In this document: positions 1 to 64,000 of the stretch, piece by piece
Position numbering within the stretch: the stretch's first letter is position 1
Layout: every line of letters begins with the position of its first letter
Assembly: GCF_026210795.1 (NCBI RefSeq)
Contig: NC_089436.1
Span: 1 to 64,000, forward strand
Source: Rhizophagus irregularis
Taxonomy: Eukaryota
DNA: 64,000 nt
Direction: 5' to 3'
Translations under genes and position numbers: made by a program
Notes under the pieces: generated by a model
Database searches by the model: none
Told to the model about the DNA's origin: nothing
Seen by the model: only the letters and a program-made list of their open reading frames with translations

Positions 1-274
1 TAACCCTAACCCTTAACCCCAACTCCAACCTTAACCTCCAACTCTTGCAACTTAACCTTTAATCCCTAACCCTAACCCTAACCCTAACCCTAACCCTAAC
101 CCTAACCCTAACCCTAACCTTAACCCTAACCCTAACTCCTAACTAACCCTAACCCTAACCCTAACCCTAACCCTAACCCTAACCCTAACCCTAACCCTAA
201 CCCTACCCTAACCCTAACCCTAACCCTAACCCTAACCCTAACCCTAACCCTAACCCTAACCCTAACCCTAACCC
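1..274. repeat. Telomeric repeat (TAACCC)n / TTAGGG, left chromosome end
   Basis: Tandem TAACCC from base 1 to 274, with degenerate units in the first ~60 nt. Confidence 0.98.
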
Positions 275-1370
275 ATTTCCGACATGATTTCTCACATCCC
301 TTTCTCAATAAAAGGACCAATTTGGCACGCTTCCAAAACTTACTGTATGAAAATTATATCAGCCTGGTTTTTTAATAATTCCATTTTTTGTATTTTCGGA
401 CTTGTTTATATAAAGTATTTCCACAGAAGTTTTTTATTACTCATCTGATGTTGTTAGGAAAATCTTGGAATACGCATTTGAAAATGGTACCAAAAGATAA
501 TCATTACTGCTGGATACTATCTGCAACTTGGTACATATAATTTACAGCACTTCTTGCAAGCCACATATTTTATTAAATGAAGACAAATTCCAAATTTCTT
601 TAATGCCATATATGGAAGGTTAGGAAAAATTGGAAAACAAATTTTTGCGTTTATACCCGTAAGCTAACATAACGAAAAAAAATTTTAAGAGAGAATCTGT
701 AAACGTATCGAGCTAACTCCGGATATTTCTTGATATTTCAAAATCCATATAACGGAAACATCCACGTAAAAATTATCATTCAATTCTTCTGGATCTGCAC
801 CAGAATAATTTTCGCTTCTATTTCTATTTCTGGAAAGCATTCGAAATTCACTTCGACAAAGTTTTCACTTTCAAGATTCGATCATTTGAATATCTCTAAA
901 GATTGTCTTCAAACTCGCTCATTATCATTTTCAGGCGTATCGTCACTATCATCATCAGAAAAATAATTCGTTTTACTACTTCTGGATTGGAAAATTTGTG
1001 ATATTCTGTTTCTTCTTTGAAACTACGCACAGCGTTCTTTTTTACCAAAACGAATAACTTTCTTCTTGCGATTCTTCTTGCGATTCTTCTTGTTAAGCGT
1101 TCCTTGTAGATCTTCAACATAGTTTATATTTGCAAAACTTTCCTTAATTAGCTGCGTTATCAAATCAGTAAGGTAGATATCTCCTCGGCAGTCGAATAAT
1201 TCGTATAATTTTGCCTAGCACTTCTAGCGATTTTATAGCTTCTGGGATCTTAATTCTCCTTACAACCCTGGACAATAACTAATGGTGCAAATTTTCAGTT
1301 TCGAGAGGAGATGAAGTATAGGGAGCTTTTCTGAACTCCGTAAACACTTTTAGATTTATTATAAGACATT
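275..1370 (-). pseudogene. N-terminal part of a CMC/CACTA-type transposase, truncated by the telomere
   Basis: Minus-strand fragments in order: Cys pair near the start, acidic tract, WILKYQE...DSLLKFF, KYVACKKCCKLY, FQDFPN, GIIKKP, RKGCEKSCRKW. These resemble the region preceding the DIxDG motif of fungal CACTA-like transposases. Many frameshifts. Confidence 0.6.
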
Positions 1371-1894
1371 TTGTCAATTCTCAATGGCGACGAACGCTTT
1401 ACTGTAAAGATATATTTTTTATTTCACTTGATTGATTAAATTAAAAGTTTATTTTGTTTATTGTAATAATATTATAGTTTAATTAAAGTTTATTTAACTA
1501 AATACATATATGATCAACTTATAATATCCTATTTAATTAAACTCTTTCTTCTTTCGAACATCTCTTAAACAAATCCTTCTCACGCTATTCAACAACAATG
1601 GATAAATTCAAGTAAAAGATTTTTTTTTTTGTTTTATATTTAATTATTCTAAAGCTATTCTCGAATAAGTTCTTCTTATCCTGCATAGAAACTCTTTACA
1701 AGCAAGAAAGGGTAGGATCGAACCCTCACGCCTATTTTCATGAAGATATCTCACATTCTCATCGGAAAGATACTTTGCGTTAAGGAAATGACAAATACTT
1801 CGTTCGTAAAGATGACTCTGCTAAATAAATGAGCAGAGCTTCTGACCCTCAATTACTTTCTATCGCGAAGATACTGCATAAATGTAAATATAAG

Positions 1895-2450
1895 CTTTCG
1901 GACTCCATTATCTCATCGAAGATACTCTGTTAAATGGAAACAGTTGTCGACTCCATTATCTCGTCAAGATACTTGTTAAATGGAAACGAGAAGTCGGACC
2001 ATTATCTCATCGTGGGTAAGATACTTTTAAGAGTAATAGAATGACTATTATTCATCGCATAATTTGTTAAATGGAAAAAGAAGTCGGACTCATTATCTCG
2101 TCGCAAGATACTTTGTTATAATAGAAACAGAAGTCGACTCCATTATCTCCTGTCAAAGATACTTTGTTAAATAGAAATAGCCGGACTCCATTATCTCGGC
2201 ATTCTGGGTAAGATATTTTGTTAAATAAATAGAAGCCTGACTCCATTCTCCCTCGTGGTGCGCATCTTTTAGTACTCTCATCAAAAAGATATTTGTCATT
2301 GCGCAAGCAGAGAAATCAAAGTTTATACTCTTACCAAAAGCACGGTTCGACAGGTAAAAACGAGCCCAACTTCACACTCTCGTCGAGAAGATTTTTCCGT
2401 TAAATATAAATAGAAGTCGCTCCCCATACTCTCCATACTCATCACGCAAG
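1895..2450. repeat. Degenerate subtelomeric tandem repeat, ~45-50 bp unit
   Basis: Recurrent GACTCCATTATCTC...AAGATACTTTGTTAAAT(G/A)GAAA, about 8-10 diverged copies. Confidence 0.8.
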
Positions 2451-2885
2451 ATTCCTCATTAAATATAAGGCTTTGAAAGTAAAGTACAAAGTTAAGCGAA
2501 CAGAGAAGGATCGAAGCGTAAGAAAATAACAGATAAAAAAGAATAGTATCCCGATTACTAATAATTTTATATTAGAAATTACAGAATTACGCTCGGCTTT
2601 CATTATATTTAATAAGAGAGCATAGTAGAAGAAATTGCTAGCGACAAAGAGTTTCTTCATCAGATTGATAATCATCAAACAAGGATACAATATTCTTCGT
2701 CTCCCGATCCATCATCAGCTAGGCACACTAAAGTCCAAAATAATTTGGAATCTATGAATCATAAATACAAGAAGGCTTTCCGAGCTTAGTAATTGCTTAT
2801 ATTATATCTTTCTCGTTTTTCTTTTTCTCATTTTAGTTAGTGTAGAGCTTATATAGATTGCCGATTTATTAATTTATTATGTAAG

Positions 2886-3930
2886 ATGAGGTTGCTCAAA
2901 TATCGAAGCGCTTGTATAATTCTTTTATTCATCGACTATACAAGATATCGGCTTCGATATAGAAAAGAACGTATCTCAAAATACTTTACCGGCTATAAAA
3001 AAAGCATTGGGAGACGTTTTAGAATAAGGATACCGAATTACCGACCAAAGAAAGTTTTACAAAATCTTCATCGACATCGAAGAGATGCATATACTGTTTC
3101 GTTAGATCCTCTAAAATCAAAAGCAAACAAGCAAAGCAACTGTGAATTAACAGTAGGTGAAAGATGTAAAGTATCCGTTTAACATTTTTTGCTGCTTATC
3201 AATTTATGTAACTTTATCCCGAAGATTTTGAAAATATCTTTGCGTAAGATAAGATATAATTGATGTTTTACATTTACTTGAGAAATTCAATGGACGATTA
3301 GATATGAATTTTATTTATTAATTTATACAAATTTATAAATTACATTCGCAATAATAATACTAATATTTTATTTATTTATTTTATTTTATTTATATTAAAA
3401 AAAGAAGGAGGAAAGGCGTCAAAGGATTGCAGTGATATGCAGGATAATACGGATCAATTAAGTTTATAGATCTACCACAACCTCCAAGGAATGGGACGAT
3501 TGGATCAATAACTCCGAACGGCGTTATTGGTAATCCAAACTACCATTCGGATGAAGTGTCCAATCGATTAAGAAAAAGGCCAGTATTACCATTCCAGCTA
3601 AAGCATTAAAGCACTTTCTTTTACTAATTTTTTTTCTTTATCTTTTTCATATAAGATAAGATGAGAAAGATAATAAGATTCTGTCCATCCCGAAAAGAAA
3701 GTTCAAATCACGTTCTCCACGTATAGCGATAAGTGGGGTTGCGATCCCAAGGGGTAATTAAATATGCGAAAGCATGCATGAAGGCATAATATTATTTTAA
3801 TCTAATATATAATATTAAATTTTTATTAGGTTACTCTCCTTCTCCCCGAGACGTGCTGATTTAAGTAGGAGAAACCATTCGTAACATAAAGATGACGAGA
3901 AAAAAGACGGTACAACGACCAAACGTATGT
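2886..3930 (+). pseudogene. Degenerate multi-exon gene, possibly the accessory ORF of the adjacent CACTA-like element
   Basis: Coding-like fragments (LQNLHRHRRDAY...; NPNYHSDEVS...) separated by AT-rich intron-like blocks, divergent from the transposase. Product uncertain. Confidence 0.3.
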
Positions 3931-5656
3931 ATGTAAAATAATCCAGTCTCACCCTCTCTTCAACGCTCCGAAATGGACTATTTCAACTTCTTACCACACT
4001 GAATAATATCATTTTATTCAATTTAATTTTATTGATTTATTTTATTTTACGCCGATTAATATAACACATATTTTTTCTAATAAATTACATTCTATTATTT
4101 GTAACAAAAAATTAGTACGAAACAATTAATAATATATTATTTATTATCGTGCATAATAATTATTTTTAATCAATATATATAATGAATAAATAACAAAAAT
4201 CAAATAAATATCTTAGTAGCTTCGTATAAATATTGGGTAAGCACCCGATTTATCAAAGTATTCGCAAACATATCAGTACTTCTACCGGGAAACCTGATAT
4301 TTCTTGTATACCTATTTCACGCCATAACCCGAAAGTTACATAATTAAACCCGATTTGCGCTAAGTACTCGGTCACAAATCAGGTGAGGATCGGGTCCATT
4401 CGAGCCAACATTTATTTTAATAGGGCTATTACAGGATACGTGAAATATACCTTCGATACCCTTCATTCGACCAGCGAGTGATATATATCGAAAATATGAA
4501 TGAATAAAAAATGTAGCAACTTTCCTGCTCAAAAAAGTAGGTGATAAACATCGAATGAACAAAAAAAAAGGGCGAGGTTATTCATGATATAATTTTGAAT
4601 TTTAGCTATTGTAATTATGATTGTAGTATTTAATTGGAAAATATACATGATCTCAATATCATTGTGTATTGTGGTAAAATGCAGGATCAGTTAAAAATAT
4701 CAGGAGATGGGAAAACTAAAATTATGATTTCAAGATCGAAAATTAAATTTAATTTATATAAATAATTTGTATTTCATTTAATAATAAAAGTGAATACTGA
4801 CACTTTTTTTATATAGAAGATTACTTCAAATCAGTTCCAAATCTTTTATTTTATTGCGTATTTACGATTCAATTTCATAAATTTTATTATACTTTTTTAG
4901 GCCATATAAGGAGTGAAGAAAAATATTAGAAGAAAGGAGTGAGAAGAAATTAATCATGTGAAGTATCATTTTATGTGATACAATGATATGCACCAAACTC
5001 AAAAAGTATAGCCATTATTAGCTACTATTATCGTTCGGCATTAAATTACGTAATGTTAAAGATATTATTGCATCCAAATAACCCAATCAAACCTTTTTAC
5101 TCATATGTGATTGATTACTAAATTTGTGAAAAGACAATGCAACTCCTTAACATATGATTTTTTGGTATATTATTGTACAATTTGAAGAAAGATAAAGACT
5201 CGAGCAGTCTATAGAATATTATGTAAAGCTACAAAATTCAAAAATATTTAGAGTTGGTAACGAATTTACATTTCAATAAAGTACTCATTAAATAGAAATT
5301 TATAAACTTAACTGCTAAAGGAAGAGAATTTTTAAACGATAAATGATGAAACATAGTACAGTTTGATGGTCGAGAATACTCTCAAAATAATTTTCATGAT
5401 AATTGTGAGGTTATAATTAAAATATTCCAATTGAAATAATACAGTGACGATCTGCTTATTTGCTTATTTAATGATTTAGCATATTTTATTATTTTAGTTG
5501 TAGTAAAGTAAATAGTATATAAAATTTTTTCCAAATAATGAAAGATACATCGTTCGGAAAATAAAAAAATTGAATGTTGTACAGCAATATAATATTAAGC
5601 AAAAAATTGAATGTTGTACAGCAATATAATATTAAGCAAAATTAATGTTACAGACA

Positions 5657-6415
5657 TCAATATAACAAAATAGTAATATGATTTGAAAGATTTACAATTT
5701 CATATGAAGGAAAAGGGAGCGTAAACGAGGCGAAATTATTCAATTTCAATGATTTACATAATATGAAGGTGAGCCTCGTAAACGGTAAGTGTGTAGGTGT
5801 GATGAGCTTGACGGGAGAGGCGTAGGTGATGATAACGAAGTGTGAACGGAGAGGTGATATAGGTGGAAGCATATTGGTCGAATCGTAGTGGGTGAGGATG
5901 ACGGGAGTTTTTTGTTTGGCTTGTTGTGTTGTCGATTTCGTGAGCAATATCATAAATTGTTTCTAAATAAATAATCAGATTAATTTATGAATTAAATAAA
6001 AAAAAATAAAATATTTACGTGTTTTCCAATATTTACGTCATTTTTCCCAAAAACGTTCACTGAATTCCTCGTAGTACTTCGTTCCTAGAGCACTTTTCCT
6101 TCCCTTTGGGCTTACCCTCGATATATAATTGCATTTTCTAATAAAATATAAAATTATATTAGTACTATTTAATAATGCTAAAAATAGTAGTTGAACCTGA
6201 AATAATGTTTATATACTTTATGCTCGCACTAAGCCGTTAAATTTTTCTTTTTACATTGCTCCCAGTATACTGCGTGTTCGAACAAGGTTTATTTTGCTTG
6301 CTAGCCCTTTCCAAAAATTATGCTTCATATTACCACTAAGCTTCGTGTAAAAATTATCGTTTTCATTTTTTCTTTCATTAATTAAAACTCGCAATTGTCT
6401 ATCAGTCCACACGTT
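5657..6415 (-). pseudogene. Myb/SANT-like (trihelix) DNA-binding protein with Ser/Arg/Pro-rich tail
   Basis: Manual translation WTDRQLRVLINERKNENDNFY...HNFWKGLASKIN...KFNGL, then exon MQLYIEGKPKGRKSALGTKYYEEFSERFWEK. The Trp spacing is typical of Myb/SANT-like domains. Frameshifted. Confidence 0.6.
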
Positions 6416-6855
6416 ATTAAAGAATTAATGAAATATTAATGAAAACGAAAGAGAAAGAATTTTGTAAAAGGAGTGGGAAATAAAAATCCAAAAAAAAAAA
6501 TCTGCGTAAAAAAAAATCTGTAAAAAAAAAATCTGCGTAAAAAAAAAATCCGCGTAAAAAAAAAATCTCGCGTAAAAAAAAATCCATGTAAAAAAAAAAA
6601 TCTGTGTAAAAAAAAATCTGTGTAAAAAATAAAATCAAATTATTACGCCTACAATCTATGAACACAAGAATTAATGAAATATTAATGAAGACGAAAAGAA
6701 TTAATGAAACGAAGAATTATATTAACGAAAACGAAAGAATTAGACGAAACTAAAGAATTTTGTAAAAAGGAATGCGAAAATAAAAAAATCCGTGTAAAAA
6801 AAAATCCTTGTAAAAAAATAAAATCAAATTATTACGCCTACAATCTATGTAAACA
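6415..6855. repeat. Local duplication with internal A-run/TCTGCGT microsatellite
   Basis: AAGAATTAATGAAATATTAATGAA...AATCAAATTATTACGCCTACAATCTATG occurs twice; AAAAAAAATC(T/C)G(C/T)GT repeats about 8 times. Confidence 0.8.
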
Positions 6856-7841
6856 CAATAAGAAATTGCAAGATGTAATAATATTAAACAAATTTGTTAA
6901 ACAAATTGATAAGCCATGGTATGCCGCGGGAAGCCATGCATACAGTTTGGCATTGCCTTTACAGAATTAAAACATTTACCGTAGCCATGGTCAATTTGAG
7001 GACTTACTACGGAATAATAAAGATGTTTTTATGCTAATGCAATTATCCTCTCTATGGTGCGATTTAGAGGTTCAATCGGGGAAGTTTTACCACAACATTT
7101 ATTTTATTTTGACAATGGCTTAAAATTAACGAAAATTAATTAACGAAAATTGATTTAATTGGTCTGCTAATAACAATCATTGCTTTAAGCGAACGAATTC
7201 CCGCTTCGTTAGTTTTTGATGTTTCAAAAATATAATCGTAAATTAAATCATACTTTATCTATTATTTTATTAAATCGTAAACTTTAATACTCTACTACTA
7301 AATTAACTAAATTATTGTTTTACGAGCATTTTCTATTTTATTAAGTATAATTTTCAACCACTATTTTTTATAATCCTGCATATGAATTTACAGGTCAAAA
7401 ACTTCGCAATTCAATTAGTTTAATTTTCGAGTTTTTTGACGCATTCGCGTATTTAAGCAAGTATGAAATAAATTTTTTTTATACTAATTGAATTTTAACG
7501 TATTGATTAACGATAAAAAAAAGCATGTACTACTTGATTTCGTATACGATTGCGTTCCAAAACTCGACGATTGCGTTACTTTTAAAACTCCAATGTGCTA
7601 CTTGATTTTGTATACGATTGCGGTTTCCAAAACTTGATTTAATGTTACTTTCAAAACTCCAATCAGAAACTATAGCAAATCGGTAATAATTTTAACCAAA
7701 TTGACCTTGAGTTTTTTGGTTTTTTTGTCGATACGCTAATAATATAAAAGGTATTAAGGTATTTAATAAATAATTTTTATAAAGATTTATTGAATTTTAT
7801 AAAAATTCTAAATTAAGTTAAGGATTTAAATTGTCATAAAG

Positions 7842-10800
7842 ATGAGAAGACGATATAGTCACAATAAACCAATAGAGCCAATTCGAATTCGAAATCGGTT
7901 TTCTTATAGCAAACCTAATGAGACAACAGATTCTGACGAGAGAGTTGCAATTCGTTCGCCTGTACGTTCACCTGATAATGATAACGATGACATGGACTTT
8001 CAGTATGATCATAAAGATAATTTAAGTTTTCAAGACATTAATGATGACGATAATGCATATGGATCAATTAATCCTCAAGACTACAATGATGAGATGATAT
8101 TTTCGCAAGATAATGTCAATTCATCTGATACTGAAGAGGAAGAAGAAAGTGATAACGAATACAATTATGAAGAGGAGGAAGAGGAGGAAGATAATAATGA
8201 AAACAATGACGAAGTGGATGGCGGGCGGTAACAAATCGGACGATAATAATAATCAAGCTGGAAGAGGAACGTAATAACGAATGAACGTATAATCCGTAAT
8301 TAACGATGAAGAGGAACGTAATAATGATGAAGAGGAACGTAATAATGAAGAGGAAGAAATAGATCAAATCGTTGAAGCCGTTAGATGAAGACAAGATACC
8401 GTTCTGCAATGGCGAGGCACCGTACTTTAATAATTATACAACTACGGCATTATTTTGCTGGCTTCAGAAGCATAATGTTTTCTACGAAAGCATATGAAGA
8501 TCTTGTCGATATCATTCACAATTCTCAATTTGAACCTACCTACGTGGTAAAAAATATCTGAAGATTCCAATCATGGCGAAAACGTCTTCCTCTCCTACCA
8601 ATAATAACAAAGTCTATTAAAATTTCACCAAAAAAAACTCCATCAACCTCACGGTGATCAAAACTTTCGTATCAACTCTCAATCAGTGAAATTATATGGC
8701 GTGTTCTTAATAATCCGATGCTAATGAAGCATATGTATTTTGGACCCGGCATTAATTCTGAAGAAAAATCAGAATTTTGGCATGGAAATTTATGGGGAAA
8801 TCCCCACTTTTTGGACAACACGAAATATTAATATCAGAAGGTTATAAAATAATACACTTTGATACAATTATAATTTATTATCATGATAATATTTATTAAA
8901 GTTATTTTTAATAAATAGTAGTATTGTACCGATCTGGTGATTTTGTTTACTATCAGTTTGATGATAATGGTCAAAACTTGGAAGATTAAGATCAATTTTA
9001 AAAAATGATGATGGATATTATCAGTTACGAATTCAAAAAATTTTGGAATATAGAGATTTACCCGGAAATTTAAAAGGGTTACCAAGACAACGTCATTCTA
9101 TTACCGGTGAAGTATGGTTACAAGACCAACCATTTTTAATTATAATGACCTTCTCAAATTTTAGAAAAAGTAACTATATTGATGATGTTTCAACATCAAA
9201 ATATTCCTGATGGTTCATTGCGGATTAGTGAAATAATTTATAAATGTAATGACCGTTGGCACGTTCGTAATGTAAAGCTTTCATACCTACATCCATCTGA
9301 TTACATTTCTATCAGAAATCCACCATCATCATCTATGCCAATCTATGTGTTCGTTTTTAGATCTTTATTATGATGATTTTGGTACATTTAGAAATGTATA
9401 CCATTCTCTAGGTGGTGTTTATGTACAGTTTGGAAATATGCCAGCACATCAAAGAAAGCTAATAAAGAACCATTTTGTTATTGGGTTTATCCCATTTGGA
9501 GGAAAATTTGACGAATTTATGATACCATTCATTTCAGAAATGAAGGAATTAGAGAAAGGAAAGGTGATGACTGTCCAAGGACAAGATGCATGGATAATTG
9601 CTGGTTTAGGCGTTGTTACGGCAGATTTACCTCAAGGTAACGATTTGACAGGAGTATTAAGATATTTTTTCAATTTAGTTAATAATATAATAATATAATT
9701 TTATGACAACTATTAAAATTGTTTAAAAAATAAATTTAGACATAATGCAAATAAGGGTTGTCGTACTTGTAAAACTACTAAAGAATCATTGAGTGCTCAC
9801 AATCAGGATATCGTAACAACATTACGTTATCATCATATTACAGACGAAGAAATCTTAAAAATTTCTGCGAGACTATAATGTCAAGAAGAGATCAACTTTG
9901 TACGGAATATGGTTTACGATCATTACCTAAGTATTTTAGATAAATTAAAAAGGGAAAGACATTTACAGACGCCGCAGGATGTTTATCATGCGACTGCAGG
10001 AAAGATTGGGCGGCTACTAAAATTAACTTGTGAATTATTTTCACGAGAAGGAGAAGATAATTTTATCGAAATTTGGAAAAATTTTGAAATCCCAAAAAGA
10101 TGGTCTCGCTTACCAAATCCGATTACTCACTACAATAGTTTTATGATGTCGAATTTACTTAGATTAGCTATGATTATGCCATTTTTGTTAAACCAGTTTT
10201 TAAAAGAATCAAGTATCAAACGTAATGAAACAGCCATGATTCAACAAAGAATTGATGCATTTCGAGTTAGTTCAGTTCCAAAAATTTATTATATCTTGTT
10301 GGATACATGTTGCAAAAACTATGAAAGCGGTTTTTAACAAGAAATTTACATCAGATAGCTATGAGGAATTGCAACAATGTCTTGAAGAAGAGTTTTCAAT
10401 CCTTCCAAAGGTATAGTTACAAATTTGATATTGAAATATGGAATAATTTCAAATAATTAACAATATTTTACTTTTTATAGGTTTTTGTAAATTTTGTTAA
10501 TTTACCAAATATACACGTTAATATGCATCTTTTGATGCACGCTAAAACCTTTCGGAACACTTATTAATACCTAAGTTGGTATAAAAGAAATGGTCCATCG
10601 TATTTTTAAGGGGATGGTACCAAAGACTAATTGCAAAAACATAGATTTGGATTTATTAAAGCGTTACAATACTTTATTTGCAATTCGACATTTAGCAGAT
10701 GGTGGTATTGATCCAAGATTTAATAGATCTTGTACTGGATTTACAAATTCAAATTTTGGACAATTATTTTTAAATTGGTATTAAGCATGTAAGATAAATA

Positions 10801-11481
10801 TTCAACTGAAGCTGAACAAGCTTCAAGACGATTTACATGATACAAAAAGTAAGTATTTTATTGCATATAATAGTACATGTTTGATATTTATATTTACTAA
10901 TCTTTTAATTTAGTTATATCTCCAGTAAACTTTATTTCCAATATTTCATTAAAAAAAAGAATGCCAAAGCAAGAACGTGATAAACTTCTTTTAACTTTAC
11001 ATAATTTTAAAACTGAATTGTTTTTATCTTATGTGGATATGAAGTTTGAGGCGGCACTTATAAACTCTTCAATTAGTTGGTACAAATTTGCATCATATAT
11101 GATTGAAGAAGAAAATGGTATCCTTTCAAAAGTTCACCTACATCTCGATGATTTTATCACAATTTATGAAGAAGATCATGAAGAATCTTATGCAATAATC
11201 AAAGGTATCTTTCAACATGCGGTAACAATAACAAATATTATGCATTTATTGTTGTAGATTGGTTTATTACTATGGTTGAACATTCAGTATTAAAATGCTC
11301 ACTTTACCGCTCCAAGCAAACAGGAGATAAATGGAGACGTATTTTTCCAATTACTGTAATAGATAATGTTCAAAAAGTACATTTTATTCATAATTGTAAT
11401 TCAGAAAGGTGCCAACTACCAAATCATGATACTACAAATAGAATTTGGATAAAAAATAATTTTTATTTTACAGCCATATAA
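7842..11481 (+). pseudogene. CMC/Plavaka-related DDE transposase, multi-exon, frameshifted
   Basis: Acidic N-terminus; SEFWHG; DLYYDDFGTFRNVYHSLGGVY..GNMP; VTADLPQGNDL followed by GCRTC; QTPQDVYH; LPNIHVNMHL...KEMVHRIFK; BAH-like C-terminus ending VHFIHNC...WIKNNFYF. GT-AG introns, e.g. about 10411-10480. Confidence 0.7.
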
Positions 11482-12649
11482 TTATATTAATTATATAAAT
11501 ATAATAAAATAATTATTTTAATTTGTATCGTATAAAATTTTAACCAATAAAATCATATGCATGATGTAATAATAAATTAAAATTAACCAATTAAAATCAC
11601 TTTAATTACATGCATGTGATATCATGCATGTGATATCTAAAAATAGCTAAAATTCGCGTTTATTAATGAGATTTTTTTTTGTTTTTTTTCAAAAATACGC
11701 TTTTCTCTTGTCTTTTATATTAATACTTTACGGTATTTTAGTTCGTCTCTTCTTTTTTCTTTTTAAAGTATACTTTAATTATCTTTTTACAATATTAACA
11801 ATACTTTGGGACACTTTAGTTTATATATTCAACATAGTAAGACACCCACATACGAAAAGCAAGAATAAAAGCAAGAATAAAGAAAAGAAAATGTACCCGC
11901 CACTCACATACGAAAGAAAAGAATAAAAGAAAGGAAAAATGTACCCACCTACCCACATACAAAAGAGAAAAAAGCCGTTTTTTAAATAAATAGTGGAGCT
12001 GTTAAGCAAGGTATGAAAATAGGATATACGCATATTTTTCATATTTTTTTTACAATATGTTGTGGTTTGAGTATTTTTTTGTTAGACTGTGGTATAAATG
12101 TGAATATATTTTTCAACGGCCATGTATCTATTGCTTGTTAAATATATTTGCAATTTCTTTGTTAGACTGTGGTATTACAATATGAAGTGCGAATATATTT
12201 TTCAACGGCCATGTATCTATTGCTTGTTAAATATATTTGCAATTTCTTTTGTAATATTTGCTTTAGCCTGGAAGAAAATGTTGTAAAATAGGGCTGGATA
12301 TTTATGGCATTTTCCGCCTTCCAATTACTTTGTCCGGGGGTAGCCTGACAATTTGTCGTTGTCCATCAGTCGTAGCAACCAGCATTTTTTTACAATATTA
12401 TGATTTTAAGAAACAAAACACTTTCAAAAAAATTTAAAGAAAGAACTAACTTAAAAATATTATCATTTTTATTATTCTTTACAAAATCCCGGAATTACCT
12501 GCTCTAACTATTATCCCAAGGTTATGTATTAAATTTTAAATATATTTTACAAAGAGTACATTTTATTAATCATGATTGTTTTTTTTATTTTTTATATATA
12601 TATATATATATATTTTAAAATTGAAAATAACGTATCCATCCACTCACAT

Positions 12650-12790
12650 ACGAGAAGAAAAGAATAAAAAAGAGAAGAAAAGAATAAAAAAGAAAAGAAA
12701 AGAATAAAAAAGAGAAGAAAAGAATAAAAAAGAGAAGAAAAGAATAAAAAAGAGAAGAAAAGAATAAAAAAAAAAGGAAGAAAAGAAACG
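12650..12790. repeat. 20-bp GA-rich minisatellite
   Basis: AGAATAAAAAAGAGAAGAAA repeated about 6 times. Confidence 0.9.
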
Positions 12791-12869
12791 TACTCCACTC
12801 ACCCATAATAATCCACTAATAAAAAATTATTATTATTAATGTATAATAAATAATAAACATATATTACAA

Positions 12870-13702
12870 TAAAAATATTTTTGTGATGTTAATTCGGTGT
12901 TAATATAATATCATTACGATGTAGTTACGATATTAAATAAATGTAAAACATTTTTTGTAATATTAATTCGATATTAATATGATATTATTATGATGTAGTT
13001 ACGATATCAAATAAAATTGTAATATTAATTCAATGTTAATACGACATCACTACGATGTGGCTACGATATCAAATAGATGTAAAATATTTTTAATATTTTT
13101 GCAATATTAATTCGATGTTAATATGATATCACTACGACATCACTACGATGTGGTTACGATATCAAATAGATAAAATATTTTTGAATATTAATTCGATGTT
13201 AATATGATATCAATACGATGTGATTACGATATCAAATAAAATGTCAAATATTTTGTAATATTAATTCAATGTTAATATGACATCACTACGATGTGGTTAC
13301 GATATCAAATAGATGTAAAATATTTTTGCAATATTAATTCAATGTTAATATGATATCACTACGATGTGGTTACGATATCAAATAAAATGTCAAATATTTT
13401 GTAATATTAATTCAATGTTAATACGACATGGTTACGATATCAAATAAATGTCAAATATTTTTGTAATATTAATTCAATGTTAATACGACATCACTACGAT
13501 GTGATTACGTGATAATATTTACATCGCATAATGATCGCTGCGATATCGCAGAGATATCGAACTAATCAATGTCGAATAAATATAGTTACGACTAACTTAA
13601 CGACGTCGAATCTATTTTTTATCAAAATATCGTAATGATATCGTAATGATATCATTGCAATATCTAATCAATATCGATTGTAAACTCCAAGTTTCAGCAA
13701 AG
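12870..13702. repeat. ~70-bp tandem array, probable subterminal region of a DNA transposon end
   Basis: About 9 copies of AATATTAATTCAATGTTAATATGATATCACTACGATGTGGTTACGATATCAAATA, grading into GATATC-rich sequence that ends abruptly at ...TTTCAGCAAAG|TA. Confidence 0.8.
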
Positions 13703-13811
13703 TATATAAAATAATAAAAATATAACAAATAAAGATTAATCTATAATTAATTCATTAATTGTATTTAATAAAAGCAAATAAGTACAATTTATTATATAAA
13801 TTTTAACTACC

Positions 13812-16156
13812 TTTCAATATAACAATGTATTTGTTTCAATATTTGCTGGTGGACTATTCAAATAATTATCAAGTTCGTCAGATTGTACAAATTTGCGTTT
13901 TTGTATATATGATTTACAAGTACATTAGACGTATTAGGTGGATTGATAGTTATATATTTGAGCTGGCATATAATTTTTTTTCTATAATTCAGTAATTTGT
14001 TTTTTATATATTTCAATATAATCATCAAACCCATTTTCGTGATAATATTCCATTTTATTTTTTGGATCTAAAACTGTTTAAATGATTTAAATATTTAATA
14101 TAATTGTTATTTATTATAATATTATTAATATAAAAAATATTTAAACTCATATATATTATATAATATATACATACTAGTTGAAATTATATATACAAGTCCA
14201 TCAGATGTTGGATAATAGCGTAATAGTTTTTCCTTTGCATTGTTAGCAGCTATAACAACATCTTCTGAAGGTTTTTTTTTGATCAATAAAATCCTCAATT
14301 ATATCAAGTAAATAATTATAGATCGGAATTGTTTGACATAAGGTAAGGTGATTTGCTTCACTCATTGCAAGGGTTGCTGTTTGAAAACACTAACAATAAA
14401 TTTAAATTTTATTAAATATATAATAAATTAATAATATATTAAATCATTAATAAAAAATTAAAAATAATGGAATTATATATATTTACATACTTCCATTAAA
14501 CTTTCAACTTCCTGGATTCTATTCCAGTCTTCATCTGATAATAAATAAATTTTCAATTCATTATCTGCTGATGCCATATAATGTAATGGCTAATAATAAT
14601 AATAAAAAAAAAAAATCACTATTAATTTAAAATGACAAAATCTAAGTAAAATTATTGACTTTACCTCACGTAAATATAATGCCCTATTCATTATCATGTA
14701 AGTAGAATTCCAGCGTGTTCTTATATCGGGTATTAATTCAAGATCTTTGATTTTTAAAACAGTACATTGCATACTGAAACGTTCCCGTCTTTGGGGTGAA
14801 GCTCTAATTTTAGTTACTAAGATTCTTAACTACATTTAATAAAATATAATTGATAAATATTGAAGTATTAATGTAAAATGTATTATATACAAATAATGAA
14901 TTAAATGAAATTATAAACCTTACTTTCGCAATAACTCCAACAGGAACTTTGTTATTTAATACTTCTTCTTCACTATCAGGGCCTGTTCCTTTTAGGGACT
15001 TTAGAGCATCTTGAGCTGCTAAATTAATGATATGTGCAAAGCAGCGTACGCGTTGATGCTCAATATCAAATGTGACATTGTTTTCATTGCACATTTTCTT
15101 AAAATAATCAAAGAACGTATTCATGTTGGATGCATTGTCACTAGTAACACCTAATAGCTATAAAAAATAAAAAATTAATACAATATTATAAGTTTGTTAT
15201 AATATGTTATATGTGAAAATACCAACTTTTGTTAAAAGTTTGTAGTTTTTCAATACTTGAAAGAACGCAATAGCTAAATTTTCCCTGGAATGGGGCCTTT
15301 TAAATGATAAAATTCAAGTGTAATTTTTTTAAGCTTCCAATTTTCACTAATCCAATGAGCTGTAATTCCAAGGAATGGAATCTGGTTTTTTGACGTCCAC
15401 GCGTCAAGAGTAAATGAAATTTGCCCAGGCACATTTTGCAATTCCTCTAGTATAAAAGTTTGCTTATCATTGAATGCTTGGTGAATATCTTTGCATATGG
15501 TAACAGTGGATGGAATAGTGGCTTCACGATTGAGTCTTTTTATCATTAATTTAAAATGATCATCCTCTACAACGGTAAAAGGTTGATCATTTACAACCAC
15601 CCATTTGATTAAATCATTACACCAATTATCTTGTGTAAATTTCTGTAATTAAATACATATATGGTTATTAATTATCTAAAACTAGTAATTAACGAAAAAA
15701 TAATAATAAATTAATAATACGTACTAGTTCATCTGCTTGTTTTACGAACTTATCCATTGCTTCTACTACTACTTTCTTTTCACCAGAAATTAAATTACTA
15801 TGTTTATTTCTAAGATGTTCTATAAGTGTAGAAGTTGAGCCATCTTTCGATGCTTTATAGGTTATACTAAAAAGAATAATCGAAAATAAGCTACTTTTTT
15901 AAATTTAAATTTACAATTATAATTATAAAAATCAAAAACATAAACTTTACCTGCAGTAGATACAAGAATAAGTATTATTTTGTTTATTTAAGGTAAAGTT
16001 CAAATGAGCAACAGATGTTTTTTTTTTATATCTTCCAATTATAATTTTTTGATTCTCATTGCCTAATTCATTATTTACTTGTTTAGGTTCAGTTTCATCA
16101 CCTTCTATATCAAATCCATCTATATCGGTATTAATCACAGGTCGAACAGATGTCAT
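13812..16156 (-). pseudogene. hAT (Ac-type) transposase with BED zinc finger, 3'-truncated
   Basis: YSCIYC...GSTSTLIEHLRNKH (BED finger); DQPFTVVED; ISFTLDAWTS; GVTSDNASNM; RCFAHIINLAAQ; PDIRTRWNSTY; LDPKNK; ELDNYL (start of the dimerization domain). About 9 GT-AG introns. Confidence 0.92.
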
Positions 16157-16339
16157 TGTCACAAAATTTGCCTGGAATTTTTCTGGCAAATTGAGAATTA
16201 TCCCGGTAAATTGGGGTAAATTGGGTTACAATTTTGGGATAATGGAGGACTTACAATTTGGCAAATTTTGTCAAAATGGCAGAATTCCTACAGAATTCCT
16301 AATTCAAATGTTGAGAAATTTTTCAGTAAATTATCATTA

Positions 16340-17230
16340 AATTGTGGGAAATTTTAGGCAAATCTTTAGTAATTTTATGCAAACGAAGTGCAAATTGTGG
16401 TGAATTTAGTTAAATTTTTAGTAATTTTATGCAAATGTAATGTAAATTGTGGTGAATTTTAGGCAAATTTTAGTAATTTTATGCAAACGTAATGCAAAGT
16501 GGTGAATTTGGTTAAATTTTTAGAAATGTTATGTAAACGAAGTGCAAATTGTGGTGAATTTAGTTAAATTTTTAGTAATTTTATGTAAACGAAGTGCAAA
16601 TTGTGGTGAATTTAGTTAAATTTTTAGTAATTTTATGCAAATGTAATGTAAATTGTGGTGAATTTTAGGCAAATTTTTAGTAATTTTATGCAAACGTAAT
16701 GCAAATTGTGGTGAATTTAGTTAAATTTTTAGAAATGTTATGTAAACGAAGTGCAAATTGTGGTGAATTTAGTTAAATTTTTAGTAATTTTATGTAAACG
16801 AAGTGCAAATTGTGGTGAATTTAGTTAAATTTTTAGTAATTTTATGCAAATGTAATGTAAATTGTGGTGAATTTTAGGCAAATTTTTAGTAATTTTATGC
16901 AAACGTAATGCAAATTGTGGTGAATTTAGTTAAATTTTTAGAAATGTTATGTAAACGAAGTGCAAATTGTGGTGAATTTAGTTAAATTTTTAGTAATTTT
17001 ATGTAAACGAAGTGCAAATTGTGGTGAATTTAGTTAAATTTTTAGTAATTTTATGTAAACGTAATGCAAATTGTGGTGAATTTAGTAAATGTAATGCAAA
17101 TTGTGGTGAATTTAGTCAAATTTTTAGTAATGTTATGTAAACGTAATGTAAATTGTGATAAATTATAGTAAATTTTTAGTAATTTTATATAAACGTAATG
17201 CAAATTGTGGTAAATTATAGTGTATTTTTA
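16340..17230. repeat. ~51-bp satellite
   Basis: About 16 copies of TTTTTAGTAATTTTATG(C/T)AAACG(A/T)A(G/A)TGCAAATTGTGGTGAATTTAGTTAAA, with higher-order periodicity. Confidence 0.95.
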
Positions 17231-17679
17231 GTAATGTTATATAAATTGTTGAAAATTTAGGAGGATTTTTCAGCAATGTTGTGCAAACGTAATGCAAATT
17301 GTGAAAAATTGTGGTTAATTTTGCATTTTTTCGGTAAATGTTAGCTAAATTTTTGAATAATTTAGTGAAATTTAGGATAATTTCGGATAATTGAGTGAAA
17401 ATGTTTTACCGATTTTGAACAATTGAGTGTAAACAGTATAAATGCAACATTTTCGGAGACAATTTAGTGAAATTTTGCAATAATTTTGGACAATTAAGTG
17501 AAATTTTGCAATAATTTCGGACAATTGAGTGAAATTTAGTAATAATTTTAAACAATTTAGTGTAAACGTTATAACAATTTAAAACATTGATTTAATAATT
17601 TTACATAATTTATTACAATATTATTTATTAACAAATGCACAATTATTATTTAATAATAAGAATCTATATTAATTTATAT

Positions 17680-20095
17680 TCATCAGATATCCAATAATCC
17701 ATAGGTAATCCGCACCTCTAATTCATTCATGTATCTAATGTCTGATGCCAAGTAGAAGCTGGCGAAAACCTACAAAAAAAGTAAAGAAACGTTAGTTAAC
17801 GTTTCTTAAAAAAAAATTAATAAAAGTTTCACAACCAATGTTGCGAAACTCACCGGTTCGTTTTGAGTTCCATTATCCAAACGTCTGGAACCTACAAAAA
17901 GTAAAAAAGAAACGTTAGGTAATGTTTCTTTTTAAAAAAAAAAGAATAAAAATTAAGTTTCGCAACACAATGTTGCGAAACTTACCGGTTCGTTTCGATT
18001 TCCATTATCCAAACGTCCGGAACCTACAAAAAGTAAAAAAGAAATGTTAGTTATCATTTCTTTTAATAAAAAAAAACAAAAATTAAGTTTCGCAATGTAA
18101 CATTGCGAAACTTACTGGTCGTTTCCATCATTCTAACGTCCGAACCTACAAAAGTAAAAAAGTTAAACGTAATATAAACGTTTCTTTTAATAAAAAAACA
18201 AAATTAAGTTTCGCAATGTAACATTGCGAAACTTACCGGTCGTTTCCATCATTCTAACGTCCGGAACCTACAAAAAGTAAAAAAGAAACGTTAATATAAA
18301 TGTTTCTTTTAAAAAAAAAGAATAAAATTAAGTTTCGCAACACAATGTTGCCAAACTTACCGGTTCGTTTCGATTTCCATTATCCAAACGTCCGGAACCT
18401 ACAAAAATTAAAAGAAAGAAACGTTTAGTATCATTTCTTTAAAAAAAAATAATTAAAAAAATAAGTTTCGCAATACAATATTGCGAAACTCACCGGTTCG
18501 TTTCGATTTCCATTATCCAAACGTCCGGAACCTACAAAAATTAAAAGAAACGTACGTTAATATCGTTTCTTTAAAAAAAAAATTAAAATTAAGTTTCGCA
18601 ACAATTGTTGCGAAACTTACCAGTTCGTTTCGAGTTTCAAACGTCCGGAACCTACAAAAAAAAAGAAAGAAACGTTAGTTAACGTTTCTTTTAATAAAAA
18701 AATTAAAAATTAAGTTTCGCAACGATTCATTGCGAAACTCACCGGTTGTTTTCATCATTCTAACGTCCGGAACCTACAAAAAGTAAAAAAGAAACGTTAT
18801 AAATATAAACGTTTCTTTTTAAAAAAAAAGAATAAAATTAAGTTTCGCAATGTAACATTGCGAAACTTACCGGTCATTTTCATCATTCTAACGTCCGAAC
18901 CTACAAAAGTAAAAAAAGAAACGTTAATATAAACGTTTCTTTTAAAAAAAAAGAATAAAATTAAGTTTCGCAATGTAACATTGCGAAACTTACCAGTCGT
19001 TTCCATCATTCTAACGTCCGGAACCTACAAAAAGTAAAAAAGAAACGTTAATATAAACGTTTCTTTTAAAAAAAAAAAAGAATATAATTAAGTTTCGCAA
19101 CACAATGTTACGAAACTTACCGGTTCGTTTCGATTTCCATTATCCAAACATCTGGAACCTACAAAAAAAAAGAAAGAAACGTTAGTTAACGTTTCTTTTA
19201 ATAAAAAAATTAAAAAATTAAGTTTCGCAACGATTCGTTGTGAAACTCACCGTTCGTTTCATCTAAACGTCCAGAACCTACAAAAGAAGGAAAGAAACGT
19301 TAGTTAACGTTTCTTTTAATAAAAAAAAAATTTAACAAAAAAAAGAAAATATTACCTTTCTTCCAAAGTCCGGGTCGTAATTTCGTCCGGCATTCCTACA
19401 AAAGAAGAAAGGAAACGTTAGAAACGTTTCCTAAAAGAAATTAAAAAAAGTAAGTTTCGAACACGAAACTTACCATTTCACTTTCCGAAGTTGAAGACCT
19501 ACACAAAAGAAAAATAGGAAACGTTAGAAACGTTTCCTTACAAAAAAGAATTAAAAAAATTTTTTTTTAAAAAAGTTTTGAAGCGAACGCTTCGAAACTT
19601 ACCATTTTTCGTTTTCTCGTTTTCTAAGTCAAAAATACCGAAAGACCTAAAAAAAAAATAAAGGATCGTTAAAAACGATCCTTATAAAAGCAAAAAAAAA
19701 AAAAATTTATTTTAAAGTTTCAAGCGAAACGCTTCGAAACTTACCATAATTTCAGTTCGTTTCCCAAAGTCAAAACATCGAAAATCCTACAAAAAAGAAA
19801 GAAAGGAAACGTTAGAAACGTTTCCTTACAACAAAGAATTAAAAAAAAAAATTAAAATTTAAAAAAGTTTTGAAGCGTTTCGCTTTGAAACTTACCATTG
19901 TTTTTCTGAAAGACGGTTCCGGGAAGGGGAAAGGGAATGGGAAAGGAGAACGAAAGAAAAAAGAGGAGAAAACAAAAGAGAAGGGGAGAACGAAAGGGAA
20001 AGGGGGAAATGAAACGAAAAGGGAAGGGGAGAACGAAAGGGAAAGAGGAAGGGAGGAAGGTGAAATGGTGAAAGAAAGGAGAAGTAAAGGCCGTG
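17680..20095 (-). other. Putative multi-micro-exon transcript: 18 exons, 17 double-hairpin spliceosomal introns
   Basis: 17 donors (GTAAGT/GTGAGT, one GTAATA) alternate with 17 pyrimidine-rich TAG acceptors, with a TAAC-type branch motif ~20-25 nt upstream. Introns are about 78-109 nt and internal exons 25-44 nt. The first exon is CT-rich (~19896-20095) and the last exon is unique (from 17769 leftwards). Splicing is predicted, not demonstrated. Confidence 0.75.
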
Positions 20096-20097
20096 AG

Positions 20098-20235
20098 AAA
20101 AAAAAATTAAGCTTTTGCTAAAAAAAGCTTAATTTTTTTTTTTCGTTATACCGCAGCGGTAATTATTAAGTAATATCACGTGACACACGTGATATATAAT
20201 TTTATATAAATAGGGGCTTTCCCCCGCCCCGGAAT
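20098..20235. promoter_or_regulatory. Cluster of short palindromes with two CACGTG boxes, upstream of the micro-exon transcript
   Basis: AAAAAAATTAAGCTTTT..AAAAGCTTAATTTTTTT; TACCGC-A-GCGGTA; ATATCACGTG-ACA-CACGTGATAT; GGGGC..GCCCC. Confidence 0.4.
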
Positions 20236-20599
20236 TTTTCTTTTTTTATTTAATAATTTTAAATAGATGTATATATATGCTTATATATACATATATATAT
20301 ATCTATTAACTAATACTTTACGAAAAGTTCCCTCCTCTGTAAACAGGTAGAGGCCATAAAGTATCTATAGGGGGAGAGCCATTGCTGCTCCCTCCGCCTG
20401 TTTATAGTGACAAAAAGAGGGAGTCTTCAGTAGTAAGGTTTAGTATTAAATTACATCACAACACATCGTGTTGATACATTGTTAATATTAACAATGTGTT
20501 TAATGTTAAATAATGCGTTTAAAATATAAATATTATAAATTTAATAATGTACGTAATTAAATAAATAAAAATTATCATCAATTTTTAATGTAATTAAGT

Positions 20600-21691
20600 G
20601 TAATGCTACGTTATCCAATGTAATTGTAGTATTTTTTTTGTGTTTTTTAGTGCAATTCCGCGTTTTTTAGTGCAATTCCGCATTTTCTAGCATAATGTTA
20701 CATTTTCCAGTATAACGCGAAATTTTCTAAAAAAAAATGATAATTGTGGTACTTTTTAGTGTAATGCTACATTGTCTAGTGCAATTGTGGTATTTTTTAG
20801 TGCAATTCCGAATTTCTAGCATAATGTTACATTTTCCAGCATAATAACGAAATTTTCTAAAAAATATGATAATTGTGGTACTTTTTAGTGTAATGCTACA
20901 TTGTCTAGTGTAATTGTGGTATTTTTTAGTGCAATGCCACATAATCTAGTATAGTGCTACATTTTTTAGTATAATTTAATGTAATGTGGAATTTTCCAAA
21001 AAATGAGATAATTGTGATGCTTTTTAGTGTAATTTGGTGAAATGCTACATTTGATGTAATGCTATATTACTGAGCATTTTCAAAAAAAAATGTAAAATCT
21101 TAACATTTTGACGAAAATGAAACATTTTGACCAAAAAAACGTAAAATTTGCTGAAAATATGCAACATTTGACAGAAAATATAGAATTTTCGTAAAAAAAT
21201 ACAGCCATTTGCAAGAAAATCGGAATATTTGACAAAATTTGACAATGTTACAACAATTTTATGAAATGTTGTTACAATGATATCACATTGAAGATAAAAT
21301 GTGGCATTTTCATAAAAATGCACTATTTGCAAGAAAATTGGAACATTTGACAAAAAAAAAGCAAAATTTGATTTTAATTGACAATGTTATAACAATTTTA
21401 TTAAATGTTATTACATTTGAGGTAAAATGTGAAATTTTCATAAAAATGCACCATTTGCAAGAAAATTGGAACATTTGACAAAAAAAAAGCAAAATTTGAT
21501 TTTAATGACAATGTTATAACAATGTTACGAAATGTTACAAAAATGTTACATTTGAGATATAATGTAGCATTTTCCCAAAATTTCATAAGATTTGCTAAAT
21601 CGGACAATGTTGTAACAATGCTATTCCAAAAAATTGCTCAGCGTAATGCAGCATTTTCCACAATTTCCCACCATTTTTCAGAAGAATGGGG
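20600..21691. repeat. Two complex tandem-repeat blocks ending in a possible CCC-type transposon terminus
   Basis: ~120-bp duplication at 20670-20935 and ~130-bp units at 21200-21560; abrupt end ...GAAGAATGGGG|TA. No partner TIR found. Confidence 0.65.
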
Positions 21692-22148
21692 TACTACATT
21701 TGAATTTTGAATGATAGCGCGCCGACACATTGAATATCGCCAAATCAAAAGAACCGGCTGAACCACTTAGTACTAGCCATGAAAATAAATTTATAAATAA
21801 ATTTATTTAAATTATTATATAAAGTGAATCAAGGTTATTAGATGAATTGTTATCGTGTTTGCGAGGATGTAACTCTAAAGTTTTAGTATCGTCAGATGTA
21901 TGCTGTGATATATAATAAATAAATAAAATAAATAAAATAAAATAAATAAATAAGATAAAATAAATATATCAAATAAATAAAATATAACAAATAAAATAAA
22001 TAAAATTAATAAAATAAATAAATCAAATATATCAAATTTATCAGATTTATCAAATAAATCAAGAAAATCGAAAAAATCAAGGGATCTACGAAATGATCTA
22101 CAAAATTGATCTACATAAAATTACTGCGCCACATTTCTATTTTAACAA

Positions 22149-22829
22149 CGTGATAATGGAGAATCAAAAAAATTTCTAAGACAATTACACGTAAAGGTAT
22201 TTTTGCATTTGATAAGCTAAATATATTAAAAAAAAGTTAAAAATTAATAATGATATTATCATTAAAAAATTTAGGTACAAGAAATGGTAAAAACAAGCCA
22301 ATATTGGTTAATTCAACCAATATTAAAGCTGAAAGTTTACAACCAAAAAGAAAAGGACAATTTGCATCAACTAGAAATTCTAAACAATGCAAAATTACTG
22401 AAAATAATACTGAAAATATTGATTTTGATATAGAAAAAGAGAAAAATAGCCCTTAAGAAGCGTGAACTTCCAGATTTGTGTTCGAGAAATTCTGCAGCCA
22501 GAAAGGCACTTGCCAAAGCTGAAGCAATGGAGCTAATTAATTTAGAAAAAAAGAAGTCATTAGGATTACTTTAAAAAATAACATCAAATATAATTTATAT
22601 TAAAGTAATATAAATAAAATTTATAATTTCTTAAAATTTAAATTTTAGTAGTATAGAATAATAATAAAAAAATGAATCATACATACTATGATTTTTTTTT
22701 TATATAGTAATCTAAGTATGTATGTATAAATATGAATCATACATACTACTTTAAAATTATACATACGTAAATCATTCTAACCATACTATACAGAAATTTT
22801 CAATCATACTACATAACTTTCTGAAATAC
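22149..22829 (+). repeat. Direct duplication copy 1 (~670 bp; gene 3' end plus CATACTA-rich tail)
   Basis: Closely similar to 23751-24401 throughout. Confidence 0.9.
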
Positions 22830-23112
22830 CAGAAATAACTAACCAAGAAAAACGGGTATATAGTAAATCAGTATAGTATGATTCATAAATTTAGTATGTA
22901 TGATAAGACAAATTACCATACTAAGATAATATACATGAATATTATACTATGTGACACAATAAATATTATACTAAAATATTTTATATGATACAATGAAACA
23001 CGTGCAATAAACAATAACATCAGATATAACCTCTCTATCATAGGCTTTTATAATTACATGAAAAAATTTTTTTCTCTATGGGCAAAAAATATTTCTATCC
23101 AAAATAATAAAA

Positions 23113-24149
23113 ATGAGTGAGAAAATAGATCTTTCAGATATAAAAAAACTTGATATTAATTATATTGAGTTAGATCCTGTAAGTAAAATATGTGAGGCTA
23201 ATTTTTTAATTTAATAAATTAATTTTCTTTTGGATTTCTTAAAGGAATATCAAGTTGAAAGTGATAGTAATACTATTGAAAGTGATAAAGATACTGATAT
23301 AAGCGATGAAGAAAAAGACTCAATTGCAATATTTTCAAGAAAGACACATGTACAAGAAATTCATTATGCCACTGTACCAATTGAATATCCAAAAACTTCA
23401 GAATATGGTGTTGCCACAGTATATAATATTACAGGTTCGAAGAATCTAAGAGACTGTTGGAAAAATGTAAGTAATTATCATTTATTAATCTGCAGCTTTA
23501 TTAATTCTATTAAAATTATTAAATACAAATAAATTTTTCTCCAGATTCAATATTCCTTAGGTGGAGGTGGTCAAAGTTCAATTAAGAACTGTCCATTCTT
23601 TGATAATATTAGCATTAAAAAAGAAGAAAGAAACTGCATTTTAATCAATTATTTTCTTTATTTTTTAATATCATTAGAGGACATAAAGTTGATTAAAAAG
23701 CTTTAAAAACAATGGAAACTGAAAATAAATTTGGAGTTCCCTATTCAAGGCGTGATAATGAAGAAGTCAAAAAAATTTCTAAGGCAATTACACGTAAAGG
23801 TATTTTTGCATTTGATAAGCTTAATATATTAAAAAAAAGTTAAAAATTAATAATGGTATTATCATTAATAAATTTAGGTACAAGAAATGGTAAAAATAAG
23901 CAAATTTTGGTTGATTCAACCAATATTAAAGCTGAAAGCTCGCATCAACTAGAAATTCTAAACAATGCAAAATTACTGAAAATAATACTGAAAATATTGA
24001 TTTTGATATAGAAGAGAGAAAAATAGCCCTTAAGGAGCGTGAACTTCAGATTTGTGTTCAAGAGGCTGCAGCCAGAAAGGCACTTGCTGAAGCTGAAGCA
24101 ATGGAGCCAATTAATTTAGAAAAAAAAGAAGTCATTAGGATTACTTTAA
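23113..24149 (+). pseudogene. Internally deleted gene of unknown, probably transposon-borne family
   Basis: N-terminal exons (MSEKIDLSDIKK; PIEYPKTSEYGVATVYN; IQYSLGGG...CPFF) joined at about 23640-23680 to C-terminal exons (NKFGVPYSRRD...; coiled coil REKIALKERE...ARKALAEAE). Confidence 0.45.
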
Positions 24150-24401
24150 ATAATAACATCAAATATAATTTGTATTAAAGTAATATAAATAAAGTTATAA
24201 TTTTTTAAAATTTAAATTTTAGTAGTATAGAATAATAATAAAAAAATGAATTATACATACTATGATTTTTTTTATATAGTAATCTAAGTATGTATGTATA
24301 AATATAAATCATACATACTACTTTAAAATCATACATACATAGATCATTTTAACCATACTATACAAAAATTCTCAATCATACTACATAACTTTCTGAAATA
24401 C
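23751..24401 (+). repeat. Direct duplication copy 2
   Basis: Matches 22149-22829. Confidence 0.9.
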
Positions 24402-24522
24402 TGAAGAAAAACCAAGAACAAAAGAAAGTCAACAATAACAATTGATAATGTAAGAACAAAAAAAAATAAAATTGATGGTGATGATCAAGAACATAATTCA
24501 TTTGAGATTGATACAATTTAAA

Positions 24523-24735
24523 AGGACCCCGAAATATATATGTAGAGGTCAGGTCCAGAAGTGGTCCAAAATACGCATTCTTTCAGGGCCGGAATTACGA
24601 TAATTTCAGCCATTATCTAAATTAGGAAATATTATTTTGGCTGGGATTATCCATAAAAGGAATGATCTACATGATTTTTTTGACTCATTATACGCAAACT
24701 CTGACCTGACCCTTTTATGTATATTTCGGGGTCCT
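24523..24735. mobile_element. 213-bp MITE with ~35-bp imperfect TIRs and 8-bp TSD
   Basis: AGGACCCCGAAATATA..GGTCAGGTC / GACCTGACC..TATATTTCGGGGTCCT, flanked on both sides by AATTTAAA (24515-24522, 24736-24743). Confidence 0.85.
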
Positions 24736-25359
24736 AATTTAAATTGAAGAACGAAAAATGCAATTAGCTGAAAGGCAAACAGCAAATCGTAGAGCTTTAG
24801 CAGAAGTTGAAAAACTTGAATTAGAAAATATAAAGCTACGCAAAGCATTAGAAAATTAATTTTTTTTATTTTGATTTAATAAATAAAATTGTTATATCAT
24901 GTTTATTTTAAGATACTATTTGTTATGATCATGTATTGATTGTCATGTATTATTATTTTTTGTATGCTAAAAATTCATACATGTATGGTTTATTGCAAGT
25001 CTGTATGGATTTGCATATATAGATTGAAATCCATACTGCGTAAAACCATACATACCATACAGTACATACATAAAAAACCATACCATACAGGTTTAAGTAA
25101 CACCTCATTTAACTTGTTATATCAGTTATTTAAATGCTACATGATTACGCTGTTATACTGTATTGAGTTTTATATTTGCATGATATAGCGCATGTAATAC
25201 TTTATTATTAAAATAAAACTACAAGTCTTTTTATGTATATATGTGAATATATGTGCGTGATGTAATATGATAAAGAGCAATATTATTCATAAATATTAAC
25301 AATAATTCTAACAATGAAATCAAATACAGTAGAAGAAAATCAAAGATATTATTTTTATC

Positions 25360-28284
25360 TTAAACGCGTGTTCTCTTGTTTGAATGTTCAAAGGGTTCTA
25401 TATATGGAGGGTATGGGTAGTAGATAAAATCATCTCGGAGCTCATTAACATCAGCTAATTCTTTAAATTCTTCACAGAACTCTTCATGTGACCTAAAAAT
25501 CCTTCTCTTTCTAGTTTGTTCAATTCTTTCCCCTATATCTTGACTAATTGCTTTATATCTTGACGTCAATTGACTTGCAGTACTCAAATTTGGATTTGAA
25601 TCTCTGGTCATTACAAACTTGGTACGAGAAGAAAATACAGGTCCGAAGAAAGTATCAAACTTTTCTTGATGAATCAGAATACAATCATTAGGAATGCGTT
25701 CTAATTCCTCATTAAACCGCTGAGTAGTAACAAAAATAGTAATGACACGGTATTTACTCAAAAGGTTACCAAGTTGCGTATATTTCTCTGCTTCTTTTCG
25801 TAACTCCTCTTTCTTCTCTCTGCTCGCTATTTTGCTATCGTTCTTCAGTTTTCTGGCCTTTTCTTCCATTTTATGAGAAATATTTGCATTTCTCTTATGC
25901 TCATCTTCGATTGTTTTCAGATTAAGAAGATTTTTTCTCAATCTGCATTGAATAGCAATAAGAATGGGATCAGGTTCATCTACTAAAAAAAGATATCTGC
26001 AAATGGTGCCGAATAACCATTGATCATAATGTAACCCGGCTTTAACACAGCAGTTTTTCCCTCTTTCGCAGAAAGGTTCAGGCATGGAAATTGATGGTTT
26101 AATTCATAGATTTCAACAGACCCGAAATTGATCAACTGGCCCAGTGTAACATTGCTACCTGAACCACGAAAGAAATTTCCAAGTTTTAATAATTTTTCTT
26201 TGTTCAGCACATCAATCATATTGATGCGTGAAGTTATAAAATCCGCGATAAATTTTTCCCAATTTTGCCACGACCAAATTTCGTCAAGTAAAAATGCATG
26301 GTTTAGATGTTCCGTGAAAACTCCAAGGACACTGGCATAATGATACATAAAGAAGTATGGTATATCAATTTGAACTTTATCTTTCTCTTCCAATCTCCTT
26401 AATATCAAGTGCCTATCACGTTCTAGATGTTCCAATTTTATACGGTGGTCACCATCTTGCAGTACATCAGATATATCTGATTCGATTTCCATAATATTTC
26501 TGTAAACAAGCTCGTATATGAGCATTTTATGTTCTCTAGCATAAGGTTTGATTTTATATGCTGTATCAATATCTTTTGAGACGCTGGTGTAGATTGTCGA
26601 TGGGATTAGTTTCTTTTTTTCAAGATCTTCGAAAAATTCCTTAACCCTTGTAAAATCTTGCCCGAAAAATTCTGCAAAAAGATACTCCAAAGCACGTGGA
26701 AGACCACCTGTATCAAGAAGTAATTGATGTATCCAAACTTTTGGTACCCATACACAATCAGAAACACCATGATTTGTTGCAAATTCCCTCATTATTTCAA
26801 GGCGTGACTCCAAGGAAAGCAGTGGAAGGTCAAGAGGTTCAATAGAATACATTGTAGGTTCCATTGCTCGTATTGCATCCTGTGGTGCTGTACCTGAAAG
26901 TAGAGTCTGCACAAATACTTCAGGAATTTCTCCGGCCATATGATGCCCAAGGGTATACATTAACTGCTTAAATAATTTTTCCCCCCCATTTCGCTCTTTG
27001 AAAATTAGCTGAAATTCATCAATTTGAAGAAAAATGAAAAGATGCTTGCCACGTTGAATCAGACTTTCATGTTCAAGGTTGTGGATGTATAAGAGGACAT
27101 TACTCAATCTGAAACATTGCTTATATTCATTGGATTTCGTACGGAACACTGTAAAACTCATCACATATTTTTTGTGGACCAAATAGTGGTACGCCAACCG
27201 CAATCCAAGAATGATTTCTGATGCAATTTTAATATCCCCCTGGATTTCATACTCATCTAAAGCATAACCATTAGTGAAATCAAAAAGCATGTAAAGCATG
27301 TAAGGCTTTTGGCCTTTTGATATCTTCCATTCTTTGTCGAGACAATTAAACAATTCAACTCCATAACGTGTCTTTCCTAGTGAATTATAGTTTGAATTTG
27401 TTAATTAGAAGGCTAAAACCGCTTTATCTGCAGTAAAAACATACAAGAGAATGTATGAAAGTTACCTATGCCAGGTGCCCCACCGCATAAAAGGATTCGA
27501 TAGTTTGTCTTTGCCGTGGGAGTTTCTTTTTTTATAGCTTTTTGTTTATCTAAGGAATTACAAAAATTCCTGTCAATCACATCAATAGCTTGCTTAAGGT
27601 CACGTTGTTTTAGAGCCATGGGCTTGGGCTTATTATTGTCTACATTGTCTACGTCCATTTGTTTATGAATTCCCTCCAAAATCTTTTTCATGGCATCTTC
27701 GATCGACGTCACTATGTTTTGTAAACAATAAGAAAGCACAGTGTATTAACAAATAGATACGGTACAAGTAACCTATATGTATCAATAATGGCGGGCCAGA
27801 ATACAAAGACTAAGACAACACAGGAAATTTAACTAGAGATACCGTACCTTGTGGAACGCCTTGATGAGAGGGACCTACTTTAACGCGAAAAAAAGAGATC
27901 AGAACAAACTCGATATTTTGTTACTGCGAATTTCTTGTTCGAGAGGTAAACCATTGGGAGACACTTACCAGTGGTGGCGGGCAGAAGCGGTTGGACGATG
28001 ATACGGATGTTAGTGCTAAGGGGTACATCTTGAAAATGAGTTCCAACAGATTCGAATGAATGCAACTCTACTCCTTTGTGTTCTTTTATTGTCATTTCTT
28101 GATTTTCCTTGGTTTGTACAATATCGACTCTCCATAATGTCAGTTTGTCTGCGTCAATGCCAATAAAGGCATTTTGTTTCTCGTCCTTTATAGCTTTTTT
28201 TAGATGCCCAACGGTCGTGTGACTACTAATATCAATCGGAAAAGAGTTTTTAATAGCGTCACCTTGAACGAGACAAAATACCAT
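25360..28284 (-). CDS. Crinkler (CRN)-type effector: ubiquitin-like N-terminal domain + P-loop NTPase + PD-(D/E)xK-like nuclease + helix-hairpin-helix
   Basis: VFCLVQGD..FPIDI...TVGHLKKAIK...DADKLTLWRV...IRIIVQP (CRN N-terminus). Predicted exons 28284-27969, a 27-nt exon at about 27874-27848, about 27710-27466 and 27376-25360. Walker A GGAPGIG|KT is split by an intron; Walker B FLQIDEFQ; DTGGLPRALE; NGYSAPFADIF...IAIQCR; C-terminal NPNLSTASQL...R..FRSHEEF. One frameshift in a 7-T run at about 25985-25991. Confidence 0.88.
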
Positions 28285-29220
28285 GATGTCGGTATATCTG
28301 CAAACGCGAAAATCGAGAGTTAGAAACAAAGTTCAAAAAAGTAATAACACAAATAAAACATTTTGGATACAACGTTAAACCTAGCGGGTAGGGTTTTTTC
28401 CTCAAATTTAGTTTGTACCCGGAACGGCGAAAGTACTCGAGATAGCGAAGAATAGCTTGACATTTTGATTATATGTCATATATATATATATATTTTCATA
28501 AACGGTTGTTGACTAATTACTACGAACTGTGAGTCAGTAATATTACGAACAGAGTCAGCAATGTGTCAAGGACCAAATACAAAATCGAAAAAAATTAAAA
28601 AAATTTATCAATCAAAAATCAGCCACATGTCATGATGTCACATGAGAGTGCCAATCAAAATAATTCCCAGTTGGGAAGACATTACGCAAACAAAGATACT
28701 GTATGTTATGACTGTACATTTACAAGGAAGTGACTCAGAGCTTACAAAGCTAATATCTATTTTTTTTGTTAGGGGAACATAAACTTTTGGTGAGTTCTAC
28801 TAAGGTCAATACTGTTAATTTATTTCTGGCTCTGCATAACTGATGACCATTTTTGTTCTATCTAGAATATCGATGTTAAGGACAAATGAAATCGGATTAA
28901 TGTTGGGATATTATATTAGTATAGATAGTTTGGATGATGGTGTGGGTCTGTAGGCATTAGTATAGAAATGCCTACCATTTCACATTGTAAAAAAAGTCTA
29001 TGTATTATCAAATCATGTAATTTATTTACTGTATCAATAAAGAATTCAAGCTGAAAATGTTATACATTGTATTAAGTATATTTTTCATGGGATATAGAGA
29101 TGTATTAGTAAATAAAAAAAGGTGAGACCTAAAGTCCCACTTAGGTAAAAATGCATTTTAAATAATTGTGTTCTATATGAAAGTTATTATCAAATATGCA
29201 ATCTGAATTTGATTTATTAA

Positions 29221-32200
29221 GGGTAGAGAAATCGCTATAATTAATTTTTATTATAGTAAAATGTCCAAAAAAAAAAAATTCTGTAATACGATTTCATTGC
29301 AATACCAACTTTTGGTAATACTTAACAAAAAAGGATAAAATTTACATGGTTAGAAAGCCACGGGTCTGAACTACTATTTTTTAACTTAAAAAGATATATT
29401 CGTTTAAAAACTTTTTTGAAAAACTTTCATATGAAGTTTTAAAATGATCATGAATGTCTATATGTTTTTGGCGAATGTGAAATAAAGAAAATTATTGGGT
29501 TCCACATTTTTGGTTCATTTTTGAGTTGACGCGTCATATAAGTCTTTTCTAATTTTAGAAACAAATTTTATTACATTATTTTATACATTATTTTATAAAA
29601 TATACATATATTTATCTTCGAGAATGGCAAAGCCACATTTTCCAATTCTTTTCCATTACTATTGCAGTTACACCTTCAATAACACCAACTATGTGAATAT
29701 TTGTTTGCAACGTATTTCCATTTGGATTTGGCCGGTACAAGTTTATCATTATTTTTACCATTCCACGTATTATAAGCCAGTCTAGCAAGTGCTGAGCGTC
29801 TGCTTTTGTACGGACAATTTTTTTTCGTGTTTCATGATAAATATTCAATGAGGTAAGCTCTTCATTATCACACTTGAGTTGACAATAAACCTGTATGATA
29901 TCTTTTGGTGAAATTAATTTTCCACTTTCACGCAGCTTATTTATTATTTCTTCAACCACCCCTACCATTTTGATAGCATCAGTTTTTACATCAACTTCAT
30001 GTACTAGCTCAGCTTGTACGCGTAAGCAGTTGTCACAATGTGCACATGGAGGACTTAAATTATCACCATTCCATGCAAAATATTCGGCAAGCATTTGCTC
30101 TCTACAGATATATTGTTCTTCACAAAAATGAACAACTTCAAATATTTTTTCACATGCTTTGGCCAGGTATTCTTTTCTTTTATTTGCCTCAAAACTATCA
30201 TTCATATCTTCAGTTATACTACAAAATATATTTTTAATTAAATCATAATATTAATTATATTTCTTTACACAATTAATACTTACGATTCTCTACTTTGTGT
30301 TATAATTGTATAATTAGTGCAAATATCATGGCGGGTATAAAAAATTATACACTTCGCGGGATTATGGTCTCTTCCCGCTCTTCCAGTTTCTTGTACAAGA
30401 TTGCCTATTTTAAAGGGTAAGATTAGTTTTATTAATAATGCTATTATATTTATTTCTTTGATATAATAGTAGTGTCTTACCTATACTCAATGGAAATGAA
30501 TAATGTATTACCAAACGAACTTTTTTATCATTAAGACCCATACCAAAAGCATTAGTTGCAATTATAAGTTGGATTGTATTCTCTTTCCATGATTTCAATT
30601 TTTTTTTTTCTTCACTGTCTAAGGAACTATAATACACAGCCATTGGTAATCCAAGGCCAGATTTTTCCTGAAGTTGCTCATAAACATCATCACATATTCG
30701 TACTGTTGGACAGTAAATAATGCATTTCCCTTCATTTAATTCTTTTAATAGGGTAATAATTTCTCCAATGGTTTTTTCCTTAGTACTTTTAGGGTGCATT
30801 TTCATTGTAAGTTCTGGACGTGAAAAAGATAACCCTCGAACAAAAGCCACATCATTTGAAGCAAGTCCGAGATTCTCCAAAATTAGATAAGCATCAGATT
30901 CCTTGCAAGTTCCCGTAAGCATCATAATTGGACTACTTGGAAAGAATGTTGAAATTTTTCTTAATTTACTCCAGGATTCTCTATATAAGTTAAGTTTAAT
31001 ATATCAAATGAAATTTTTAAATTAATATTTGAATTATATCTTACCTAAAATGCTTGCATTCTATAATGCAATGCACTTCATCTATTACAAATGATACAGG
31101 TGCATATTTTGCGAAATTTAAAAGCATTCTGGTAAATGAACTATTGTTGATAAAGCTTTCTGCAGTTATATATAAGATTTTAATCAACCCAATAGCGATC
31201 TCAGAAAAGACTTTTTCAAAATATTGTGGAGGTTGATGCTTTCCGGTATAGATGCTAGCACATCCAATTCCAGCAGCAATTGTTTCGATCTATAGAAATA
31301 TTAAATTATAATCTTTCTTTCATTAATTGTAGTAAATAATCAGTTTAACTTACCACTTGATCATCAATTAAAGATACTAATGGACTTATTACAACAGTCA
31401 AACCTTCGCGTAAAATTGCAGAAATCCAATAACACATTGTTTTTCCTGCACCTGTACGCATTGAGATAAAGGTATGTTTTCCATTTACATATGATGATAT
31501 TGCTATTTCCTGCATATCTTGAAACTCTTGATATCCAAACATTTTTACAAGTATATCATATGATGTAGGTGGATTAGCTATTAAATTTTGTGGTGGTGGT
31601 ATATATTGTTTATCTGGAAATTCCTGATACCATCCATATTTGAAACAAAATTCATGGTATCGACATAAGCCTAATGGAGAATACTTTGGAAATGCTTTAC
31701 AAGCCAAACATTTCTGAATTTTTTCAAAATCAAGTATATGTTTGGCAAATGTAGGTTCAAATTCTTTAGCTTTGATTTTTTCTTGAACATTACGTCCATA
31801 AGGTACGAAATCCTAAAGAAAATATTTTTTATATTATTTATTTATTTTATTTATTCAATTTTGAATTAGCATATGATGCTCACTGTACCTTATCCCAATC
31901 AAATGTTTCCAAGTTAGTTTTTTGTTCTTGGATTTTTTTGCCTCGTTCTTCATTTCATTTAGCAATATCATTAGAATTTCTTTGGTTTTGTTTTTTTCGT
32001 TCTTCGGCTATTTTACTAATATTTTTCTCATCAGTTTCAGAAAAATATGGAATATTACATGCTGATCGGGCAATTTTCAGCATATTTAACAAACCATTGT
32101 TATATTGAAGAACAGCTAGAGCATGTCGAGTACTATAGGTTTTTCAATAATCAATTTTTTTATCTTGAAAGCATAATTTAACTCGATTGAATGCTTCATT

Positions 32201-34953
32201 ATATGATGTTTTAATGTGAGTAATTAAGCTCTGTTTTGTTGGTATATAAAAGCATTCTTTGAGAAATTGACGAAACTTCTCTCTTTGATTAGATGTATAT
32301 TCTTTTAAATGTGGTGCTTTTAATTGAATATCAGGATTTTCTTTTCTCCAACATACTTCATCCCAACAAAGACTATGATCATCTGAAAGGTGAGCAACAA
32401 GACCATCAATTTGTACTTTTTCTAATTCAGCATCGGATACAGTAATTTTATTTTCATCAAGTTTTCGTCCACTTGCTGCATAGACACATGAATTGTAATA
32501 GGTCATTATCGTATTTTCATATTCTTTCCACATGGAACTTTTTGCTGCAACATAGAATAATTAATAATTGAGAATCAGAATAAATAAAACATTTAGCAGT
32601 TTATTAATTATTTATAATTAAAATGAAAATAATTACAACTTTTTACATTCTATTCTATTACATAACTAATGTAAAATATGAGTAAAAAATATTTGCAAAA
32701 AAAAATAATTTTCTATCAAAAAAAAATTATAATAAAATAAAGCTTAAATGATCAGCTAGCTGCATACTAATGACAAAAAGATAATCTAAAATCGTTAGTA
32801 CTTAAGATTGTTTGTTACGTTAAACTGTTACGTTAATATTATGTTATTGGTAAAAATACTTAAATTACCTTCAATAACTTACCAATCTTTGCTCTAATAT
32901 TTTTGCCAATATGTTTTAAATCCGCATATACTTTGCTCACACATGGAATATTATTTAAAGTCTTATTTGAATTTAGATCACCATCTACTCCAATATCTAA
33001 AAGTACTTCAGCTGCTTCTAATACTGGAACAATTTTTTCAATAATTCGTAATAATATTGCATGTTCCATTTGCCGTGACGTCTTTTCATGATTGCCATGA
33101 AAAACCTCATATTCTTGGCCATTTCTTTTTTTTAATTTACGTGGTTTTTCAGCAGTAGCAAAAGCAATAACAGGTTTGTGATCATATCCTATTATAAAAA
33201 AATTGAATTTGTTTTTATTTTATTAAATATTGACAAAGTCTTTTTTCTTTTACCATCAAGATTTCCTTGATATATTAGTTCTCCACTAGCCTGGTTTGCA
33301 TTCCGACAGTGAGACCAAGAGCAATCAAAACTAGTGGGTAATATTCTTTCCCCTTTTGCTTTAATATGTGCAATAGCTTTAGTTAATGCAATTTGTGCAC
33401 TTATCTCCGCTTCATCATTTATTTTTTCCAAATATTCATTTTGTTTATTATGATAATGACCTTTTGATGATTGTGCTGTTATACCTATTATAGAAAATAT
33501 AGTTTGAAGTTGTTGCCTATTAACGCCACCAACAAGTCCTGCACCTGCTGCAAGAGAAGAGAATTGTGCATTAGGTGATTCATTACTATATTCCGTAATT
33601 CCTTGACAAATCTTACACTTAATTTTAATTTGAAGATTATGACCGATTCTATGAACATCCAGTTTTTTTTTAGACAAATCAAGGTTGTGGTACGTTAAAC
33701 AAGGTTGTGTATATATGCTGGTAAGATACTGATCTGTACTAACGAATATAGTAGATCCAATATTCGTTTCCTCCAATGTTTTTTGTATCCAATTATTTAA
33801 TAATTCTTGATCTTTTTCTTCATGTAGCTTATATTTCAAGTTTTTCATATATTCATTATTGGTCTTAGTTTCGCTTGATCCGTTTACGTGATGTGTCTTC
33901 TAATTTTTTCAAAGCTTCATATTCAACTGCAAGTGCTAAAGTTGCTTCTGGAGTTAATTGCATTCCTGGTTCTTTGATTTCAATTCCATGACAAATTATT
34001 GGCGGTTGGGAGATTACTGATACTTTTTTTAGTAGTTTTTCTCCTTTCTTTTGCATAGTAGTAGTTAATTTAGCAATTTTATTTTGAGATTTAGTTGCAG
34101 TAATGTTAAAAAGATGTGGATAAATTGAGTTTACTTTTAATTGTAAATCATAAATTATATTAGGATCACGCAAACCAAGAACGTCAGGAATAGAGATTTC
34201 TCCCTGATAGTTTTATGTATTTTTTCATGCTTACAAAAAAATCAGAATTTGCTCCCGAATATATAAGTTCAGACATTTCCACATTTTCATAAATTTCCCA
34301 ACTATATATAAGGTGTTCTCCATTATTACTTTGAATTTCTAAACGTATATATTGACCACAAAGTTTTCCAATTACACAATAACCAGGGAGTAGAGGAACC
34401 CATGGAGGAGTTGGTATATTTTCTTTTTTAGTAATGGCACGGTAATATGGATTAGAGCAATACTCTTTACTTGTTTGTAGTTCAGCATGGATAGAAAGAA
34501 CTTCTAGTGTTCTGGATGTATCACGAAACATATATCCACCGTTTGCTCTTCTGAATATTTTCAGTGCAGGATTATAAGTTTGCATATGCTGTACCCAGTT
34601 AGGAAGTCTAAAATGTTTTAATAATTGAAAAACTATAGAAAAACATTAAAGAATTTCTCAATTTCTTAATAATAAATATTACTTTTCTTGCTTTTTACCC
34701 TTAGTTGACGTTGTCATTGTGACTAAAAAACTTTATTTCGCAAGAAAAAAGTTACAAGACACGGTTAATTAATATAGCCGGTATTTCTAATTTTGTATAG
34801 CCAGCTATTTTTAGTACAAGACGCGGTAACTTATTTAGCCAATATTTTTATCTGCACGTCGTGTTTAAGGAGATAAACAAATCCGGGTTTTTGGAACCAA
34901 AAACAAATGGACATTTATTATAATAAAAATTAATTATAACGAATACTCTACCC
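29221..34953 (-). mobile_element. Complete Kolobok-superfamily DNA transposon carrying a helicase (KolobokH type)
   Basis: ~46-bp TIRs GGGTAGAG(AAA/TAT)TCG(C/T)TATAATTAATTTTTATTATA..AAATGTCC at 29221-29266 and 34909-34953. TTAA target duplication at 29217-29220 and 34954-34957; purine-purine termini. Confidence 0.92.
29612..34717 (-). pseudogene. Kolobok DDE transposase followed by RecQ-family helicase (multi-exon, several frameshifts/stops)
   Basis: Transposase: SFDCSWSHCRNA, TSRQMEH, IGVDGDLNS, ADLKH, HLSDDHSLC, TSYNEAFN. RecQ: MRTGAGKTMCY, VISPLVSLIDDQ, VIDEVHCI, MLTGT, IIYCPT, ATNAFGMG, QETGRAGRD, CREQML...CAHCDNC zinc module. Confidence 0.9.
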
Positions 34954-35004
34954 TTAAAACAACGCGTCAATCGTTCCTTCTAAATGGGTTGAATGACCGT
35001 AGTA

Positions 35005-35190
35005 GCTTAGCGCTGAAAATGCCAAGGTTAAAGTTAAAAATGCTAAACTAAAGCAGGCTATGAAGGAGAATGAAGCCAGACTTGCAAAATTAGAGCAGAG
35101 TGATAAAGAAAAGGCTAAACTCATTGCAGAACTCAATTGTAATGTCAGAAAAATCAAGCAGGAGCAAGTTATTGTTAACGTTGCGATACA
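35005..35190 (+). pseudogene. Coiled-coil gene fragment
   Basis: LSAENAKVKVKNAKLKQAMKENEARLAKLEQSDKEKAKLIAEL heptad pattern, interrupted by AT-rich repeat DNA. Confidence 0.4.
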
Positions 35191-35196
35191 GCCTAG

Positions 35197-35536
35197 CCCT
35201 ATAAAAAATATGCATACGGTTTTTACACTGTATACATGTATCTTTGATACGGTTCGTATTTTTATATACTGTATAACAGTATAATGTATACTGTTCGCAA
35301 AATGTGTTTAGCAAAAAATACAATAAAGTATACGTCATCTGTCGCGATACGTATCTAAATTCATACGTTTGAAACGTATACTATTTCTACTGTATATCAG
35401 TATTTTGTATACTGTTCACAAAAAATATTATAAATGAAGGATACGGTATATTTAATCCATACGTATATAATGTATTATTCTATAGACTGTGTATACTATA
35501 TTAAATTCATACGTTATAACGTATTTTCTATAGTTG
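35197..35536. mobile_element. Degenerate MITE-like element with ATACG/ATACT-rich interior
   Basis: Ends CCCTATAAAAAATATG / CGTATTTTCTATAG are imperfectly inverted. The left end matches the MITE end at 51365. Confidence 0.4.
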
Positions 35537-35940
35537 TACTGGATATTGTATTTGTTTTTATTGTTTTTATTAACTTTACAACTTTATACTAGATACAGCG
35601 TTGTCAACCTTACATACGGTAGACCCCACACCCAACTTAAAAGAATACACTCCAGTAGGTTAGATGTCAGTTATAAGTCACACTACGAAAATACCATACA
35701 GGAAAAATGAAGGTTATGGAAAATCCTGCTAATATTGCTTACGATCACTCAGTGACATTCACCAATGCAAAACGGGTATACAGTCAACTCTCTTTATAGT
35801 CACACATTTGGGACAGTCCATATTTGGTGATTATAAAGAGATGTGACTATATAAAAAATTTCTTATGTTAGTATATCATAATTCCGGCCAAAAATTAACA
35901 TAATTTTGGCCAAAATTATACTTAAAACTTTATTGTATCG

Positions 35941-36446
35941 TAACTCCTCCAATATTAATCGTAGAGAGATGATCTTACCGCCATTCGATTCGTCTTGATG
36001 AGACGGTTCTAATGGTATAAAATACGTCGAAATCCAATCACTAGATTAATTTCCGAAATTAAAAAAATATTAATGGTTTTTGTGTAATAACTCTGTCAAT
36101 ATTGATCCTAGAAAGACGATCTTACTACCATTCGATTCGTCTTGATGAGACGAATCTAATGGTATATGATACATCGAAATCCAATCACTAGATCAATTTC
36201 CGAAATTAAAAAAATATTAAATGGTTTTTAAGTAATAACTCCGTCATTATTGATCACAGAGAGATGAGCTTACCACCATTCGATTCGTCTTGATGAGGCG
36301 ATTCCAACGAGCTATTAATCGTCTTTTTACAATCACTAGGTACCGAGAAATCTAGCAAAATGTTAAATGGCGCAGTAAACGTAAATCAAGAAATATTATA
36401 ATGCCGATGTTTAACATTTTGTTGAATAACTCGTCAGCCAGTGATC
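35941..36446. repeat. ~147-bp internal repeats with GATTCGTCT-TGATG-AGACGAATC hairpin; the 4th unit continues at 45743-45790
   Basis: Three full units plus a fourth (TAACTC..TGATC-target-ACCACCATTCGATTCGTCTCAGTGAGACGATTC) split by the insertions. Confidence 0.9.
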
Positions 36447-36588
36447 GGAAAAGGATAAAACTTAAAAACTCTCTCCCGTTCTGCTCACTTGACAATATTT
36501 ACGAAAAAATAAAAAATTTTTTCGGAGTTTTTTATTACTTTTTCTTTATAATTTCTTTATTTTAGATAACTACTACGACACTTTACAA

Positions 36589-38609
36589 ATGGGTAAAGAT
36601 AACAAAAAGAAAAATAACCAGTCTAACAAAGATACTACATCTAAACGTCCTGCCTCTAGCTCTCCAACTGGCAACGTTTCTGGTCAAGGTTCCTCTATGT
36701 CTGGCCCTTCGAACCCTCCACCTTCGACCACCTCTACTAATAAACGTACCAGAGTCAGTGCTGATGACTCTGTCATGGATGTTGATAAACCTCTCACGCC
36801 TCCTGGCCCTGTTGAGACAACTTCCGCTGAGATACCCTCTCAACCCAATACCTCCTCCTCTCGAAGCTTCGCAACACGCCCCTGCTAACAACAACGATAA
36901 AGGCAAAAGCCCTGAAATTACTCCCGCAGTCTCTTTCCCTGAACGTGCTGCCTCTCCGGACGCGTCCCAAGCTGCAGTACAATCTCAACCTACACTTTTC
37001 TACGCCTCGGCCGCTCCTAATGACGTCGATGGCTTTTGGAATCACTTCGCTTCGAACCGCGACGCGTGCGACGCGGTTGATCGACAACTTTCCTTGTTCT
37101 CCTCTTATGGTAGTCGTGCCACGTGTAGTGGATCCAACGATTTGAAGAGGATCATCGTCCACTTCCGAAAAAGGATGATCTTGACACAGCCACAGCTTCC
37201 CCTATGGAATCTTTGTTTGGCTTGCATTTCCATGCATATGATCCCCAGGCTATTAAGGCTGATGAACACGCGCGTACCCTGGTGGTTACCGATATCCCCC
37301 TTTTTCTAACTGACGCTCTTTTGCGTGGTACCTTTTCTCGTTACGGCAATATTACTCGTTGCCATACCCGTTTATCTAAACTTTATCGTACTGCATACAT
37401 TACCTTTGAATCTACTGGTGCTTTACAGAACCTCGACTCTACCTGGGCGTCCTTTGTGGAGGACATTGTTTGCGTATCTGCCCCGCTACTTTCTCACCTG
37501 AACAACGCGCTGAAAGACGCGCTTATGTTGCTTTACTTGCCGGTCTCCCGCGTGGCACTGTAGCGGTCGATCTTGCTGATATCGCCGATGAAATTTCCGC
37601 TAAATCTATCAATGTTCCCTTCTCTATGAATTCTTACAATCCCAAACCTTACGCCTATTGCCACTTTGCCTCTGAAACGGCTATGGAAAATGCTAAATCT
37701 ATTTCATGTGCCCTCAAGAAAGTTGGCCTTACCTGGCATTCTCCGGATGAAGTCACTTCTCTTTGTCATCGATGTGGTCGCCCTAATTGTAACCCTGATC
37801 AATGTGGTTCTTCATCTAGACCTAATCGCCCTTCTCGCCCTTGGCAATCTAATGATAAATTACGTGCTTTATATAATAAGCATCTACCTCCTTCTCATCC
37901 TGCTAAACGACATAACCGTTTTGCCCGCCCTGATAACAATAATGATGGACAAAGCCGTACCAATGCTTCTCGCCATCGTTCTAAATCCAGACCTAATAAC
38001 CGACAACAATCTCGTTCTCGTTCTCGACGTCGACCATGGAATCGTGACAATGTTAATAATAATAATAATAATCAACGTCGTCGTATTCCTGATGCAAATG
38101 AACTTGATCACTATGCTGATGGCATGGATGTTACATACCCTGCTCCTCCTACTGTGCTTACTGATTGGAAATCTATTGGTGCTGCTCTTGAAAAAGTAGT
38201 TGAAGAATTAGCCCTTCTTACCACACAATTTGCTTCCATGAACAGCCGCATTACTAATTTGGAATCTGCTATGGCTGCTCGCACTCCTGTTCCTGGACCT
38301 TTTGTCACTAAACCTCCTTCCTACATCCCTTCCTCTATGCAAGGATGGGATGATACAGTGAATCGAACTGATAATAATATCCTCGTAGATGTTAATTCTC
38401 CCCCTTTGCAATCGACAAGTGGTTTTTCCCCGATTCCTCATTTTGCTCCCATTCCGCCTTCCAACGTCGCTCCTTCCTCCCCTATTGATATGGAACAGCG
38501 TCTCTCCTCTCTTTCCGATACTGTTGCCTCTTTGGCTGGCTCGATTAAAGAAGGAATCCAACAAAACAACCTCATCTTAGCTCGGCAACAAGGCCAAGCT
38601 AATCAATAA
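36589..38609 (+). CDS. LINE ORF1 (gag-like; RRM-like domains, Cys/His knuckle, Arg/Ser/Asn-rich region, coiled coil); about 3 frameshifts
   Basis: Overlapping ORFs 36589-36888, 36758-37309, 37204-37563 and 37470-38609. RTLVVTDIPL...FSRYGNI...AYITF; ALLAGLP...YAYCHF; CHRCGRPNCNPDQC. Confidence 0.85.
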
Positions 38610-38658
38610 TTGTTCTCTTTTTCCCCCTTCTTTATTACCGATTTATCAGTGTGTAATA

Positions 38659-41600
38659 ATGATGGACAACAATAAACATAATTTTTCCCCTCACCCCTCT
38701 CCCCTTATCAAATTTGGTCAATTAAATGTTAATGGTTTATGCTCCCCTGTTCGACAACAACATTTGCTTAATTTTTTTCTTCACTCCTCTTTTGGTGCTT
38801 TATCTATTAATGATACGCGTCTTTCCCCTTCAAATGCTAAATTTATTTTCAAAAATGAACACTCCCAACATCACTTTAAGTCCTATTGGGCTTGTTCATC
38901 TTCTTCTTCTCGTCCTCATGATGGTGTTGGTATTTTGTTACGTAATCCCCTTCATAAACATGTTCAAACAATTGATCCTTGGAACGGTCGACTTCTTAAA
39001 TTAGATTTGTTCTTTCATCAAACTAAAATTTCTATTATTTCTATATATCATCCCCCTTCTGGTTCTGTTCATCAATCTATTTGCAATGATCTTATTGCCA
39101 AACTTCTTTCTTGGCTCGATTATGCCCGAGCTAATAATTATTTTGTAGTTATTCTTGGCGATTTCAATGCTGATGTAATCGCTCATTCTAATTATTCACC
39201 TAATCATTTTAAGCTTCTTCGCTTGCTTTCTTCTCGGTTTTTTACCGATCATCAAGCTCACTCTTCTACACATGGTCCTGATCCCACTTTCTTTCATGAT
39301 AATGGATCTTCTAGACTGGATTATATCTGGTCTTCACCTGGTTTTCCTGCCCCTGGTCTTTTTTCGCAAGTGGTTACTTGCCCGGATCTTTTTGATCGTC
39401 CTTTCACAGATCACAAAGCTCTTTCAACTGTTTTTGACTTTAGTTCTTGCCTGGCTATCTTGGCTAAATCTCGTCTTAAACAAAAAAAAGAATTGCGTAC
39501 TATTTTCTCTTACGCTTCCACTTCAGTTGAACAATGGAATAATTTTACCACTGAAGTTGATGATTCTCTTGGAGTTTATTTAGATAGACAATATCACCCT
39601 AATTTTGATTTCTCCTCTCTTTCTCTTGATCGTATGTGGCATGCATTGAAAGCTGCCATTATTAGTGCTGCAATTGAAACTTTACCCTTTCAAAAAGTCT
39701 CCAATACACACCGACATTCGTACTCTCCTGAATTAACTAAACTTATTGCTATTAACAAGTTTTTAGATCGATTTTTATATCGCCTTACTACTCGTCGTTC
39801 TAATCGGCCTACTCAGACTGCGCAAATGATTGCCGCTTTGCCTTCCCATCTTGAAAATCTTGCATCCTTACTCCCTGATTACTCAGTTCCTACCTATTCT
39901 ACTACCCCTGCTTCTGTATTTAAATCGTTTTTACGATCACAGAAGAATTTAGTTTCTGCCTTTTTATCTACTAAATTCGCCCAACACCTTACGGACTCAG
40001 TGGAATATTATACTGCACTACGTGATGAACACTTTTCGAACTCGCTCGGCACCTTTATCGATTCTGCCTTATCAGTAGAAAAACGTTCAATTGTTCTTGA
40101 CCGTGTCCTGGTCGTTTTGGACTCAACTCCTACTTTATTAACGGATCCTTCGGATATTAAACATGCGGCTGTTTCTCATTTTCAATCAATTGTTTCTCCT
40201 CCGTTGGTCCACTATTCTTCCATCACTTCATTTCCCGCCCGATGGCAACAAGCTTACACTCCTCTTACAAATGTGTCTGCTTCATTATATGATCCTGTTT
40301 TGGCGCCTATTTCCCTACAAGAATGGTCTGCTGTGATTTCCTCCATGCCAAATAACAAAGCTTCCGGCCCTTCAAAAATTTCTTATGAGATGATTAAACA
40401 TCTGTCCGGTGAAGCCTTGGATTTCTCTCTTTTACTGGCCAATACCTGCCTTTCTCGCGGTGATATTCCTGCTGACTGGCGTGAAGCTGTGGTTTATCCT
40501 ATTCCTAAACCTCACGAATTTGATGCTCAACTCAAGAACACTCGACCTATTACTCTTCTGGAAACAGTTCGAAAATGTGTAGTTAAGGTCGTCACGAATC
40601 GTCTCTCCAACATTCTTGCTGATAATAAAGTTCTCCAAGGTGGTAACTTTGCTGGCTTACCTGGTGGTTCTACTGATGTCCCTATCAAAATGCTTGATGC
40701 GATTATCCATCAACATAAACATGACTCTACTGATGATCAGGAACTATGGATCGTTTCTCAAGACATCTCTAAAGCTTTTGATTCTATGGATTTAAATATG
40801 CTTAAATTAGCTTTAGATAGGTTACATATCCCTGCACTTTTAGTGCGATTTATTTTAAATCTTTTTACACGACGAAATAATAAGATAATCACTTGTCATG
40901 GCGACACAGCTGCTTATAGAGTACATGTTGGTATCGATCAAGGAGAAATCATTTCCCCTCTTCTTTGGGTTATTTATTTGGATCCCTTACTTACTGTTTT
41001 GAATCAAGAAGCACGAGATCCTTTTATTTTAAAATCTTCAGCTCTTTTACATTATTCTCCACTTGAATTTGAACAACATTCTTTACCAGTTTCACATTTA
41101 ACGTTTATGGATGATTCTACACTTATTGCCTCTTCCAAATCTGGAATAGTAGACCGTCTTTCTATTACTGCTGAATTTTATACTTTAAATAATGTTCAAG
41201 CTAATTCAGCAAAATATGTTCTTCTTTCATCCTCTTCGCCTTCTTCAAATATTATTTTTGAACTTTTACCTTCTTCTTTAGTTTCCGATACTTCTCTTTC
41301 CCTTTCCTCTTTATCTCTTAATACTTCATTTCGTTTCTTAGGAGTTTGGTTTTCCTTGTCCGCCTCTTCCGCCTTTGTTTTGAAACAAGCGCGCTCCATG
41401 GTTAAAGATATGGCTGCTCTTCTGGGCCCGAAGAAATTATTAGCTCAACATGTGGCCTATCTCTATAATGCTGTCCTTCTTCCGCGATTGGAATTTCGTC
41501 TTCAAACTACCCTTTTCTCTGAAAGTACTATTCAATCAATTGTTAAACCTATGTTTTCAGTACTTCGAAGAAAAGCTGGTCTTGCTACGACTACTCCGTT

Positions 41601-44046
41601 GCCCTTGTTATTTCTCAAACTTCCTTTTTCGATTCAAAATGCTTTCTATCGCTTTCTTTCTTCCCATATGGCATCTTGGCAAAAAATTTTCACTCATCCT
41701 GATTTCAAAGACTTTGCTCTTTATGCTATCTCCTTTCTTCAAGGATATTTGGGTGCTGAAAGTTGCCCGACTACTATTAACTTAGAACCATGGTCGCAGA
41801 TCGTTTCTTTGCGAACGCACACTTTGTTCAATTCGTTATTGTTTTCTTCGCGTTTGAACATCACGTGGTCTCTCTCCTTCCGGCCTCCGAGGCATGATCT
41901 GCAACCTGCTCTGCCACTCCGGTCTATTCTACCTCATTCCATTTTTCAATCGAGTTGGAAACTTTGGAAAAACTTGAATATATTTGTGCTTGCTCAGTTG
42001 GTTTCTCCTTGTGGACGTTACCTTATGAATTGGCCTGACCTTCGTTATCTTGGCATCGTTGGTCGTAAAGGACGGATCCCTAATTGGTTTACTTTTATCA
42101 ATAATAATTTTCTCTCTTCTTCTTCTTCTACTTTACTTTTATCTTCATATTTTATTAATTCTTCTTTTACTTTAGCTTCTCCTTGTTTATTAGATCATAC
42201 TGTTAAAGATTATTCTTTTTATCCTCAATGGGCTATTACTTTTGACTCTGCTACCCAAACTTTATCTGTTGGTCGTGTGTGTATCACTTATAAGAAACAA
42301 AACTCGGCTATTATGTCTCATTGGCTTCCTGTATCTACCTCGGCTGATGAACGATCCTATGACCCTTGTCCCGGTTGTGCTCTCAACATTCCCGCCTTAT
42401 CCATGAAATCTGCCATCAGACAACGCTGTAATAGCGAGAAATGCTTTTTTAATGTAACTCTATCAGATACTGTGGGCTATCCTACCAGAAATGCCAAAGT
42501 TTTCGCGGCTTACCTTCCCATTACTCTATCTACTTCATGGAGTTATGCGACTTCCTTGGCTCTTGTTCAATTTTCAAACGCGTCTCCTGTTCTTTCTCCT
42601 CTCTTTAAGGATAGAATCGATAGAATTGAAGACACTATTTTACCACTTTCGGTGCAATCTTTGTACACAGATGGTTCGTTCCATCCTGCCAATGATTCTT
42701 CGCCCTCTTCCATGACTTCTGCTTGGATTGCTCTTGATGATGTTGGACTTGTTCTGGAATCTTCTTCCATGCACCTCCCTTCTTACTTTCCTTCCGCTTT
42801 GCGTTCTGAAATTTCTGCTGTTCTATTAGGATTGAACGCCCTTTCCCGTGATTCGTCAATCTTTATTCATACTGATTGTAGTCAGTTAATTTCACTATGG
42901 ACATGGTTTGTTGATGCCCCTTTCTCACCGAAGTTGCTCCGAGAACCTAATCATCTTCTTTGGCTTTCTATTCGACAACTTATCATGGATCGTAATCTTA
43001 ATGTCGAATTGATTAAAGTCCCTGCTCATGGCGATGATATCTACAATATACAAGCGGATTCTTTGGCAAAAGATGCTCATTCGTCTTTACAACCCACTAC
43101 TCTACTTTCAACATTTTGTTATGCTCCATGCTTGTTGACTTTTAACTCCTTACCTATTGACGTGAATATTCGACATTTTCTCCGCTCTATTGCAGATGCT
43201 CGTGCTCTTTTATCTTTCTGTTCGCTAGCGCGTTTTACTGCTCTTGGTTCTCCTTCACTTTTTGATTGGGCTGGTATATATTTTTGCCTTTCACAAATTA
43301 AAGGTTTTGCTTCACATAGGAATGGTCGCCCTGAATTTTGGATCTTCCGCATTAAACTTCTTTTGGATATGTTGCCTACTTTAACTACTCTTCAACAACG
43401 TAAACCTTACTTATATTCTCCTGACTGGCTCTGTCCGCAGTGTAATTCTGCTCCTGAAGATTTGAACCATCTTTGGACTTGTCCTTATATTTTACCAGAT
43501 TTAAATCCCTGTTTAACACACCGGTCTGAAGTCATTAAATTTAGAGATTCTTGTTTATCTTCTTTCCTATCCTTGAAATCTTTGGATAATTCCTTTCATA
43601 CCGAGTTCTTTGCTTTGGATTGCTGGAACTATGAAGCTCCTTCTTCATCCTGTCTTTGGCTTACTCGAGGATTGTTGCCTGCGCATTTAACGGCATTTTT
43701 GAATCAATACTTTCCTCTCTCTGTTATATACAAGATTATTTCTCCCCTTCTTAATGACTTCCAAGTCGAATTATATGGTGAAATTTGGCTGTGTCGGAAT
43801 GTTCTTTTCCATGCTTGGGAGGAGTCGCAGGGTATCTCGGCTGCTTCCAAATTACGTGGCCCTTCTACAAATTCTTTCCCTAATACTACTTCTCCACAAC
43901 AACGTAACTCTTCTTTGGCGTCAGTTTCTCAGGATTCCTGGATTTCTTGGATATCCTCTTCTATAATTCGGGGTGGATCTTGGATCTCGCACTTGGATTT
44001 TCTGCGCCGCTTAACAGTTCAACCTCTTAGGATTTCTTTCTGGTAA
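38659..44046 (+). CDS. LINE ORF2: AP endonuclease, reverse transcriptase, RNase H, C-terminal CCHC finger (1795 aa, intact)
   Basis: QLNVNGL, ILGDFNA, RLDYIW, TDH (APE); KASGPS, RPITLL, DISKAFDS, GIDQGEIISP, FMDD, FLGV (RT); YTDGS, RSE, HTDC, KVPAH..N..AD.LAK (RNase H); CPQC...HLWTC. Confidence 0.98.
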   Translation: MMDNNKHNFSPHPSPLIKFGQLNVNGLCSPVRQQHLLNFFLHSSFGALSINDTRLSPSNAKFIFKNEHSQHHFKSYWACSSSSSRPHDGVGILLRNPLHKHVQTIDPWNGRLLKLDLFFHQTKISIISIYHPPSGSVHQSICNDLIAKLLSWLDYARANNYFVVILGDFNADVIAHSNYSPNHFKLLRLLSSRFFTDHQAHSSTHGPDPTFFHDNGSSRLDYIWSSPGFPAPGLFSQVVTCPDLFDRPFTDHKALSTVFDFSSCLAILAKSRLKQKKELRTIFSYASTSVEQWNNFTTEVDDSLGVYLDRQYHPNFDFSSLSLDRMWHALKAAIISAAIETLPFQKVSNTHRHSYSPELTKLIAINKFLDRFLYRLTTRRSNRPTQTAQMIAALPSHLENLASLLPDYSVPTYSTTPASVFKSFLRSQKNLVSAFLSTKFAQHLTDSVEYYTALRDEHFSNSLGTFIDSALSVEKRSIVLDRVLVVLDSTPTLLTDPSDIKHAAVSHFQSIVSPPLVHYSSITSFPARWQQAYTPLTNVSASLYDPVLAPISLQEWSAVISSMPNNKASGPSKISYEMIKHLSGEALDFSLLLANTCLSRGDIPADWREAVVYPIPKPHEFDAQLKNTRPITLLETVRKCVVKVVTNRLSNILADNKVLQGGNFAGLPGGSTDVPIKMLDAIIHQHKHDSTDDQELWIVSQDISKAFDSMDLNMLKLALDRLHIPALLVRFILNLFTRRNNKIITCHGDTAAYRVHVGIDQGEIISPLLWVIYLDPLLTVLNQEARDPFILKSSALLHYSPLEFEQHSLPVSHLTFMDDSTLIASSKSGIVDRLSITAEFYTLNNVQANSAKYVLLSSSSPSSNIIFELLPSSLVSDTSLSLSSLSLNTSFRFLGVWFSLSASSAFVLKQARSMVKDMAALLGPKKLLAQHVAYLYNAVLLPRLEFRLQTTLFSESTIQSIVKPMFSVLRRKAGLATTTPLPLLFLKLPFSIQNAFYRFLSSHMASWQKIFTHPDFKDFALYAISFLQGYLGAESCPTTINLEPWSQIVSLRTHTLFNSLLFSSRLNITWSLSFRPPRHDLQPALPLRSILPHSIFQSSWKLWKNLNIFVLAQLVSPCGRYLMNWPDLRYLGIVGRKGRIPNWFTFINNNFLSSSSSTLLLSSYFINSSFTLASPCLLDHTVKDYSFYPQWAITFDSATQTLSVGRVCITYKKQNSAIMSHWLPVSTSADERSYDPCPGCALNIPALSMKSAIRQRCNSEKCFFNVTLSDTVGYPTRNAKVFAAYLPITLSTSWSYATSLALVQFSNASPVLSPLFKDRIDRIEDTILPLSVQSLYTDGSFHPANDSSPSSMTSAWIALDDVGLVLESSSMHLPSYFPSALRSEISAVLLGLNALSRDSSIFIHTDCSQLISLWTWFVDAPFSPKLLREPNHLLWLSIRQLIMDRNLNVELIKVPAHGDDIYNIQADSLAKDAHSSLQPTTLLSTFCYAPCLLTFNSLPIDVNIRHFLRSIADARALLSFCSLARFTALGSPSLFDWAGIYFCLSQIKGFASHRNGRPEFWIFRIKLLLDMLPTLTTLQQRKPYLYSPDWLCPQCNSAPEDLNHLWTCPYILPDLNPCLTHRSEVIKFRDSCLSSFLSLKSLDNSFHTEFFALDCWNYEAPSSSCLWLTRGLLPAHLTAFLNQYFPLSVIYKIISPLLNDFQVELYGEIWLCRNVLFHAWEESQGISAASKLRGPSTNSFPNTTSPQQRNSSLASVSQDSWISWISSSIIRGGSWISHLDFLRRLTVQPLRISFW

Positions 44047-44315
44047 CGGACTGGATTTTTGGATGTTGGATAGTTGACTCACACTGGCCTTCGGGTAAAG
44101 TTGGGGTATGCGATTCTGTAATAGTTCAGTTTTTCTTTGCTTTAAATATATTTTAGTTTAGATTTCTTTACTTGTATGAGTCGTGAAGCTACTCTTTTTA
44201 TTTTTTATTAGTTTATTTTCTTATTTTTGTAATATTGTTCGATCACTTTTCGAAGTCCAAAGTATAAATAAAAGATAAAGTCATAAGACTGTTTGCACAG
44301 GAAAAGGATAAAACT

Positions 44316-44729
44316 TGAGTGGTCACTACAAAGTATACCACTTGGGGTAAACAACTGTACTATCGGTACTAGGTAATCGCGGGCTGTAGTGGCCTTTGAG
44401 TGAGACTTAGTACCTAAAATGGTGGTATGGAAGGGTACTAGATGGTTGATGTTACCTGTCGAAAGTCCTCCATGAAAGTAGATGCTCTCTAAAGGTCGTA
44501 AAATAAATTGAGTATTAGTATCATGCAATGGGTATAGGATGAGTAGGCGGCGTGTACCTAGCTTCAGATCAGCCTAAAATGGCCCGATGGGGGATGTCTT
44601 CTATAGTGGTGCTGTTACCTGAGGAATTAAGTACTCGGTTTAATGGTTGCCCATTGAAGATGATAGGACACAGACCCGAGATTAGTCTCATAAGAGGCAA
44701 TGGGTGGTCTGGCCGTAAACACTTGCAAA
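44316..44729 (+). mobile_element. 5'-truncated copy of SINE-like non-coding retroelement
   Basis: Near-identical to 45313-45726, flanked by the 16-bp target on both sides. Confidence 0.85.
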
Positions 44730-44745
44730 GGAAAAGGATAAAACT

Positions 44746-45726
44746 AGGGTTGGTCACCCTATCTCGGTGGTTAGTCACTGAGACCCTCATTAAGCCTGAG
44801 TATGGTGAGGTCGCAGGTTCGATTCCTATGACCACGGAAATAAAAAGAATTTTACTGCGGACGCTACAACCAATAGCGTGAAGGTACAGGGATTAGTGTA
44901 GTTGGACTGCATCGTGTGGTAATTAGTGTGTACGGTTAGGCCGCGCATTTCAACTAAGGGTCGCTGGTGTCCTTGCGTTCCCTATGAGGCCATTGGCATG
45001 CGCGCAGTCCTGTCCTTGAGGTCACTACTATACCTTGGGGGACTTCCTGTCCGGGTGGTCACTCTACGATACCGCTTGGGGTCAGTAATGGCTAGATGGT
45101 TGTCCTAGATGGTAAAGCTGAGGGTGCAATGTCTTAGTGGTAGTTAGACCTTCTGTTAGGGGTCTTAGGGACCAACCAAGGTGTTCGTGCACAGAACAGG
45201 TAGCATGGCTATGGGGTTCGATTCCCTACTCCTTGGGTCCTGGTTGGTGATCCCTGGTGGTTGATACCCACCATAAGGGGTGATCCTGGACAGATGCCTG
45301 CTACTTCCTGTCCGAGTGGTCACTACAAAAGTATACCACTTGGGGTAAACAACTGTACTATCGGTGCTAGGTAATCGCGGGCTGTAGTGGCCTTTGAGTG
45401 AGACTTAGTACCTAAAATGGTGGTATGGAAGGGTACTAGATGGTTGATGTTACCTGTCGAAAGTCCTCCATGAAAGTAGATGCTCTCTAAAGGTCGTTAA
45501 ATAAATTGAGTATCAGTCGATCATGCAATGGGTATAGGATGAGTAGGCGGCGTGTACCTAGCTTCAGATCAGCCTAAATGGCCCGATGGGGGATGTCTTC
45601 ATAGTGGTGCTGTTACCTGAGGAATTAAGTACTCGGTTTAATGGTTGCCCATTGAAGATGATAGGACACGACCCGAGATTAGTCTCATAAGAGGCAATGG
45701 GTGGTCTGGCCGTAAACACTTGCAAA
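44746..45726 (+). mobile_element. ~980-bp GC-rich SINE-like non-coding retroelement with two tRNA-type B boxes
   Basis: GGTTCGATTCC at 44816-44826 and 45215-45225, A-box-like TGGCTAGATGG/TGTCTTAGTGG, many stem-loops and no convincing ORF. Flanked by the 16-bp target (44730-44745, 45727-45742). Its 3' end TTGCAAA resembles the LINE 3' end TTGCACA. Confidence 0.8.
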
Positions 45727-46399
45727 GGAAAAGGATAAAACTACCACCATTCGATTCGTCTCAGTGAGACGATTCTAACAAGCTATGGTACATCTTTGTA
45801 CGATTATTAGATGCCAAGTTATTTAATATATTCTTTATATAACTGTGATTATAAACGGTTCTTTTTAATATAAGATTTTTGAGGATAGGTGTGATAGTGA
45901 CTATAGATAGATTGTGACTATATAGGATAGATTTTAATAATAAAGTGTTTTGAACATTCAACTGGTGTGACTATATAGTAGAATGTGACTATAACGGGAG
46001 TGACTATAGAGGGAGTTGACTGTATTATAAAGAATATTCCAAATTGCGGTTTGATATCGAACGAACGCCAAATCAAGTGAAACGATAGAATAGACTATCA
46101 CATAGTATTTTAAATCAGGAAGATTTTTCGAATCAACCTAAACCCTTCTTGTTACATGGACGCAATATAAAAATGGTAAAAAATTCAATTCCATAGTATT
46201 TAAACAGATACAATACGTCACCGAAAAATATTTTAAAGAAAAAACACGCTCGGAAGGCATGAATGTGATTTTTCGTCATATACCACATCCATCGCATTCA
46301 TTAATAAGAATTCGGGACAATTTCCTTAATAAATTTTTTTTAAAGTACAAACCCTGATCAGTAAAATTTTCTTATTACTAACGTCCAATTTAAATTACG

Positions 46400-47460
46400 A
46401 TCATCAATAAAAATTCGCGCGAAATTTTCTTAATAGTATTTAATTTTTAAAGCGCAAAATACCGCTTAATTTTAATGTTCAAAGTCCGATCTACTGCTTA
46501 ATTTAAGAAAAATTCGCGAGAATTTTCCTTAATACCGCTTAATTTTAATGTTCAAAGTCCGATCTACTGCTTAATTTAAGAAAAATTCGCGAGAATTTTC
46601 CTTAATGCCGCTTAATTTTAATGTTCAAAGTCCGATCTACTGCTTAATTTAAGAAAAATTCGCGAGTATTTTCCTTAATATCGTTGAATTTTTAGGTCTG
46701 ATTATTTTAAGTTCAAACTATAAGAAATCTGTATATGGAAATGATACATTTTATATATATTTGATATACGTTTTTATAAATTCCGTATTAAATTCCGTAT
46801 ACGGTAAAAAATAAAAATAAAAATAAATTCCGTATACGGTAAACTAAAAATCACGATTTCAAGAAAAATTCTTGCAAATTTTTCTTGATACCGCTTATTT
46901 TAAAGTTTAAATAAATTGAAATCACGATTTTTTAAGAAAAATTCTTGCGAATTTTTCTTGATACTGCTTATTTTTAAAGTTTAAAGACCGATTAGTAAAC
47001 TAAAATCACGATTTTAAGAAAAATTCTTGCGAATTTTTCTTGATACCGCTTATTTTAAAGTTTAAATAAATTGAAATCACAATTTTTTAAGAAAAATTCT
47101 TGCGAATTTTTCTTGATACTGCTTATTTTTAAAGTTTAAATAAATTGAAATCACGATTTTTTAAGAAAAATTCTTGCGAATTTTTCTTGATACTGCTTAT
47201 TTTTAAAGTTTAAAGACCGATTAGTAAACTAAAATCACGATTTTAAGAAAAATTCTTGTGAATTTTTCTTGATACCGCTTATTTTAAAGTTTAAATAAAT
47301 TGAAATCACGATTTTTTAAGAAAAATTCTTGCGAATTTTTCTTGATACTTCTTATTTTAAAGTTTAAAGACCGATTAGTAAATTTAAATTGCGATCACTA
47401 AGAAAAATTCGTGAATTTACTAATCGCGATCACTAAGAAAAATTAGCGAGAATTTCTTAT
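46400..47460. repeat. Tandem arrays built on the palindrome AAGAAAAATTC-N(4-5)-GAATTTTTCTT (probable CACTA subterminal repeats)
   Basis: 78-bp units at 46460-46680 and alternating ~73/82-bp units at 46845-47400. Confidence 0.9.
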
Positions 47461-47550
47461 TTATGTAAATTCAAAGAAAAAAAAATTTAAGCAAATATTT
47501 CTTATTTATTAGAGAATTAATAATATGAATTTTCAAGGTAAAGGTTTTTA

Positions 47551-50500
47551 TTACCAATTTTCATATTTATCTATTATATAATAATATTTTTTTTTTCAAG
47601 GAATACTTCAAAAAATCCGACATTTCTATCAATACCAATTACTTCCACATATTGTAAAGGACCAAAACTATCAAAAAATTTTAAATTCACACTACTATTT
47701 TTCTCTAATTTTTTGATTTTTCGAATATATGCAAACATTCGCTTTTGATTTTGAAATTCATGAACCATAAAATATTCAATTTGTCCAAAAATTTCTTCTT
47801 CTCTCAAATTTAGAGGAGCACGGTAATTTCTTTCTTGTAAGTCAACAGTTAAATTAATCTATATAATAAAATTATCTTATTAATATTTTGAATTTTGAAT
47901 ATATAATGAAACAATAATAATAATTAATATATTTATTTCTTACAGCGACGCAAAAATCATTTCGACTACTATCATTTTCTTTTTTCCACCACTTAGATGA
48001 TATAATGTTACCATCCTTTGTACGAAGTTTTCCATACTTAGCATAGTTTTTTTTAATGTCCTATATAAAAAAAATTATATATTATTTTTTTTAAAAAAGA
48101 ATATTCTTATACATATTATTATGTGAGTTATAATATAAAATCACCGTAATTTCGCTAGTATTCTTTTGAAATATAGCTGCATAACATTGCTTTAACTTTA
48201 TGACTTCATTTTTTGTTAATACACAATTAACAAATGGTGAATAAAATTCGTATTCGTGAACATATAATTCATTAGAATATACTCTATGCACCGGCCATGT
48301 TTTTTTTCTTTTTCTTTAAAATTGGAAAAAACTTTTTCATTATATATTGGTAAAAGTTGCAGATACTTAAATCTTTCTTGCATCAACACATTATTAAACA
48401 AATTCACATATGGTAGTTTTCGAGAGCTAACAAGTGGAATTAACATTCCACAAAACCTCTCCATCGGAAACTGCCAAAATTCACGACAAGGGCCAAAGTC
48501 TTCAATCGAATCTATTACATGTAATAAATAATGAAAAGAAATTAAAAATGCCGGTAATCTTTCTCCTCCAACGCCATATGAACTATTGCACAAAAAAATT
48601 CACGCGATCAATAAAAATATCGTTTAAAGAAAAAGGCATATATAAATTTCATAAGAAAATTACTTTGCATAATGATTGTAAAATTCTATTAATAAATTTC
48701 GAATTAAATCTAGCTCTTCAAATTCTATTAGAGGTTGAATGCATAACTTGACAGCTTCAACAAATCTTGACCATCCTTAGAGGTTACTATTATTTTAAGT
48801 TAAATAATGATATCAGCAGACTTTTTATTATTTTATCTGCCAACAATTTGATTTTTTTTATTACCTTTGCGGCAATCGCCCTTTTAGTAATGGTAAAGAG
48901 AATAAAATGATCCAATTAGCCCACTCTACAGCTTTAAACCCAGCTGAATGTTTAACGATATTGCGTGGAGGACGTCCAATATCAGGTGGCATATGAGATC
49001 TACTTCGTTCCATGATTTCACCAATTTCAACCCATGTTTTAGAACTTATTGTATATTCATTTGAGTTCCATTCATTATTTTTTGGATAGAATTTTCCTAT
49101 CCAATGTCGAAACATATGGGGTGCAACATTTTCGAAAAAAAGGTGCATTATATCTACTGGAAATGAACGTGGAAAATTTATAGAAAATAACTCAAATAAA
49201 ATACTCTTTCCTTTAATTCCTAATTTTTTTATTAAACAAAAAATTTTTAAAATTGAGAAAATATATTAATATTAATTACTAAGAATTTATTTTTATTTTA
49301 AAATATTGGACCAACCGCAATCACGTATATAAGTTTCTCTACGATCTTCCTCCAGACGTTCTATTTGATTTGTGCTATTCAGTATTTCATCATGTGTTCG
49401 AATTGGTAATCGTTTAGGATCAATATTTTGTTGCAATGGATAATACACATGTCTATTCGTTTCATTTAAAGTCCCTCGAAGATTACAAAATCTGCAACCT
49501 GAGTATGAATTATGTCCTGTTAAACATAGAACTTTTGAAAGGGCAGGGATATCGCCGGTCCAAGCCAGAATGTGAGCACGTAGAGTAAACTGTTCCTCTT
49601 TGTTACCATCGTAACAAGAGATTCCATCTGTAAATATTAAAAATATTATTAATAAATATTACATTTATTACGTACCATTTATTTAAAATATACCTTGTAA
49701 GGATTTCATTTCTTGAATTAATGGATAGAGAAATGAATTAAAATCTTTAGGTTGTTTTGGCCTCAGGATTATTAAAGTTACCATTAAATTTTCTTTCTTT
49801 ACTCTTAATTCTTGAGGTAAATTATTATTTAGAAACAGGAACACCCAACAATCATCGGTCTTTTGACGAAATATTTGGTAGCCGTCGCAAGAAGCAGTAA
49901 ATGCGATATCTCTTGGATCGGGAAAATATTCGTCATTTAATAATTCTTGATAAATCTGTCCATCAAAAATGTCACCTATGTTATTATGAGCAAATTCTCC
50001 TTTATTACAAGTATAATTGTGCCTATATAATAGTTCTTTAGATCTTTCAGGGTTTTTAAATTGAAGCTTTAAACGCTCAATTATAGAAATAAAAGGTAGA
50101 TTTTTTCTCGCTTTACCATTACTATAATATCGATCCTCCTTACAAAATTTACATTTTGTTTCATTTTCTAAAACTCCTACGAATGCACAACATGAATTAA
50201 CGCACATATCGTATATTTTTGGTTCAATTCCTACTATTGAACCAAGCTTTCTTTTTACTTTATTAAAACTTATTTTATTTCTATTGAAGGCTTTATATAT
50301 ATTATTAAATGCTGCTTCAGAAAAATTAAAATTCGATTTCACATATAAAAGCCTTAATCCTTCGAACAATTCATTAGAAAAAGTCGTATTATCTAAAAAA
50401 AAGTTGGTAAATTACTAATTTAAAATATTATTATAATTATTTCGAAATTCACCTTCTTTATCATCAGAGGTATCAAACTCTAATTCACTTTGAGAATCAT

Positions 50501-50872
50501 AATGGTTTAAGTCATCGCTTTCATGATAGTAATCATCAATTTCCTCATCCTCATCTTGAAAACTGGAGAGAATTTCCATAGAAGCCTCATCATTATGTAA
50601 GGTAGTAAGATTTTCTTTCTCTATAAGAATTTCTTCATTGTCAGATATTTCCGATATTTCCATAGGAGATGAGCATTCTTCATATGAGTTTTCTTCTTCA
50701 TTTTCTTCATTTTCTTCAAAATAATTTCTTCAGAATGAAGACTTTGGTATGCATTTTCTAGTTCTTGCTCCTCTTGTTCTTTTTTCATATGACGAATTAC
50801 TGTTGTTCTATGAATTTCTTTTCCAATACCATTTGTTAAAGCTTTACAGTGAGTACACGTACACAAAGGCAT
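47551..50872 (-). pseudogene. CACTA/EnSpm (Transposase_21/Tnp2-type) transposase, multi-exon, with frameshifts and a stop
   Basis: MPLCTCTHC; YDMCVNSCCAF...CKFCKEDRY; DIFDG; ASCDGYQIF; NNNLPQELR; WTGDIPALSK..GHNSYSGCRFC; PVDIMHLFFENV; FKAVEWANW; HYLLH..GP...WQFPMERFCG; C-terminal FGQIEYF...FAYIR. Confidence 0.93.
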
Positions 50873-51364
50873 ACTAATTAATAAAATATATATGTATTTT
50901 GGTCTTTTAATAAAAAAGTTTTGTTGGTACTATTTTCTTCGAATTTCAATCTATATATAATCAAATAAAACTAGTCCAAACGTCAGACAAATTTTTTTAG
51001 TTATATAGTTTTTTTAGTTATATAGATTTATCAAAAAATTTATTATTGATTTAATACAAAATATCTATATAATTATAAACAATCTCACAAAAAAATTCGT
51101 TAATATCAAAAAAATTTTTCACAAATTTATTAGTCAGAAATAATATTGAAAAAATCAATCTCATAAAAAAAATTCTCATTAAATCGAAAAAAAAATCTCA
51201 ATAAACAGAAAAAGTTCTCACTAAATCAAAAATTCTCACTAAAAAAAAAATTTTCACACGAATTTATTAGTCAGAACAATATCATTGACTAAAAAAAATC
51301 TCACAAAAAGCCGTAGGATATAGTTCTATAGTCTTAACCCAAACCAAAAAAAAGAATAAACTAT

Positions 51365-51564
51365 CCCTATAAAAAATTTTTATCTGAATATTTCCATTAT
51401 TTCTCCGTGTCTTCCGTAAAAATTCTGTGAAAATGATACATTCACAGATATCCGTGTTAGCGAGATGAAAATTTCCATGATTTAAGGCTATAAATTCCAT
51501 TAAAATGATGCATTCACGGAAAAAAATATGGAAAGATAAAACACGGATCAGATTTTTTACAGGG
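51365..51564. mobile_element. 200-bp MITE with CCCT(A/G)TAAAAAA termini
   Basis: CCCTATAAAAAAT ... ATTTTTTACAGGG. A related partial copy lies in inverted orientation at about 53367-53452. Confidence 0.65.
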
Positions 51565-51815
51565 TATATTTTTTGGGTTAAAAAAAAAATCCAAAATTTT
51601 GATAAATTCCGATTAAAAAAAAACCCTAAAAAAAAATCCAATAAGAATAAAAAAATTTTGGTTAAGTTAACCAAAAGAAACAATAATGATAAAAAGAGGG
51701 ATAAAAAATTAATAAAAAAAAGACTAAAAAGGTAGTTTCGGTTTTTTAGTAAAAATTATTATTATAGAAATGGTTCGTGGTAACTAATGACCGCAAATAA
51801 ATGCATAAGTATTAC

Positions 51816-51936
51816 TTATCTCCTGGCTAATTAGGAATAAGTAAAATTTTACTAGGATTGGATAAATGATCGGCCGAAGGCTGATCATGTTCCGATTCTA
51901 AGTAAAATTTTACTATTCCAATTAGCCAGGAGATAA
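51816..51936. repeat. 121-bp fold-back hairpin
   Basis: TTATCTCCTGGCTAATT.GGAATA.GTAAAATTTTACT...TGATCGGCC-GAA-GGCTGATCA...AGTAAAATTTTACTATTCCAATTAGCCAGGAGATAA. Confidence 0.92.
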
Positions 51937-51941
51937 TTGAT

Positions 51942-52346
51942 TTATCCCCTGCCATTTACACAATAGTAAGTGTTTTATAGTATATCATGAATTTAATATA
52001 GTTTATTTTATTGTTGTATCTTATTTTTCTTTCGCTTGGTTTTTTTTTTCATTTTAAAAGATTTTAAAAAATAATTGAATTTTAAAAAGCTTCGGAACTA
52101 TTACTAATACACTTGAAAAATAATATTGAGATTACAAATAAATTAAAAGAAAGTTTTTCTCATTTGGAAAATGCAAATCTTTCCAAATTACTCAAATTTT
52201 CAAATCAGTCCATTATAGTATAATCAATAGTTAATTTTTACCGCAAAATTTCCTAGAAACGGATAAATAAATACATATAAAATTTGCTATCCAGTAGGTA
52301 TAACTACATTTGCATAATCGTGTAAATGGTGCCGATCAGGGGATAA
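51942..52346. mobile_element. MITE-like element with TTATCCCCTG termini
   Basis: TTATCCCCTG-CCATTTACA versus TGTAAATGG(tgccgat)CAGGGGATAA. Confidence 0.55.
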
Positions 52347-54577
52347 GAGAAATTATACTTTTTTTTTGTTAGTATTAAAATCCAGTTAAAATTTTAATTA
52401 ACTATAAATGTATTAGTTTAAAGATTGGCTATCGTAGTTAGTTAATTATGATATGATAATTACGAAATAGATTGAACGCAAGAATATCACACTTTTCAAT
52501 ATTACACAATTTAAATTATTTATACCGGGTAATCTAAATATGACAAAATTTTTTTAATTAGATAGATGATGGGCTGAGATCCGGATTTCTTAGTTTTAAC
52601 ATTTGAAAAACAATATCTGAAGGTACCATATGTATCATCGAAAAGAAGAAATCTGTAATCTAATAAGGATGTTTAATTAAAATTAAGCCGTGTTTATTAA
52701 AAGCTTTGACCGTTAAAAAGCCTTGATCATTAAAAAGCCTTGATTATTAAAAGCCTTGATCATTAAATTAAATAATTTGATTAAATTTTTTATTATTGTT
52801 AATTAATTAATCCGTTATTATTTTAAAATATTAAAACAAATATTTTTAGTTTACATCCGGATATGTACAGCATAAAATATACAATAAATAATAATAAACA
52901 AATTTTTATAAAATCTAATCAAATGAACTGGTGGCGTCAAAAGATTTGAATTTAATTGATTCATAAAAGATGGCTGAGATCCCGTTCACAACCTCAATCG
53001 TATAATAATAAATCGACCAAATTCTTAACAGTATCACGCTTTGCTATTTATAATAAGTTTAAATCATGAGCTGATGTAAAAAAGGAATGAGGTTAAATAT
53101 CACATGCACTATATTTAGTTTTTTACGGTCTTTAAACTTTAAAAATAAGCGGTATCAAGAAAAATTCGCGAGAATTTTTCTTAAATTCATTACTAATCGG
53201 TCTTTAAACTTTAAAAATAGGCAGTATCAAGAAAAATTCGCGAGAATTTTCCTTGATACTGCTTAATTTTTAAATTAAAACCTTAATTAATACTAAATTA
53301 GCTAAAGCAGTATCACAGAATTATATAAATTTATATAAACCAATCTATCTAATCTCATTAAAGAAGCCCCATGTAAAAAAAAATGTTGATCCGTGTTTTA
53401 TCGTTTCATGTTATCACAGAATTTTTATGGAATTACGGAGGAATAATGGAGAATTGGTTGGCTTTGTGCCACTCTGACATATTAAAAAAAAATACTTGAT
53501 CATCTGTATATTTAAATACCAGTTTTCATCCAGTTTTTCACCCGATTTTAGTCTTACACTATTTTGAAAATAGTGATATAGGGTCAGATCATATTATAAA
53601 TAAATATTTTTTTTCGCTCTTTTTTTTAATTCAAGCAATCATTTAGTATTGAATTCTATTTAATTTTTATTTTATATTAGATCATTATTTCATATATTAT
53701 GTATTTTAAAAAAAAAATTTTTCCATTCATCTAAATCATTATTTAGTTCTTCTTTATCTATTATATAGTAAGTTTAATTAATTTTAATAAATCCTACACA
53801 ATGGTCAATAGCACATACATCAATAAACTCATGAGATTCATTTCCCAAAAATGACAAAAGTCTTATATTATCTTCTTTAACTAATGGATAATTAGATATA
53901 GCCAAAAATACATACATTTTTATCAAACTATTTACAGTACATATTATCAAATAATTAATTCTAGTTCAATCATAATTTCTTCTAATTCATTTTGAAGAGA
54001 ATGACTACATAAAAATTAATAATATCCGTAAATACTAACATTTGATCATAAATATTGTGTTACTGATTTCTTAGATAGCCTATGCTATATTACGCAATTA
54101 ATTTTCCTATATGACTTTATTTGATTTATGTGCTACTGATTTCTTAGATAGGCTATGCTATATTACGCAATTTTACGCAATTTATTTGATTTATGGCTTG
54201 TGATTTTTAAATTTCAGACTGTTTATGGTCGATATTATGCAAATCGTATGACGATTTTAACATGGTGTCCAGTAAATTAACTTTTGTTTTACCTTATTTA
54301 ATATTAAAAATTACTATGTGAATGAGAAATTAATAAAGTAAAACAAATGTAGACTTAAATAACTTAAATATCAATTTATTGGGTAATTTTGGTATTACAA
54401 ACCATTTTTAAGCAATGAAAATTATTAAATATTTAGCATTTAACGTAAGAAATGCAGTAAAAAAATTTTTCCTATTAGAATGGTAGTTTTACAGTCAAAA
54501 ATAAATATCTAAATACCAGAACAAGTAAAAAGCCTCAAGATAAGCTGGTCGATTTCTAATTAAGTATTAAAAATATA

Positions 54578-54746
54578 CATGCCACCCAAATTATTTTGGG
54601 CTGCCGTAATTATAAGTAAAATCCCAAATTCAATTATGGCATCCCAAATTATTTTGGCACTTTACATAGTAAATTATATATAAACCGAATGAATTATGGC
54701 ATCCCAAATTATAATTATGGCATCCCAAAATAATTTGGGCAGCATG
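54578..54746. mobile_element. 169-bp Tc1/mariner-type MITE, TA-flanked
   Basis: TA|CATGCCACCCAAATTATTTTGGGCTGCCGTAATTATAA ... TTATAATTATGGCATCCCAAAATAATTTGGGCAGCATG|TA. Confidence 0.85.
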
Positions 54747-54867
54747 TATAATTAAAAAAACTACTACCAAAAAGCTTAAATACCAGAATGAGTAAAAAGC
54801 CTTAAGATAAGCAGATCAACTTCTATTTAAGTATTAGAACCAAGTAAATTTTCACACATTATTTAAA

Positions 54868-55045
54868 TACGCAAATTTTTTTTTTTAAATACTTTTTTTC
54901 GCGCAAATTTTTTTTTTAAATACTTTTTTTCGCGCAAAAATTTTTTTTTAAATACTTTTTTTCGCGCAAAAATTTTTTTTTAAATACTTTTTTTCGCGCA
55001 AAATTTTTTTTTTAAATACTTTTTTTCACGCAAATTTTTTTTTAC
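54868..55045. repeat. ~33-bp minisatellite
   Basis: CGCGCAAA-T(n)-AAATAC-T(n) repeated about 5.5 times. Confidence 0.9.
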
Positions 55046-55087
55046 TCACACTAAGTACTCTTTTATTCACCAAGCTGTTTTACAAAA

Positions 55088-55777
55088 ATGACTGAAGATA
55101 ACGAAAGTTTTTCAGTCATAGAAAATAACGTTACTACAAAAGATATACTCAATAATATCGATAAAAGCTTTGGAGTCATCACTAATCTATCAAATTTTTT
55201 AGTTGAATTAACACGCACTCAAAATGACACAATAAATGAATTAACTCGTAATCAGGATAAAACAATACATGAGTTATTATGCATGGTAAAAATGTCAATA
55301 TCATCATCATCACCACCGACATCATTTACGTCATCGTCACCACCACCTTCAATATTATCATCATTATCATCGTTGCCCCCATCATCATCTCCACCATCTT
55401 CATCTCCGTCATCGTCATCATTATCTCCGCCTCCGCCATCATCATCTCCACCACCAGTACAACTTTATTCGGCGAAAGATATAAAAATTTGTCTGACAAC
55501 CAACTGGATTTTACCAGTGGAATTTTATAGAGACCCCTGCCATATTTGCCTATATTACAGACACGGATTCAGAAATTGTCCGAATATAATTTTTACAGCA
55601 CAAGAACTTCAGAATATTTGTATAAAGTGTTGGGGACCAATCCATGGAACATCGACAAATTGTACTAATGATCGGGTCACACCTCCGTTTAAAGAAGATT
55701 ATATACAACCAACACAATTAATTCAAAAATTTTTTTTATTTACAACCAACACAATTAATTCAAAAATTTTTTTTTAG
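55088..55777 (+). CDS. Ser/Pro-rich protein with two CCHC zinc knuckles
   Basis: 229-aa ORF; CHICLYYRHGFRNC (Cx2Cx4Hx4C) and CIKCWGPIHGTSTNC; probably spliced at the 3' end (AG|GTAAG near 55778). Confidence 0.65.
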   Translation: MTEDNESFSVIENNVTTKDILNNIDKSFGVITNLSNFLVELTRTQNDTINELTRNQDKTIHELLCMVKMSISSSSPPTSFTSSSPPPSILSSLSSLPPSSSPPSSSPSSSSLSPPPPSSSPPPVQLYSAKDIKICLTTNWILPVEFYRDPCHICLYYRHGFRNCPNIIFTAQELQNICIKCWGPIHGTSTNCTNDRVTPPFKEDYIQPTQLIQKFFLFTTNTINSKIFF

Positions 55778-55834
55778 GTAAGATTTTTAGATTTATACTT
55801 TTTGATTTTAATAATATATTAATATATTTTTTTA

Positions 55835-56122
55835 TTACCAGTGGAATATTATAAAGACCCCTGCCATATTCGCCTATATTATGAACATGGCTTTATAAAT
55901 TGTCCAAGTATAATTTTTACAGTACAAGAACTTCAGAATATTTGTATAAAGTGTTGGGGACCAATCCATGGAACATCGGGAAATTGTACTAATGATCGGG
56001 TCACACCTCTGTTTAAAGAAGGTTATATACAACCAACACAATTAATTCAAAATTTTTTTTTAGGTAAGATTTTTAGATTTATACTTTTTGATTTTAATAA
56101 TATATTAATATATTTTTTTATT
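55835..56122 (+). repeat. Tandem duplicate of the zinc-knuckle exon
   Basis: Closely matches about 55512-55835; the first knuckle carries a C-to-R change. Confidence 0.9.
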
Positions 56123-56304
56123 AATAAATAATAATTAAATTGCCGATATTTTTTGGTCATTAAAGGTAATTAATGATTATATATATATCTTTCAATTTAT
56201 TTTATTATTAATATTTTTATTAACTTTTCTTTTTATTTAAATTAAAGGTCGTAATGAAAATTTTTTTTTTTAACATACATGGTTAAAGATTTTATAATTT
56301 TTTT

Positions 56305-56575
56305 GTTTTTTTCATATAACTGAAGTTTTACCTAGTAGGTTTGCTAGGTAGCATAACTAGGTAAAACTTTAGAATTTTTGAAGTTTTATTTTTTTGTTTT
56401 TTTTTCATATAACTGAAGTTTTACCTGGTAGGTTAAGCTAGGTAGCATAACTAGGTAAAACTTTAGAATTTTTGAAGTTTTATTTTTTGGTTTTTTTTCA
56501 TATAACTGAAGTTTTACCTAGTAGGTTGGTTAGCTAGGTAGCATAACTAGGTAAAACTTTAGAATTTTTGAAAAG
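56305..56575. repeat. Three ~90-bp tandem units, each a hairpin
   Basis: AAGTTTTACCTAGT...GCTAGGTAGC...ACTAGGTAAAACTT, three copies. Confidence 0.9.
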
Positions 56576-58428
56576 TTTTAAGGTTGCCAGGTAACATGAT
56601 AAACTTTTCTTCTAATAAATAATAATAAAAATTAAATAAATTTTTCATAAAAATTTTTAATAATTGCAATCTTAATTTATTAATGTGGATTTTTATCAAA
56701 CATTTTAGTAATACTTAAATATGCAATCATGTATATATTATAGGTATAATTAAAGTACTATGATTTCATATAAAATGGACTTAGTGTCTTAATTTACGTT
56801 AAATAATCAACCAGAAAACATTGATAAAAGTTTTTTGCATACCAATGAAATACTGTAGTTCAGTAAATTTACTACCATACTTGTAAATTCCATATTTATA
56901 TTAAAGAAAAAAGAAAATAAATGATAGCAAAATATTTGCGAGATTAATAGATCTAAATCACGATTGTTAAAGAAAAATTCGCAAGAATTTTTCTTGATAC
57001 TGCTTAATTTTTGTGATACCGTGCTTAATTCCCGATTAATAAAATTGAAATCACGTTTTTAAGAAAAATTTGCGAGAATTTTCCTTGATACTGCTTAATT
57101 CTAATTCAGCTAATTTAGTATTAAGGTTTTAATTTAAAAATTACGCAGTATCTAATTAAATCGTTCAGTTACACTAAATTTTTTTTTTTTTTTGCGAACA
57201 AAAAAAAAAAATTTCAAATTCAAAAAAAAAACGAGTTTTTTTAGTATGTTTTAGTCGTTATCAAGAAAAATTCGCGAGAATTTTCCTTGATACTGCTTAA
57301 TTCTAATTCAGCTAATTTAGTATTAAGGTTCTATCAAAGAATTTCTTGCGAATTTTTCTTGATGATCGTGATTTTTAATCAGACTTTTAAACTTTAAAAT
57401 TAAGCAAGTATGAAGGAAATTTCTTGCGAATTTTCGTTATAAATCAGACTTCTGATGGATTTTTTATATGATCACGTGAAATTATCTATACAGTTTACAG
57501 TAGGGATCAGCATCGCGCATGAATAGAAACCGCGCCCGACCTGCTAGATTATATGGAGATGATGTAATTTTTATTTGTGAAACTAAGGATATTGTTTGTT
57601 GTTTGAATCGTTACCAATTACGTTTAAAGATAACTCTATACTTATAAAAGATGATCGTAAAATCATATGAAATAAAATTTGTATATAAGGGGAATTTTCT
57701 TGATATTCTCACAGGTAGTGGGATCACTGCATCCAAGTTTGATTCAAGTTTTAATAAGAGGAAAAAAAAAATTTTTCCTCTGCCATTTAATTAAAAAGAT
57801 GAGTAAAAAAGACTATCAATATGAGTATATTAAAAGGCAAAACCGTCAGTTTGCGCTGTGATATTCACAAAATAAATATTACATATATGAGAGTATTATT
57901 AACCATAATTAGATAATTAAATTGGTAATTTAAATTTATTTTAATAAATAAAACACCCCTTTGATTTTTTAGATCAATTTGAGACAATTAATTTTTTTCT
58001 CTAAATTTTTAGATCGATTCAACACCCTTATTGACCATAATTAGATTGTAATTAAATTTATTTTAATAAATAAAACACCCCCTTGATTTTTTAGATCAAT
58101 TCGAGTTTATTAAATAGACACCCTTTACAATTAATTTTTTCTCTGGATTTTTAAATCGATTCAACACCCTTATAATTAATTTTTTCTGATTTTTATCGAT
58201 TTAACATCTTTAACATTAATTTTCTTCCTTCAATTTTTTCCTCAAAAATCACCCTTATAATTAATTTTTTCTTTAATTTTTTATCGATTTAACATCTTTA
58301 ACACTAATTTTCTTCCTTCAATTTTTTCCTCAAACTTCCTTCAATTTTTTCTTCTTCCTTCAATTTTTTCCTCAAACTTCCTTCAATTTTTTCTTCTTCC
58401 TTCAATTTTTTCCTCAAAAATCTCAAAA

Positions 58429-59841
58429 ATGGATTCAATCGACAAAGAAAGTAAATTAAAAGAAATTAGTATGTAATGAATGAGATATATAAATTTATGT
58501 TTTTTATTTATGTATTATAAGTTTTTTTTTATTTACTTAATAATTTTTCCAAAAGAACAAAATTTAATAAGGTTCGCCTCAAAGACATTTAAAGAGATGA
58601 AAGAATTAGAAATTAGATTTCTTAATATTTCTAATTCAAACGCTATATTAGAAAATAATGATATTGGGATATTCCGAATTCATTTTGGAGAAAACGATTT
58701 TAATGAAATTGATGAAGAAGAAGTTGATTCAAAAAAACAGTCAATCACAATAAAAAATAAAAAAGTTAATAATTTTTTTATACTTTTAATTCATTAAGAT
58801 TCTATTCATTTTGACAATATATTAATTATGCATTGTTATGCGCAGAAACCGTTTTTATCATCTCCGGCTATTACGATGGCAAGGAATCTACGAGAATTAT
58901 TACTAAATATCGATAAACTCCCAGATCAACAATCTTTTACGATGAACCCGACAAAATTCACAATAATTGAATCATATGTACAATTTTTGTTGAACAAATT
59001 AAAAAGTTCTTCAACAAAAGAAGCTTTTGTTGAAGAACTTAGATGTAATAATAACAATTTCTTAGAAATCGGTCTACCTCCTAATAATGAAAATTTAAAA
59101 GATAATTTTGAGATTACCTCGGAGGTAAATTTGTTAAAAATGGAGGAATCTTCCTTCGAACGAAGTAAGGAAGAAATAATAAGAGCGCTGGTCGCTCAAT
59201 TAATATCAATTTATGACAATGTTCTTCAGGAATATATCGAAGCAGAGATTAATAGACAAAATGGATTTCGTAATTATTTGAATTTTTTAAAGATTTATAA
59301 AAAAATCGAAATATTTTGTAACATATACAAAATCAGATTGAAAGGTCAAACAATAAAAAATCAAACAAATACCAAAATTGTCGATTATAGCAAACAAAAA
59401 ATTAAATTAACAACTCTCACCATCACTCTCAGAGCAGCAAAAAGAATTGATAGGCTATTAAGTCTTTCCAATAAAAATTTTCTCATTGTTGACATATTTC
59501 CTAATTTAGATGTAGCTTTTTTTAAATCGTCGTCAATTAATGTCTCTGCATATGAATGTTGGCTGAAGATCATAGAAACGGGAGAAATAATTTCAGAGGA
59601 GCAAGGATACGAAATCTATCAACAAAAAAAGAAGGAGGAGAATTCATTAAGAGAAAATATTCTTAAACAAGTGTATGAATCGGCGGGATATGAATCGGCG
59701 GAATATGAATCGGCAGAATATTATTACATTGATGAAGAATCACCAAGATACTATTCTGATAATGACAATCCTGATAACGAAGAATCACCAAGATATTATA
59801 CCAATAACGAAGAATCTATTCTTCCTATGGATGAATCTTAA
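58429..59841 (+). CDS. Hypothetical protein, 3 predicted exons, acidic repetitive C-terminus
   Basis: ATG at 58429 and GT-AG junctions that join in frame to ORFs 58480-58797 and 58828-59841. C-terminal YESAE/EESPRYY repeats. No recognised domain. Confidence 0.6.
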
Positions 59842-60381
59842 CTCTTTCCTCCGCTTCCTTTCTCTCTTCTTCTCTCCCTTCTTCGTTATTTTCCTCCTTT
59901 CCTCCCTTCTTCTCTCTCTTCTTCGCTCGTATCCTCCCTCTCTTCTTTTTCTCCTTTTTCGCTCTTTTCTTCCCTTCTTTCCTTCTTCTCTCCTTCTTCG
60001 TTCTTTTCCTCCCTTCCCTTTCCTTCCTCCTTCCTTTTCCTCTTTCATTTCCCTTCCCTTCCCTTCCTCCTTTCTTTTCCTCTTTAATTTCACCAGTAGA
60101 ATCCATTATTTTTTTGATTTTTTGTTCCTCGGCACTTGGTACTGATTTCGTCCGTTTCTTTGGCTCTCTTTTGACACTTTCTTTCACGTTCATGTTTAAG
60201 TCATTGTTTGGGTGTTTTTCTCCTTTTGTTATTTCATTTCTCGGGTTAGTACTTTGATATCCATTTTATTATAATTTTTAAATGTAAAAGTTTATGCGAA
60301 GCGCATGGGAATTTTATATCTGATTTTTTATCTTAATTTTTATAGTCGTCATCTTTACTTTAAAGTACAAAATTAGAAATA

Positions 60382-61103
60382 CAATCGCCACTGGTTACAA
60401 ACCTGGATATACTGAAAACTCGTTATATCGAACCAAATAGTGCAGAACTATTTATCCAAAACTCGTGTTTGTTTGATCAAATATATTATATACTGAATGA
60501 TCACGTGAATTAAAATTGGATAATCTTTTTCTTTATCGGAATACAAAATTTAAAAAAAAACCCAATATTAACACAATATATCAACAAATTATGAAAAATG
60601 TCAACTACAAAAACCTTCCCGTTCATTATTTTTGGAATAAGAAGGCGTGAATGCAAATTAGTATTTTAATGAAATTCTTCTTGAACTTAATCTCTTGAAT
60701 TTAATGCATGAAATTCTTCTAATATTTATTTATTTCTTTTATTTCTTAGTTTTGATGGAAAAATTGATGACCTTGATATGTTAATTTCTAGCTGATATTA
60801 ACGCGTATGGATATGTTCATATTGAGGATGAAATGCTAGAGGGTGGACTTACTGATGAAGAAATTGTTGATAGGGTATGAATACAAAAATGAAATAACTT
60901 ATTTATACCAGAAAAAGTTACTTTGGCAGTAGTTAAAAGATTTATAAACGAATCTATAAGATTTTATACGCAGAAGTGGGTAAAGAATTAAATAATATAA
61001 TATAATAATAAAGATAATTCATAATTCACCTTAATTATTTTTAATCATGTGATTTGATTTTATTGGTAGAATTTATATACCGCGTTATATCCAGTGACGA
61101 CCG
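60382..61103 (+). mobile_element. Deletion derivative of a pogo/Tigger-type transposon
   Basis: Degenerate TIRs (CAATCGCCACTGG.. / ..CCAGTGACGACCG). Internal remnants NLPVHYFWNKKA*MQ (pogo DDE NxKAWM motif) and YVHIEDE...LTDEEIVD. Confidence 0.7.
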
Positions 61104-61679
61104 CAATCTCAATTTTATATATTAATCGAAAAAAATAAGTAGTACCAAGAAAATTCTCAGAAAATTTTCTTGATGATCGCAATTAATTGGATTTAAATTT
61201 AAAAATTGTCAATCGTAATTTCAATTTCAATTTCAATTTATTTATTAATCAGCCTTTGAAAAATAAGGCCCATCAATTTCTAAAAATAGCTAAACGCGAA
61301 TTTAATTTTAATGATTATTCTGTTATATTAACAAAATTGATCAATTTGCGCTTTTTTCTAACAATAATAGTTAGATAATATAAAATAGATAGTCATAATG
61401 CTATTATGTAATAATAAAAAGAGCGATTTCTAATTAAACTCAATTCCAATTGTTTGTTTGTAAATTCTAATCGTTTGATTGCGACGTAAATCATGATCAT
61501 CTTCCGATTTCTGAAACTATTTTTCACAAATATATACTGTATTGATATTGATGGACTGAAATTTAAAATGCCCCATGATTTTTTAGAAAACAACTTATTA
61601 GCATAGCGGCCAATCACAAAGATAGCACTGAAAATATAAGATCAGCTGATACTAACAACTGTGATCTGTATATGGTGAT

Positions 61680-62320
61680 TAAGACCGATTAGAATCACGA
61701 ATTCACGATTATTAAGAAAAATTCTTGGGAATTTTTCTTGATACTGCTTATTTTAAAGTTTAAAGACCGATTAGCAAACTGAAATCACGATTTCAAGAAA
61801 AATTCTCGTGAATTTTTCTTGATAGCTTATTTTTAAAGTTTAAATAAATTGAAATCACGATTTTTTAAGAAAAATTCTTGTGAATTTTTCTTGATGCTGC
61901 TTATTTTAAAGTTTAAAGACCGATTAGCAAACTGAAATCACGATTTCAAGAAAAATTCTCGCGAATTTTTCTTGATACCGCTTATTTTTAAAGTTTAAAT
62001 AAATTGAAATCACGATTTTTTAAGAAAAATTCTTGTGAATTTTTCTTGATGCTGCTTATTTTAAAGTTTAAAGACCGATTAGCAAACTGAAATCACGATT
62101 TCAAGAAAAATTCTCGCGAATTTTTCTTGATACTGCTTATTTTTAAAGTTTAAATAAATTGAAATCACGATTTTTTAAGAAAAATTCTCGCGAATTTTTC
62201 TTGATGCTGCTTATTTTAAAGTTTAATGACCGATTAGTAAACTGAAATCACGATTTCAAGAAAAATTCTTGCGAATTTTTCTTGATACAGACTGATTAGT
62301 AAATTGAAATCACGATTTTT
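61680..62320. repeat. Tandem array of the AAGAAAAATTC..GAATTTTTCTT palindrome unit
   Basis: About 8 alternating units, same family and orientation as 46845-47400. Confidence 0.92.
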
Positions 62321-62384
62321 AAATATGATTGTTTATATTTGACTAACTTTAATAAAGTAGTATGAAAACCCCAATTCTGGCTCA

Positions 62385-62635
62385 CTCCCACCATATAATC
62401 TAAAATACTACCACTTTATATAATCTAATTACCACCATCATATAACCTAATTACCACCACATAATCCACCTACCACTTTTACTATAATTTAACTACCACT
62501 TTCATATAATCTAGCTTACCACCATCATATAATATAATTACCACCATATAATCCACCTACCACTTTTCATATAATCTAGTTACCATCATATAGTTTTATT
62601 ACCACCATACAACTCTATTACCACCATATAATCTG
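62385..62635. repeat. TACCAC(C/T)-ATATAATC minisatellite
   Basis: About 12 degenerate ~20-bp units. Confidence 0.85.
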
Positions 62636-62820
62636 AAAAATATCAACCGAACAAGAAATAGGATTTCAAAGCTAACGGAGCTAAAAAAGGTAAGGAAATA
62701 TTAACCCATCCAGGAAACCAGCCATGGAGTCAATAGAGTGGAATAGCAAGGCAAGCAATTACCCTTATACTGAGAAAAAATGTAATTGAATAAAAGATTC
62801 ATATATAAAAGGTTTACAAG

Positions 62821-64000
62821 ATGTCACAATACAGACCATTACTAAGACGTATACTAGGCCAGTTTGAACTCAACATAGAAGAATGGGTAAAGGAAATAAT
62901 GTGGTATTTAGATATAGCATATTTAAAAGCTTTAGATTCCGAATTTAGCAAAGAAAGTATGTTAGTATCTGGATTAGAAGAGCTAGTAGAAATATTTGAT
63001 GAGATGTTAGAAGGTGATGATATATGGATACATCCATCACTTTTATCACGAATAAGATATTCTATTCTACCAGATGAGATGGCAATATATGAAAGATTTT
63101 CAGATATCATTAAGAACTTCTCAGAGGATAAAGAATTAGCATATGCATTATTAGACTTAGTAGAAATATTATCAAAAAAGAAACCTACAACATTCAACAT
63201 TATAGATTACAATATACAAAGAATATTCACGAATCCTAATGATGAATATAGAAATGAATTCAGCATCTACCATATTAAAGGAGATGAAGATATGGACGAA
63301 GATACAGATAAAGACACAGATGAAGACATAGATGAAGTAGAGCAGTAGAGGTAGGCTCCGAATCTGGTCAATCCGGTCATCCTAGGATCAATCCGTCTAA
63401 TAGGCGGATTCGGATTGATCAGATGAATCCGTCAAATAGACCGGATGGATGACCGGATATCCGATCTATCCTATACGGGATCGACAAAAAAATTTCCTTT
63501 TTAGGAAATTTTATGTTACACGACCGGAAACTAAATTTAGAAAAACTGGTTTTTTGTGGAACGGGTATCGCCAAAAATGGAAACGATCGACATGCCCGTG
63601 CGTCACGTGACAACAATTAAATACCTAATCATAAATTCCGGCTGAAATTAAAAGATCGGCGAAAAATTTCCTTTTTAGGATTCTTGTGAAACCCAAAATT
63701 TCATTTTTGCTGGGAAACAAAATTGCCTTTTTTGGATTTGTGTAACGTTACTCGTACCCTAAAAAGGATAACTCTATGCCGATTACTTAATTCCGGCCGG
63801 AATTATAATCAATCCGGTCAATCCGCGGATAATCCGATGATCCGATTTTTTTAATCCGGATTGATCCGTCACGTGATCATCCGGATGACGGATTGACCAG
63901 ATTCATCCGGAGCGCACCTCTATAGAGCAGAATGAATTCAATGAATACTATCAGAATCTTGCACCGACCACCGAGAGTCAGCTGGATAGACTAAAAAATG
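62821..64000 (+). pseudogene. Hypothetical acidic protein interrupted by a hAT MITE; runs off the window
   Basis: The 175-aa ORF stops at the TAG that begins the MITE. Removing the MITE and one TSD restores ...DEVEQ-NEFNEYYQNLAPTTESQLDRLKN, open to the window end. Confidence 0.7.
63346..63922. mobile_element. 577-bp non-autonomous hAT element
   Basis: TIRs TAGAGGT(AG/GC)GCTCCG; perfect 8-bp TSD TAGAGCAG (63338-63345, 63923-63930); subterminal ATCCG/CGGAT repeats. Confidence 0.95.

Follow-up and report, generated by a model that had tools for sequence, protein, structure and literature searches.

The locus and its neighbours

The window (the whole stretch of 64,000 nucleotides analysed) has ~30% GC and begins with a TAACCC telomere; TTAGGG telomeres have been reported for Rhizophagus irregularis (PMC10234402). 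This and the protein matches given below place the window in a Rhizophagus or a near relative. It contains a LINE-like gene, a tnp2-family transposase fragment, a helicase and a Crinkler-domain gene. The feature under study, an array of intron-shaped units, is located 18-20 kb from the chromosome end, and no introns of its family were found in the 64-kb window outside it. Among the other repeats, an apparently intact LINE-like element (36500-44050, plus strand) carries an 1821-codon endonuclease/RT/RNase H frame, and a diverged direct duplication of ~600 nt (22018-22640 and 23700-24350) holds related short ORFs. A dispersed palindromic repeat family (46458-47445, 53156-53300, 56960-57440 and 61681-62288) is also found, 72-82% alike, beside two of the related arrays described below (L004 and L013). 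CpG richness (observed/expected 1.4-2.5) is common to other satellites as well and is not a specific feature.

Downstream of the array and outside its unit lies a broken BED-finger/hAT-like transposase gene (13800-16225, minus strand), which has ordinary, weak-signal introns and whose ORF found its best named matches in Rhizophagus irregularis, with 84-95% identity. The two are separated by an AATAAA and ~1.2 kb of 31-bp and 52-bp satellites (16339-17590), and the 52-bp satellite contained no intron-shaped units. The original prediction for this DNA had considered the array as a spliced 5' leader or decoy of this transposase, which would agree with their common orientation and the distance of ~1.5 kb. 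However, no long inverted repeat joining array and transposase was present among the 25 longest of 877 pairs, none of 22 loci (flanks of 0.4-3 kb) matched the hAT region, and behind the other arrays lie different neighbours: a TET/JBP gene, an oppositely oriented kinase-like gene, repeats or a second array. The array as internal leader of a hAT element was rejected, as neither common terminal inverted repeats, among those longest pairs, nor a regular linkage to a transposase were found, and we regard a leader or decoy role as hardly credible.

The array is built from 17 exon-plus-intron modules

On the minus strand, 17 intron-shaped units of 78-109 nt follow one another from 19895 to 17770, the first being 19895-19787 and the last 17853-17770. 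A first donor pattern found 16 introns and a second parser added intron 5, with donor GTAATA; together they bore out the series of introns and the end coordinates of the original prediction. The 16 internal exons measure 42, 44, 25, 40, 27, 38, 31, 30, 31, 31, 38, 38, 31, 30, 38 and 38 nt, exactly as foreseen. The donor GT(A/G)AGT, expected in every unit, was found in 16 of 17 (GTAAGT in 12, GTGAGT in 4), intron 5 being the exception. A branch motif and a TAG had also been expected throughout; TAG forms the 3' end in 17/17 introns, whereas a YTAAC-type branch motif was detected in only 15/17, with CTAAC in 9/17.

Upstream of the array is a promoter-like stretch (20173-20230, minus strand) that comprises a GC-rich hairpin at 20213-20230 and, at 20173-20195, a palindrome containing CACGTG twice, and which may act as promoter. 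The putative first exon (19896-20145, minus strand) includes a palindrome (~20094-20145), a CT-rich tract and an ATG before the first donor. The L007 array is preceded by a similar CT-rich tract. Another tract of the window (59855-60091, plus strand), 70-76% like the first exon, is found directly behind an unrelated ORF, with no array after it.

Introns 1-4 (19895-19787, 19744-19647, 19602-19499 and 19473-19396, minus strand) belong to older, more diverged units that have a close relative in L008. Exons 2-4 (42, 44 and 25 nt, within 19396-19895, minus strand) each have a terminal ATG, which confirmed that the first four exons end in ATG directly before the donor. They are followed, on the same strand, by exon 5 (19395-19356), intron 5 (19355-19278), which has no donor hairpin, and exon 6 (19277-19251). 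In the remaining stretch (17770-19250, minus strand), introns 6-17 have 84-97 nt and exons 7-17 have 30, 31 or 38 nt; it includes young duplicated units such as those of exons 7/13/16 and 8/9/14. Units 6-17 arose recently as copies of each other, and units 1-5 are older. The putative last exon (17609-17769, minus strand) is AT-rich, and public gene models likewise end with it; its two AATAAA, at 17629 and 17614, are at the chance level for such AT-rich DNA.

A chance control was performed with one stricter filter, which retained 16 units on the array strand and 0 on the opposite strand. The same filter gave a mean of 0.13 and a maximum of 1 unit in 200 dinucleotide shuffles, and 0 units on either strand of the other satellites of the window (8/8). 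The array is composed of 17 tandemly copied exon-plus-intron modules with near-perfect splice signals. The original prediction had further proposed that GT and AG are kept while the rest of the unit varies. In an alignment within the window array alone this was weak, with GT and AG making up just 4 of 20 invariant columns; it held across arrays, as described below.

The intron type recurs in tandem arrays of other DNA

We have searched metagenomes with the two-hairpin pattern of the introns, defined without GT or AG, and obtained 21 matching loci. The search for further arrays suggested by the original prediction was fruitful, since 18 of these 21 loci are tandem arrays of the same intron type as the window array. 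The matches L005, L018 and L019, as well as one in a viral collection and one in a prokaryote genome, were considered chance matches, having no GT in front and no branch hairpin. An exon-motif scan of the metagenome contigs gave 0 matches. The 18 loci represent about eight or nine locus types, several being near copies, and L008 is a close relative of the 5' part of the window array. For the statistics, we have used the window array and 12 arrays from 11 of the 18 loci. Near copies, namely L006, L009, L011, L015 and L016, were removed, and L010 and L014 were not included either. The resulting 13 arrays are not independent, as L004 and L013 are relatives and so are the two L021 arms. The gene adjoining the L017 array has named relatives in Glomeromycotina, the best at 57%, from which it is likely that the family spans more than one species.

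Compared with the window array, the exons of other arrays scored 0.16-0.35 per base (shuffled 0.16-0.23; L008, 0.61) and the introns 0.35-0.57 (shuffled 0.13-0.20). Within older arrays the exons have drifted to 0.27-0.44 (shuffled 0.19-0.27), with the splice signals intact. Exon lengths are narrowly distributed across arrays (20-45 nt, CV 0.27). The 5' flanks had nothing in common and the 3' flanks were common only within subgroups; the presence of AATAAA within 400 nt of most 3' flanks was discarded as evidence, ~1-2 being expected by chance.

Several of these loci have features of their own. An exon of L002 (261-474, minus strand) is 214 nt long, versus 41 nt in its L021 counterpart, and the extra part reads like a decayed fragment of a TPR protein (Pfam TPR_11, E 0.039; RPAP3 TPR, E 0.002), suggestive of a possible capture of a gene fragment into an array exon. 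In L021, two related arrays (692-3059, plus strand; 4110-5790, minus strand) are placed tail to tail with inverted 3' flanks that are 78-95% alike, and read-through of the two arms would form long double-stranded RNA. L011 shows the L021 left arm joined to the flank of the other arm, as from an inversion or an assembly swap. The two tandem arrays of L017 share a 97-nt 3' segment (2510-2430 and 5600-5550, minus strand), which ends in a 9-bp GC-rich hairpin and resembles the end of a rolling-circle element, without CTRR; a TET/JBP dioxygenase gene comes after them. In L010 (500-2107, minus strand), ~1.5 kb of short units with a T-tract and a TAG acceptor, and no donor, come before three complete family introns.

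The introns carry two predicted hairpins

The intron elements are ordered as donor, hairpin 1, T-run, hairpin 2, T-tract and TAG. Hairpin 1 (donor hairpin) is predicted to pair intron bases +3 to +8 in 16/17 window introns and in 88/132 introns across arrays; in intron 8 it spans 18962-18992 (minus strand), with pairing from intron base +2 on. In hairpin 2 (branch hairpin) the branch motif is placed where the loop passes into the 3' arm, with its first bases in the loop. In intron 8 this hairpin is found at 18914-18943 (minus strand), with the branch A at ~18924 and a 3' arm that reaches over the start of the pyrimidine tract. The branch A is predicted to be paired in 11/16 motif-bearing window introns.

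In the hairpin alignment, 91.7% of 396 cells were paired and both sides had changed in 9/24 pairs, a covariation that the relatedness of the sequences may inflate; a pairing as high was reached in 0/500 shuffles, and slid controls gave 39-46%. Folding z values ranged from -2.3 to -13 for the 17 window introns (15 shuffles each), whereas the median stood at -0.2 in the window's 12 putative ordinary introns. Parts of L002, L003, L007 and L021 have weak hairpins or none, and L007 retains the branch motif though the branch hairpin is lost. Since palindromes are frequent in other repeats of the window that have no splice signals, the hairpins could stem from template switching at the DNA level.

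Splice signals are conserved in position, polarity and strength

A pairwise count of 0/68 changes at GT/AG was discarded as circular, as the units had been parsed by those very bases. Signal conservation was scored from anchors made of the hairpins alone, free of splice signals, in the 13 partly related arrays. GT was found immediately before the donor-hairpin anchor in 60/62 cases, versus 2/62 on the opposite strand. From the 62 branch-hairpin anchors, which were oriented by T over A, the first downstream AG occurred at 7-26 nt (5-63 nt on the opposite strand); it was a YAG in 62/62 and was in AG/G context in 55/62. A donor was present upstream of these anchors in 52/62 cases, compared with 21/62 on the opposite strand. 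At exon positions -2 and -3 no base exceeded 23/62, and conservation falls sharply two bases into the exon. Some array units have lost GT or AG. The original prediction had named conservation of GT, AG and branch motif in homologous arrays beforehand as its test, and these counts came out in its favour.

The introns combine several U2-type features, namely a consensus donor, a branch motif 15-30 nt before a YAG, a pyrimidine tract and a single strand. The distance from branch to AG was 17-29 nt in 110/120 introns, and the exon context was G/GT and AG/G. GTAAGT or GTGAGT was present in 99/132 array introns versus 1/12 putative ordinary window introns, YTAAC in 108/132 versus 0/12, and CTAAC in 60/132 versus 0/12, a comparison in which the array parser favours strong signals and the control set of 12 is small and itself predicted. 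Judged by sequence, the array signals are near the U1/U2 optimum.

The main rival to a functional reading is a selfish or neutral intron-bearing satellite that spreads by tandem duplication and hitch-hikes with mobile DNA, splicing being incidental and the hairpins arising by template switching at palindromic seeds. Copy number differs by whole units between the close relatives L004 and L013, as such a satellite would have it, and the tandem and inverted array pairs (L017, L021), the degenerate acceptor-only units of L010 and the repeat-rich, subtelomeric setting are also in line with it. Unclassified repeats are reported to make up ~24% of the R. irregularis genome (PMC8647823), and repeat expansion is known to multiply introns (PMC2395259). 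Nevertheless, GT was kept in nearly all anchored units though divergence is close to saturation both in the exon bases beside it and over whole exons, and the signals are much stronger than those of neighbouring transposon and host introns. Moreover, the 5' flanks are without likeness and no terminal repeats were found. We consider a functionless satellite unlikely.

The exons share no reading frame

The lengths of 104 short exons were distributed as 35/31/38 modulo three, with no phase preference; 3/16 internal exons of the window array and 35/104 across arrays were divisible by three. With all exons joined, the longest frame that starts with ATG has 60 codons and begins at the exon-4 ATG, as in the original prediction. 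The joined internal exons gave a longest stop-free stretch of 76 codons, and the joined arrays stop-free stretches of just 26-109 codons. No match was obtained in Pfam for the last exon, in a single-ORF protein search or in the ESM Atlas.

A 12-position profile of one exon frame had 4 matches among 1.84 billion proteins. With their cluster members, these correspond to 7 R. irregularis gene models labelled "hypothetical" or "unnamed," two of them from DAOM 197198, a strain in which RIR_jg8708 and RIR_jg39712 mark array loci. The public models come from several R. irregularis assemblies and have 68-182 aa. In GET52441.1, ten whole exon types are tiled end to end and exon 3 is skipped; other models reorder the exon types and retain intron ends, and both the last exon and the same exon types are read in differing frames by different models. 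These models are predictions in which exons are skipped to keep the frame, and the first annotation of the DAOM 197198 assembly is described as based on AUGUSTUS and RNA-seq intron hints (PMC6123716). As the public models use the same junctions, an independent predictor agrees with ours on the junctions. The family is multi-copy within R. irregularis, and the models yield no common protein.

Micro-exon genes of Schistosoma have long runs of very short exons, with lengths that are multiples of three, and encode secreted proteins. This type was rejected here, the array exons being not symmetric and having no single open frame. A combinatorial micro-exon gene, in which frame-keeping exon subsets would yield a family of short peptides, was among the original proposals. 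The four ATG-ending 5' exons could provide starts in different phases, and the existence of public models in several assemblies would agree with this idea. Yet the exon lengths ignore phase, the exon types and the last exon are in different frames between models, and the exons are not conserved between arrays; this proposal is disfavoured, and we regard a protein-coding micro-exon gene as improbable. The arrays are likely non-coding. As the exons have no common frame and the introns recur with unrelated exons, the introns, and not the exons, are likely the working part of the family.

In snoRNA host genes such as GAS5/UHG, exons are many, short and frameless, and introns are conserved while exons are not. 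The array likewise has short, poorly conserved exons without a long frame, and its conserved structured introns with disposable exons would suit an intron-host gene whose product is the excised introns, as stable lariats or small RNAs; the future 2'-5' branch would lie between hairpins, which might impede debranching. However, the 28 Rfam matches up to E 5 included none near the gathering score, and a C box was found in 0/132 introns, CTGA in 6/132 and ACA near the end in 3/132. In addition, the stems have 10-15 bp only and the two ends of the intron are not paired with each other. A snoRNA host was rejected, since neither C/D nor H/ACA features were recognised in the array introns and Rfam offered nothing close to its gathering score. 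Mirtrons, in which the whole short intron is one hairpin joining the 5' and 3' ends, were rejected too, array introns having two local hairpins instead. An intron-host gene has, in our view, very little probability. The original suggestion of a long non-coding RNA whose introns matter is the one favoured by the conservation of introns over exons, the placement of the splice dinucleotides and the random phase; a snoRNA- or microRNA-type product found no support.

RNA reads and small RNAs

We have aligned, at 88% likeness, three raw-read runs, two of them poly(A), and one contig set. Reads that were 99% alike amounted to 37/756, 31/804 and 43/829 (4-5%), and 79-83% ran on into unlike sequence. 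The aligned RNA reads come mainly from other loci, and the window locus may be absent or silent in those samples. No joints with intron ends were seen among the 15 listed of 67, and no loose ends at an exon edge among the 24 listed of 532, in reads that derive mostly from other loci. A variant branch hairpin of another array was found in three runs, in 19, 4 and 10 reads, a result compatible with intron retention or with carried-over DNA. Altogether, the RNA reads are slight evidence against a close copy being abundantly and efficiently spliced in those samples. The small-RNA tables of PMC6399891, which list only a few hundred small RNAs, contained no motif match in either direction, and the supplements of PMC8647823, with a few hundred small RNAs listed or none, gave no match.

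These reads bear on the alternative of a DNA-level hairpin satellite that is merely intron-like and is never spliced. That no splice joint was among the 15 listed, that the RNA reads matched intron-type pieces and not exon joins, and that other hairpin satellites of the window are also CpG-rich would be expected of it. It is opposed by the strict one-strand polarity, the constant branch-to-AG spacing, the exon context of GT and AG, and the retention of the branch motif in L007 where the hairpin is lost. A satellite that is never spliced seems very unlikely.

Discussion

The window array and its relatives are likely intron arrays that encode no protein and in which selection acts on recognition by the spliceosome. 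A more complete reading, which we hold with middling confidence, is that the array is a non-coding RNA gene of a multi-copy family of AM fungi, whose introns are selected for recognition and whose hairpins slow their removal. In the mechanism that we propose, Pol II would transcribe the array from the GC-rich/CT-rich 5' end, and the introns of 80-110 nt would be spliced by intron definition, with U2 entering at the loop of the branch hairpin; the array would grow through unequal exchange or slippage of whole modules. These three steps, taken together, seem rather probable. Gating by the hairpins would require U2 to open the branch stem and U1 to displace hairpin 1. Optimal signals hidden in stems suggest a strong but delayed engagement of the spliceosome. 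The RNA might then serve as a dense, slow-release U1/U2 platform, acting as a sink for splicing factors or as a stalled-spliceosome signal for RNA silencing. This last step, an RNA that is spliced slowly and holds spliceosomes at its 17 sites, is our best guess but a tentative one, with models in the systems discussed below.

The multiplication of introns by repeat expansion (PMC2395259, PMC3443670) and structured mobile introns (PMC8469720) are already known. In Cryptococcus neoformans CNN00420, introns were gained by expansion of an intron-containing repeat, a ~107-nt unit that comprises exon ends and a whole intron and whose copy number varies between strains (PMC2395259). The arrays are alike in that the unit holds a whole intron and exon and copy number varies by whole units. 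In contrast, CNN00420 is described as a single annotated gene with few copies (PMC2395259), whereas the window array has 17 units and, unlike a protein-coding gene, keeps no frame. In addition, predicted hairpins lie over its donors and branch sites, and it belongs to a dispersed family whose exons are unrelated. Fungal introner-like elements and sister stwintrons are similar U2 introns with a predicted stable structure (PMC3443670, PMC8469720), and share with the array introns that they form an intron family with such a structure. They are described as inserting seamlessly into unrelated exons and as having end-to-end symmetry (PMC3443670, PMC8469720). The array introns, on the other hand, are tandem in 18/18 family loci, with exons of 20-45 nt rather than single seamless insertions into pre-existing exons, and have two small local hairpins.

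Two systems offer models for the holding of spliceosomes. The lncRNA Gomafu/MIAT carries many optimal branch-point motifs and has been proposed to alter the local supply of splicing factors (PMC3116199); the array would resemble it in having many optimal branch motifs in one putative non-coding RNA, a model for the sink. Gomafu has bare repeats in the exon of a vertebrate RNA (PMC3116199), whereas here complete introns are masked by hairpins and SF1/U2 binding is only supposed. In Cryptococcus, stalled spliceosomes trigger RNAi (as summarised in PMC6232588), and slow intron removal as a signal in a fungus that has RNAi, as proposed here, would be a likeness. There, a few poorly spliced transposon introns are involved (PMC6232588); the counterpart proposed here is a dedicated array whose signals are strong yet folded, to which the small-RNA tables mentioned above gave no link. 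In the most specific form of our proposal, AM fungi would have dispersed non-coding genes that serve only for spliceosome loading, with 10-20 optimal introns per RNA and two hairpins gating each. Such genes could be a tunable U1/U2 sink, or a deliberate stall trigger by which captured fragments of genes would be channelled into RNA silencing. We regard this form as rather doubtful.

In the literature searched, we came across no mycorrhizal family of dispersed intron arrays that lack a frame and are gated by hairpins, though subscription papers or supplements may describe one; the accessible parts of PMC8647823, PMC7082362 and PMC10639083 do not mention such arrays. If the arrays are spliced, some public Rhizophagus "hypothetical proteins" would be frame-stitched readings of non-coding arrays. 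Splicing would also make the family a class of RNA genes where nothing but the recognition of the introns is kept by selection. It would then provide a handle on two matters, namely whether introns can function without any exon or snoRNA product, and how the spliceosome is gated by RNA structure at the donor and the branch site. If true, the finding would give a name to part of the unclassified repeats of this model symbiont, which are reported as ~24% of its genome (PMC8647823).

Follow-up and report, generated by a model that had tools for sequence, protein, structure and literature searches.

Sequestration of splice sites by local pre-mRNA hairpins is known from single natural cases and from hairpins engineered in yeast, and folding of RNA over splice signals has been described for individual regulated exons and for engineered constructs. 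The repeat array described here, which lies on the minus strand of the window (the whole 64,000-nt stretch that was analysed), resembles these cases in that the 5′ splice site or the branch site lies within a short stem, which has to open before pairing with U1 or U2 is possible. Unlike a single regulated exon, the array family encloses both signals in nearly every intron, with arms that covary, and its transcripts are non-coding micro-exon arrays in which an effect on splicing is a prediction. The placement of both core splice signals in hairpins across a whole non-coding array family goes beyond the known single cases, and a literature search returned no description of this repeat family. 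Non-coding host genes of intron-encoded small RNAs have poorly conserved exons and better conserved intron elements, as does the array; unlike them, the array lacks C/D or H/ACA features, and the 5′ hairpin of one of its sub-families cannot survive splicing. According to the excerpt of PMC4615370 cited here, sequestering signals or bringing them closer together controls which splice sites are chosen.

Conserved intron structure tied to the positions of splice signals is shared with the structured introns of another fungus, Saccharomyces cerevisiae, for which the part of PMC12350175 drawn upon describes zipper stems between donor and branch point and stems downstream of the branch point. Zipper stems link the regions between the signals and shorten distances, whereas the array hairpins are local, have a 3–9-nt loop and contain the signal. 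The zipper type was rejected, since no donor-to-branch helix was present in the MFE folds of any of the 17 introns, which held local hairpins only. By eye, GTTTC and GAAAC could cross-pair over 5 bp, but this pairing is absent from the predicted folds.

Introner-like elements and the symmetrical stwintrons of fungi are, in the sections of PMC3609843 and PMC8469720 used, near-identical intron families with stable predicted structure or inverted repeats, and the array is likewise a family of near-identical, structured introns. According to these sections, introners and stwintrons spread to unrelated sites in protein-coding genes, whereas tandem duplication multiplies the array introns along with their exons; the 45–55-nt terminal inverted repeats of stwintrons span the whole intron (PMC8469720, same section), as opposed to the two small, separate hairpins of the array introns. 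An introner-like element was rejected, as all 75 curated copies from the window and the related soil-metagenome loci lay in tandem arrays beside homologous micro-exons and no coding host was found for them. Template-switch hairpins, as characterised in the cited portion of PMC8794818, resemble the array in having short, perfect inverted repeats and what look like compensatory changes of several bases; template switching as set out there is, however, a mutation mechanism and not a function, and leaves the seat of the palindromes on donor and branch motif in every lineage unexplained.

Array anatomy, splice signals and exons

The outer coordinates 17770 and 19895, given in a first-pass annotation of this DNA, were recovered exactly from the splice signals. 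The interval holds 17 GT-AG introns of 78–109 nt each, arranged head to tail on the minus strand with exons of 25–44 nt between them (Table 1). Tandem Repeats Finder reported periods of 123 and 251 nt at 17767–19331 and of 142 nt at 19497–19899; the array is a satellite-like tandem repeat (123-nt period, 12.5 copies, 80% matches, with 142 nt in the older 5′ part), a status that adds to the intron reading and does not replace it. Transposon remnants are found around it, namely a LINE-type ORF at 38581–44046 and a tnp2 fragment at 49683–50411. The palindrome with two CACGTG boxes may be a promoter element. The terminal exon shares the motif CAGACATTAGAT with the terminal exon of the related locus L055.

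Related loci were collected with a pattern scan of soil metagenomes, which returned at least 120 loci, 11 of them with array architecture among the matches listed; 109 of the at least 120 were unrelated single palindromes in contigs with a GC content of.30–.65. Locus L090 was a lone pattern match without array architecture, and a scan of viral contigs gave no relative of the array among 8 loci. The resulting family set comprised 75 curated copies, 68 unique introns and 1360 shuffles, with one intron at a contig edge of locus L014 excluded.

The donor reads GT[AG]AGTTT in 16 of the 17 window introns, and the hexamers (12 GTAAGT, 4 GTGAGT and the single GTAATA of intron 5) follow a U2-type GTRAGT-like consensus. 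All 17 acceptors are TAG/G, and the branch motif lies 16–24 nt upstream of the 3′ end in 15/17. Across the 68 unique family introns, GTAAGT (40) and GTGAGT (10) together account for 50 donors, and 67 introns end in TAG. A branch-like motif of U2 type is present in all 68 (CTAAC in 39, TTAAC in 17), with CTAAC or TTAAC 8–48 nt upstream of the 3′ end in 56. The array units look like genuine spliceosomal introns.

The micro-exons are non-coding, a point that the first-pass annotation does not make. Only 4 of the 16 internal exons have lengths divisible by 3, compared with 1/10 in L014 and 2/8 in L056, and stops interrupt each of the three frames of the spliced product, in which the longest open stretch is 78 codons; stops occur in all frames of the relatives too, with splice signals and hairpins intact despite the closed frames. 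The exons are purine-rich (A.32, G.27), and the introns have T at.50. An SP7-like effector gene was rejected, with neither an open frame nor a signal peptide nor a Y[KR]Rx[AP]x[AP] motif in any frame of the spliced product; such effectors, in the passages of PMC11333574 cited, have a signal peptide, hydrophilic repeats that end in a Y[KR]Rx[AP]x[AP] island and one conserved intron before the first repeat. AGL cell-surface repeat genes gave no fit either, being single-intron genes in the excerpt of PMC8786786 used. The spliced RNA folded with z = -4.15 against 30 mononucleotide shuffles, a value of little informative weight because the RNA is a repeat with a palindromic exon junction, GAACCG/GTTC.

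A decayed protein-coding repeat gene, or a satellite transcribed by accident, in which the intron-like signals are relics, would account for the 123-nt tandem repeat, for a frame of the 38-nt exon that yields the hydrophilic peptide SGRLDNGNRNEP and for the 78 codons that stay open over exons 13–18. It is nevertheless very improbable: the relatives share non-triplet exons and stops in all frames together with intact splice signals and hairpins, donors, branch motifs and acceptors were retained in the family comparison while exons diverged, and contigs that appear to be spliced exist in runs guessed to be RNA.

Table 1. Features of the array and its surroundings. Introns are numbered from the minus-strand 5′ end; fractions give Watson-Crick (WC) pairs over opposed positions.
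Feature	Position	Strand	Remarks
Palindrome with two CACGTG boxes	20173..20195		Perfect; 10-bp arms, 3-nt loop; upstream of transcript
A/T-rich palindrome TTAAGCTTTT..AAAAGCTTAA	20094..20145		Upstream of pyrimidine-rich leader; only sub-threshold chance Rfam matches
Exon 1, pyrimidine-rich leader	19896..20070	-	Ends in ATG (19898-19896); ATG/GTAAGT junction; upstream limit a guess
Intron 1	19787..19895	-	109 nt; stem 1 19881-19893 with 19865-19877, 11/13 WC
Intron 1 stem 2	19817-19827 with 19803-19813	-	11/11; CTAAC 19811-19815
Intron 2	19647..19744	-	98 nt; bulge in stem 1
Intron 2 stem 2	19674-19683 with 19661-19670	-	AAGGATCGTT/AACGATCCTT, 10/10; TTAAC 19668-19672
Intron 3	19499..19602	-	104 nt; stem 1 19589-19600 with 19573-19584, 11/12
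Intron 3 stem 2	19529-19538 with 19516-19525	-	10/10; CTAAC 19523-19527
Intron 4	19396..19473	-	78 nt; stem 1 19464-19478 with 19445-19459, 13/15, exon -5 to intron +10
Intron 4 stem 2	19423-19432 with 19410-19419	-	
Intron 5	19278..19355	-	78 nt; sole intron without stem 1; weak donor GTAATA
Intron 5 stem 2	19306-19316 with 19291-19301	-	11/11
Intron 6	19159..19250	-	92 nt; stem 1 19236-19249 with 19219-19232, 12/14, one A.C, one G.U
Intron 6 stem 2	19188-19198 with 19173-19183	-	
Intron 7	19025..19120	-	96 nt; stem 1 19106-19119 with 19089-19102, 13/14, one U.G
Intron 7 stem 2	19056-19067 with 19038-19049	-	
Intron 8	18901..18993	-	93 nt; stem 1 18979-18992 with 18962-18975, 14/14, -16.1 kcal/mol at 37 °C
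Intron 8 stem 2	18932-18943 with 18914-18925	-	
Intron 9	18774..18870	-	97 nt; stem 1 18856-18869 with 18839-18852, 14/14
Intron 9 stem 2	18808-18820 with 18786-18798	-	13/13
Intron 10	18652..18742	-	91 nt; stem 1 18728-18741 with 18711-18724, 12 WC + 2 G.U
Intron 10 stem 2	18681-18691 with 18666-18676	-	
Intron 11	18532..18620	-	89 nt; stem 1 18607-18619 with 18590-18602, 13/13
Intron 11 stem 2	18564-18575 with 18541-18552	-	Contains insertion
Intron 12	18399..18493	-	95 nt; stem 1 18479-18492 with 18462-18475, 13 WC + 1 G.U
Intron 12 stem 2		-	Weakened; U.G where intron 15 has full compensation
Intron 13	18268..18360	-	93 nt; stem 1 18346-18359 with 18329-18342, 13/14, one G.G
Intron 13 stem 2		-	11/12, one A.C
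Intron 14	18146..18236	-	91 nt; stem 1 14/14; stem 2 deletion-broken, 6 bp left
Intron 15	18024..18115	-	92 nt; stem 1 14/14
Intron 15 stem 2	18055-18064 with 18037-18046	-	AAATG/CATTT, compensated relative to usual AAACG/CGTTT
Intron 16	17892..17985	-	94 nt; stem 1 17971-17984 with 17954-17967, 14/14, -18.2 kcal/mol; stem 2 12/13
Intron 17	17770..17853	-	84 nt; stem 1 17840-17850 with 17825-17835, 10 WC + 1 G.U
Intron 17 stem 2	17798-17807 with 17784-17793	-	
Internal micro-exons 1-8 of 16	19745-19786, 19603-19646, 19474-19498, 19356-19395, 19251-19277, 19121-19158, 18994-19024, 18871-18900	-	42, 44, 25, 40, 27, 38, 31, 30 nt
Internal micro-exons 9-16 of 16 (all within 17854..19786)	18743-18773, 18621-18651, 18494-18531, 18361-18398, 18237-18267, 18116-18145, 17986-18023, 17854-17891	-	31, 31, 38, 38, 31, 30, 38, 38 nt
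Terminal exon	17600..17769	-	After last TAG/G acceptor; no long ORF; 3′ end approximate

Hairpins over the donor and the branch motif

Nearly every intron contains two separate hairpins of 6–15 opposed positions with a T-rich linker between them. The first-pass annotation had described a stem 1 that includes the donor in 16 of 17 introns and a stem 2 that carries the branch motif. RNAfold bore out the former, with 10–14 bp mostly at intron positions +2 to +15 and intron 5 as the exception, and placed a stem 2 overlapping CTAAC or TTAAC in 17/17, a few of these being decayed (weakened in introns 12–16). Intron MFEs ranged from -10.7 to -28.8 kcal/mol, with z values of -3.0 to -9.7 against 100 dinucleotide shuffles for each of the 17 introns. 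Against 0.53 expected, the window held 27 matches to the stem-1 arm motif, all but one of which (26) fell inside the array, and all 9 matches of the stem-2 motif (0 expected) lay inside it.

The two main types of stem 1 had energies of -16.1 and -18.2 kcal/mol, followed by intron 4 (-13.4) and intron 1 (-8.5); stem 2 ranged from -10.7 to -12.2 kcal/mol. The U1:donor duplex was computed at -9.1 to -9.4 kcal/mol with an 11-nt U1 5′ end. Stem 1, at -13 to -18 kcal/mol in most copies, is predicted to be more stable than the 7-bp U1:donor duplex of about -9 kcal/mol.

Every compensated arm variant of that annotation was found in the window. In stem 1, CAACA/TGTTG occurs in introns 7, 13 and 16, CAATG/CATTG in introns 8, 9, 14 and 15, CAACG/CGTTG in intron 6 and, with one U.G, in intron 10, and GAAGCG/CGCTTC in introns 1–3; GGAAACGTT/AACGTTTCC occurs in introns 1, 3 and 4, and the stem-2 variant AAGGATCGTT/AACGATCCTT, reported at 19661–19683, is present in intron 2. 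Substitutions per site in units 6–17 were.11–.16 in the stem arms,.18 in the exons,.23 in the linker and.42–.44 in the loops. The hairpins are dispensable in some introns, as intron 5 has no stem 1 and intron 14 a broken stem 2.

Covariation, the check proposed at first pass, exceeded all shuffled and slid controls for both stems. For stem 1 (33 sequences), 90.7% of cells were paired and 8 of 14 pairs had changed on both sides, in 44 such cells, with 0/500 shuffles as high and at most 5 cells in the slid controls; for stem 2 (40 sequences), the figures were 89.0%, 8 of 11 pairs and 31 cells, with 0/500 shuffles and at most 7 slid cells. These cells count sequences, not events, and within the window they are not independent because many copies are recent tandem duplicates; the covariation became convincing only once related loci were included, and with them it extends over six lineages. 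The 51 unique stem-1 hairpins had 30 different inner 6-mers, and their own arms formed 5.45 of 6 WC pairs, compared with 1.88 for swapped arms. The orthologous introns L064_375 and L067_515, which are 98% identical, have two differences only, and these convert A-U to G-C at one stem-1 pair. A hairpin score of at least 14 covered the donor window in 60/68 unique introns (92/1360 shuffles) and the branch motif in 58/68 (101/1360 shuffles).

The 5′ hairpin occurs in three registers, all enclosing the junction, with the 5′ arm at +2..+15, at -5..+9 or in the exon at -13..-1. The exonic-arm register, found in the L001/L056 type, leaves a GTAWA donor in a 5–7-nt loop, and in the L081 type the 5′ arm is partly exonic. 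The initial description of a donor hidden in the stem thus holds in that both hairpins overlap their signals, but not for the sub-family with the loop donor and exonic arm. A hairpin with an exonic 5′ arm exists only before the first splicing step, which points to a role in the pre-mRNA or the DNA and not in the excised intron.

Maintenance of the arms and predicted effect on splicing

The reading preferred here, at a probability of roughly 45%, is that the hairpins occlude the U1 and U2 sites and render splicing of a non-coding transcript slow or conditional. The stems would form in the pre-mRNA and their pairing would be maintained by selection on the RNA; by prediction, U1 and U2 binding has to contend with the hairpins at donor and branch motif, and spliceosome assembly may be delayed or gated by them. 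Splicing would likely be slow or conditional because of this predicted competition.

Selection on RNA structure, as put forward in the first-pass annotation, agrees with arms kept complementary through two-sided changes, but a bias towards the sense strand was not found. An excess of sense-strand G.U over A.C was looked for across the stem mismatches and was absent overall (33 vs 26, p = 0.43), with 26 vs 14 in stem 1 (p =.08) and 7 vs 12 in stem 2, and the antisense MFEs of the 17 introns equalled the sense MFEs. Both results favour an explanation in which template switching during replication, or conversion within the palindrome, keeps the arms of the two palindromes of an ancestral unit matched at the DNA level, in a genome rich in tandem repeats with hairpins, and the RNA hairpins are tolerated as a side effect without having been selected for splicing; we regard this explanation as somewhat unlikely. 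The window has 8 other perfect hairpin sites outside the array (arms of at least 10 nt with at least 3 G/C; about 0.6 expected), among them a tandem repeat at 61793–62285 whose perfect hairpins have no splice signals, so that a DNA-level process could maintain arms. A similar hairpin repeat upstream of the L056 array has an A-T to G-C difference on both arms (by eye). The paired indels and substitutions on both arms of intron 2 (GGATCG/CGATCC vs GGAAACG/CGTTTCC) are economical as a single DNA event, as is L014_388, which resembles a central deletion leaving a shorter palindrome. Within the unit, variation is greatest in the loops, and template switching, in the portion of PMC8794818 cited, can make perfect stems in one event and fix the pairing of existing stems.

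What DNA copying does not explain is the presence of exactly two palindromes per unit, seated on donor and branch motif in all six lineages and in three registers. The stem-2 loop, moreover, retains the CT that completes CTAAC (39 CTAAC and 17 TTAAC among 68), single changes have stayed uncorrected (A.C in intron 6, U.G in intron 10, G.G in intron 13), and the arms are less variable than linker or exons. Copying of DNA and selection on RNA can also act together, and the arms probably originated as repeat DNA with palindromes, a type of sequence that is widespread in this genome.

Putatively spliced contigs and possible products

Sequencing contigs over 17300–20250 were searched for joints, with runs X18 and X19 guessed to be RNA and X16 DNA-like; contigs cannot show strand. 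Among the joints listed, one that skips exactly intron 1 (109 nt, CT..AC on the plus strand) was present in at least one X18 contig and at least two X19 contigs, and a joint 19396->19474, which removes intron 4, in one X19 contig. Another (CT..AC), in contigs of the runs guessed to be RNA, led from the intron-8 donor to the intron-13 acceptor, and one X19 contig had three joints. Joints going back by 38 or 36 nt corresponded to identical 38-nt exons head to tail, and for X16 the 15 listed rows contained no joints other than those of unit length (132 and 114 nt). The exon-exon 18-mers were absent from the window DNA and from the 120 scanned loci. Joints thus fall at the exact predicted GT..AG borders in X18 and X19, runs guessed to be RNA whose contigs are mostly relatives at 90–95%; most X19 contigs, being 90–95% alike, derive from paralogues or another strain.

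As spliced forms appear to be present, the introns are probably not dead ends. This tells against the proposal that spliceosomes stall at sites locked in hairpins, or that a nuclease specific for double strands cuts these sites, and that the transcript feeds RNA silencing as a source of repeat-derived siRNA. A stalled-spliceosome route to siRNA exists in another fungus, the array sits amid transposon remnants, and a design for stalling would be expected to show, as the array does, splice signals that match the consensus in each intron and yet are occluded; nothing in the sequence is specific to silencing, however, and we consider this outcome highly unlikely.

If the introns were the product and the spliced RNA a throw-away host, the hairpins would protect or shape stable intronic RNAs. 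The exons, which lack coding capacity and show weaker conservation than the stem arms, fit this proposal, as does the window-type stem 1, which begins at +2 and would protect the 5′ end of a debranched intron; the short upstream ORF and many later junctions may also mark the spliced RNA for decay, an argument based on nonsense-mediated decay. The proposal is improbable all the same, as splicing destroys the hairpin in the L001/L056 type and the 5′ arm is partly exonic in the L081 type, the stems of 10–14 bp are too short for Dicer-type processing, and the linker, although rich in T, shows no conservation between loci. No Rfam family reached its gathering score in a permissive scan of 17000–20600, which gave 13 sub-threshold matches, all taken as chance; a snoRNA host was rejected on this basis, the best snoRNA-type match being snoR12 (26 bits vs 39, E = 0.089). 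The mirtron-like source suggested at first pass was abandoned: a mirtron is spanned by a single hairpin of at least about 20 bp whose ends are set by splicing, and the array introns have two separate ones with stems of 10–14 bp. An Sm-site-like reading of the linker (AATTTTTG in intron 15) was dropped, since comparison by eye showed no conservation of the linker among relatives.

A broader and doubtful extension of the slow-splicing reading is that arbuscular-mycorrhiza-type fungi, to which the bearer of the array likely belongs, carry a dedicated non-coding intron-array gene family, the sole conserved content of which is dense, hairpin-locked consensus splice signals. Its transcript would serve gated spliceosome engagement, as a store of slow splicing events, a splicing-factor sink or an entry to silencing or to a double-strand nuclease, and would yield no protein or conventional small RNA.

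The array family offers dozens of natural introns with both core signals in hairpins, together with arm variants, compensated pairs and wobble intermediates, and supplies its own internal controls in introns 5 and 14. If the pairing acts on RNA, it forms a ready series for studying spliceosome tolerance of local structure and the definition of 25–44-nt micro-exons. If DNA copying keeps the pairing, it is a clean eukaryotic case of template-switch-type maintenance, with textbook covariation that arose without RNA selection, and a caution for RNA discovery that relies on covariation. In both cases, the array represents a family of non-coding repeats from plant symbionts of an important group, and one that appears to be transcribed, judging from the runs guessed to be RNA. 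Coverage in X19 was thin above 20072 and in X18 empty below 17597; stretches without coverage carry no weight here, but such edges would agree with a transcript that begins near 20070 and ends near 17600.

Array architecture and evidence for splicing

The sequence was read as a head-to-tail array in which each unit joins a short purine-rich segment to an 80–110-nt T-rich segment that starts with GT[AG]AGTTT, carries CTAAC or TTAAC ~22 nt before its end, and terminates in a T-run and TAG, followed by G. This arrangement yields 17 introns (78–109 nt) and 16 internal exons (25–44 nt), preceded by a pyrimidine-rich leader whose terminal ATG directly abuts the first donor. The 142-nt-period portion is the older part of the array.

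Coordinates of the array and of surrounding features in the window
Feature	Position	Strand	Description
Array	19898-17770	minus	Introns and exons, head to tail
Array period 1	17767-19331		123/251 nt (Tandem Repeats Finder)
Array period 2	19497-19899		142 nt (Tandem Repeats Finder)
Intron 5	19278-19355	minus	Donor GTAATA
ATG/GTAAGT	19896-19898, 19745-19747, 19603-19605, 19474-19476	minus	ATG right before donor, exons 1-4
Exon junction	18494/18398	minus	Example of a 38-nt exon joined to the next; 10-nt palindrome GAACCG/GTTC
Leader	19921-20055		Upstream of first ATG; degenerate 18-24-nt repeat, GGGAAAGG-type on plus strand
Leader insertion	20003/20004		38 nt of leader-repeat kind in an X19 contig
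Flanking repeat	16339-17590		Periods 52/157/209 nt
Flanking repeat	20642-21550		Periods 20/41/129 nt
Long ORF	38581-44046		Endonuclease, reverse-transcriptase and RNase H domains (LINE-type)
Fragments, listed together	49683-50411, 29612-30250		tnp2-family transposase; RecQ zinc-binding
Hairpin repeat	61700-62300		Unit lengths near 77 and 155 nt; every unit has the perfect hairpin AAGAAAAATTC-(4-nt variable loop)-GAATTTTTCTT

The array exons are non-coding. Internal lengths were 42, 44, 25, 40, 27, 38, 31, 30, 31, 31, 38, 38, 31, 30, 38 and 38 nt, with four of 16 divisible by three; the 725-nt spliced product had no frame without stops (longest open stretch, 78 codons), its first ATG opened a 20-codon frame, and a long ORF was not found in the terminal exon. 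TCCGGA was present in exon starts, and the spliced RNA folded with z = -4.15 against mononucleotide shuffles. The leader repeat is pyrimidine-rich on the transcribed strand.

Among the listed sequencing runs that contain the stretch, none is recorded as RNA. Contig joints were sought over 17300-20250 in four runs guessed to be RNA, and the figures reported here rest on 15 listed joints, with 42 further joints in existence. Joint 19785->19895, with its cut shifted one place to the right, corresponded to an exact skip of intron 1 (109 nt), bordered by CT..AC on the plus strand and thus GT..AG on the minus strand; among the joints listed, it was found in runs X18 (one contig) and X19 (two contigs). 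Another joint (18265->18992, cut +2) connected the intron 8 donor to the intron 13 acceptor, also with CT..AC borders. In X19, two joints going back 38 and 36 nt matched the expectation for identical 38-nt exons head to tail, and a single contig contained three joints at, or at most 1–2 nt from, the ends of introns 3–5. The joints listed for X16, the run covering the stretch most fully, all spanned one repeat unit (132, 114 nt), were not GT..AG, and are of the kind that copy-number variation in DNA would produce. None of 17 exon-exon 18-mers was found in window DNA or in the metagenome loci fetched (at least 120). Identity was only 90–95% for 966 of 1110 X19 pieces, so that many of the joints supporting splicing derive from paralogues or from a different strain. 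Splicing of the array introns is likely, though not proven, on the evidence of contigs from runs guessed to be RNA.

Hairpins at the donor and branch motif

RNAfold predicted a hairpin at the donor (stem 1) in 16 array introns, intron 5 being the only exception, and one at the branch motif (stem 2) in 17/17. The first-pass annotation was correct in both its array coordinates and its stem-1 count; each compensated variant it had listed was also found in the array. Minimum free energies ranged from -10.7 to -28.8 kcal/mol (z -3.0 to -9.7; 100 dinucleotide shuffles per intron), and stem 2 was weaker in introns 12–16, down to 6 bp in intron 14. The stem-1 arm motif matched the window 27 times against 0.53 expected, with 26 matches inside the array, and the stem-2 motif nine times against 0 expected, in the array only.

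A curated set of 75 introns from the array and its relatives was reduced to 68 unique ones (exon tail plus intron), with one empty record excluded, and hairpins were counted at a score of at least 14 (about 7 net pairs) against mononucleotide shuffles. A hairpin covered the donor window (-3 to +6) in 60/68 introns versus 92/1360 shuffles, and the branch motif in 58/68 versus 101/1360. The donor hairpin occurred in three registers. In the first, the window's type, the 5' arm lies at +2..+15; in the second (window intron 4, L081, L014), it lies at -5..+9/+10, and the 3' arm necessarily resembles the U1 5' end; in the third (L001, L056), the last 7–15 exon bases pair with the intron from +6 onward, leaving GTAWA in a 5–7-nt loop. 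As modelled, all three registers hold the U1-pairing bases in, or close them by, a helix, and the predicted exonic-arm hairpin cannot survive past the first splicing step.

The two main types of stem 1, taken in isolation, were computed at -16.1 and -18.2 kcal/mol, stem 1 of intron 4 at -13.4, that of intron 1 at -8.5, and stem 2 at -10.7 to -12.2 kcal/mol. The donor duplex with an 11-nt U1 5' end reached -9.1 to -9.4 kcal/mol. With loops of 3–9 nt, the hairpins should close once the 3' arm is made. Both U1 and U2 would then need the helix opened first, so splicing would proceed slowly or be conditional on helicases, temperature or factor levels. Given that no protein is encoded by the exons, the purpose of the locus may lie in splicing itself, in its timing, or in responses set off by stalled complexes. 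From introns 5 and 14, each short of one hairpin, we infer that the hairpins are dispensable for splicing, which would fit an inhibitory or modulating element. The interpretation proposed at first pass is partly supported. The evidence for structure is strong, and natural mutants exist within the family.

Splice-signal sequestration by local hairpins is known from single cases, and yeast introns possess zipper stems and downstream stems. Structured introns present in repeated copies also include introner-like elements and symmetrical stwintrons (PMC8469720). The present combination of two signal-enclosing hairpins per intron, covarying arms and tandem multiplication with non-coding micro-exons is unlike any of these, and no published description of such a family was found in the literature collection searched. 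The mirtron-like intronic RNAs suggested at first pass failed against the RNAfold structures, and snoRNA-host, SP7-like effector and AGL readings were likewise tested and rejected.

Related loci and covariation of the arms

A search for the stem-1 palindrome across metagenome contigs returned at least 120 loci, 109 of which were unrelated single palindromes; among the matches listed, eleven soil-metagenome loci shared the array architecture (G+C.26-.41). They form about six lineages with the window: window and L037; L014 and L056; L064, L067, L096 and L099; L055; L081 and L083, identical across the available part; and L001. The relatives have micro-exons of 17–48 nt, introns of 56–125 nt and two hairpins, one at the donor and one, with an AACGTT core, at the branch motif. 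At the nucleotide level, their exons show homology to those of the window, and they are again not triplet-sized (internal exons divisible by three: L014, 1/10; L056, 2/8), with stops in every frame. No relative was present among eight loci from the scan of viral contigs. ATG directly precedes the donor in many exons of L014, L056 and L064. Downstream of its intron array (oriented, about 1300–1840), L064 carries a further tandem repeat, whose unit has the stem-1 outer arms in reverse order (AAACTT..AAGTTT) beside CTTACGGACCGTAAAC. The first 300 nt of L037 (oriented 0–300) are G+C-rich and bacterial-looking and the remainder is an A+T-rich intron array, so this contig is probably a chimeric assembly.

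Covariation was assessed on MAFFT alignments with hand-annotated structure, comprising 33 distinct sequences for stem 1 and 40 sequences for stem 2. Respectively, 90.7% and 89.0% of cells were paired, 8/14 and 8/11 pairs had changed on both sides, and 44 and 31 cells had both sides changed, part of the stem-2 signal reflecting L001, in which each arm is one base shorter. Slid-partner controls gave 24–50% and 29–57% pairing, with at most 5 and 7 both-side-changed cells, and 0/500 shuffles were equally high for either stem, which bears out the covariation claimed at first pass. Without alignment, 51 unique stem-1 hairpins (30 distinct inner 6-mers) formed 5.45 Watson-Crick pairs of 6 between own arms versus 1.88 between swapped arms; for stem 2, the values were 5.74 versus 3.43. 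The cleanest single compensatory event is provided by orthologous introns L064_375 and L067_515 (98% identical), whose only two differences fall in one stem-1 pair (A-U -> G-C). Within the window, C-G/U-A and A-U/G-C are found in all four possible combinations at stem-1 pair positions 14 and 15, and intron 10 has a U.G intermediate at a stem-1 pair. In units 6–17, the arms carried.11-.16 substitutions per site, compared with.18 for exons,.23 for the linker and.42-.44 for loops.

Maintenance at the RNA or DNA level

The arms may be kept complementary by selection on RNA structure, as read at first pass; no sense-strand bias was seen. Non-Watson-Crick oppositions in both stems comprised 33 G.U versus 26 A.C (p=.43), with 26 versus 14 in stem 1 (p=.08), where the GTGAGT donor variant accounts for six G.U cells, and 7 versus 12 in stem 2; antisense folds matched sense folds in stability. 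Arm complementarity may instead be kept at the DNA level, e.g. by template switching, a single event of which can generate or mend a stem of this kind (PMC8794818). Consistent with this alternative, eight perfect hairpin sites (arm of at least 10 nt, at least 3 G/C) occurred in the window outside the array, against about 0.6 expected. One such hairpin, AAGAAAAATTC..GAATTTTTCTT in tandem repeat 61793-62285, resembles stem 2 and has no splice signals, and a like hairpin repeat just upstream of the L056 array shows, by eye, G-C where the window has A-T. On the RNA side, however, exactly two palindromes per unit fall on the donor and branch motif throughout all lineages and registers, the CT completing CTAAC is preserved in the stem-2 loop, and the exonic-arm type identifies a helix spanning the exon-intron junction as the conserved element.

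The L056 upstream repeat reads AAGAAAAGTTC..GAACTTTTCTT, once within a 22-bp-arm palindrome (oriented locus 0–480). Given a window G+C of 24–43% (about 28% near the array), the LINE-type ORF with the transposase and RecQ fragments, and closest Atlas clusters of one window ORF that are mostly Mucoromycota, a Mucoromycota fungus of arbuscular-mycorrhizal type is the likely source, as a lead. The array itself sits in a repeat-rich stretch, and the tandem repeats flanking it on both sides have the plus-strand motif AATTGTGGT in common.

What the first reader, a model, noticed from the sequence alone, without database searches (positions are those of the whole stretch)
36447..45742. Three retro-insertions stacked at one 16-bp target: a site-specific LINE and partner SINE system
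Seen: the exact 16-mer GGAAAAGGATAAAACT occurs four times (36447, 44300, 44730, 45727). The arrangement is target-LINE-target-truncated SINE-target-long SINE-target. Deleting everything between the first and last copy restores the fourth unit of the host 147-bp repeat (TGATC-target-ACCACCATTCGATTCGTC). One SINE copy is 5'-truncated with an intact 3' end, as expected for target-primed reverse transcription. None has a poly(A) tail, and the 3' ends are TTGCACA (LINE) and TTGCAAA (both SINE copies), with TCATAAGA shortly upstream in both. Established: sequence-specific APE LINEs (R1, Tx1 types) form such tandem stacks, and SINEs borrow LINE 3' recognition. Inference: this LINE targets a multicopy DNA-transposon repeat as a safe harbour and mobilises the non-coding element to the same nucleotide. 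The intact ORF2 makes it a candidate site-specific integration enzyme.
Basis: partly seen in the sequence, partly recalled or inferred. Interest (0 to 1): 0.85.

Follow-up and report, generated by a model that had tools for sequence, protein, structure and literature searches.

The report
Site-specific LINE/SINE pair in Rhizophagus
In the mycorrhizal fungus Rhizophagus, a jumping gene (LINE) and a non-coding partner element land again and again at exactly the same 16-base site inside a common small DNA transposon; the LINE's enzyme is likely what inserts both, a habit described in frogs and crocodilians that my literature searches did not find reported for this fungal group.

Summary
The 16-mer GGAAAAGGATAAAACT occurs exactly four times, bracketing a 7.8-kb LINE, a 5'-truncated partner element and a full 981-bp partner.

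- **Organism:** Rhizophagus irregularis or a close relative.
- **LINE:** ORF2 is intact (1795 aa; endonuclease, reverse transcriptase, RNase H). ORF1 carries at least three frameshifts.
- **Host sequence:** a 962-bp Tc1/mariner-like MITE with TA duplications, CAGT-type inverted repeats and 147-bp internal repeats. The 16-mer fills the same 16-nt slot as in the ordinary units.
- **Other loci:** 22 public gene models translate the partner's 3' end. Thirteen read past its terminus, and all 13 continue into the 16-mer or a variant differing at one residue. Behind it come full or variously truncated LINEs, partner copies, or the MITE's right flank.
- **Other runs:** contigs from four sequencing runs show further truncated copies behind the 16-mer, plus empty sites.

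This is therefore a real target-specific LINE/SINE system that stacks. It closely parallels crocodilian Tx1-Mar/SINEU-3 in a mariner element (PMC4494074). I rate it a new member of a known kind, apparently unreported in fungi.

The LINE clade, the enzyme's specificity and the SINE's transcription remain untested.

The parts
35779..35803 (+). Left end of the host MITE: TA duplication (35779-35780) and inverted repeat CAGTCAACTCTCTTTATAGTCAC (35781-35803).
   Evidence: It is the inverted match of 46000-46022 (21 of 23 identical by my reading; BLAST reports 92% over 26 nt).
35930..36371 (+). Three ordinary 147-bp tandem units of the MITE. None carries an insertion. Their slots read GTAGAGAGATGATCTT, CTAGAAAGACGATCTT and ACAGAGAGATGAGCTT.
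36447..36462 (+). 16-mer copy 1: the target slot of the diverged fourth unit, and the left duplication of the LINE.
36463..44299 (+). LINE, 7837 bp, ending TTGCACA with no A tail. Its first bases, TAAAAACT, resemble the end of the target.
36589..38609 (+). ORF1 region of the LINE (weak RRM hit, one Cys-rich knuckle), broken by at least three frame changes near 36850, 37200 and 37460.
   Evidence: In one search, ORF1 of relatives aligns in four successive frames.
38659..44046 (+). Intact ORF2, 1795 aa: AP-type endonuclease (residues 21-252), reverse transcriptase (615-897), RNase H (1335-1473), and a C-terminal Cys/His motif.
   Evidence: (95% identical to a cluster of 143 member sequences).
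44300..44315 (+). 16-mer copy 2.
44316..44729 (+). 5'-truncated partner element: one extra T, then the last 413 nt of the partner, ending TTGCAAA.
44730..44745 (+). 16-mer copy 3.
44746..45726 (+). Full-length non-coding partner (SINE-like), 981 bp. It has two weak tRNA-like modules (44748-44835 and 45176-45236), each containing GGTTCGATTCC, and a hairpin with loop AUAA at 45682-45695. It ends TTGCAAA.
45727..45742 (+). 16-mer copy 4, followed by the host right flank.
45743..46024 (+). Right part of the MITE: the rest of the fourth unit (ACCACCATTCGATTCGTCT...), GTGACTATA subterminal motifs, the inverted repeat 46000-46022 and the TA duplication 46023-46024.

Best explanation
A LINE with an intact endonuclease/reverse-transcriptase/RNase H ORF2 and two copies of a ~1-kb non-coding partner sit head to tail at one 16-bp site of a Tc1/mariner-like MITE, and the same 16-mer follows all 13 other partner copies that could be read, so the pair is target-specific; the LINE family's ORF2 protein is inferred (likely, not shown) to nick this site and copy either RNA into it by target-primed reverse transcription.

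The remaining steps are inferred:
- The bottom strand would be nicked at the left edge of the 16-mer (top strand GTGATC|GGAAAAGG).
- Reverse transcription would start at the element's 3' end, which ends TTGCAMA and has no A tail.
- The top strand would be cut 16 bp further right (AAAACT|ACCACC), so the 16-mer is duplicated on both sides of each insert.
- Each insertion therefore leaves two copies of the landing site. Later LINE or partner insertions stack there in any order, often 5'-truncated and with a few extra bases at the 5' joint.
- The three ordinary repeat units share the right flank but lack the 16-mer, and they are empty in this window. Recognition should therefore involve the 16-mer itself.
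- The partner is predicted to be a tRNA-headed SINE that borrows the LINE's proteins.
- This LINE copy has a frameshifted ORF1 and would depend on other copies for it.
For: **In the window**
- Four exact 16-mers and the stated layout.
- One partner copy is 5'-truncated with a complete 3' end.
- ORF2 is open, with endonuclease, RT and RNase H domains.
- The host is a MITE with TA duplications and CAGT-type inverted repeats.
- The 16-mer fills the host repeat's slot.

**Other loci, from gene models**
- The search was scored only on the partner's last 62 codons, excluding the 16-mer. It returned 22 R. irregularis gene models.
- Thirteen read past the partner's terminus, and all 13 continue into the 16-mer: 9 exact at protein level and 4 differing at one residue.
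- Behind the 16-mer come: the full LINE 5' end (3 cases); LINEs truncated at about 41690, 43708 and 43741 (3); the full partner (2); a truncated partner at about 45291 and 45412 (2); the MITE right flank up to 45764 (2); and the protein's end (1).
- One model, P0131, reads partner, 16-mer, truncated partner, 16-mer, then a LINE truncated at about 43822.

**Other runs (four runs from four studies)**
- 11243, 6199, 7012 and 2225 contig pieces were laid on the partner.
- Among the rows shown, nine different joints run from the end of a 16-mer to inner partner positions (44828, 45039, 45227, 45363, 44658, 44415, 44538, 45520, 44590). A tenth lies behind a diverged 16-mer.
- Joints also show LINE end, 16-mer, then host right flank (X1, X4), and LINE end, 16-mer, then full partner (X1, X7).
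- Empty sites occur (X2, 7 contigs).
- No listed loose end lies directly behind the partner's 3' end.

**Shared 3' features:** the terminal heptamer TTGCAMA, and a hairpin with loop AUAA in both 3' ends.
Against: - No enzyme assay exists. That this LINE mobilises the partner rests only on the shared site, the shared 16-bp duplication and the shared end heptamer.
- Overall 3'-end similarity is not above chance.
- The gene-model sample is small and filtered by length (61-196 aa). One search shows that 0 of 13 excludes a non-target share of 50% or more (P 0.005-0.016), but not 10-20%.
- The LINE's own 3' flank was seen at few other places: four contigs.
- One X4 contig and three X7 contigs show a LINE-like 3' end followed by TCATAATCAACAAA... 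instead of the 16-mer.
- Many joints have short sides (18-30 letters).
- ORF1 of this copy is broken.
- A TTTT tract at about 44850, just behind the first tRNA-like module, would hinder polymerase III. The tRNA likeness is far below Rfam's threshold (18.8 against 47 bits).
- No single contig spans this stack.
Confidence: 0.8

Rival explanations
1. The 16-mer is not a duplication made by staggered nicks. Instead it would be carried in the RNAs as read-through of the downstream site. The nicked target's bottom strand would anneal to this tail, so insertion is homology-guided 'homing' to any existing 16-mer. The structure produced is the same.
For: - Every LINE and partner copy seen is followed by the 16-mer.
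- The 3' ends proper share little sequence. The primer end (...CCTTTTCC) cannot pair with ...GCAAA, so a shared read-through tail would explain co-targeting.
- LINE 5' ends carry partial copies of the target's end: window 36463-36470, and P0123 and P0133. This suggests transcripts include flanking target sequence.
- Co-transcription with the target is discussed for other specific LINEs (PMC4494074, passages).
Against: - It still needs a site-specific nick.
- Empty host sites hold the 16-mer, and it sits in the host repeat's slot, so a plain duplication suffices.
- No transcript ends were seen, because the read-laying tool's calls were exhausted.
Confidence: 0.2
2. The partner and LINE reached high copy number mainly by hitch-hiking. 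A few insertions into one MITE copy would then be spread by DNA transposition or segmental duplication of the composite, so the shared flank would not reflect enzyme specificity.
For: - The MITE is very abundant, and ordinary units dominate the loose ends.
- Kojima raised the same possibility for SINEU-3 (PMC4494074, passage).
- Full-length partner behind a 16-mer recurs; cluster P0132 has 16 member sequences.
Against: - At least a dozen different 5' truncation points of partner and LINE abut the 16-mer.
- Neighbours come in all orders: LINE, partner or host flank.
- Different extra bases occur at the joints.

These require many independent insertions at one nucleotide.
Confidence: 0.05
3. The stack at this locus is an assembly artefact: repeats collapsed or chained wrongly.
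For: No contig spans the whole stretch. The elements are high-copy, which invites misassembly.
Against: Each junction type in the stack is seen independently in other assemblies' gene models and in contigs of four runs. The two partner copies differ at 9 of 433 aligned columns.
Confidence: 0.03

Closest known systems
Tx1-Mar LINEs with SINEU-3 in the Mariner-N4_AMi DNA transposon of crocodilians (Kojima 2015, PMC4494074; abstract and passages read)
   Same: - A LINE group and a SINE share a target inside an abundant non-autonomous mariner-type transposon.
- The expected duplication is 16 bp.
- Tandem SINE copies sandwich a duplication.
- Truncated copies show the insertions are independent (86 of 88 associated with the mariner).
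- The shared target is the argument for mobilisation.
   Different: - Animal against fungus.
- SINEU has snRNA heads and A tails. Here the head is weakly tRNA-like and there is no A tail.
- The paper describes the Tx1 clade as found in animals. This LINE has an RNase H domain and its clade is unresolved.
- The crocodilian copies are old (85-91% identity to consensus). Here the two partner copies are 97.9% alike and ORF2 is open.
Tx1 (Tx1L) of Xenopus laevis inserted in Tx1D, a non-autonomous piggyBac element (as stated in PMC4494074, passage; primary papers not read)
   Same: An AP-endonuclease LINE whose target is a specific site in a multicopy DNA transposon.
   Different: Different host transposon superfamily. 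No partner SINE is mentioned in the passage read. From recall, its duplication is short (4 bp) against 16 bp here.
R1 of arthropod 28S rDNA and the short internally deleted partners of R1/R2 (recalled; PMC3414825 appears only in an earlier finding's note and was not read here)
   Same: From recall: a precise, fixed-length duplication (14 bp for R1), no A tail, tandem stacking, and non-autonomous parasites at the same site.
   Different: - The target there is an rRNA gene, not a transposon.
- The partner here shows no similarity to the LINE, so it is not a deletion derivative.
- From recall, R1 lacks RNase H.
CNL1 of Cryptococcus and MoTeR of Magnaporthe (PMC12810828, passages read)
   Same: Fungal non-LTR elements with target preference that build arrays.
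   Different: Those are placed in the R2 superfamily, prefer telomere repeats or their own copies, and have variable duplications (0-13 bp). No partner SINE is described in the passages read.

Membership tests
AP-endonuclease LINE (non-LTR retrotransposon) | ORF2 with an AP-type endonuclease and a reverse transcriptase. | tested here: met
   Exo_endo_phos 6.6e-9 (residues 21-252), RVT_1 1.2e-16 (615-897), RNase_H 8.8e-8 (1335-1473); the RT matches human L1 ORF2p at 3e-20.
AP-endonuclease LINE (non-LTR retrotransposon) | Hallmarks of target-primed reverse transcription: a constant 3' end, variable 5' truncation and flanking duplication. | tested here: met
   LINEs truncated at about 41690, 43708, 43741 and 43822, and full-length 5' ends, all lie directly behind the 16-mer. 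The window copy is flanked by the 16-mer on both sides.
Target-specific LINE/SINE pair | Independent copies lie at the same nucleotide of the same target. | tested here: met
   Partner: 13 of 13 readable 3' ends among 22 gene models, plus nine further joints. LINE: 7 5' joints behind a 16-mer, plus four contigs with LINE end followed by the 16-mer. No full census was possible.
Target-specific LINE/SINE pair | The endonuclease or ORF2 protein cleaves the target specifically. | not testable with these tools
   Needs biochemistry.
Target-specific LINE/SINE pair | Empty target sites exist. | tested here: met
   run X2: 7 contigs with ...CTCGTCAGCCAGTGATC directly before the 16-mer and right flank.
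SINE (polymerase III, tRNA-derived head) | A tRNA-like 5' head with internal promoter boxes. | tested here: inconclusive
   tRNA-clan matches of 18.8 and 16 bits (gathering score 47; E 0.86 and 4.6). Both contain GGTTCGATTCC, which fits the B-box consensus as I recall it. ARAGORN found none. A TTTT tract lies at about 44850.
SINE (polymerase III, tRNA-derived head) | A 3' tail shared with the partner LINE. | tested here: inconclusive
   Only TTGCAMA and TCATAAGA are shared; the latter forms a hairpin loop in both. The local alignment is not above shuffles.
SINE (polymerase III, tRNA-derived head) | Non-coding and unrelated to the LINE body. | tested here: met
   No similarity to the LINE. The only protein matches are short R. 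irregularis 'hypothetical' models that run across element joints.
Tx1 clade | The RT groups with Tx1 in a phylogeny. | not testable with these tools
   No named reference sequences were available. The paper calls the clade animal. An R. irregularis repeat library lists L1-Tx1, I and Tad1 labels.
I/Tad1-type LINEs | Endonuclease-RT-RNase H ORF2, with a type I ORF1 (RRM followed by a zinc knuckle). | tested here: inconclusive
   The ORF2 architecture is met. For ORF1, the RRM hit is below threshold (18.1 against 20.7 bits) and there is a Cys-rich knuckle. Type I ORF1 occurs in the I, Jockey, R1, Tad1, plant L1 and L2 clades (PMC4120745, passage), so it does not decide. No phylogeny was done.
Tc1/mariner-type MITE (the host) | TA duplication, terminal inverted repeats, no transposase, many copies. 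| tested here: met
   TA on both sides, and 23-nt repeats beginning CAGT. The 962 bp without the stack contain no ORF of 180 aa or more. Its right part attracts the most loose ends from ordinary units in all four runs.

The most novel reading that the evidence does not exclude
An RNase H-bearing LINE of an early-diverging fungus has independently evolved strict recognition of a 16-bp site in a MITE. It funnels itself and a very abundant 1-kb partner almost entirely into this self-renewing landing pad, possibly helped by target sequence carried at both ends of its RNA. Its open 1795-aa ORF2 would then be a second, R2-unrelated natural enzyme for RNA-templated insertion at a defined sequence. 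The MITE would act as a genome-wide sink that shapes repeat architecture in mycorrhizal fungi.
Probability: 0.35. Interest if true: 0.7.

Novelty: new member of a known kind. Interest (0 to 1): 0.55.

Why it matters
**For enzyme discovery.** Target-specific LINEs are the natural models for RNA-templated, site-specific DNA insertion. R2 proteins are already being developed for transgene insertion at rDNA (PMC11371274 and related papers; search listing and abstracts only). This system offers a defined 16-bp target, an open ORF2 and a natural non-coding cargo of about 1 kb, which makes it directly testable.

**For mycorrhizal genomics.** The system explains how a very abundant SINE-like repeat and a LINE family are distributed: stacked in one MITE slot.

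**For annotation.** Many short 'hypothetical proteins' in public R. irregularis annotations are translations across these element joints.

Tried and rejected
**Sources that were unavailable or gave nothing**
- No whole genome is held for this window.
The second and last call covered 44229-45820 only. The LINE 5' joint, RNA runs and transcript ends could therefore not be examined.
- Exact scans for the partner's 3' end gave 0 matches in metagenome, prokaryote-genome and viral contigs.
- ORF2 gave no relative in metagenome contigs.
- A protein search through the minus-strand frame of the partner's head, meant to show what precedes full-length 5' ends, found nothing.
- Earlier notes of this scan held nothing on this genome or sequence.

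**Partner and LINE classification**
- The representative-library search returned 15 proteins: 13 already seen and 2 further spliced chimeras.
- Rfam at E up to 1 over 11 kb and ARAGORN found no tRNA. Only a relaxed search gave weak matches.
- The fold of the partner's head is not better than shuffles (z -1.39).
- Pfam found no extra DNA-binding domain in the ORF2 linker or C-terminal parts.
- The PDB search gave RT matches only, with no endonuclease match, so the clade stays open. The protein atlas was uninformative.

**A possible counter-example, considered and rejected**
- Models P0136-P0140, P0143 and P0144 leave the partner at ...DDASQE and then continue into different sequences. I considered whether this is a non-specific subfamily.
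- I rejected it. The break falls at the position of TCATAAGAG|G inside the element, not at its end, and P0143 continues into a long unrelated ORF. These are most likely predicted splice donors.
- P0122, P0135 and P0142 likewise leave at GGCC|GTAAAC.

**Literature searches**
- Four searches for a target-specific LINE in Rhizophagus or Glomeromycota found none.
- The one Glomeromycota transposon paper holding those words concerns Cryptons (passages).
Full report
**1. Observation**

The 16-mer GGAAAAGGATAAAACT occurs exactly four times, all on the + strand, at 36447, 44300, 44730 and 45727. No further match appears at up to two mismatches, the chance expectation is 0.12, and 0 of 100 shuffles reach four.

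Reading the sequence gives this order:
- host ...GTGATC, then the 16-mer;
- a 7837-bp element (36463-44299) ending TTGCACA, then the 16-mer;
- one extra T and 413 nt (44316-44729) ending TTGCAAA, then the 16-mer;
- a 981-bp element (44746-45726) ending TTGCAAA, then the 16-mer;
- host ACCACCATTCGATTCG.

A self-comparison of the region against the window finds only one internal repeat. Positions 44317-44746 equal 45314-45743 at 97.9% over 433 columns. The short copy is therefore a 5'-truncated version of the long one with a complete 3' end. Neither element has another copy in the window.

**2. The LINE**

The long element has an open ORF2 of 1795 aa (38659-44046). It carries an AP-type endonuclease, a reverse transcriptase and an RNase H domain. 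The translation also shows a C-terminal Cys/His motif and the FMDD motif of the RT; the role of that motif is recalled.

ORF1 is not intact. ORF1 parts of related proteins align to 36646-36840, 36860-37306, 37171-37488 and 37446-38000 in four successive frames, which matches the separate ORFs. This copy therefore has at least three frameshifts. The RRM hit is below Pfam's threshold (18.1 against 20.7 bits).

All named best relatives are Rhizophagus irregularis proteins. The best is 95% identical and stands for a cluster of 143 member sequences. The window therefore comes from this fungus or a close relative, and the LINE family is multicopy.

Against solved structures, only the RT matches (human L1 ORF2p 3e-20, then R2). 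No extra domain was found by Pfam in the long linker and C-terminal parts.

The clade is unresolved. Endonuclease-RT-RNase H with an RRM-plus-knuckle ORF1 fits I/Tad1-type elements as I recall them. However, type I ORF1 is widespread across clades (PMC4120745, passage), and no named references were available for a tree.

**3. The partner**

The partner shares no sequence with the LINE, so it is not a deletion derivative.
- Rfam and ARAGORN find no tRNA at normal thresholds.
- A relaxed search gives two weak tRNA-clan matches, at 44748-44835 (18.8 bits) and 45176-45236 (16 bits). Each holds GGTTCGATTCC, and the first starts 2 nt into the element.
- A TTTT tract follows the first module at about 44850.
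- A 22-nt motif recurs three times.

I call it SINE-like. A tRNA-derived, polymerase III origin is plausible but not shown.

Its 3' end and the LINE's share only the last heptamer (TTGCAMA) and TCATAAGA. The best local alignment scores 16, against a shuffle mean of 17.2. In both predicted folds TCATAAGA forms a small hairpin with loop AUAA. That is a lead, not evidence.

**4. The host**

The stack lies in a 962-bp element (35781-46022 minus the 9280-bp stack).
- It is bounded by TA on both sides.
- Its 23-nt inverted repeats begin CAGT (CAGTCAACTC..TATAGTCAC; 21 of 23 identical by my reading, and 92% over 26 nt).
- It has GTGACTATA subterminal motifs and three regular 147-bp tandem units, followed by a diverged fourth.

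This is a Tc1/mariner-type MITE.

In the three regular units the 16 nt between ...TGATC and ACCNCCATTCG read GTAGAGAGATGATCTT, CTAGAAAGACGATCTT and ACAGAGAGATGAGCTT. The 16-mer sits in exactly this slot in the fourth unit (8, 7 and 7 of 16 identities). Its left flank matches the regular units at 13-14 of 22 positions. The 16-mer is therefore host sequence. Units that share the right flank but not the 16-mer carry no insertion in this window.

**5. Evidence from elsewhere: sequencing runs**

No genome is held for the window. Twenty public runs hold the stretch or a part of it, 15 of them at least half of its sampled words.

- **Abundance.** 11243, 6199, 7012 and 2225 contig pieces were laid, so the partner is a very abundant repeat.
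- **Truncated copies.** Among the rows shown (15 joints with 34 not shown; 12 'letters between' rows with 15 not shown), nine different joints run from the last base of a 16-mer to inner partner places: 44828, 45039, 45227, 45363, 44658, 44415, 44538, 45520 and 44590. Some have 1-2 extra letters. A tenth joint lies behind a diverged 16-mer.
- **LINE junctions.** Joints also show LINE end, 16-mer, then host right flank (X1, X4), and LINE end, 16-mer, then full partner (X1, X7).
- **Empty sites.** Seven contigs in X2 read ...CTCGTCAGCCAGTGATC directly before the 16-mer and right flank.
- **Host variation.** Ordinary units account for the loose ends before 45742 (17 contigs in X1, 9 in X4). An intermediate slot variant also appears (X1, place 45738).
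- **No contrary loose ends.** None of the 24 loose-end rows shown (747 not shown) lies directly behind the partner's 3' end.
- **Caveats.** Several joints have sides of only 18-30 letters, contigs are short, and none spans the stack.
- **One exception.** One X4 contig and three X7 contigs have a LINE-like end followed by TCATAATCAACAAA... instead of the 16-mer. This is unexplained.

**6. Evidence from elsewhere: gene models**

Scans of metagenome, prokaryote and viral contigs found nothing, so I used public gene models as a sample of other loci.

The frame through the partner's last 62 codons was searched, scored on those 62 residues only so that the flank could not influence the ranking. Twenty-two proteins came back, and all were read and mapped on the window.

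Nine of the 22 leave the partner before its end:
- P0122, P0135 and P0142 at GGCC|GTAAAC;
- P0136-P0140 further upstream, four of them at ...SQE;
- P0141 into LINE ORF1.

These are most likely predicted introns, and they say nothing about the flank.

The other 13 read through the terminus. All 13 continue with the translation of the 16-mer:
- RKRIKL eight times and KEKDKT once (the same 16-mer in another frame);
- one-residue variants in P0126, P0127, P0132 and P0134.

| What follows the 16-mer | Gene models |
|---|---|
| Full LINE 5' end | P0123, P0128, P0133 |
| LINE truncated at about 41690, 43708, 43741 | P0125, P0126, P0127 |
| Full partner | P0129 (one extra codon), P0132 |
| Truncated partner | P0124 (about 45291), P0131 (about 45412) |
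| MITE right flank up to 45764 | P0130, P0134 |
| End of the protein | P0121 |

P0131 goes on through a second 16-mer into a LINE truncated at about 43822.

The models come from at least nine different contigs. A later exhaustive search of representatives returned 15 proteins, 13 already seen and two more spliced chimeras.

The sample has a bias: the length filter (61-196 aa) disfavours flanks with early stops. Using the window as background, 37-50% of random flanks would pass. On that basis 0 of 13 makes a non-target share of 50% very unlikely (P 0.005-0.016) and 30% unlikely (0.08-0.15). It does not exclude 10-20%.

**7. Mechanism**

*Shown.* Many independent insertions of both elements lie at one nucleotide, with a constant 3' end, variable 5' truncation, small extra bases at 5' joints, and the same 16 bp on both sides.

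*Inferred.*
- The LINE family's ORF2 protein would nick the bottom strand at GTGATC|GG.
- It would prime reverse transcription of LINE or partner RNA there.
- The top strand would be cut after AAAACT, giving a 16-bp duplication that doubles the landing site and so favours stacks.

The ordinary units are spared, so the 16-mer itself should be recognised.

Whether the downstream 16-mer is duplicated from the target or carried in read-through RNA cannot be told from structure. The LINE 5' ends carry partial repeats of the target's end: window TAAAAACT, K-L repeats in P0123, and a second KRIKL in P0133. This hints that transcripts include flanking target sequence.

That this LINE, rather than another, moves the partner rests on the shared site, the shared duplication length and the shared end heptamer.

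**8. Comparison with what is known**

The closest described system is crocodilian Tx1-Mar with SINEU-3 in Mariner-N4_AMi (PMC4494074, abstract and passages). It shows:
- an expected 16-bp duplication;
- tandem SINEs sandwiching a duplication;
- 313 of 347 full and 86 of 88 truncated copies associated with the mariner;
- mobilisation inferred from the shared target.

The same paper states that Tx1 of Xenopus inserts into a non-autonomous piggyBac element, and that the Tx1 clade is found in animals.

Fungal elements with target preference that I found described are CNL1 and MoTeR. They belong to the R2 superfamily and are aimed at telomeres (PMC12810828, passages).

An R. irregularis repeat library lists SINE, L1-Tx1, I and Tad1 labels, but the passages and table rows I saw do not mention target specificity (PMC11075540, passages and one supplementary table; PMC11952901, passages).

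Four full-text searches for a target-specific LINE in Rhizophagus or Glomeromycota found none (for the Crypton paper). Repbase entries and subscription journals were not searchable, so 'not described' is provisional.

**9. Verdict**

It is a new member of a known kind, probably the first such pair noted in fungi, and it is young enough to have an open ORF2.

Three things lower the claim. The enzyme's specificity is untested, the clade and the partner's polymerase are unknown, and the census is a small sample.

Noticed in passing
window 36463-36470; proteins P0123, P0128, P0133: LINE 5' ends are heterogeneous and echo the target's end. The window copy starts TAAAAACT right after ...ATAAAACT. 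P0123 has three K-L repeats before the common 5' sequence. P0133 repeats KRIKL. This suggests upstream target sequence in the transcript, or microhomology at the 5' joint.
   Followed up: partly
window 35981-36015, 36128-36162, 36276-36310, 45747-45781: Each 147-bp unit holds an imperfect palindrome (CCATTCGATTCGTCT ... AGACGAATCTAATGG in unit 2), starting 4 nt to the right of the insertion slot. It might be part of what the enzyme or the MITE's transposase recognises.
   Followed up: no
places 44296-44745 (runs X4, X7): One X4 contig and three X7 contigs have a LINE-like 3' end that continues TCATAATCAACAAA.... In X4 this is followed directly by a full partner 5' end, instead of TTGCACA plus the 16-mer. 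It could be a second subfamily or a second target.
   Followed up: no
protein P0121: In a 1395-nt contig from a JGI record, the partner's last ~180 nt plus the 16-mer are preceded by 31 residues unrelated to anything in the window. This is a mosaic or a different subfamily body.
   Followed up: no
proteins P0121-P0144: Public R. irregularis annotations hold many short 'hypothetical proteins' that are translations across partner/LINE/MITE joints, or splice chimeras that use GGCC|GTAAAC inside the partner as a donor. These are annotation artefacts.
   Followed up: partly
window 44842-44855: A TTTT tract lies directly behind the first tRNA-like module of the partner, like a tRNA gene's terminator. 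It is odd for an element that would need to be transcribed for 981 nt by polymerase III.
   Followed up: no
window 33192-33848 (-) and 29612-30205 (-): ORF fragments with a Mutator-like transposase domain (3.3e-7) and a RecQ zinc-binding domain (4.3e-8). The stack lies in a repeat-rich neighbourhood.
   Followed up: partly
window 46458-47445: Tandem arrays with periods of 73, 155 and 229 bp, with many inverted matches between them, begin about 430 bp right of the MITE.
   Followed up: no
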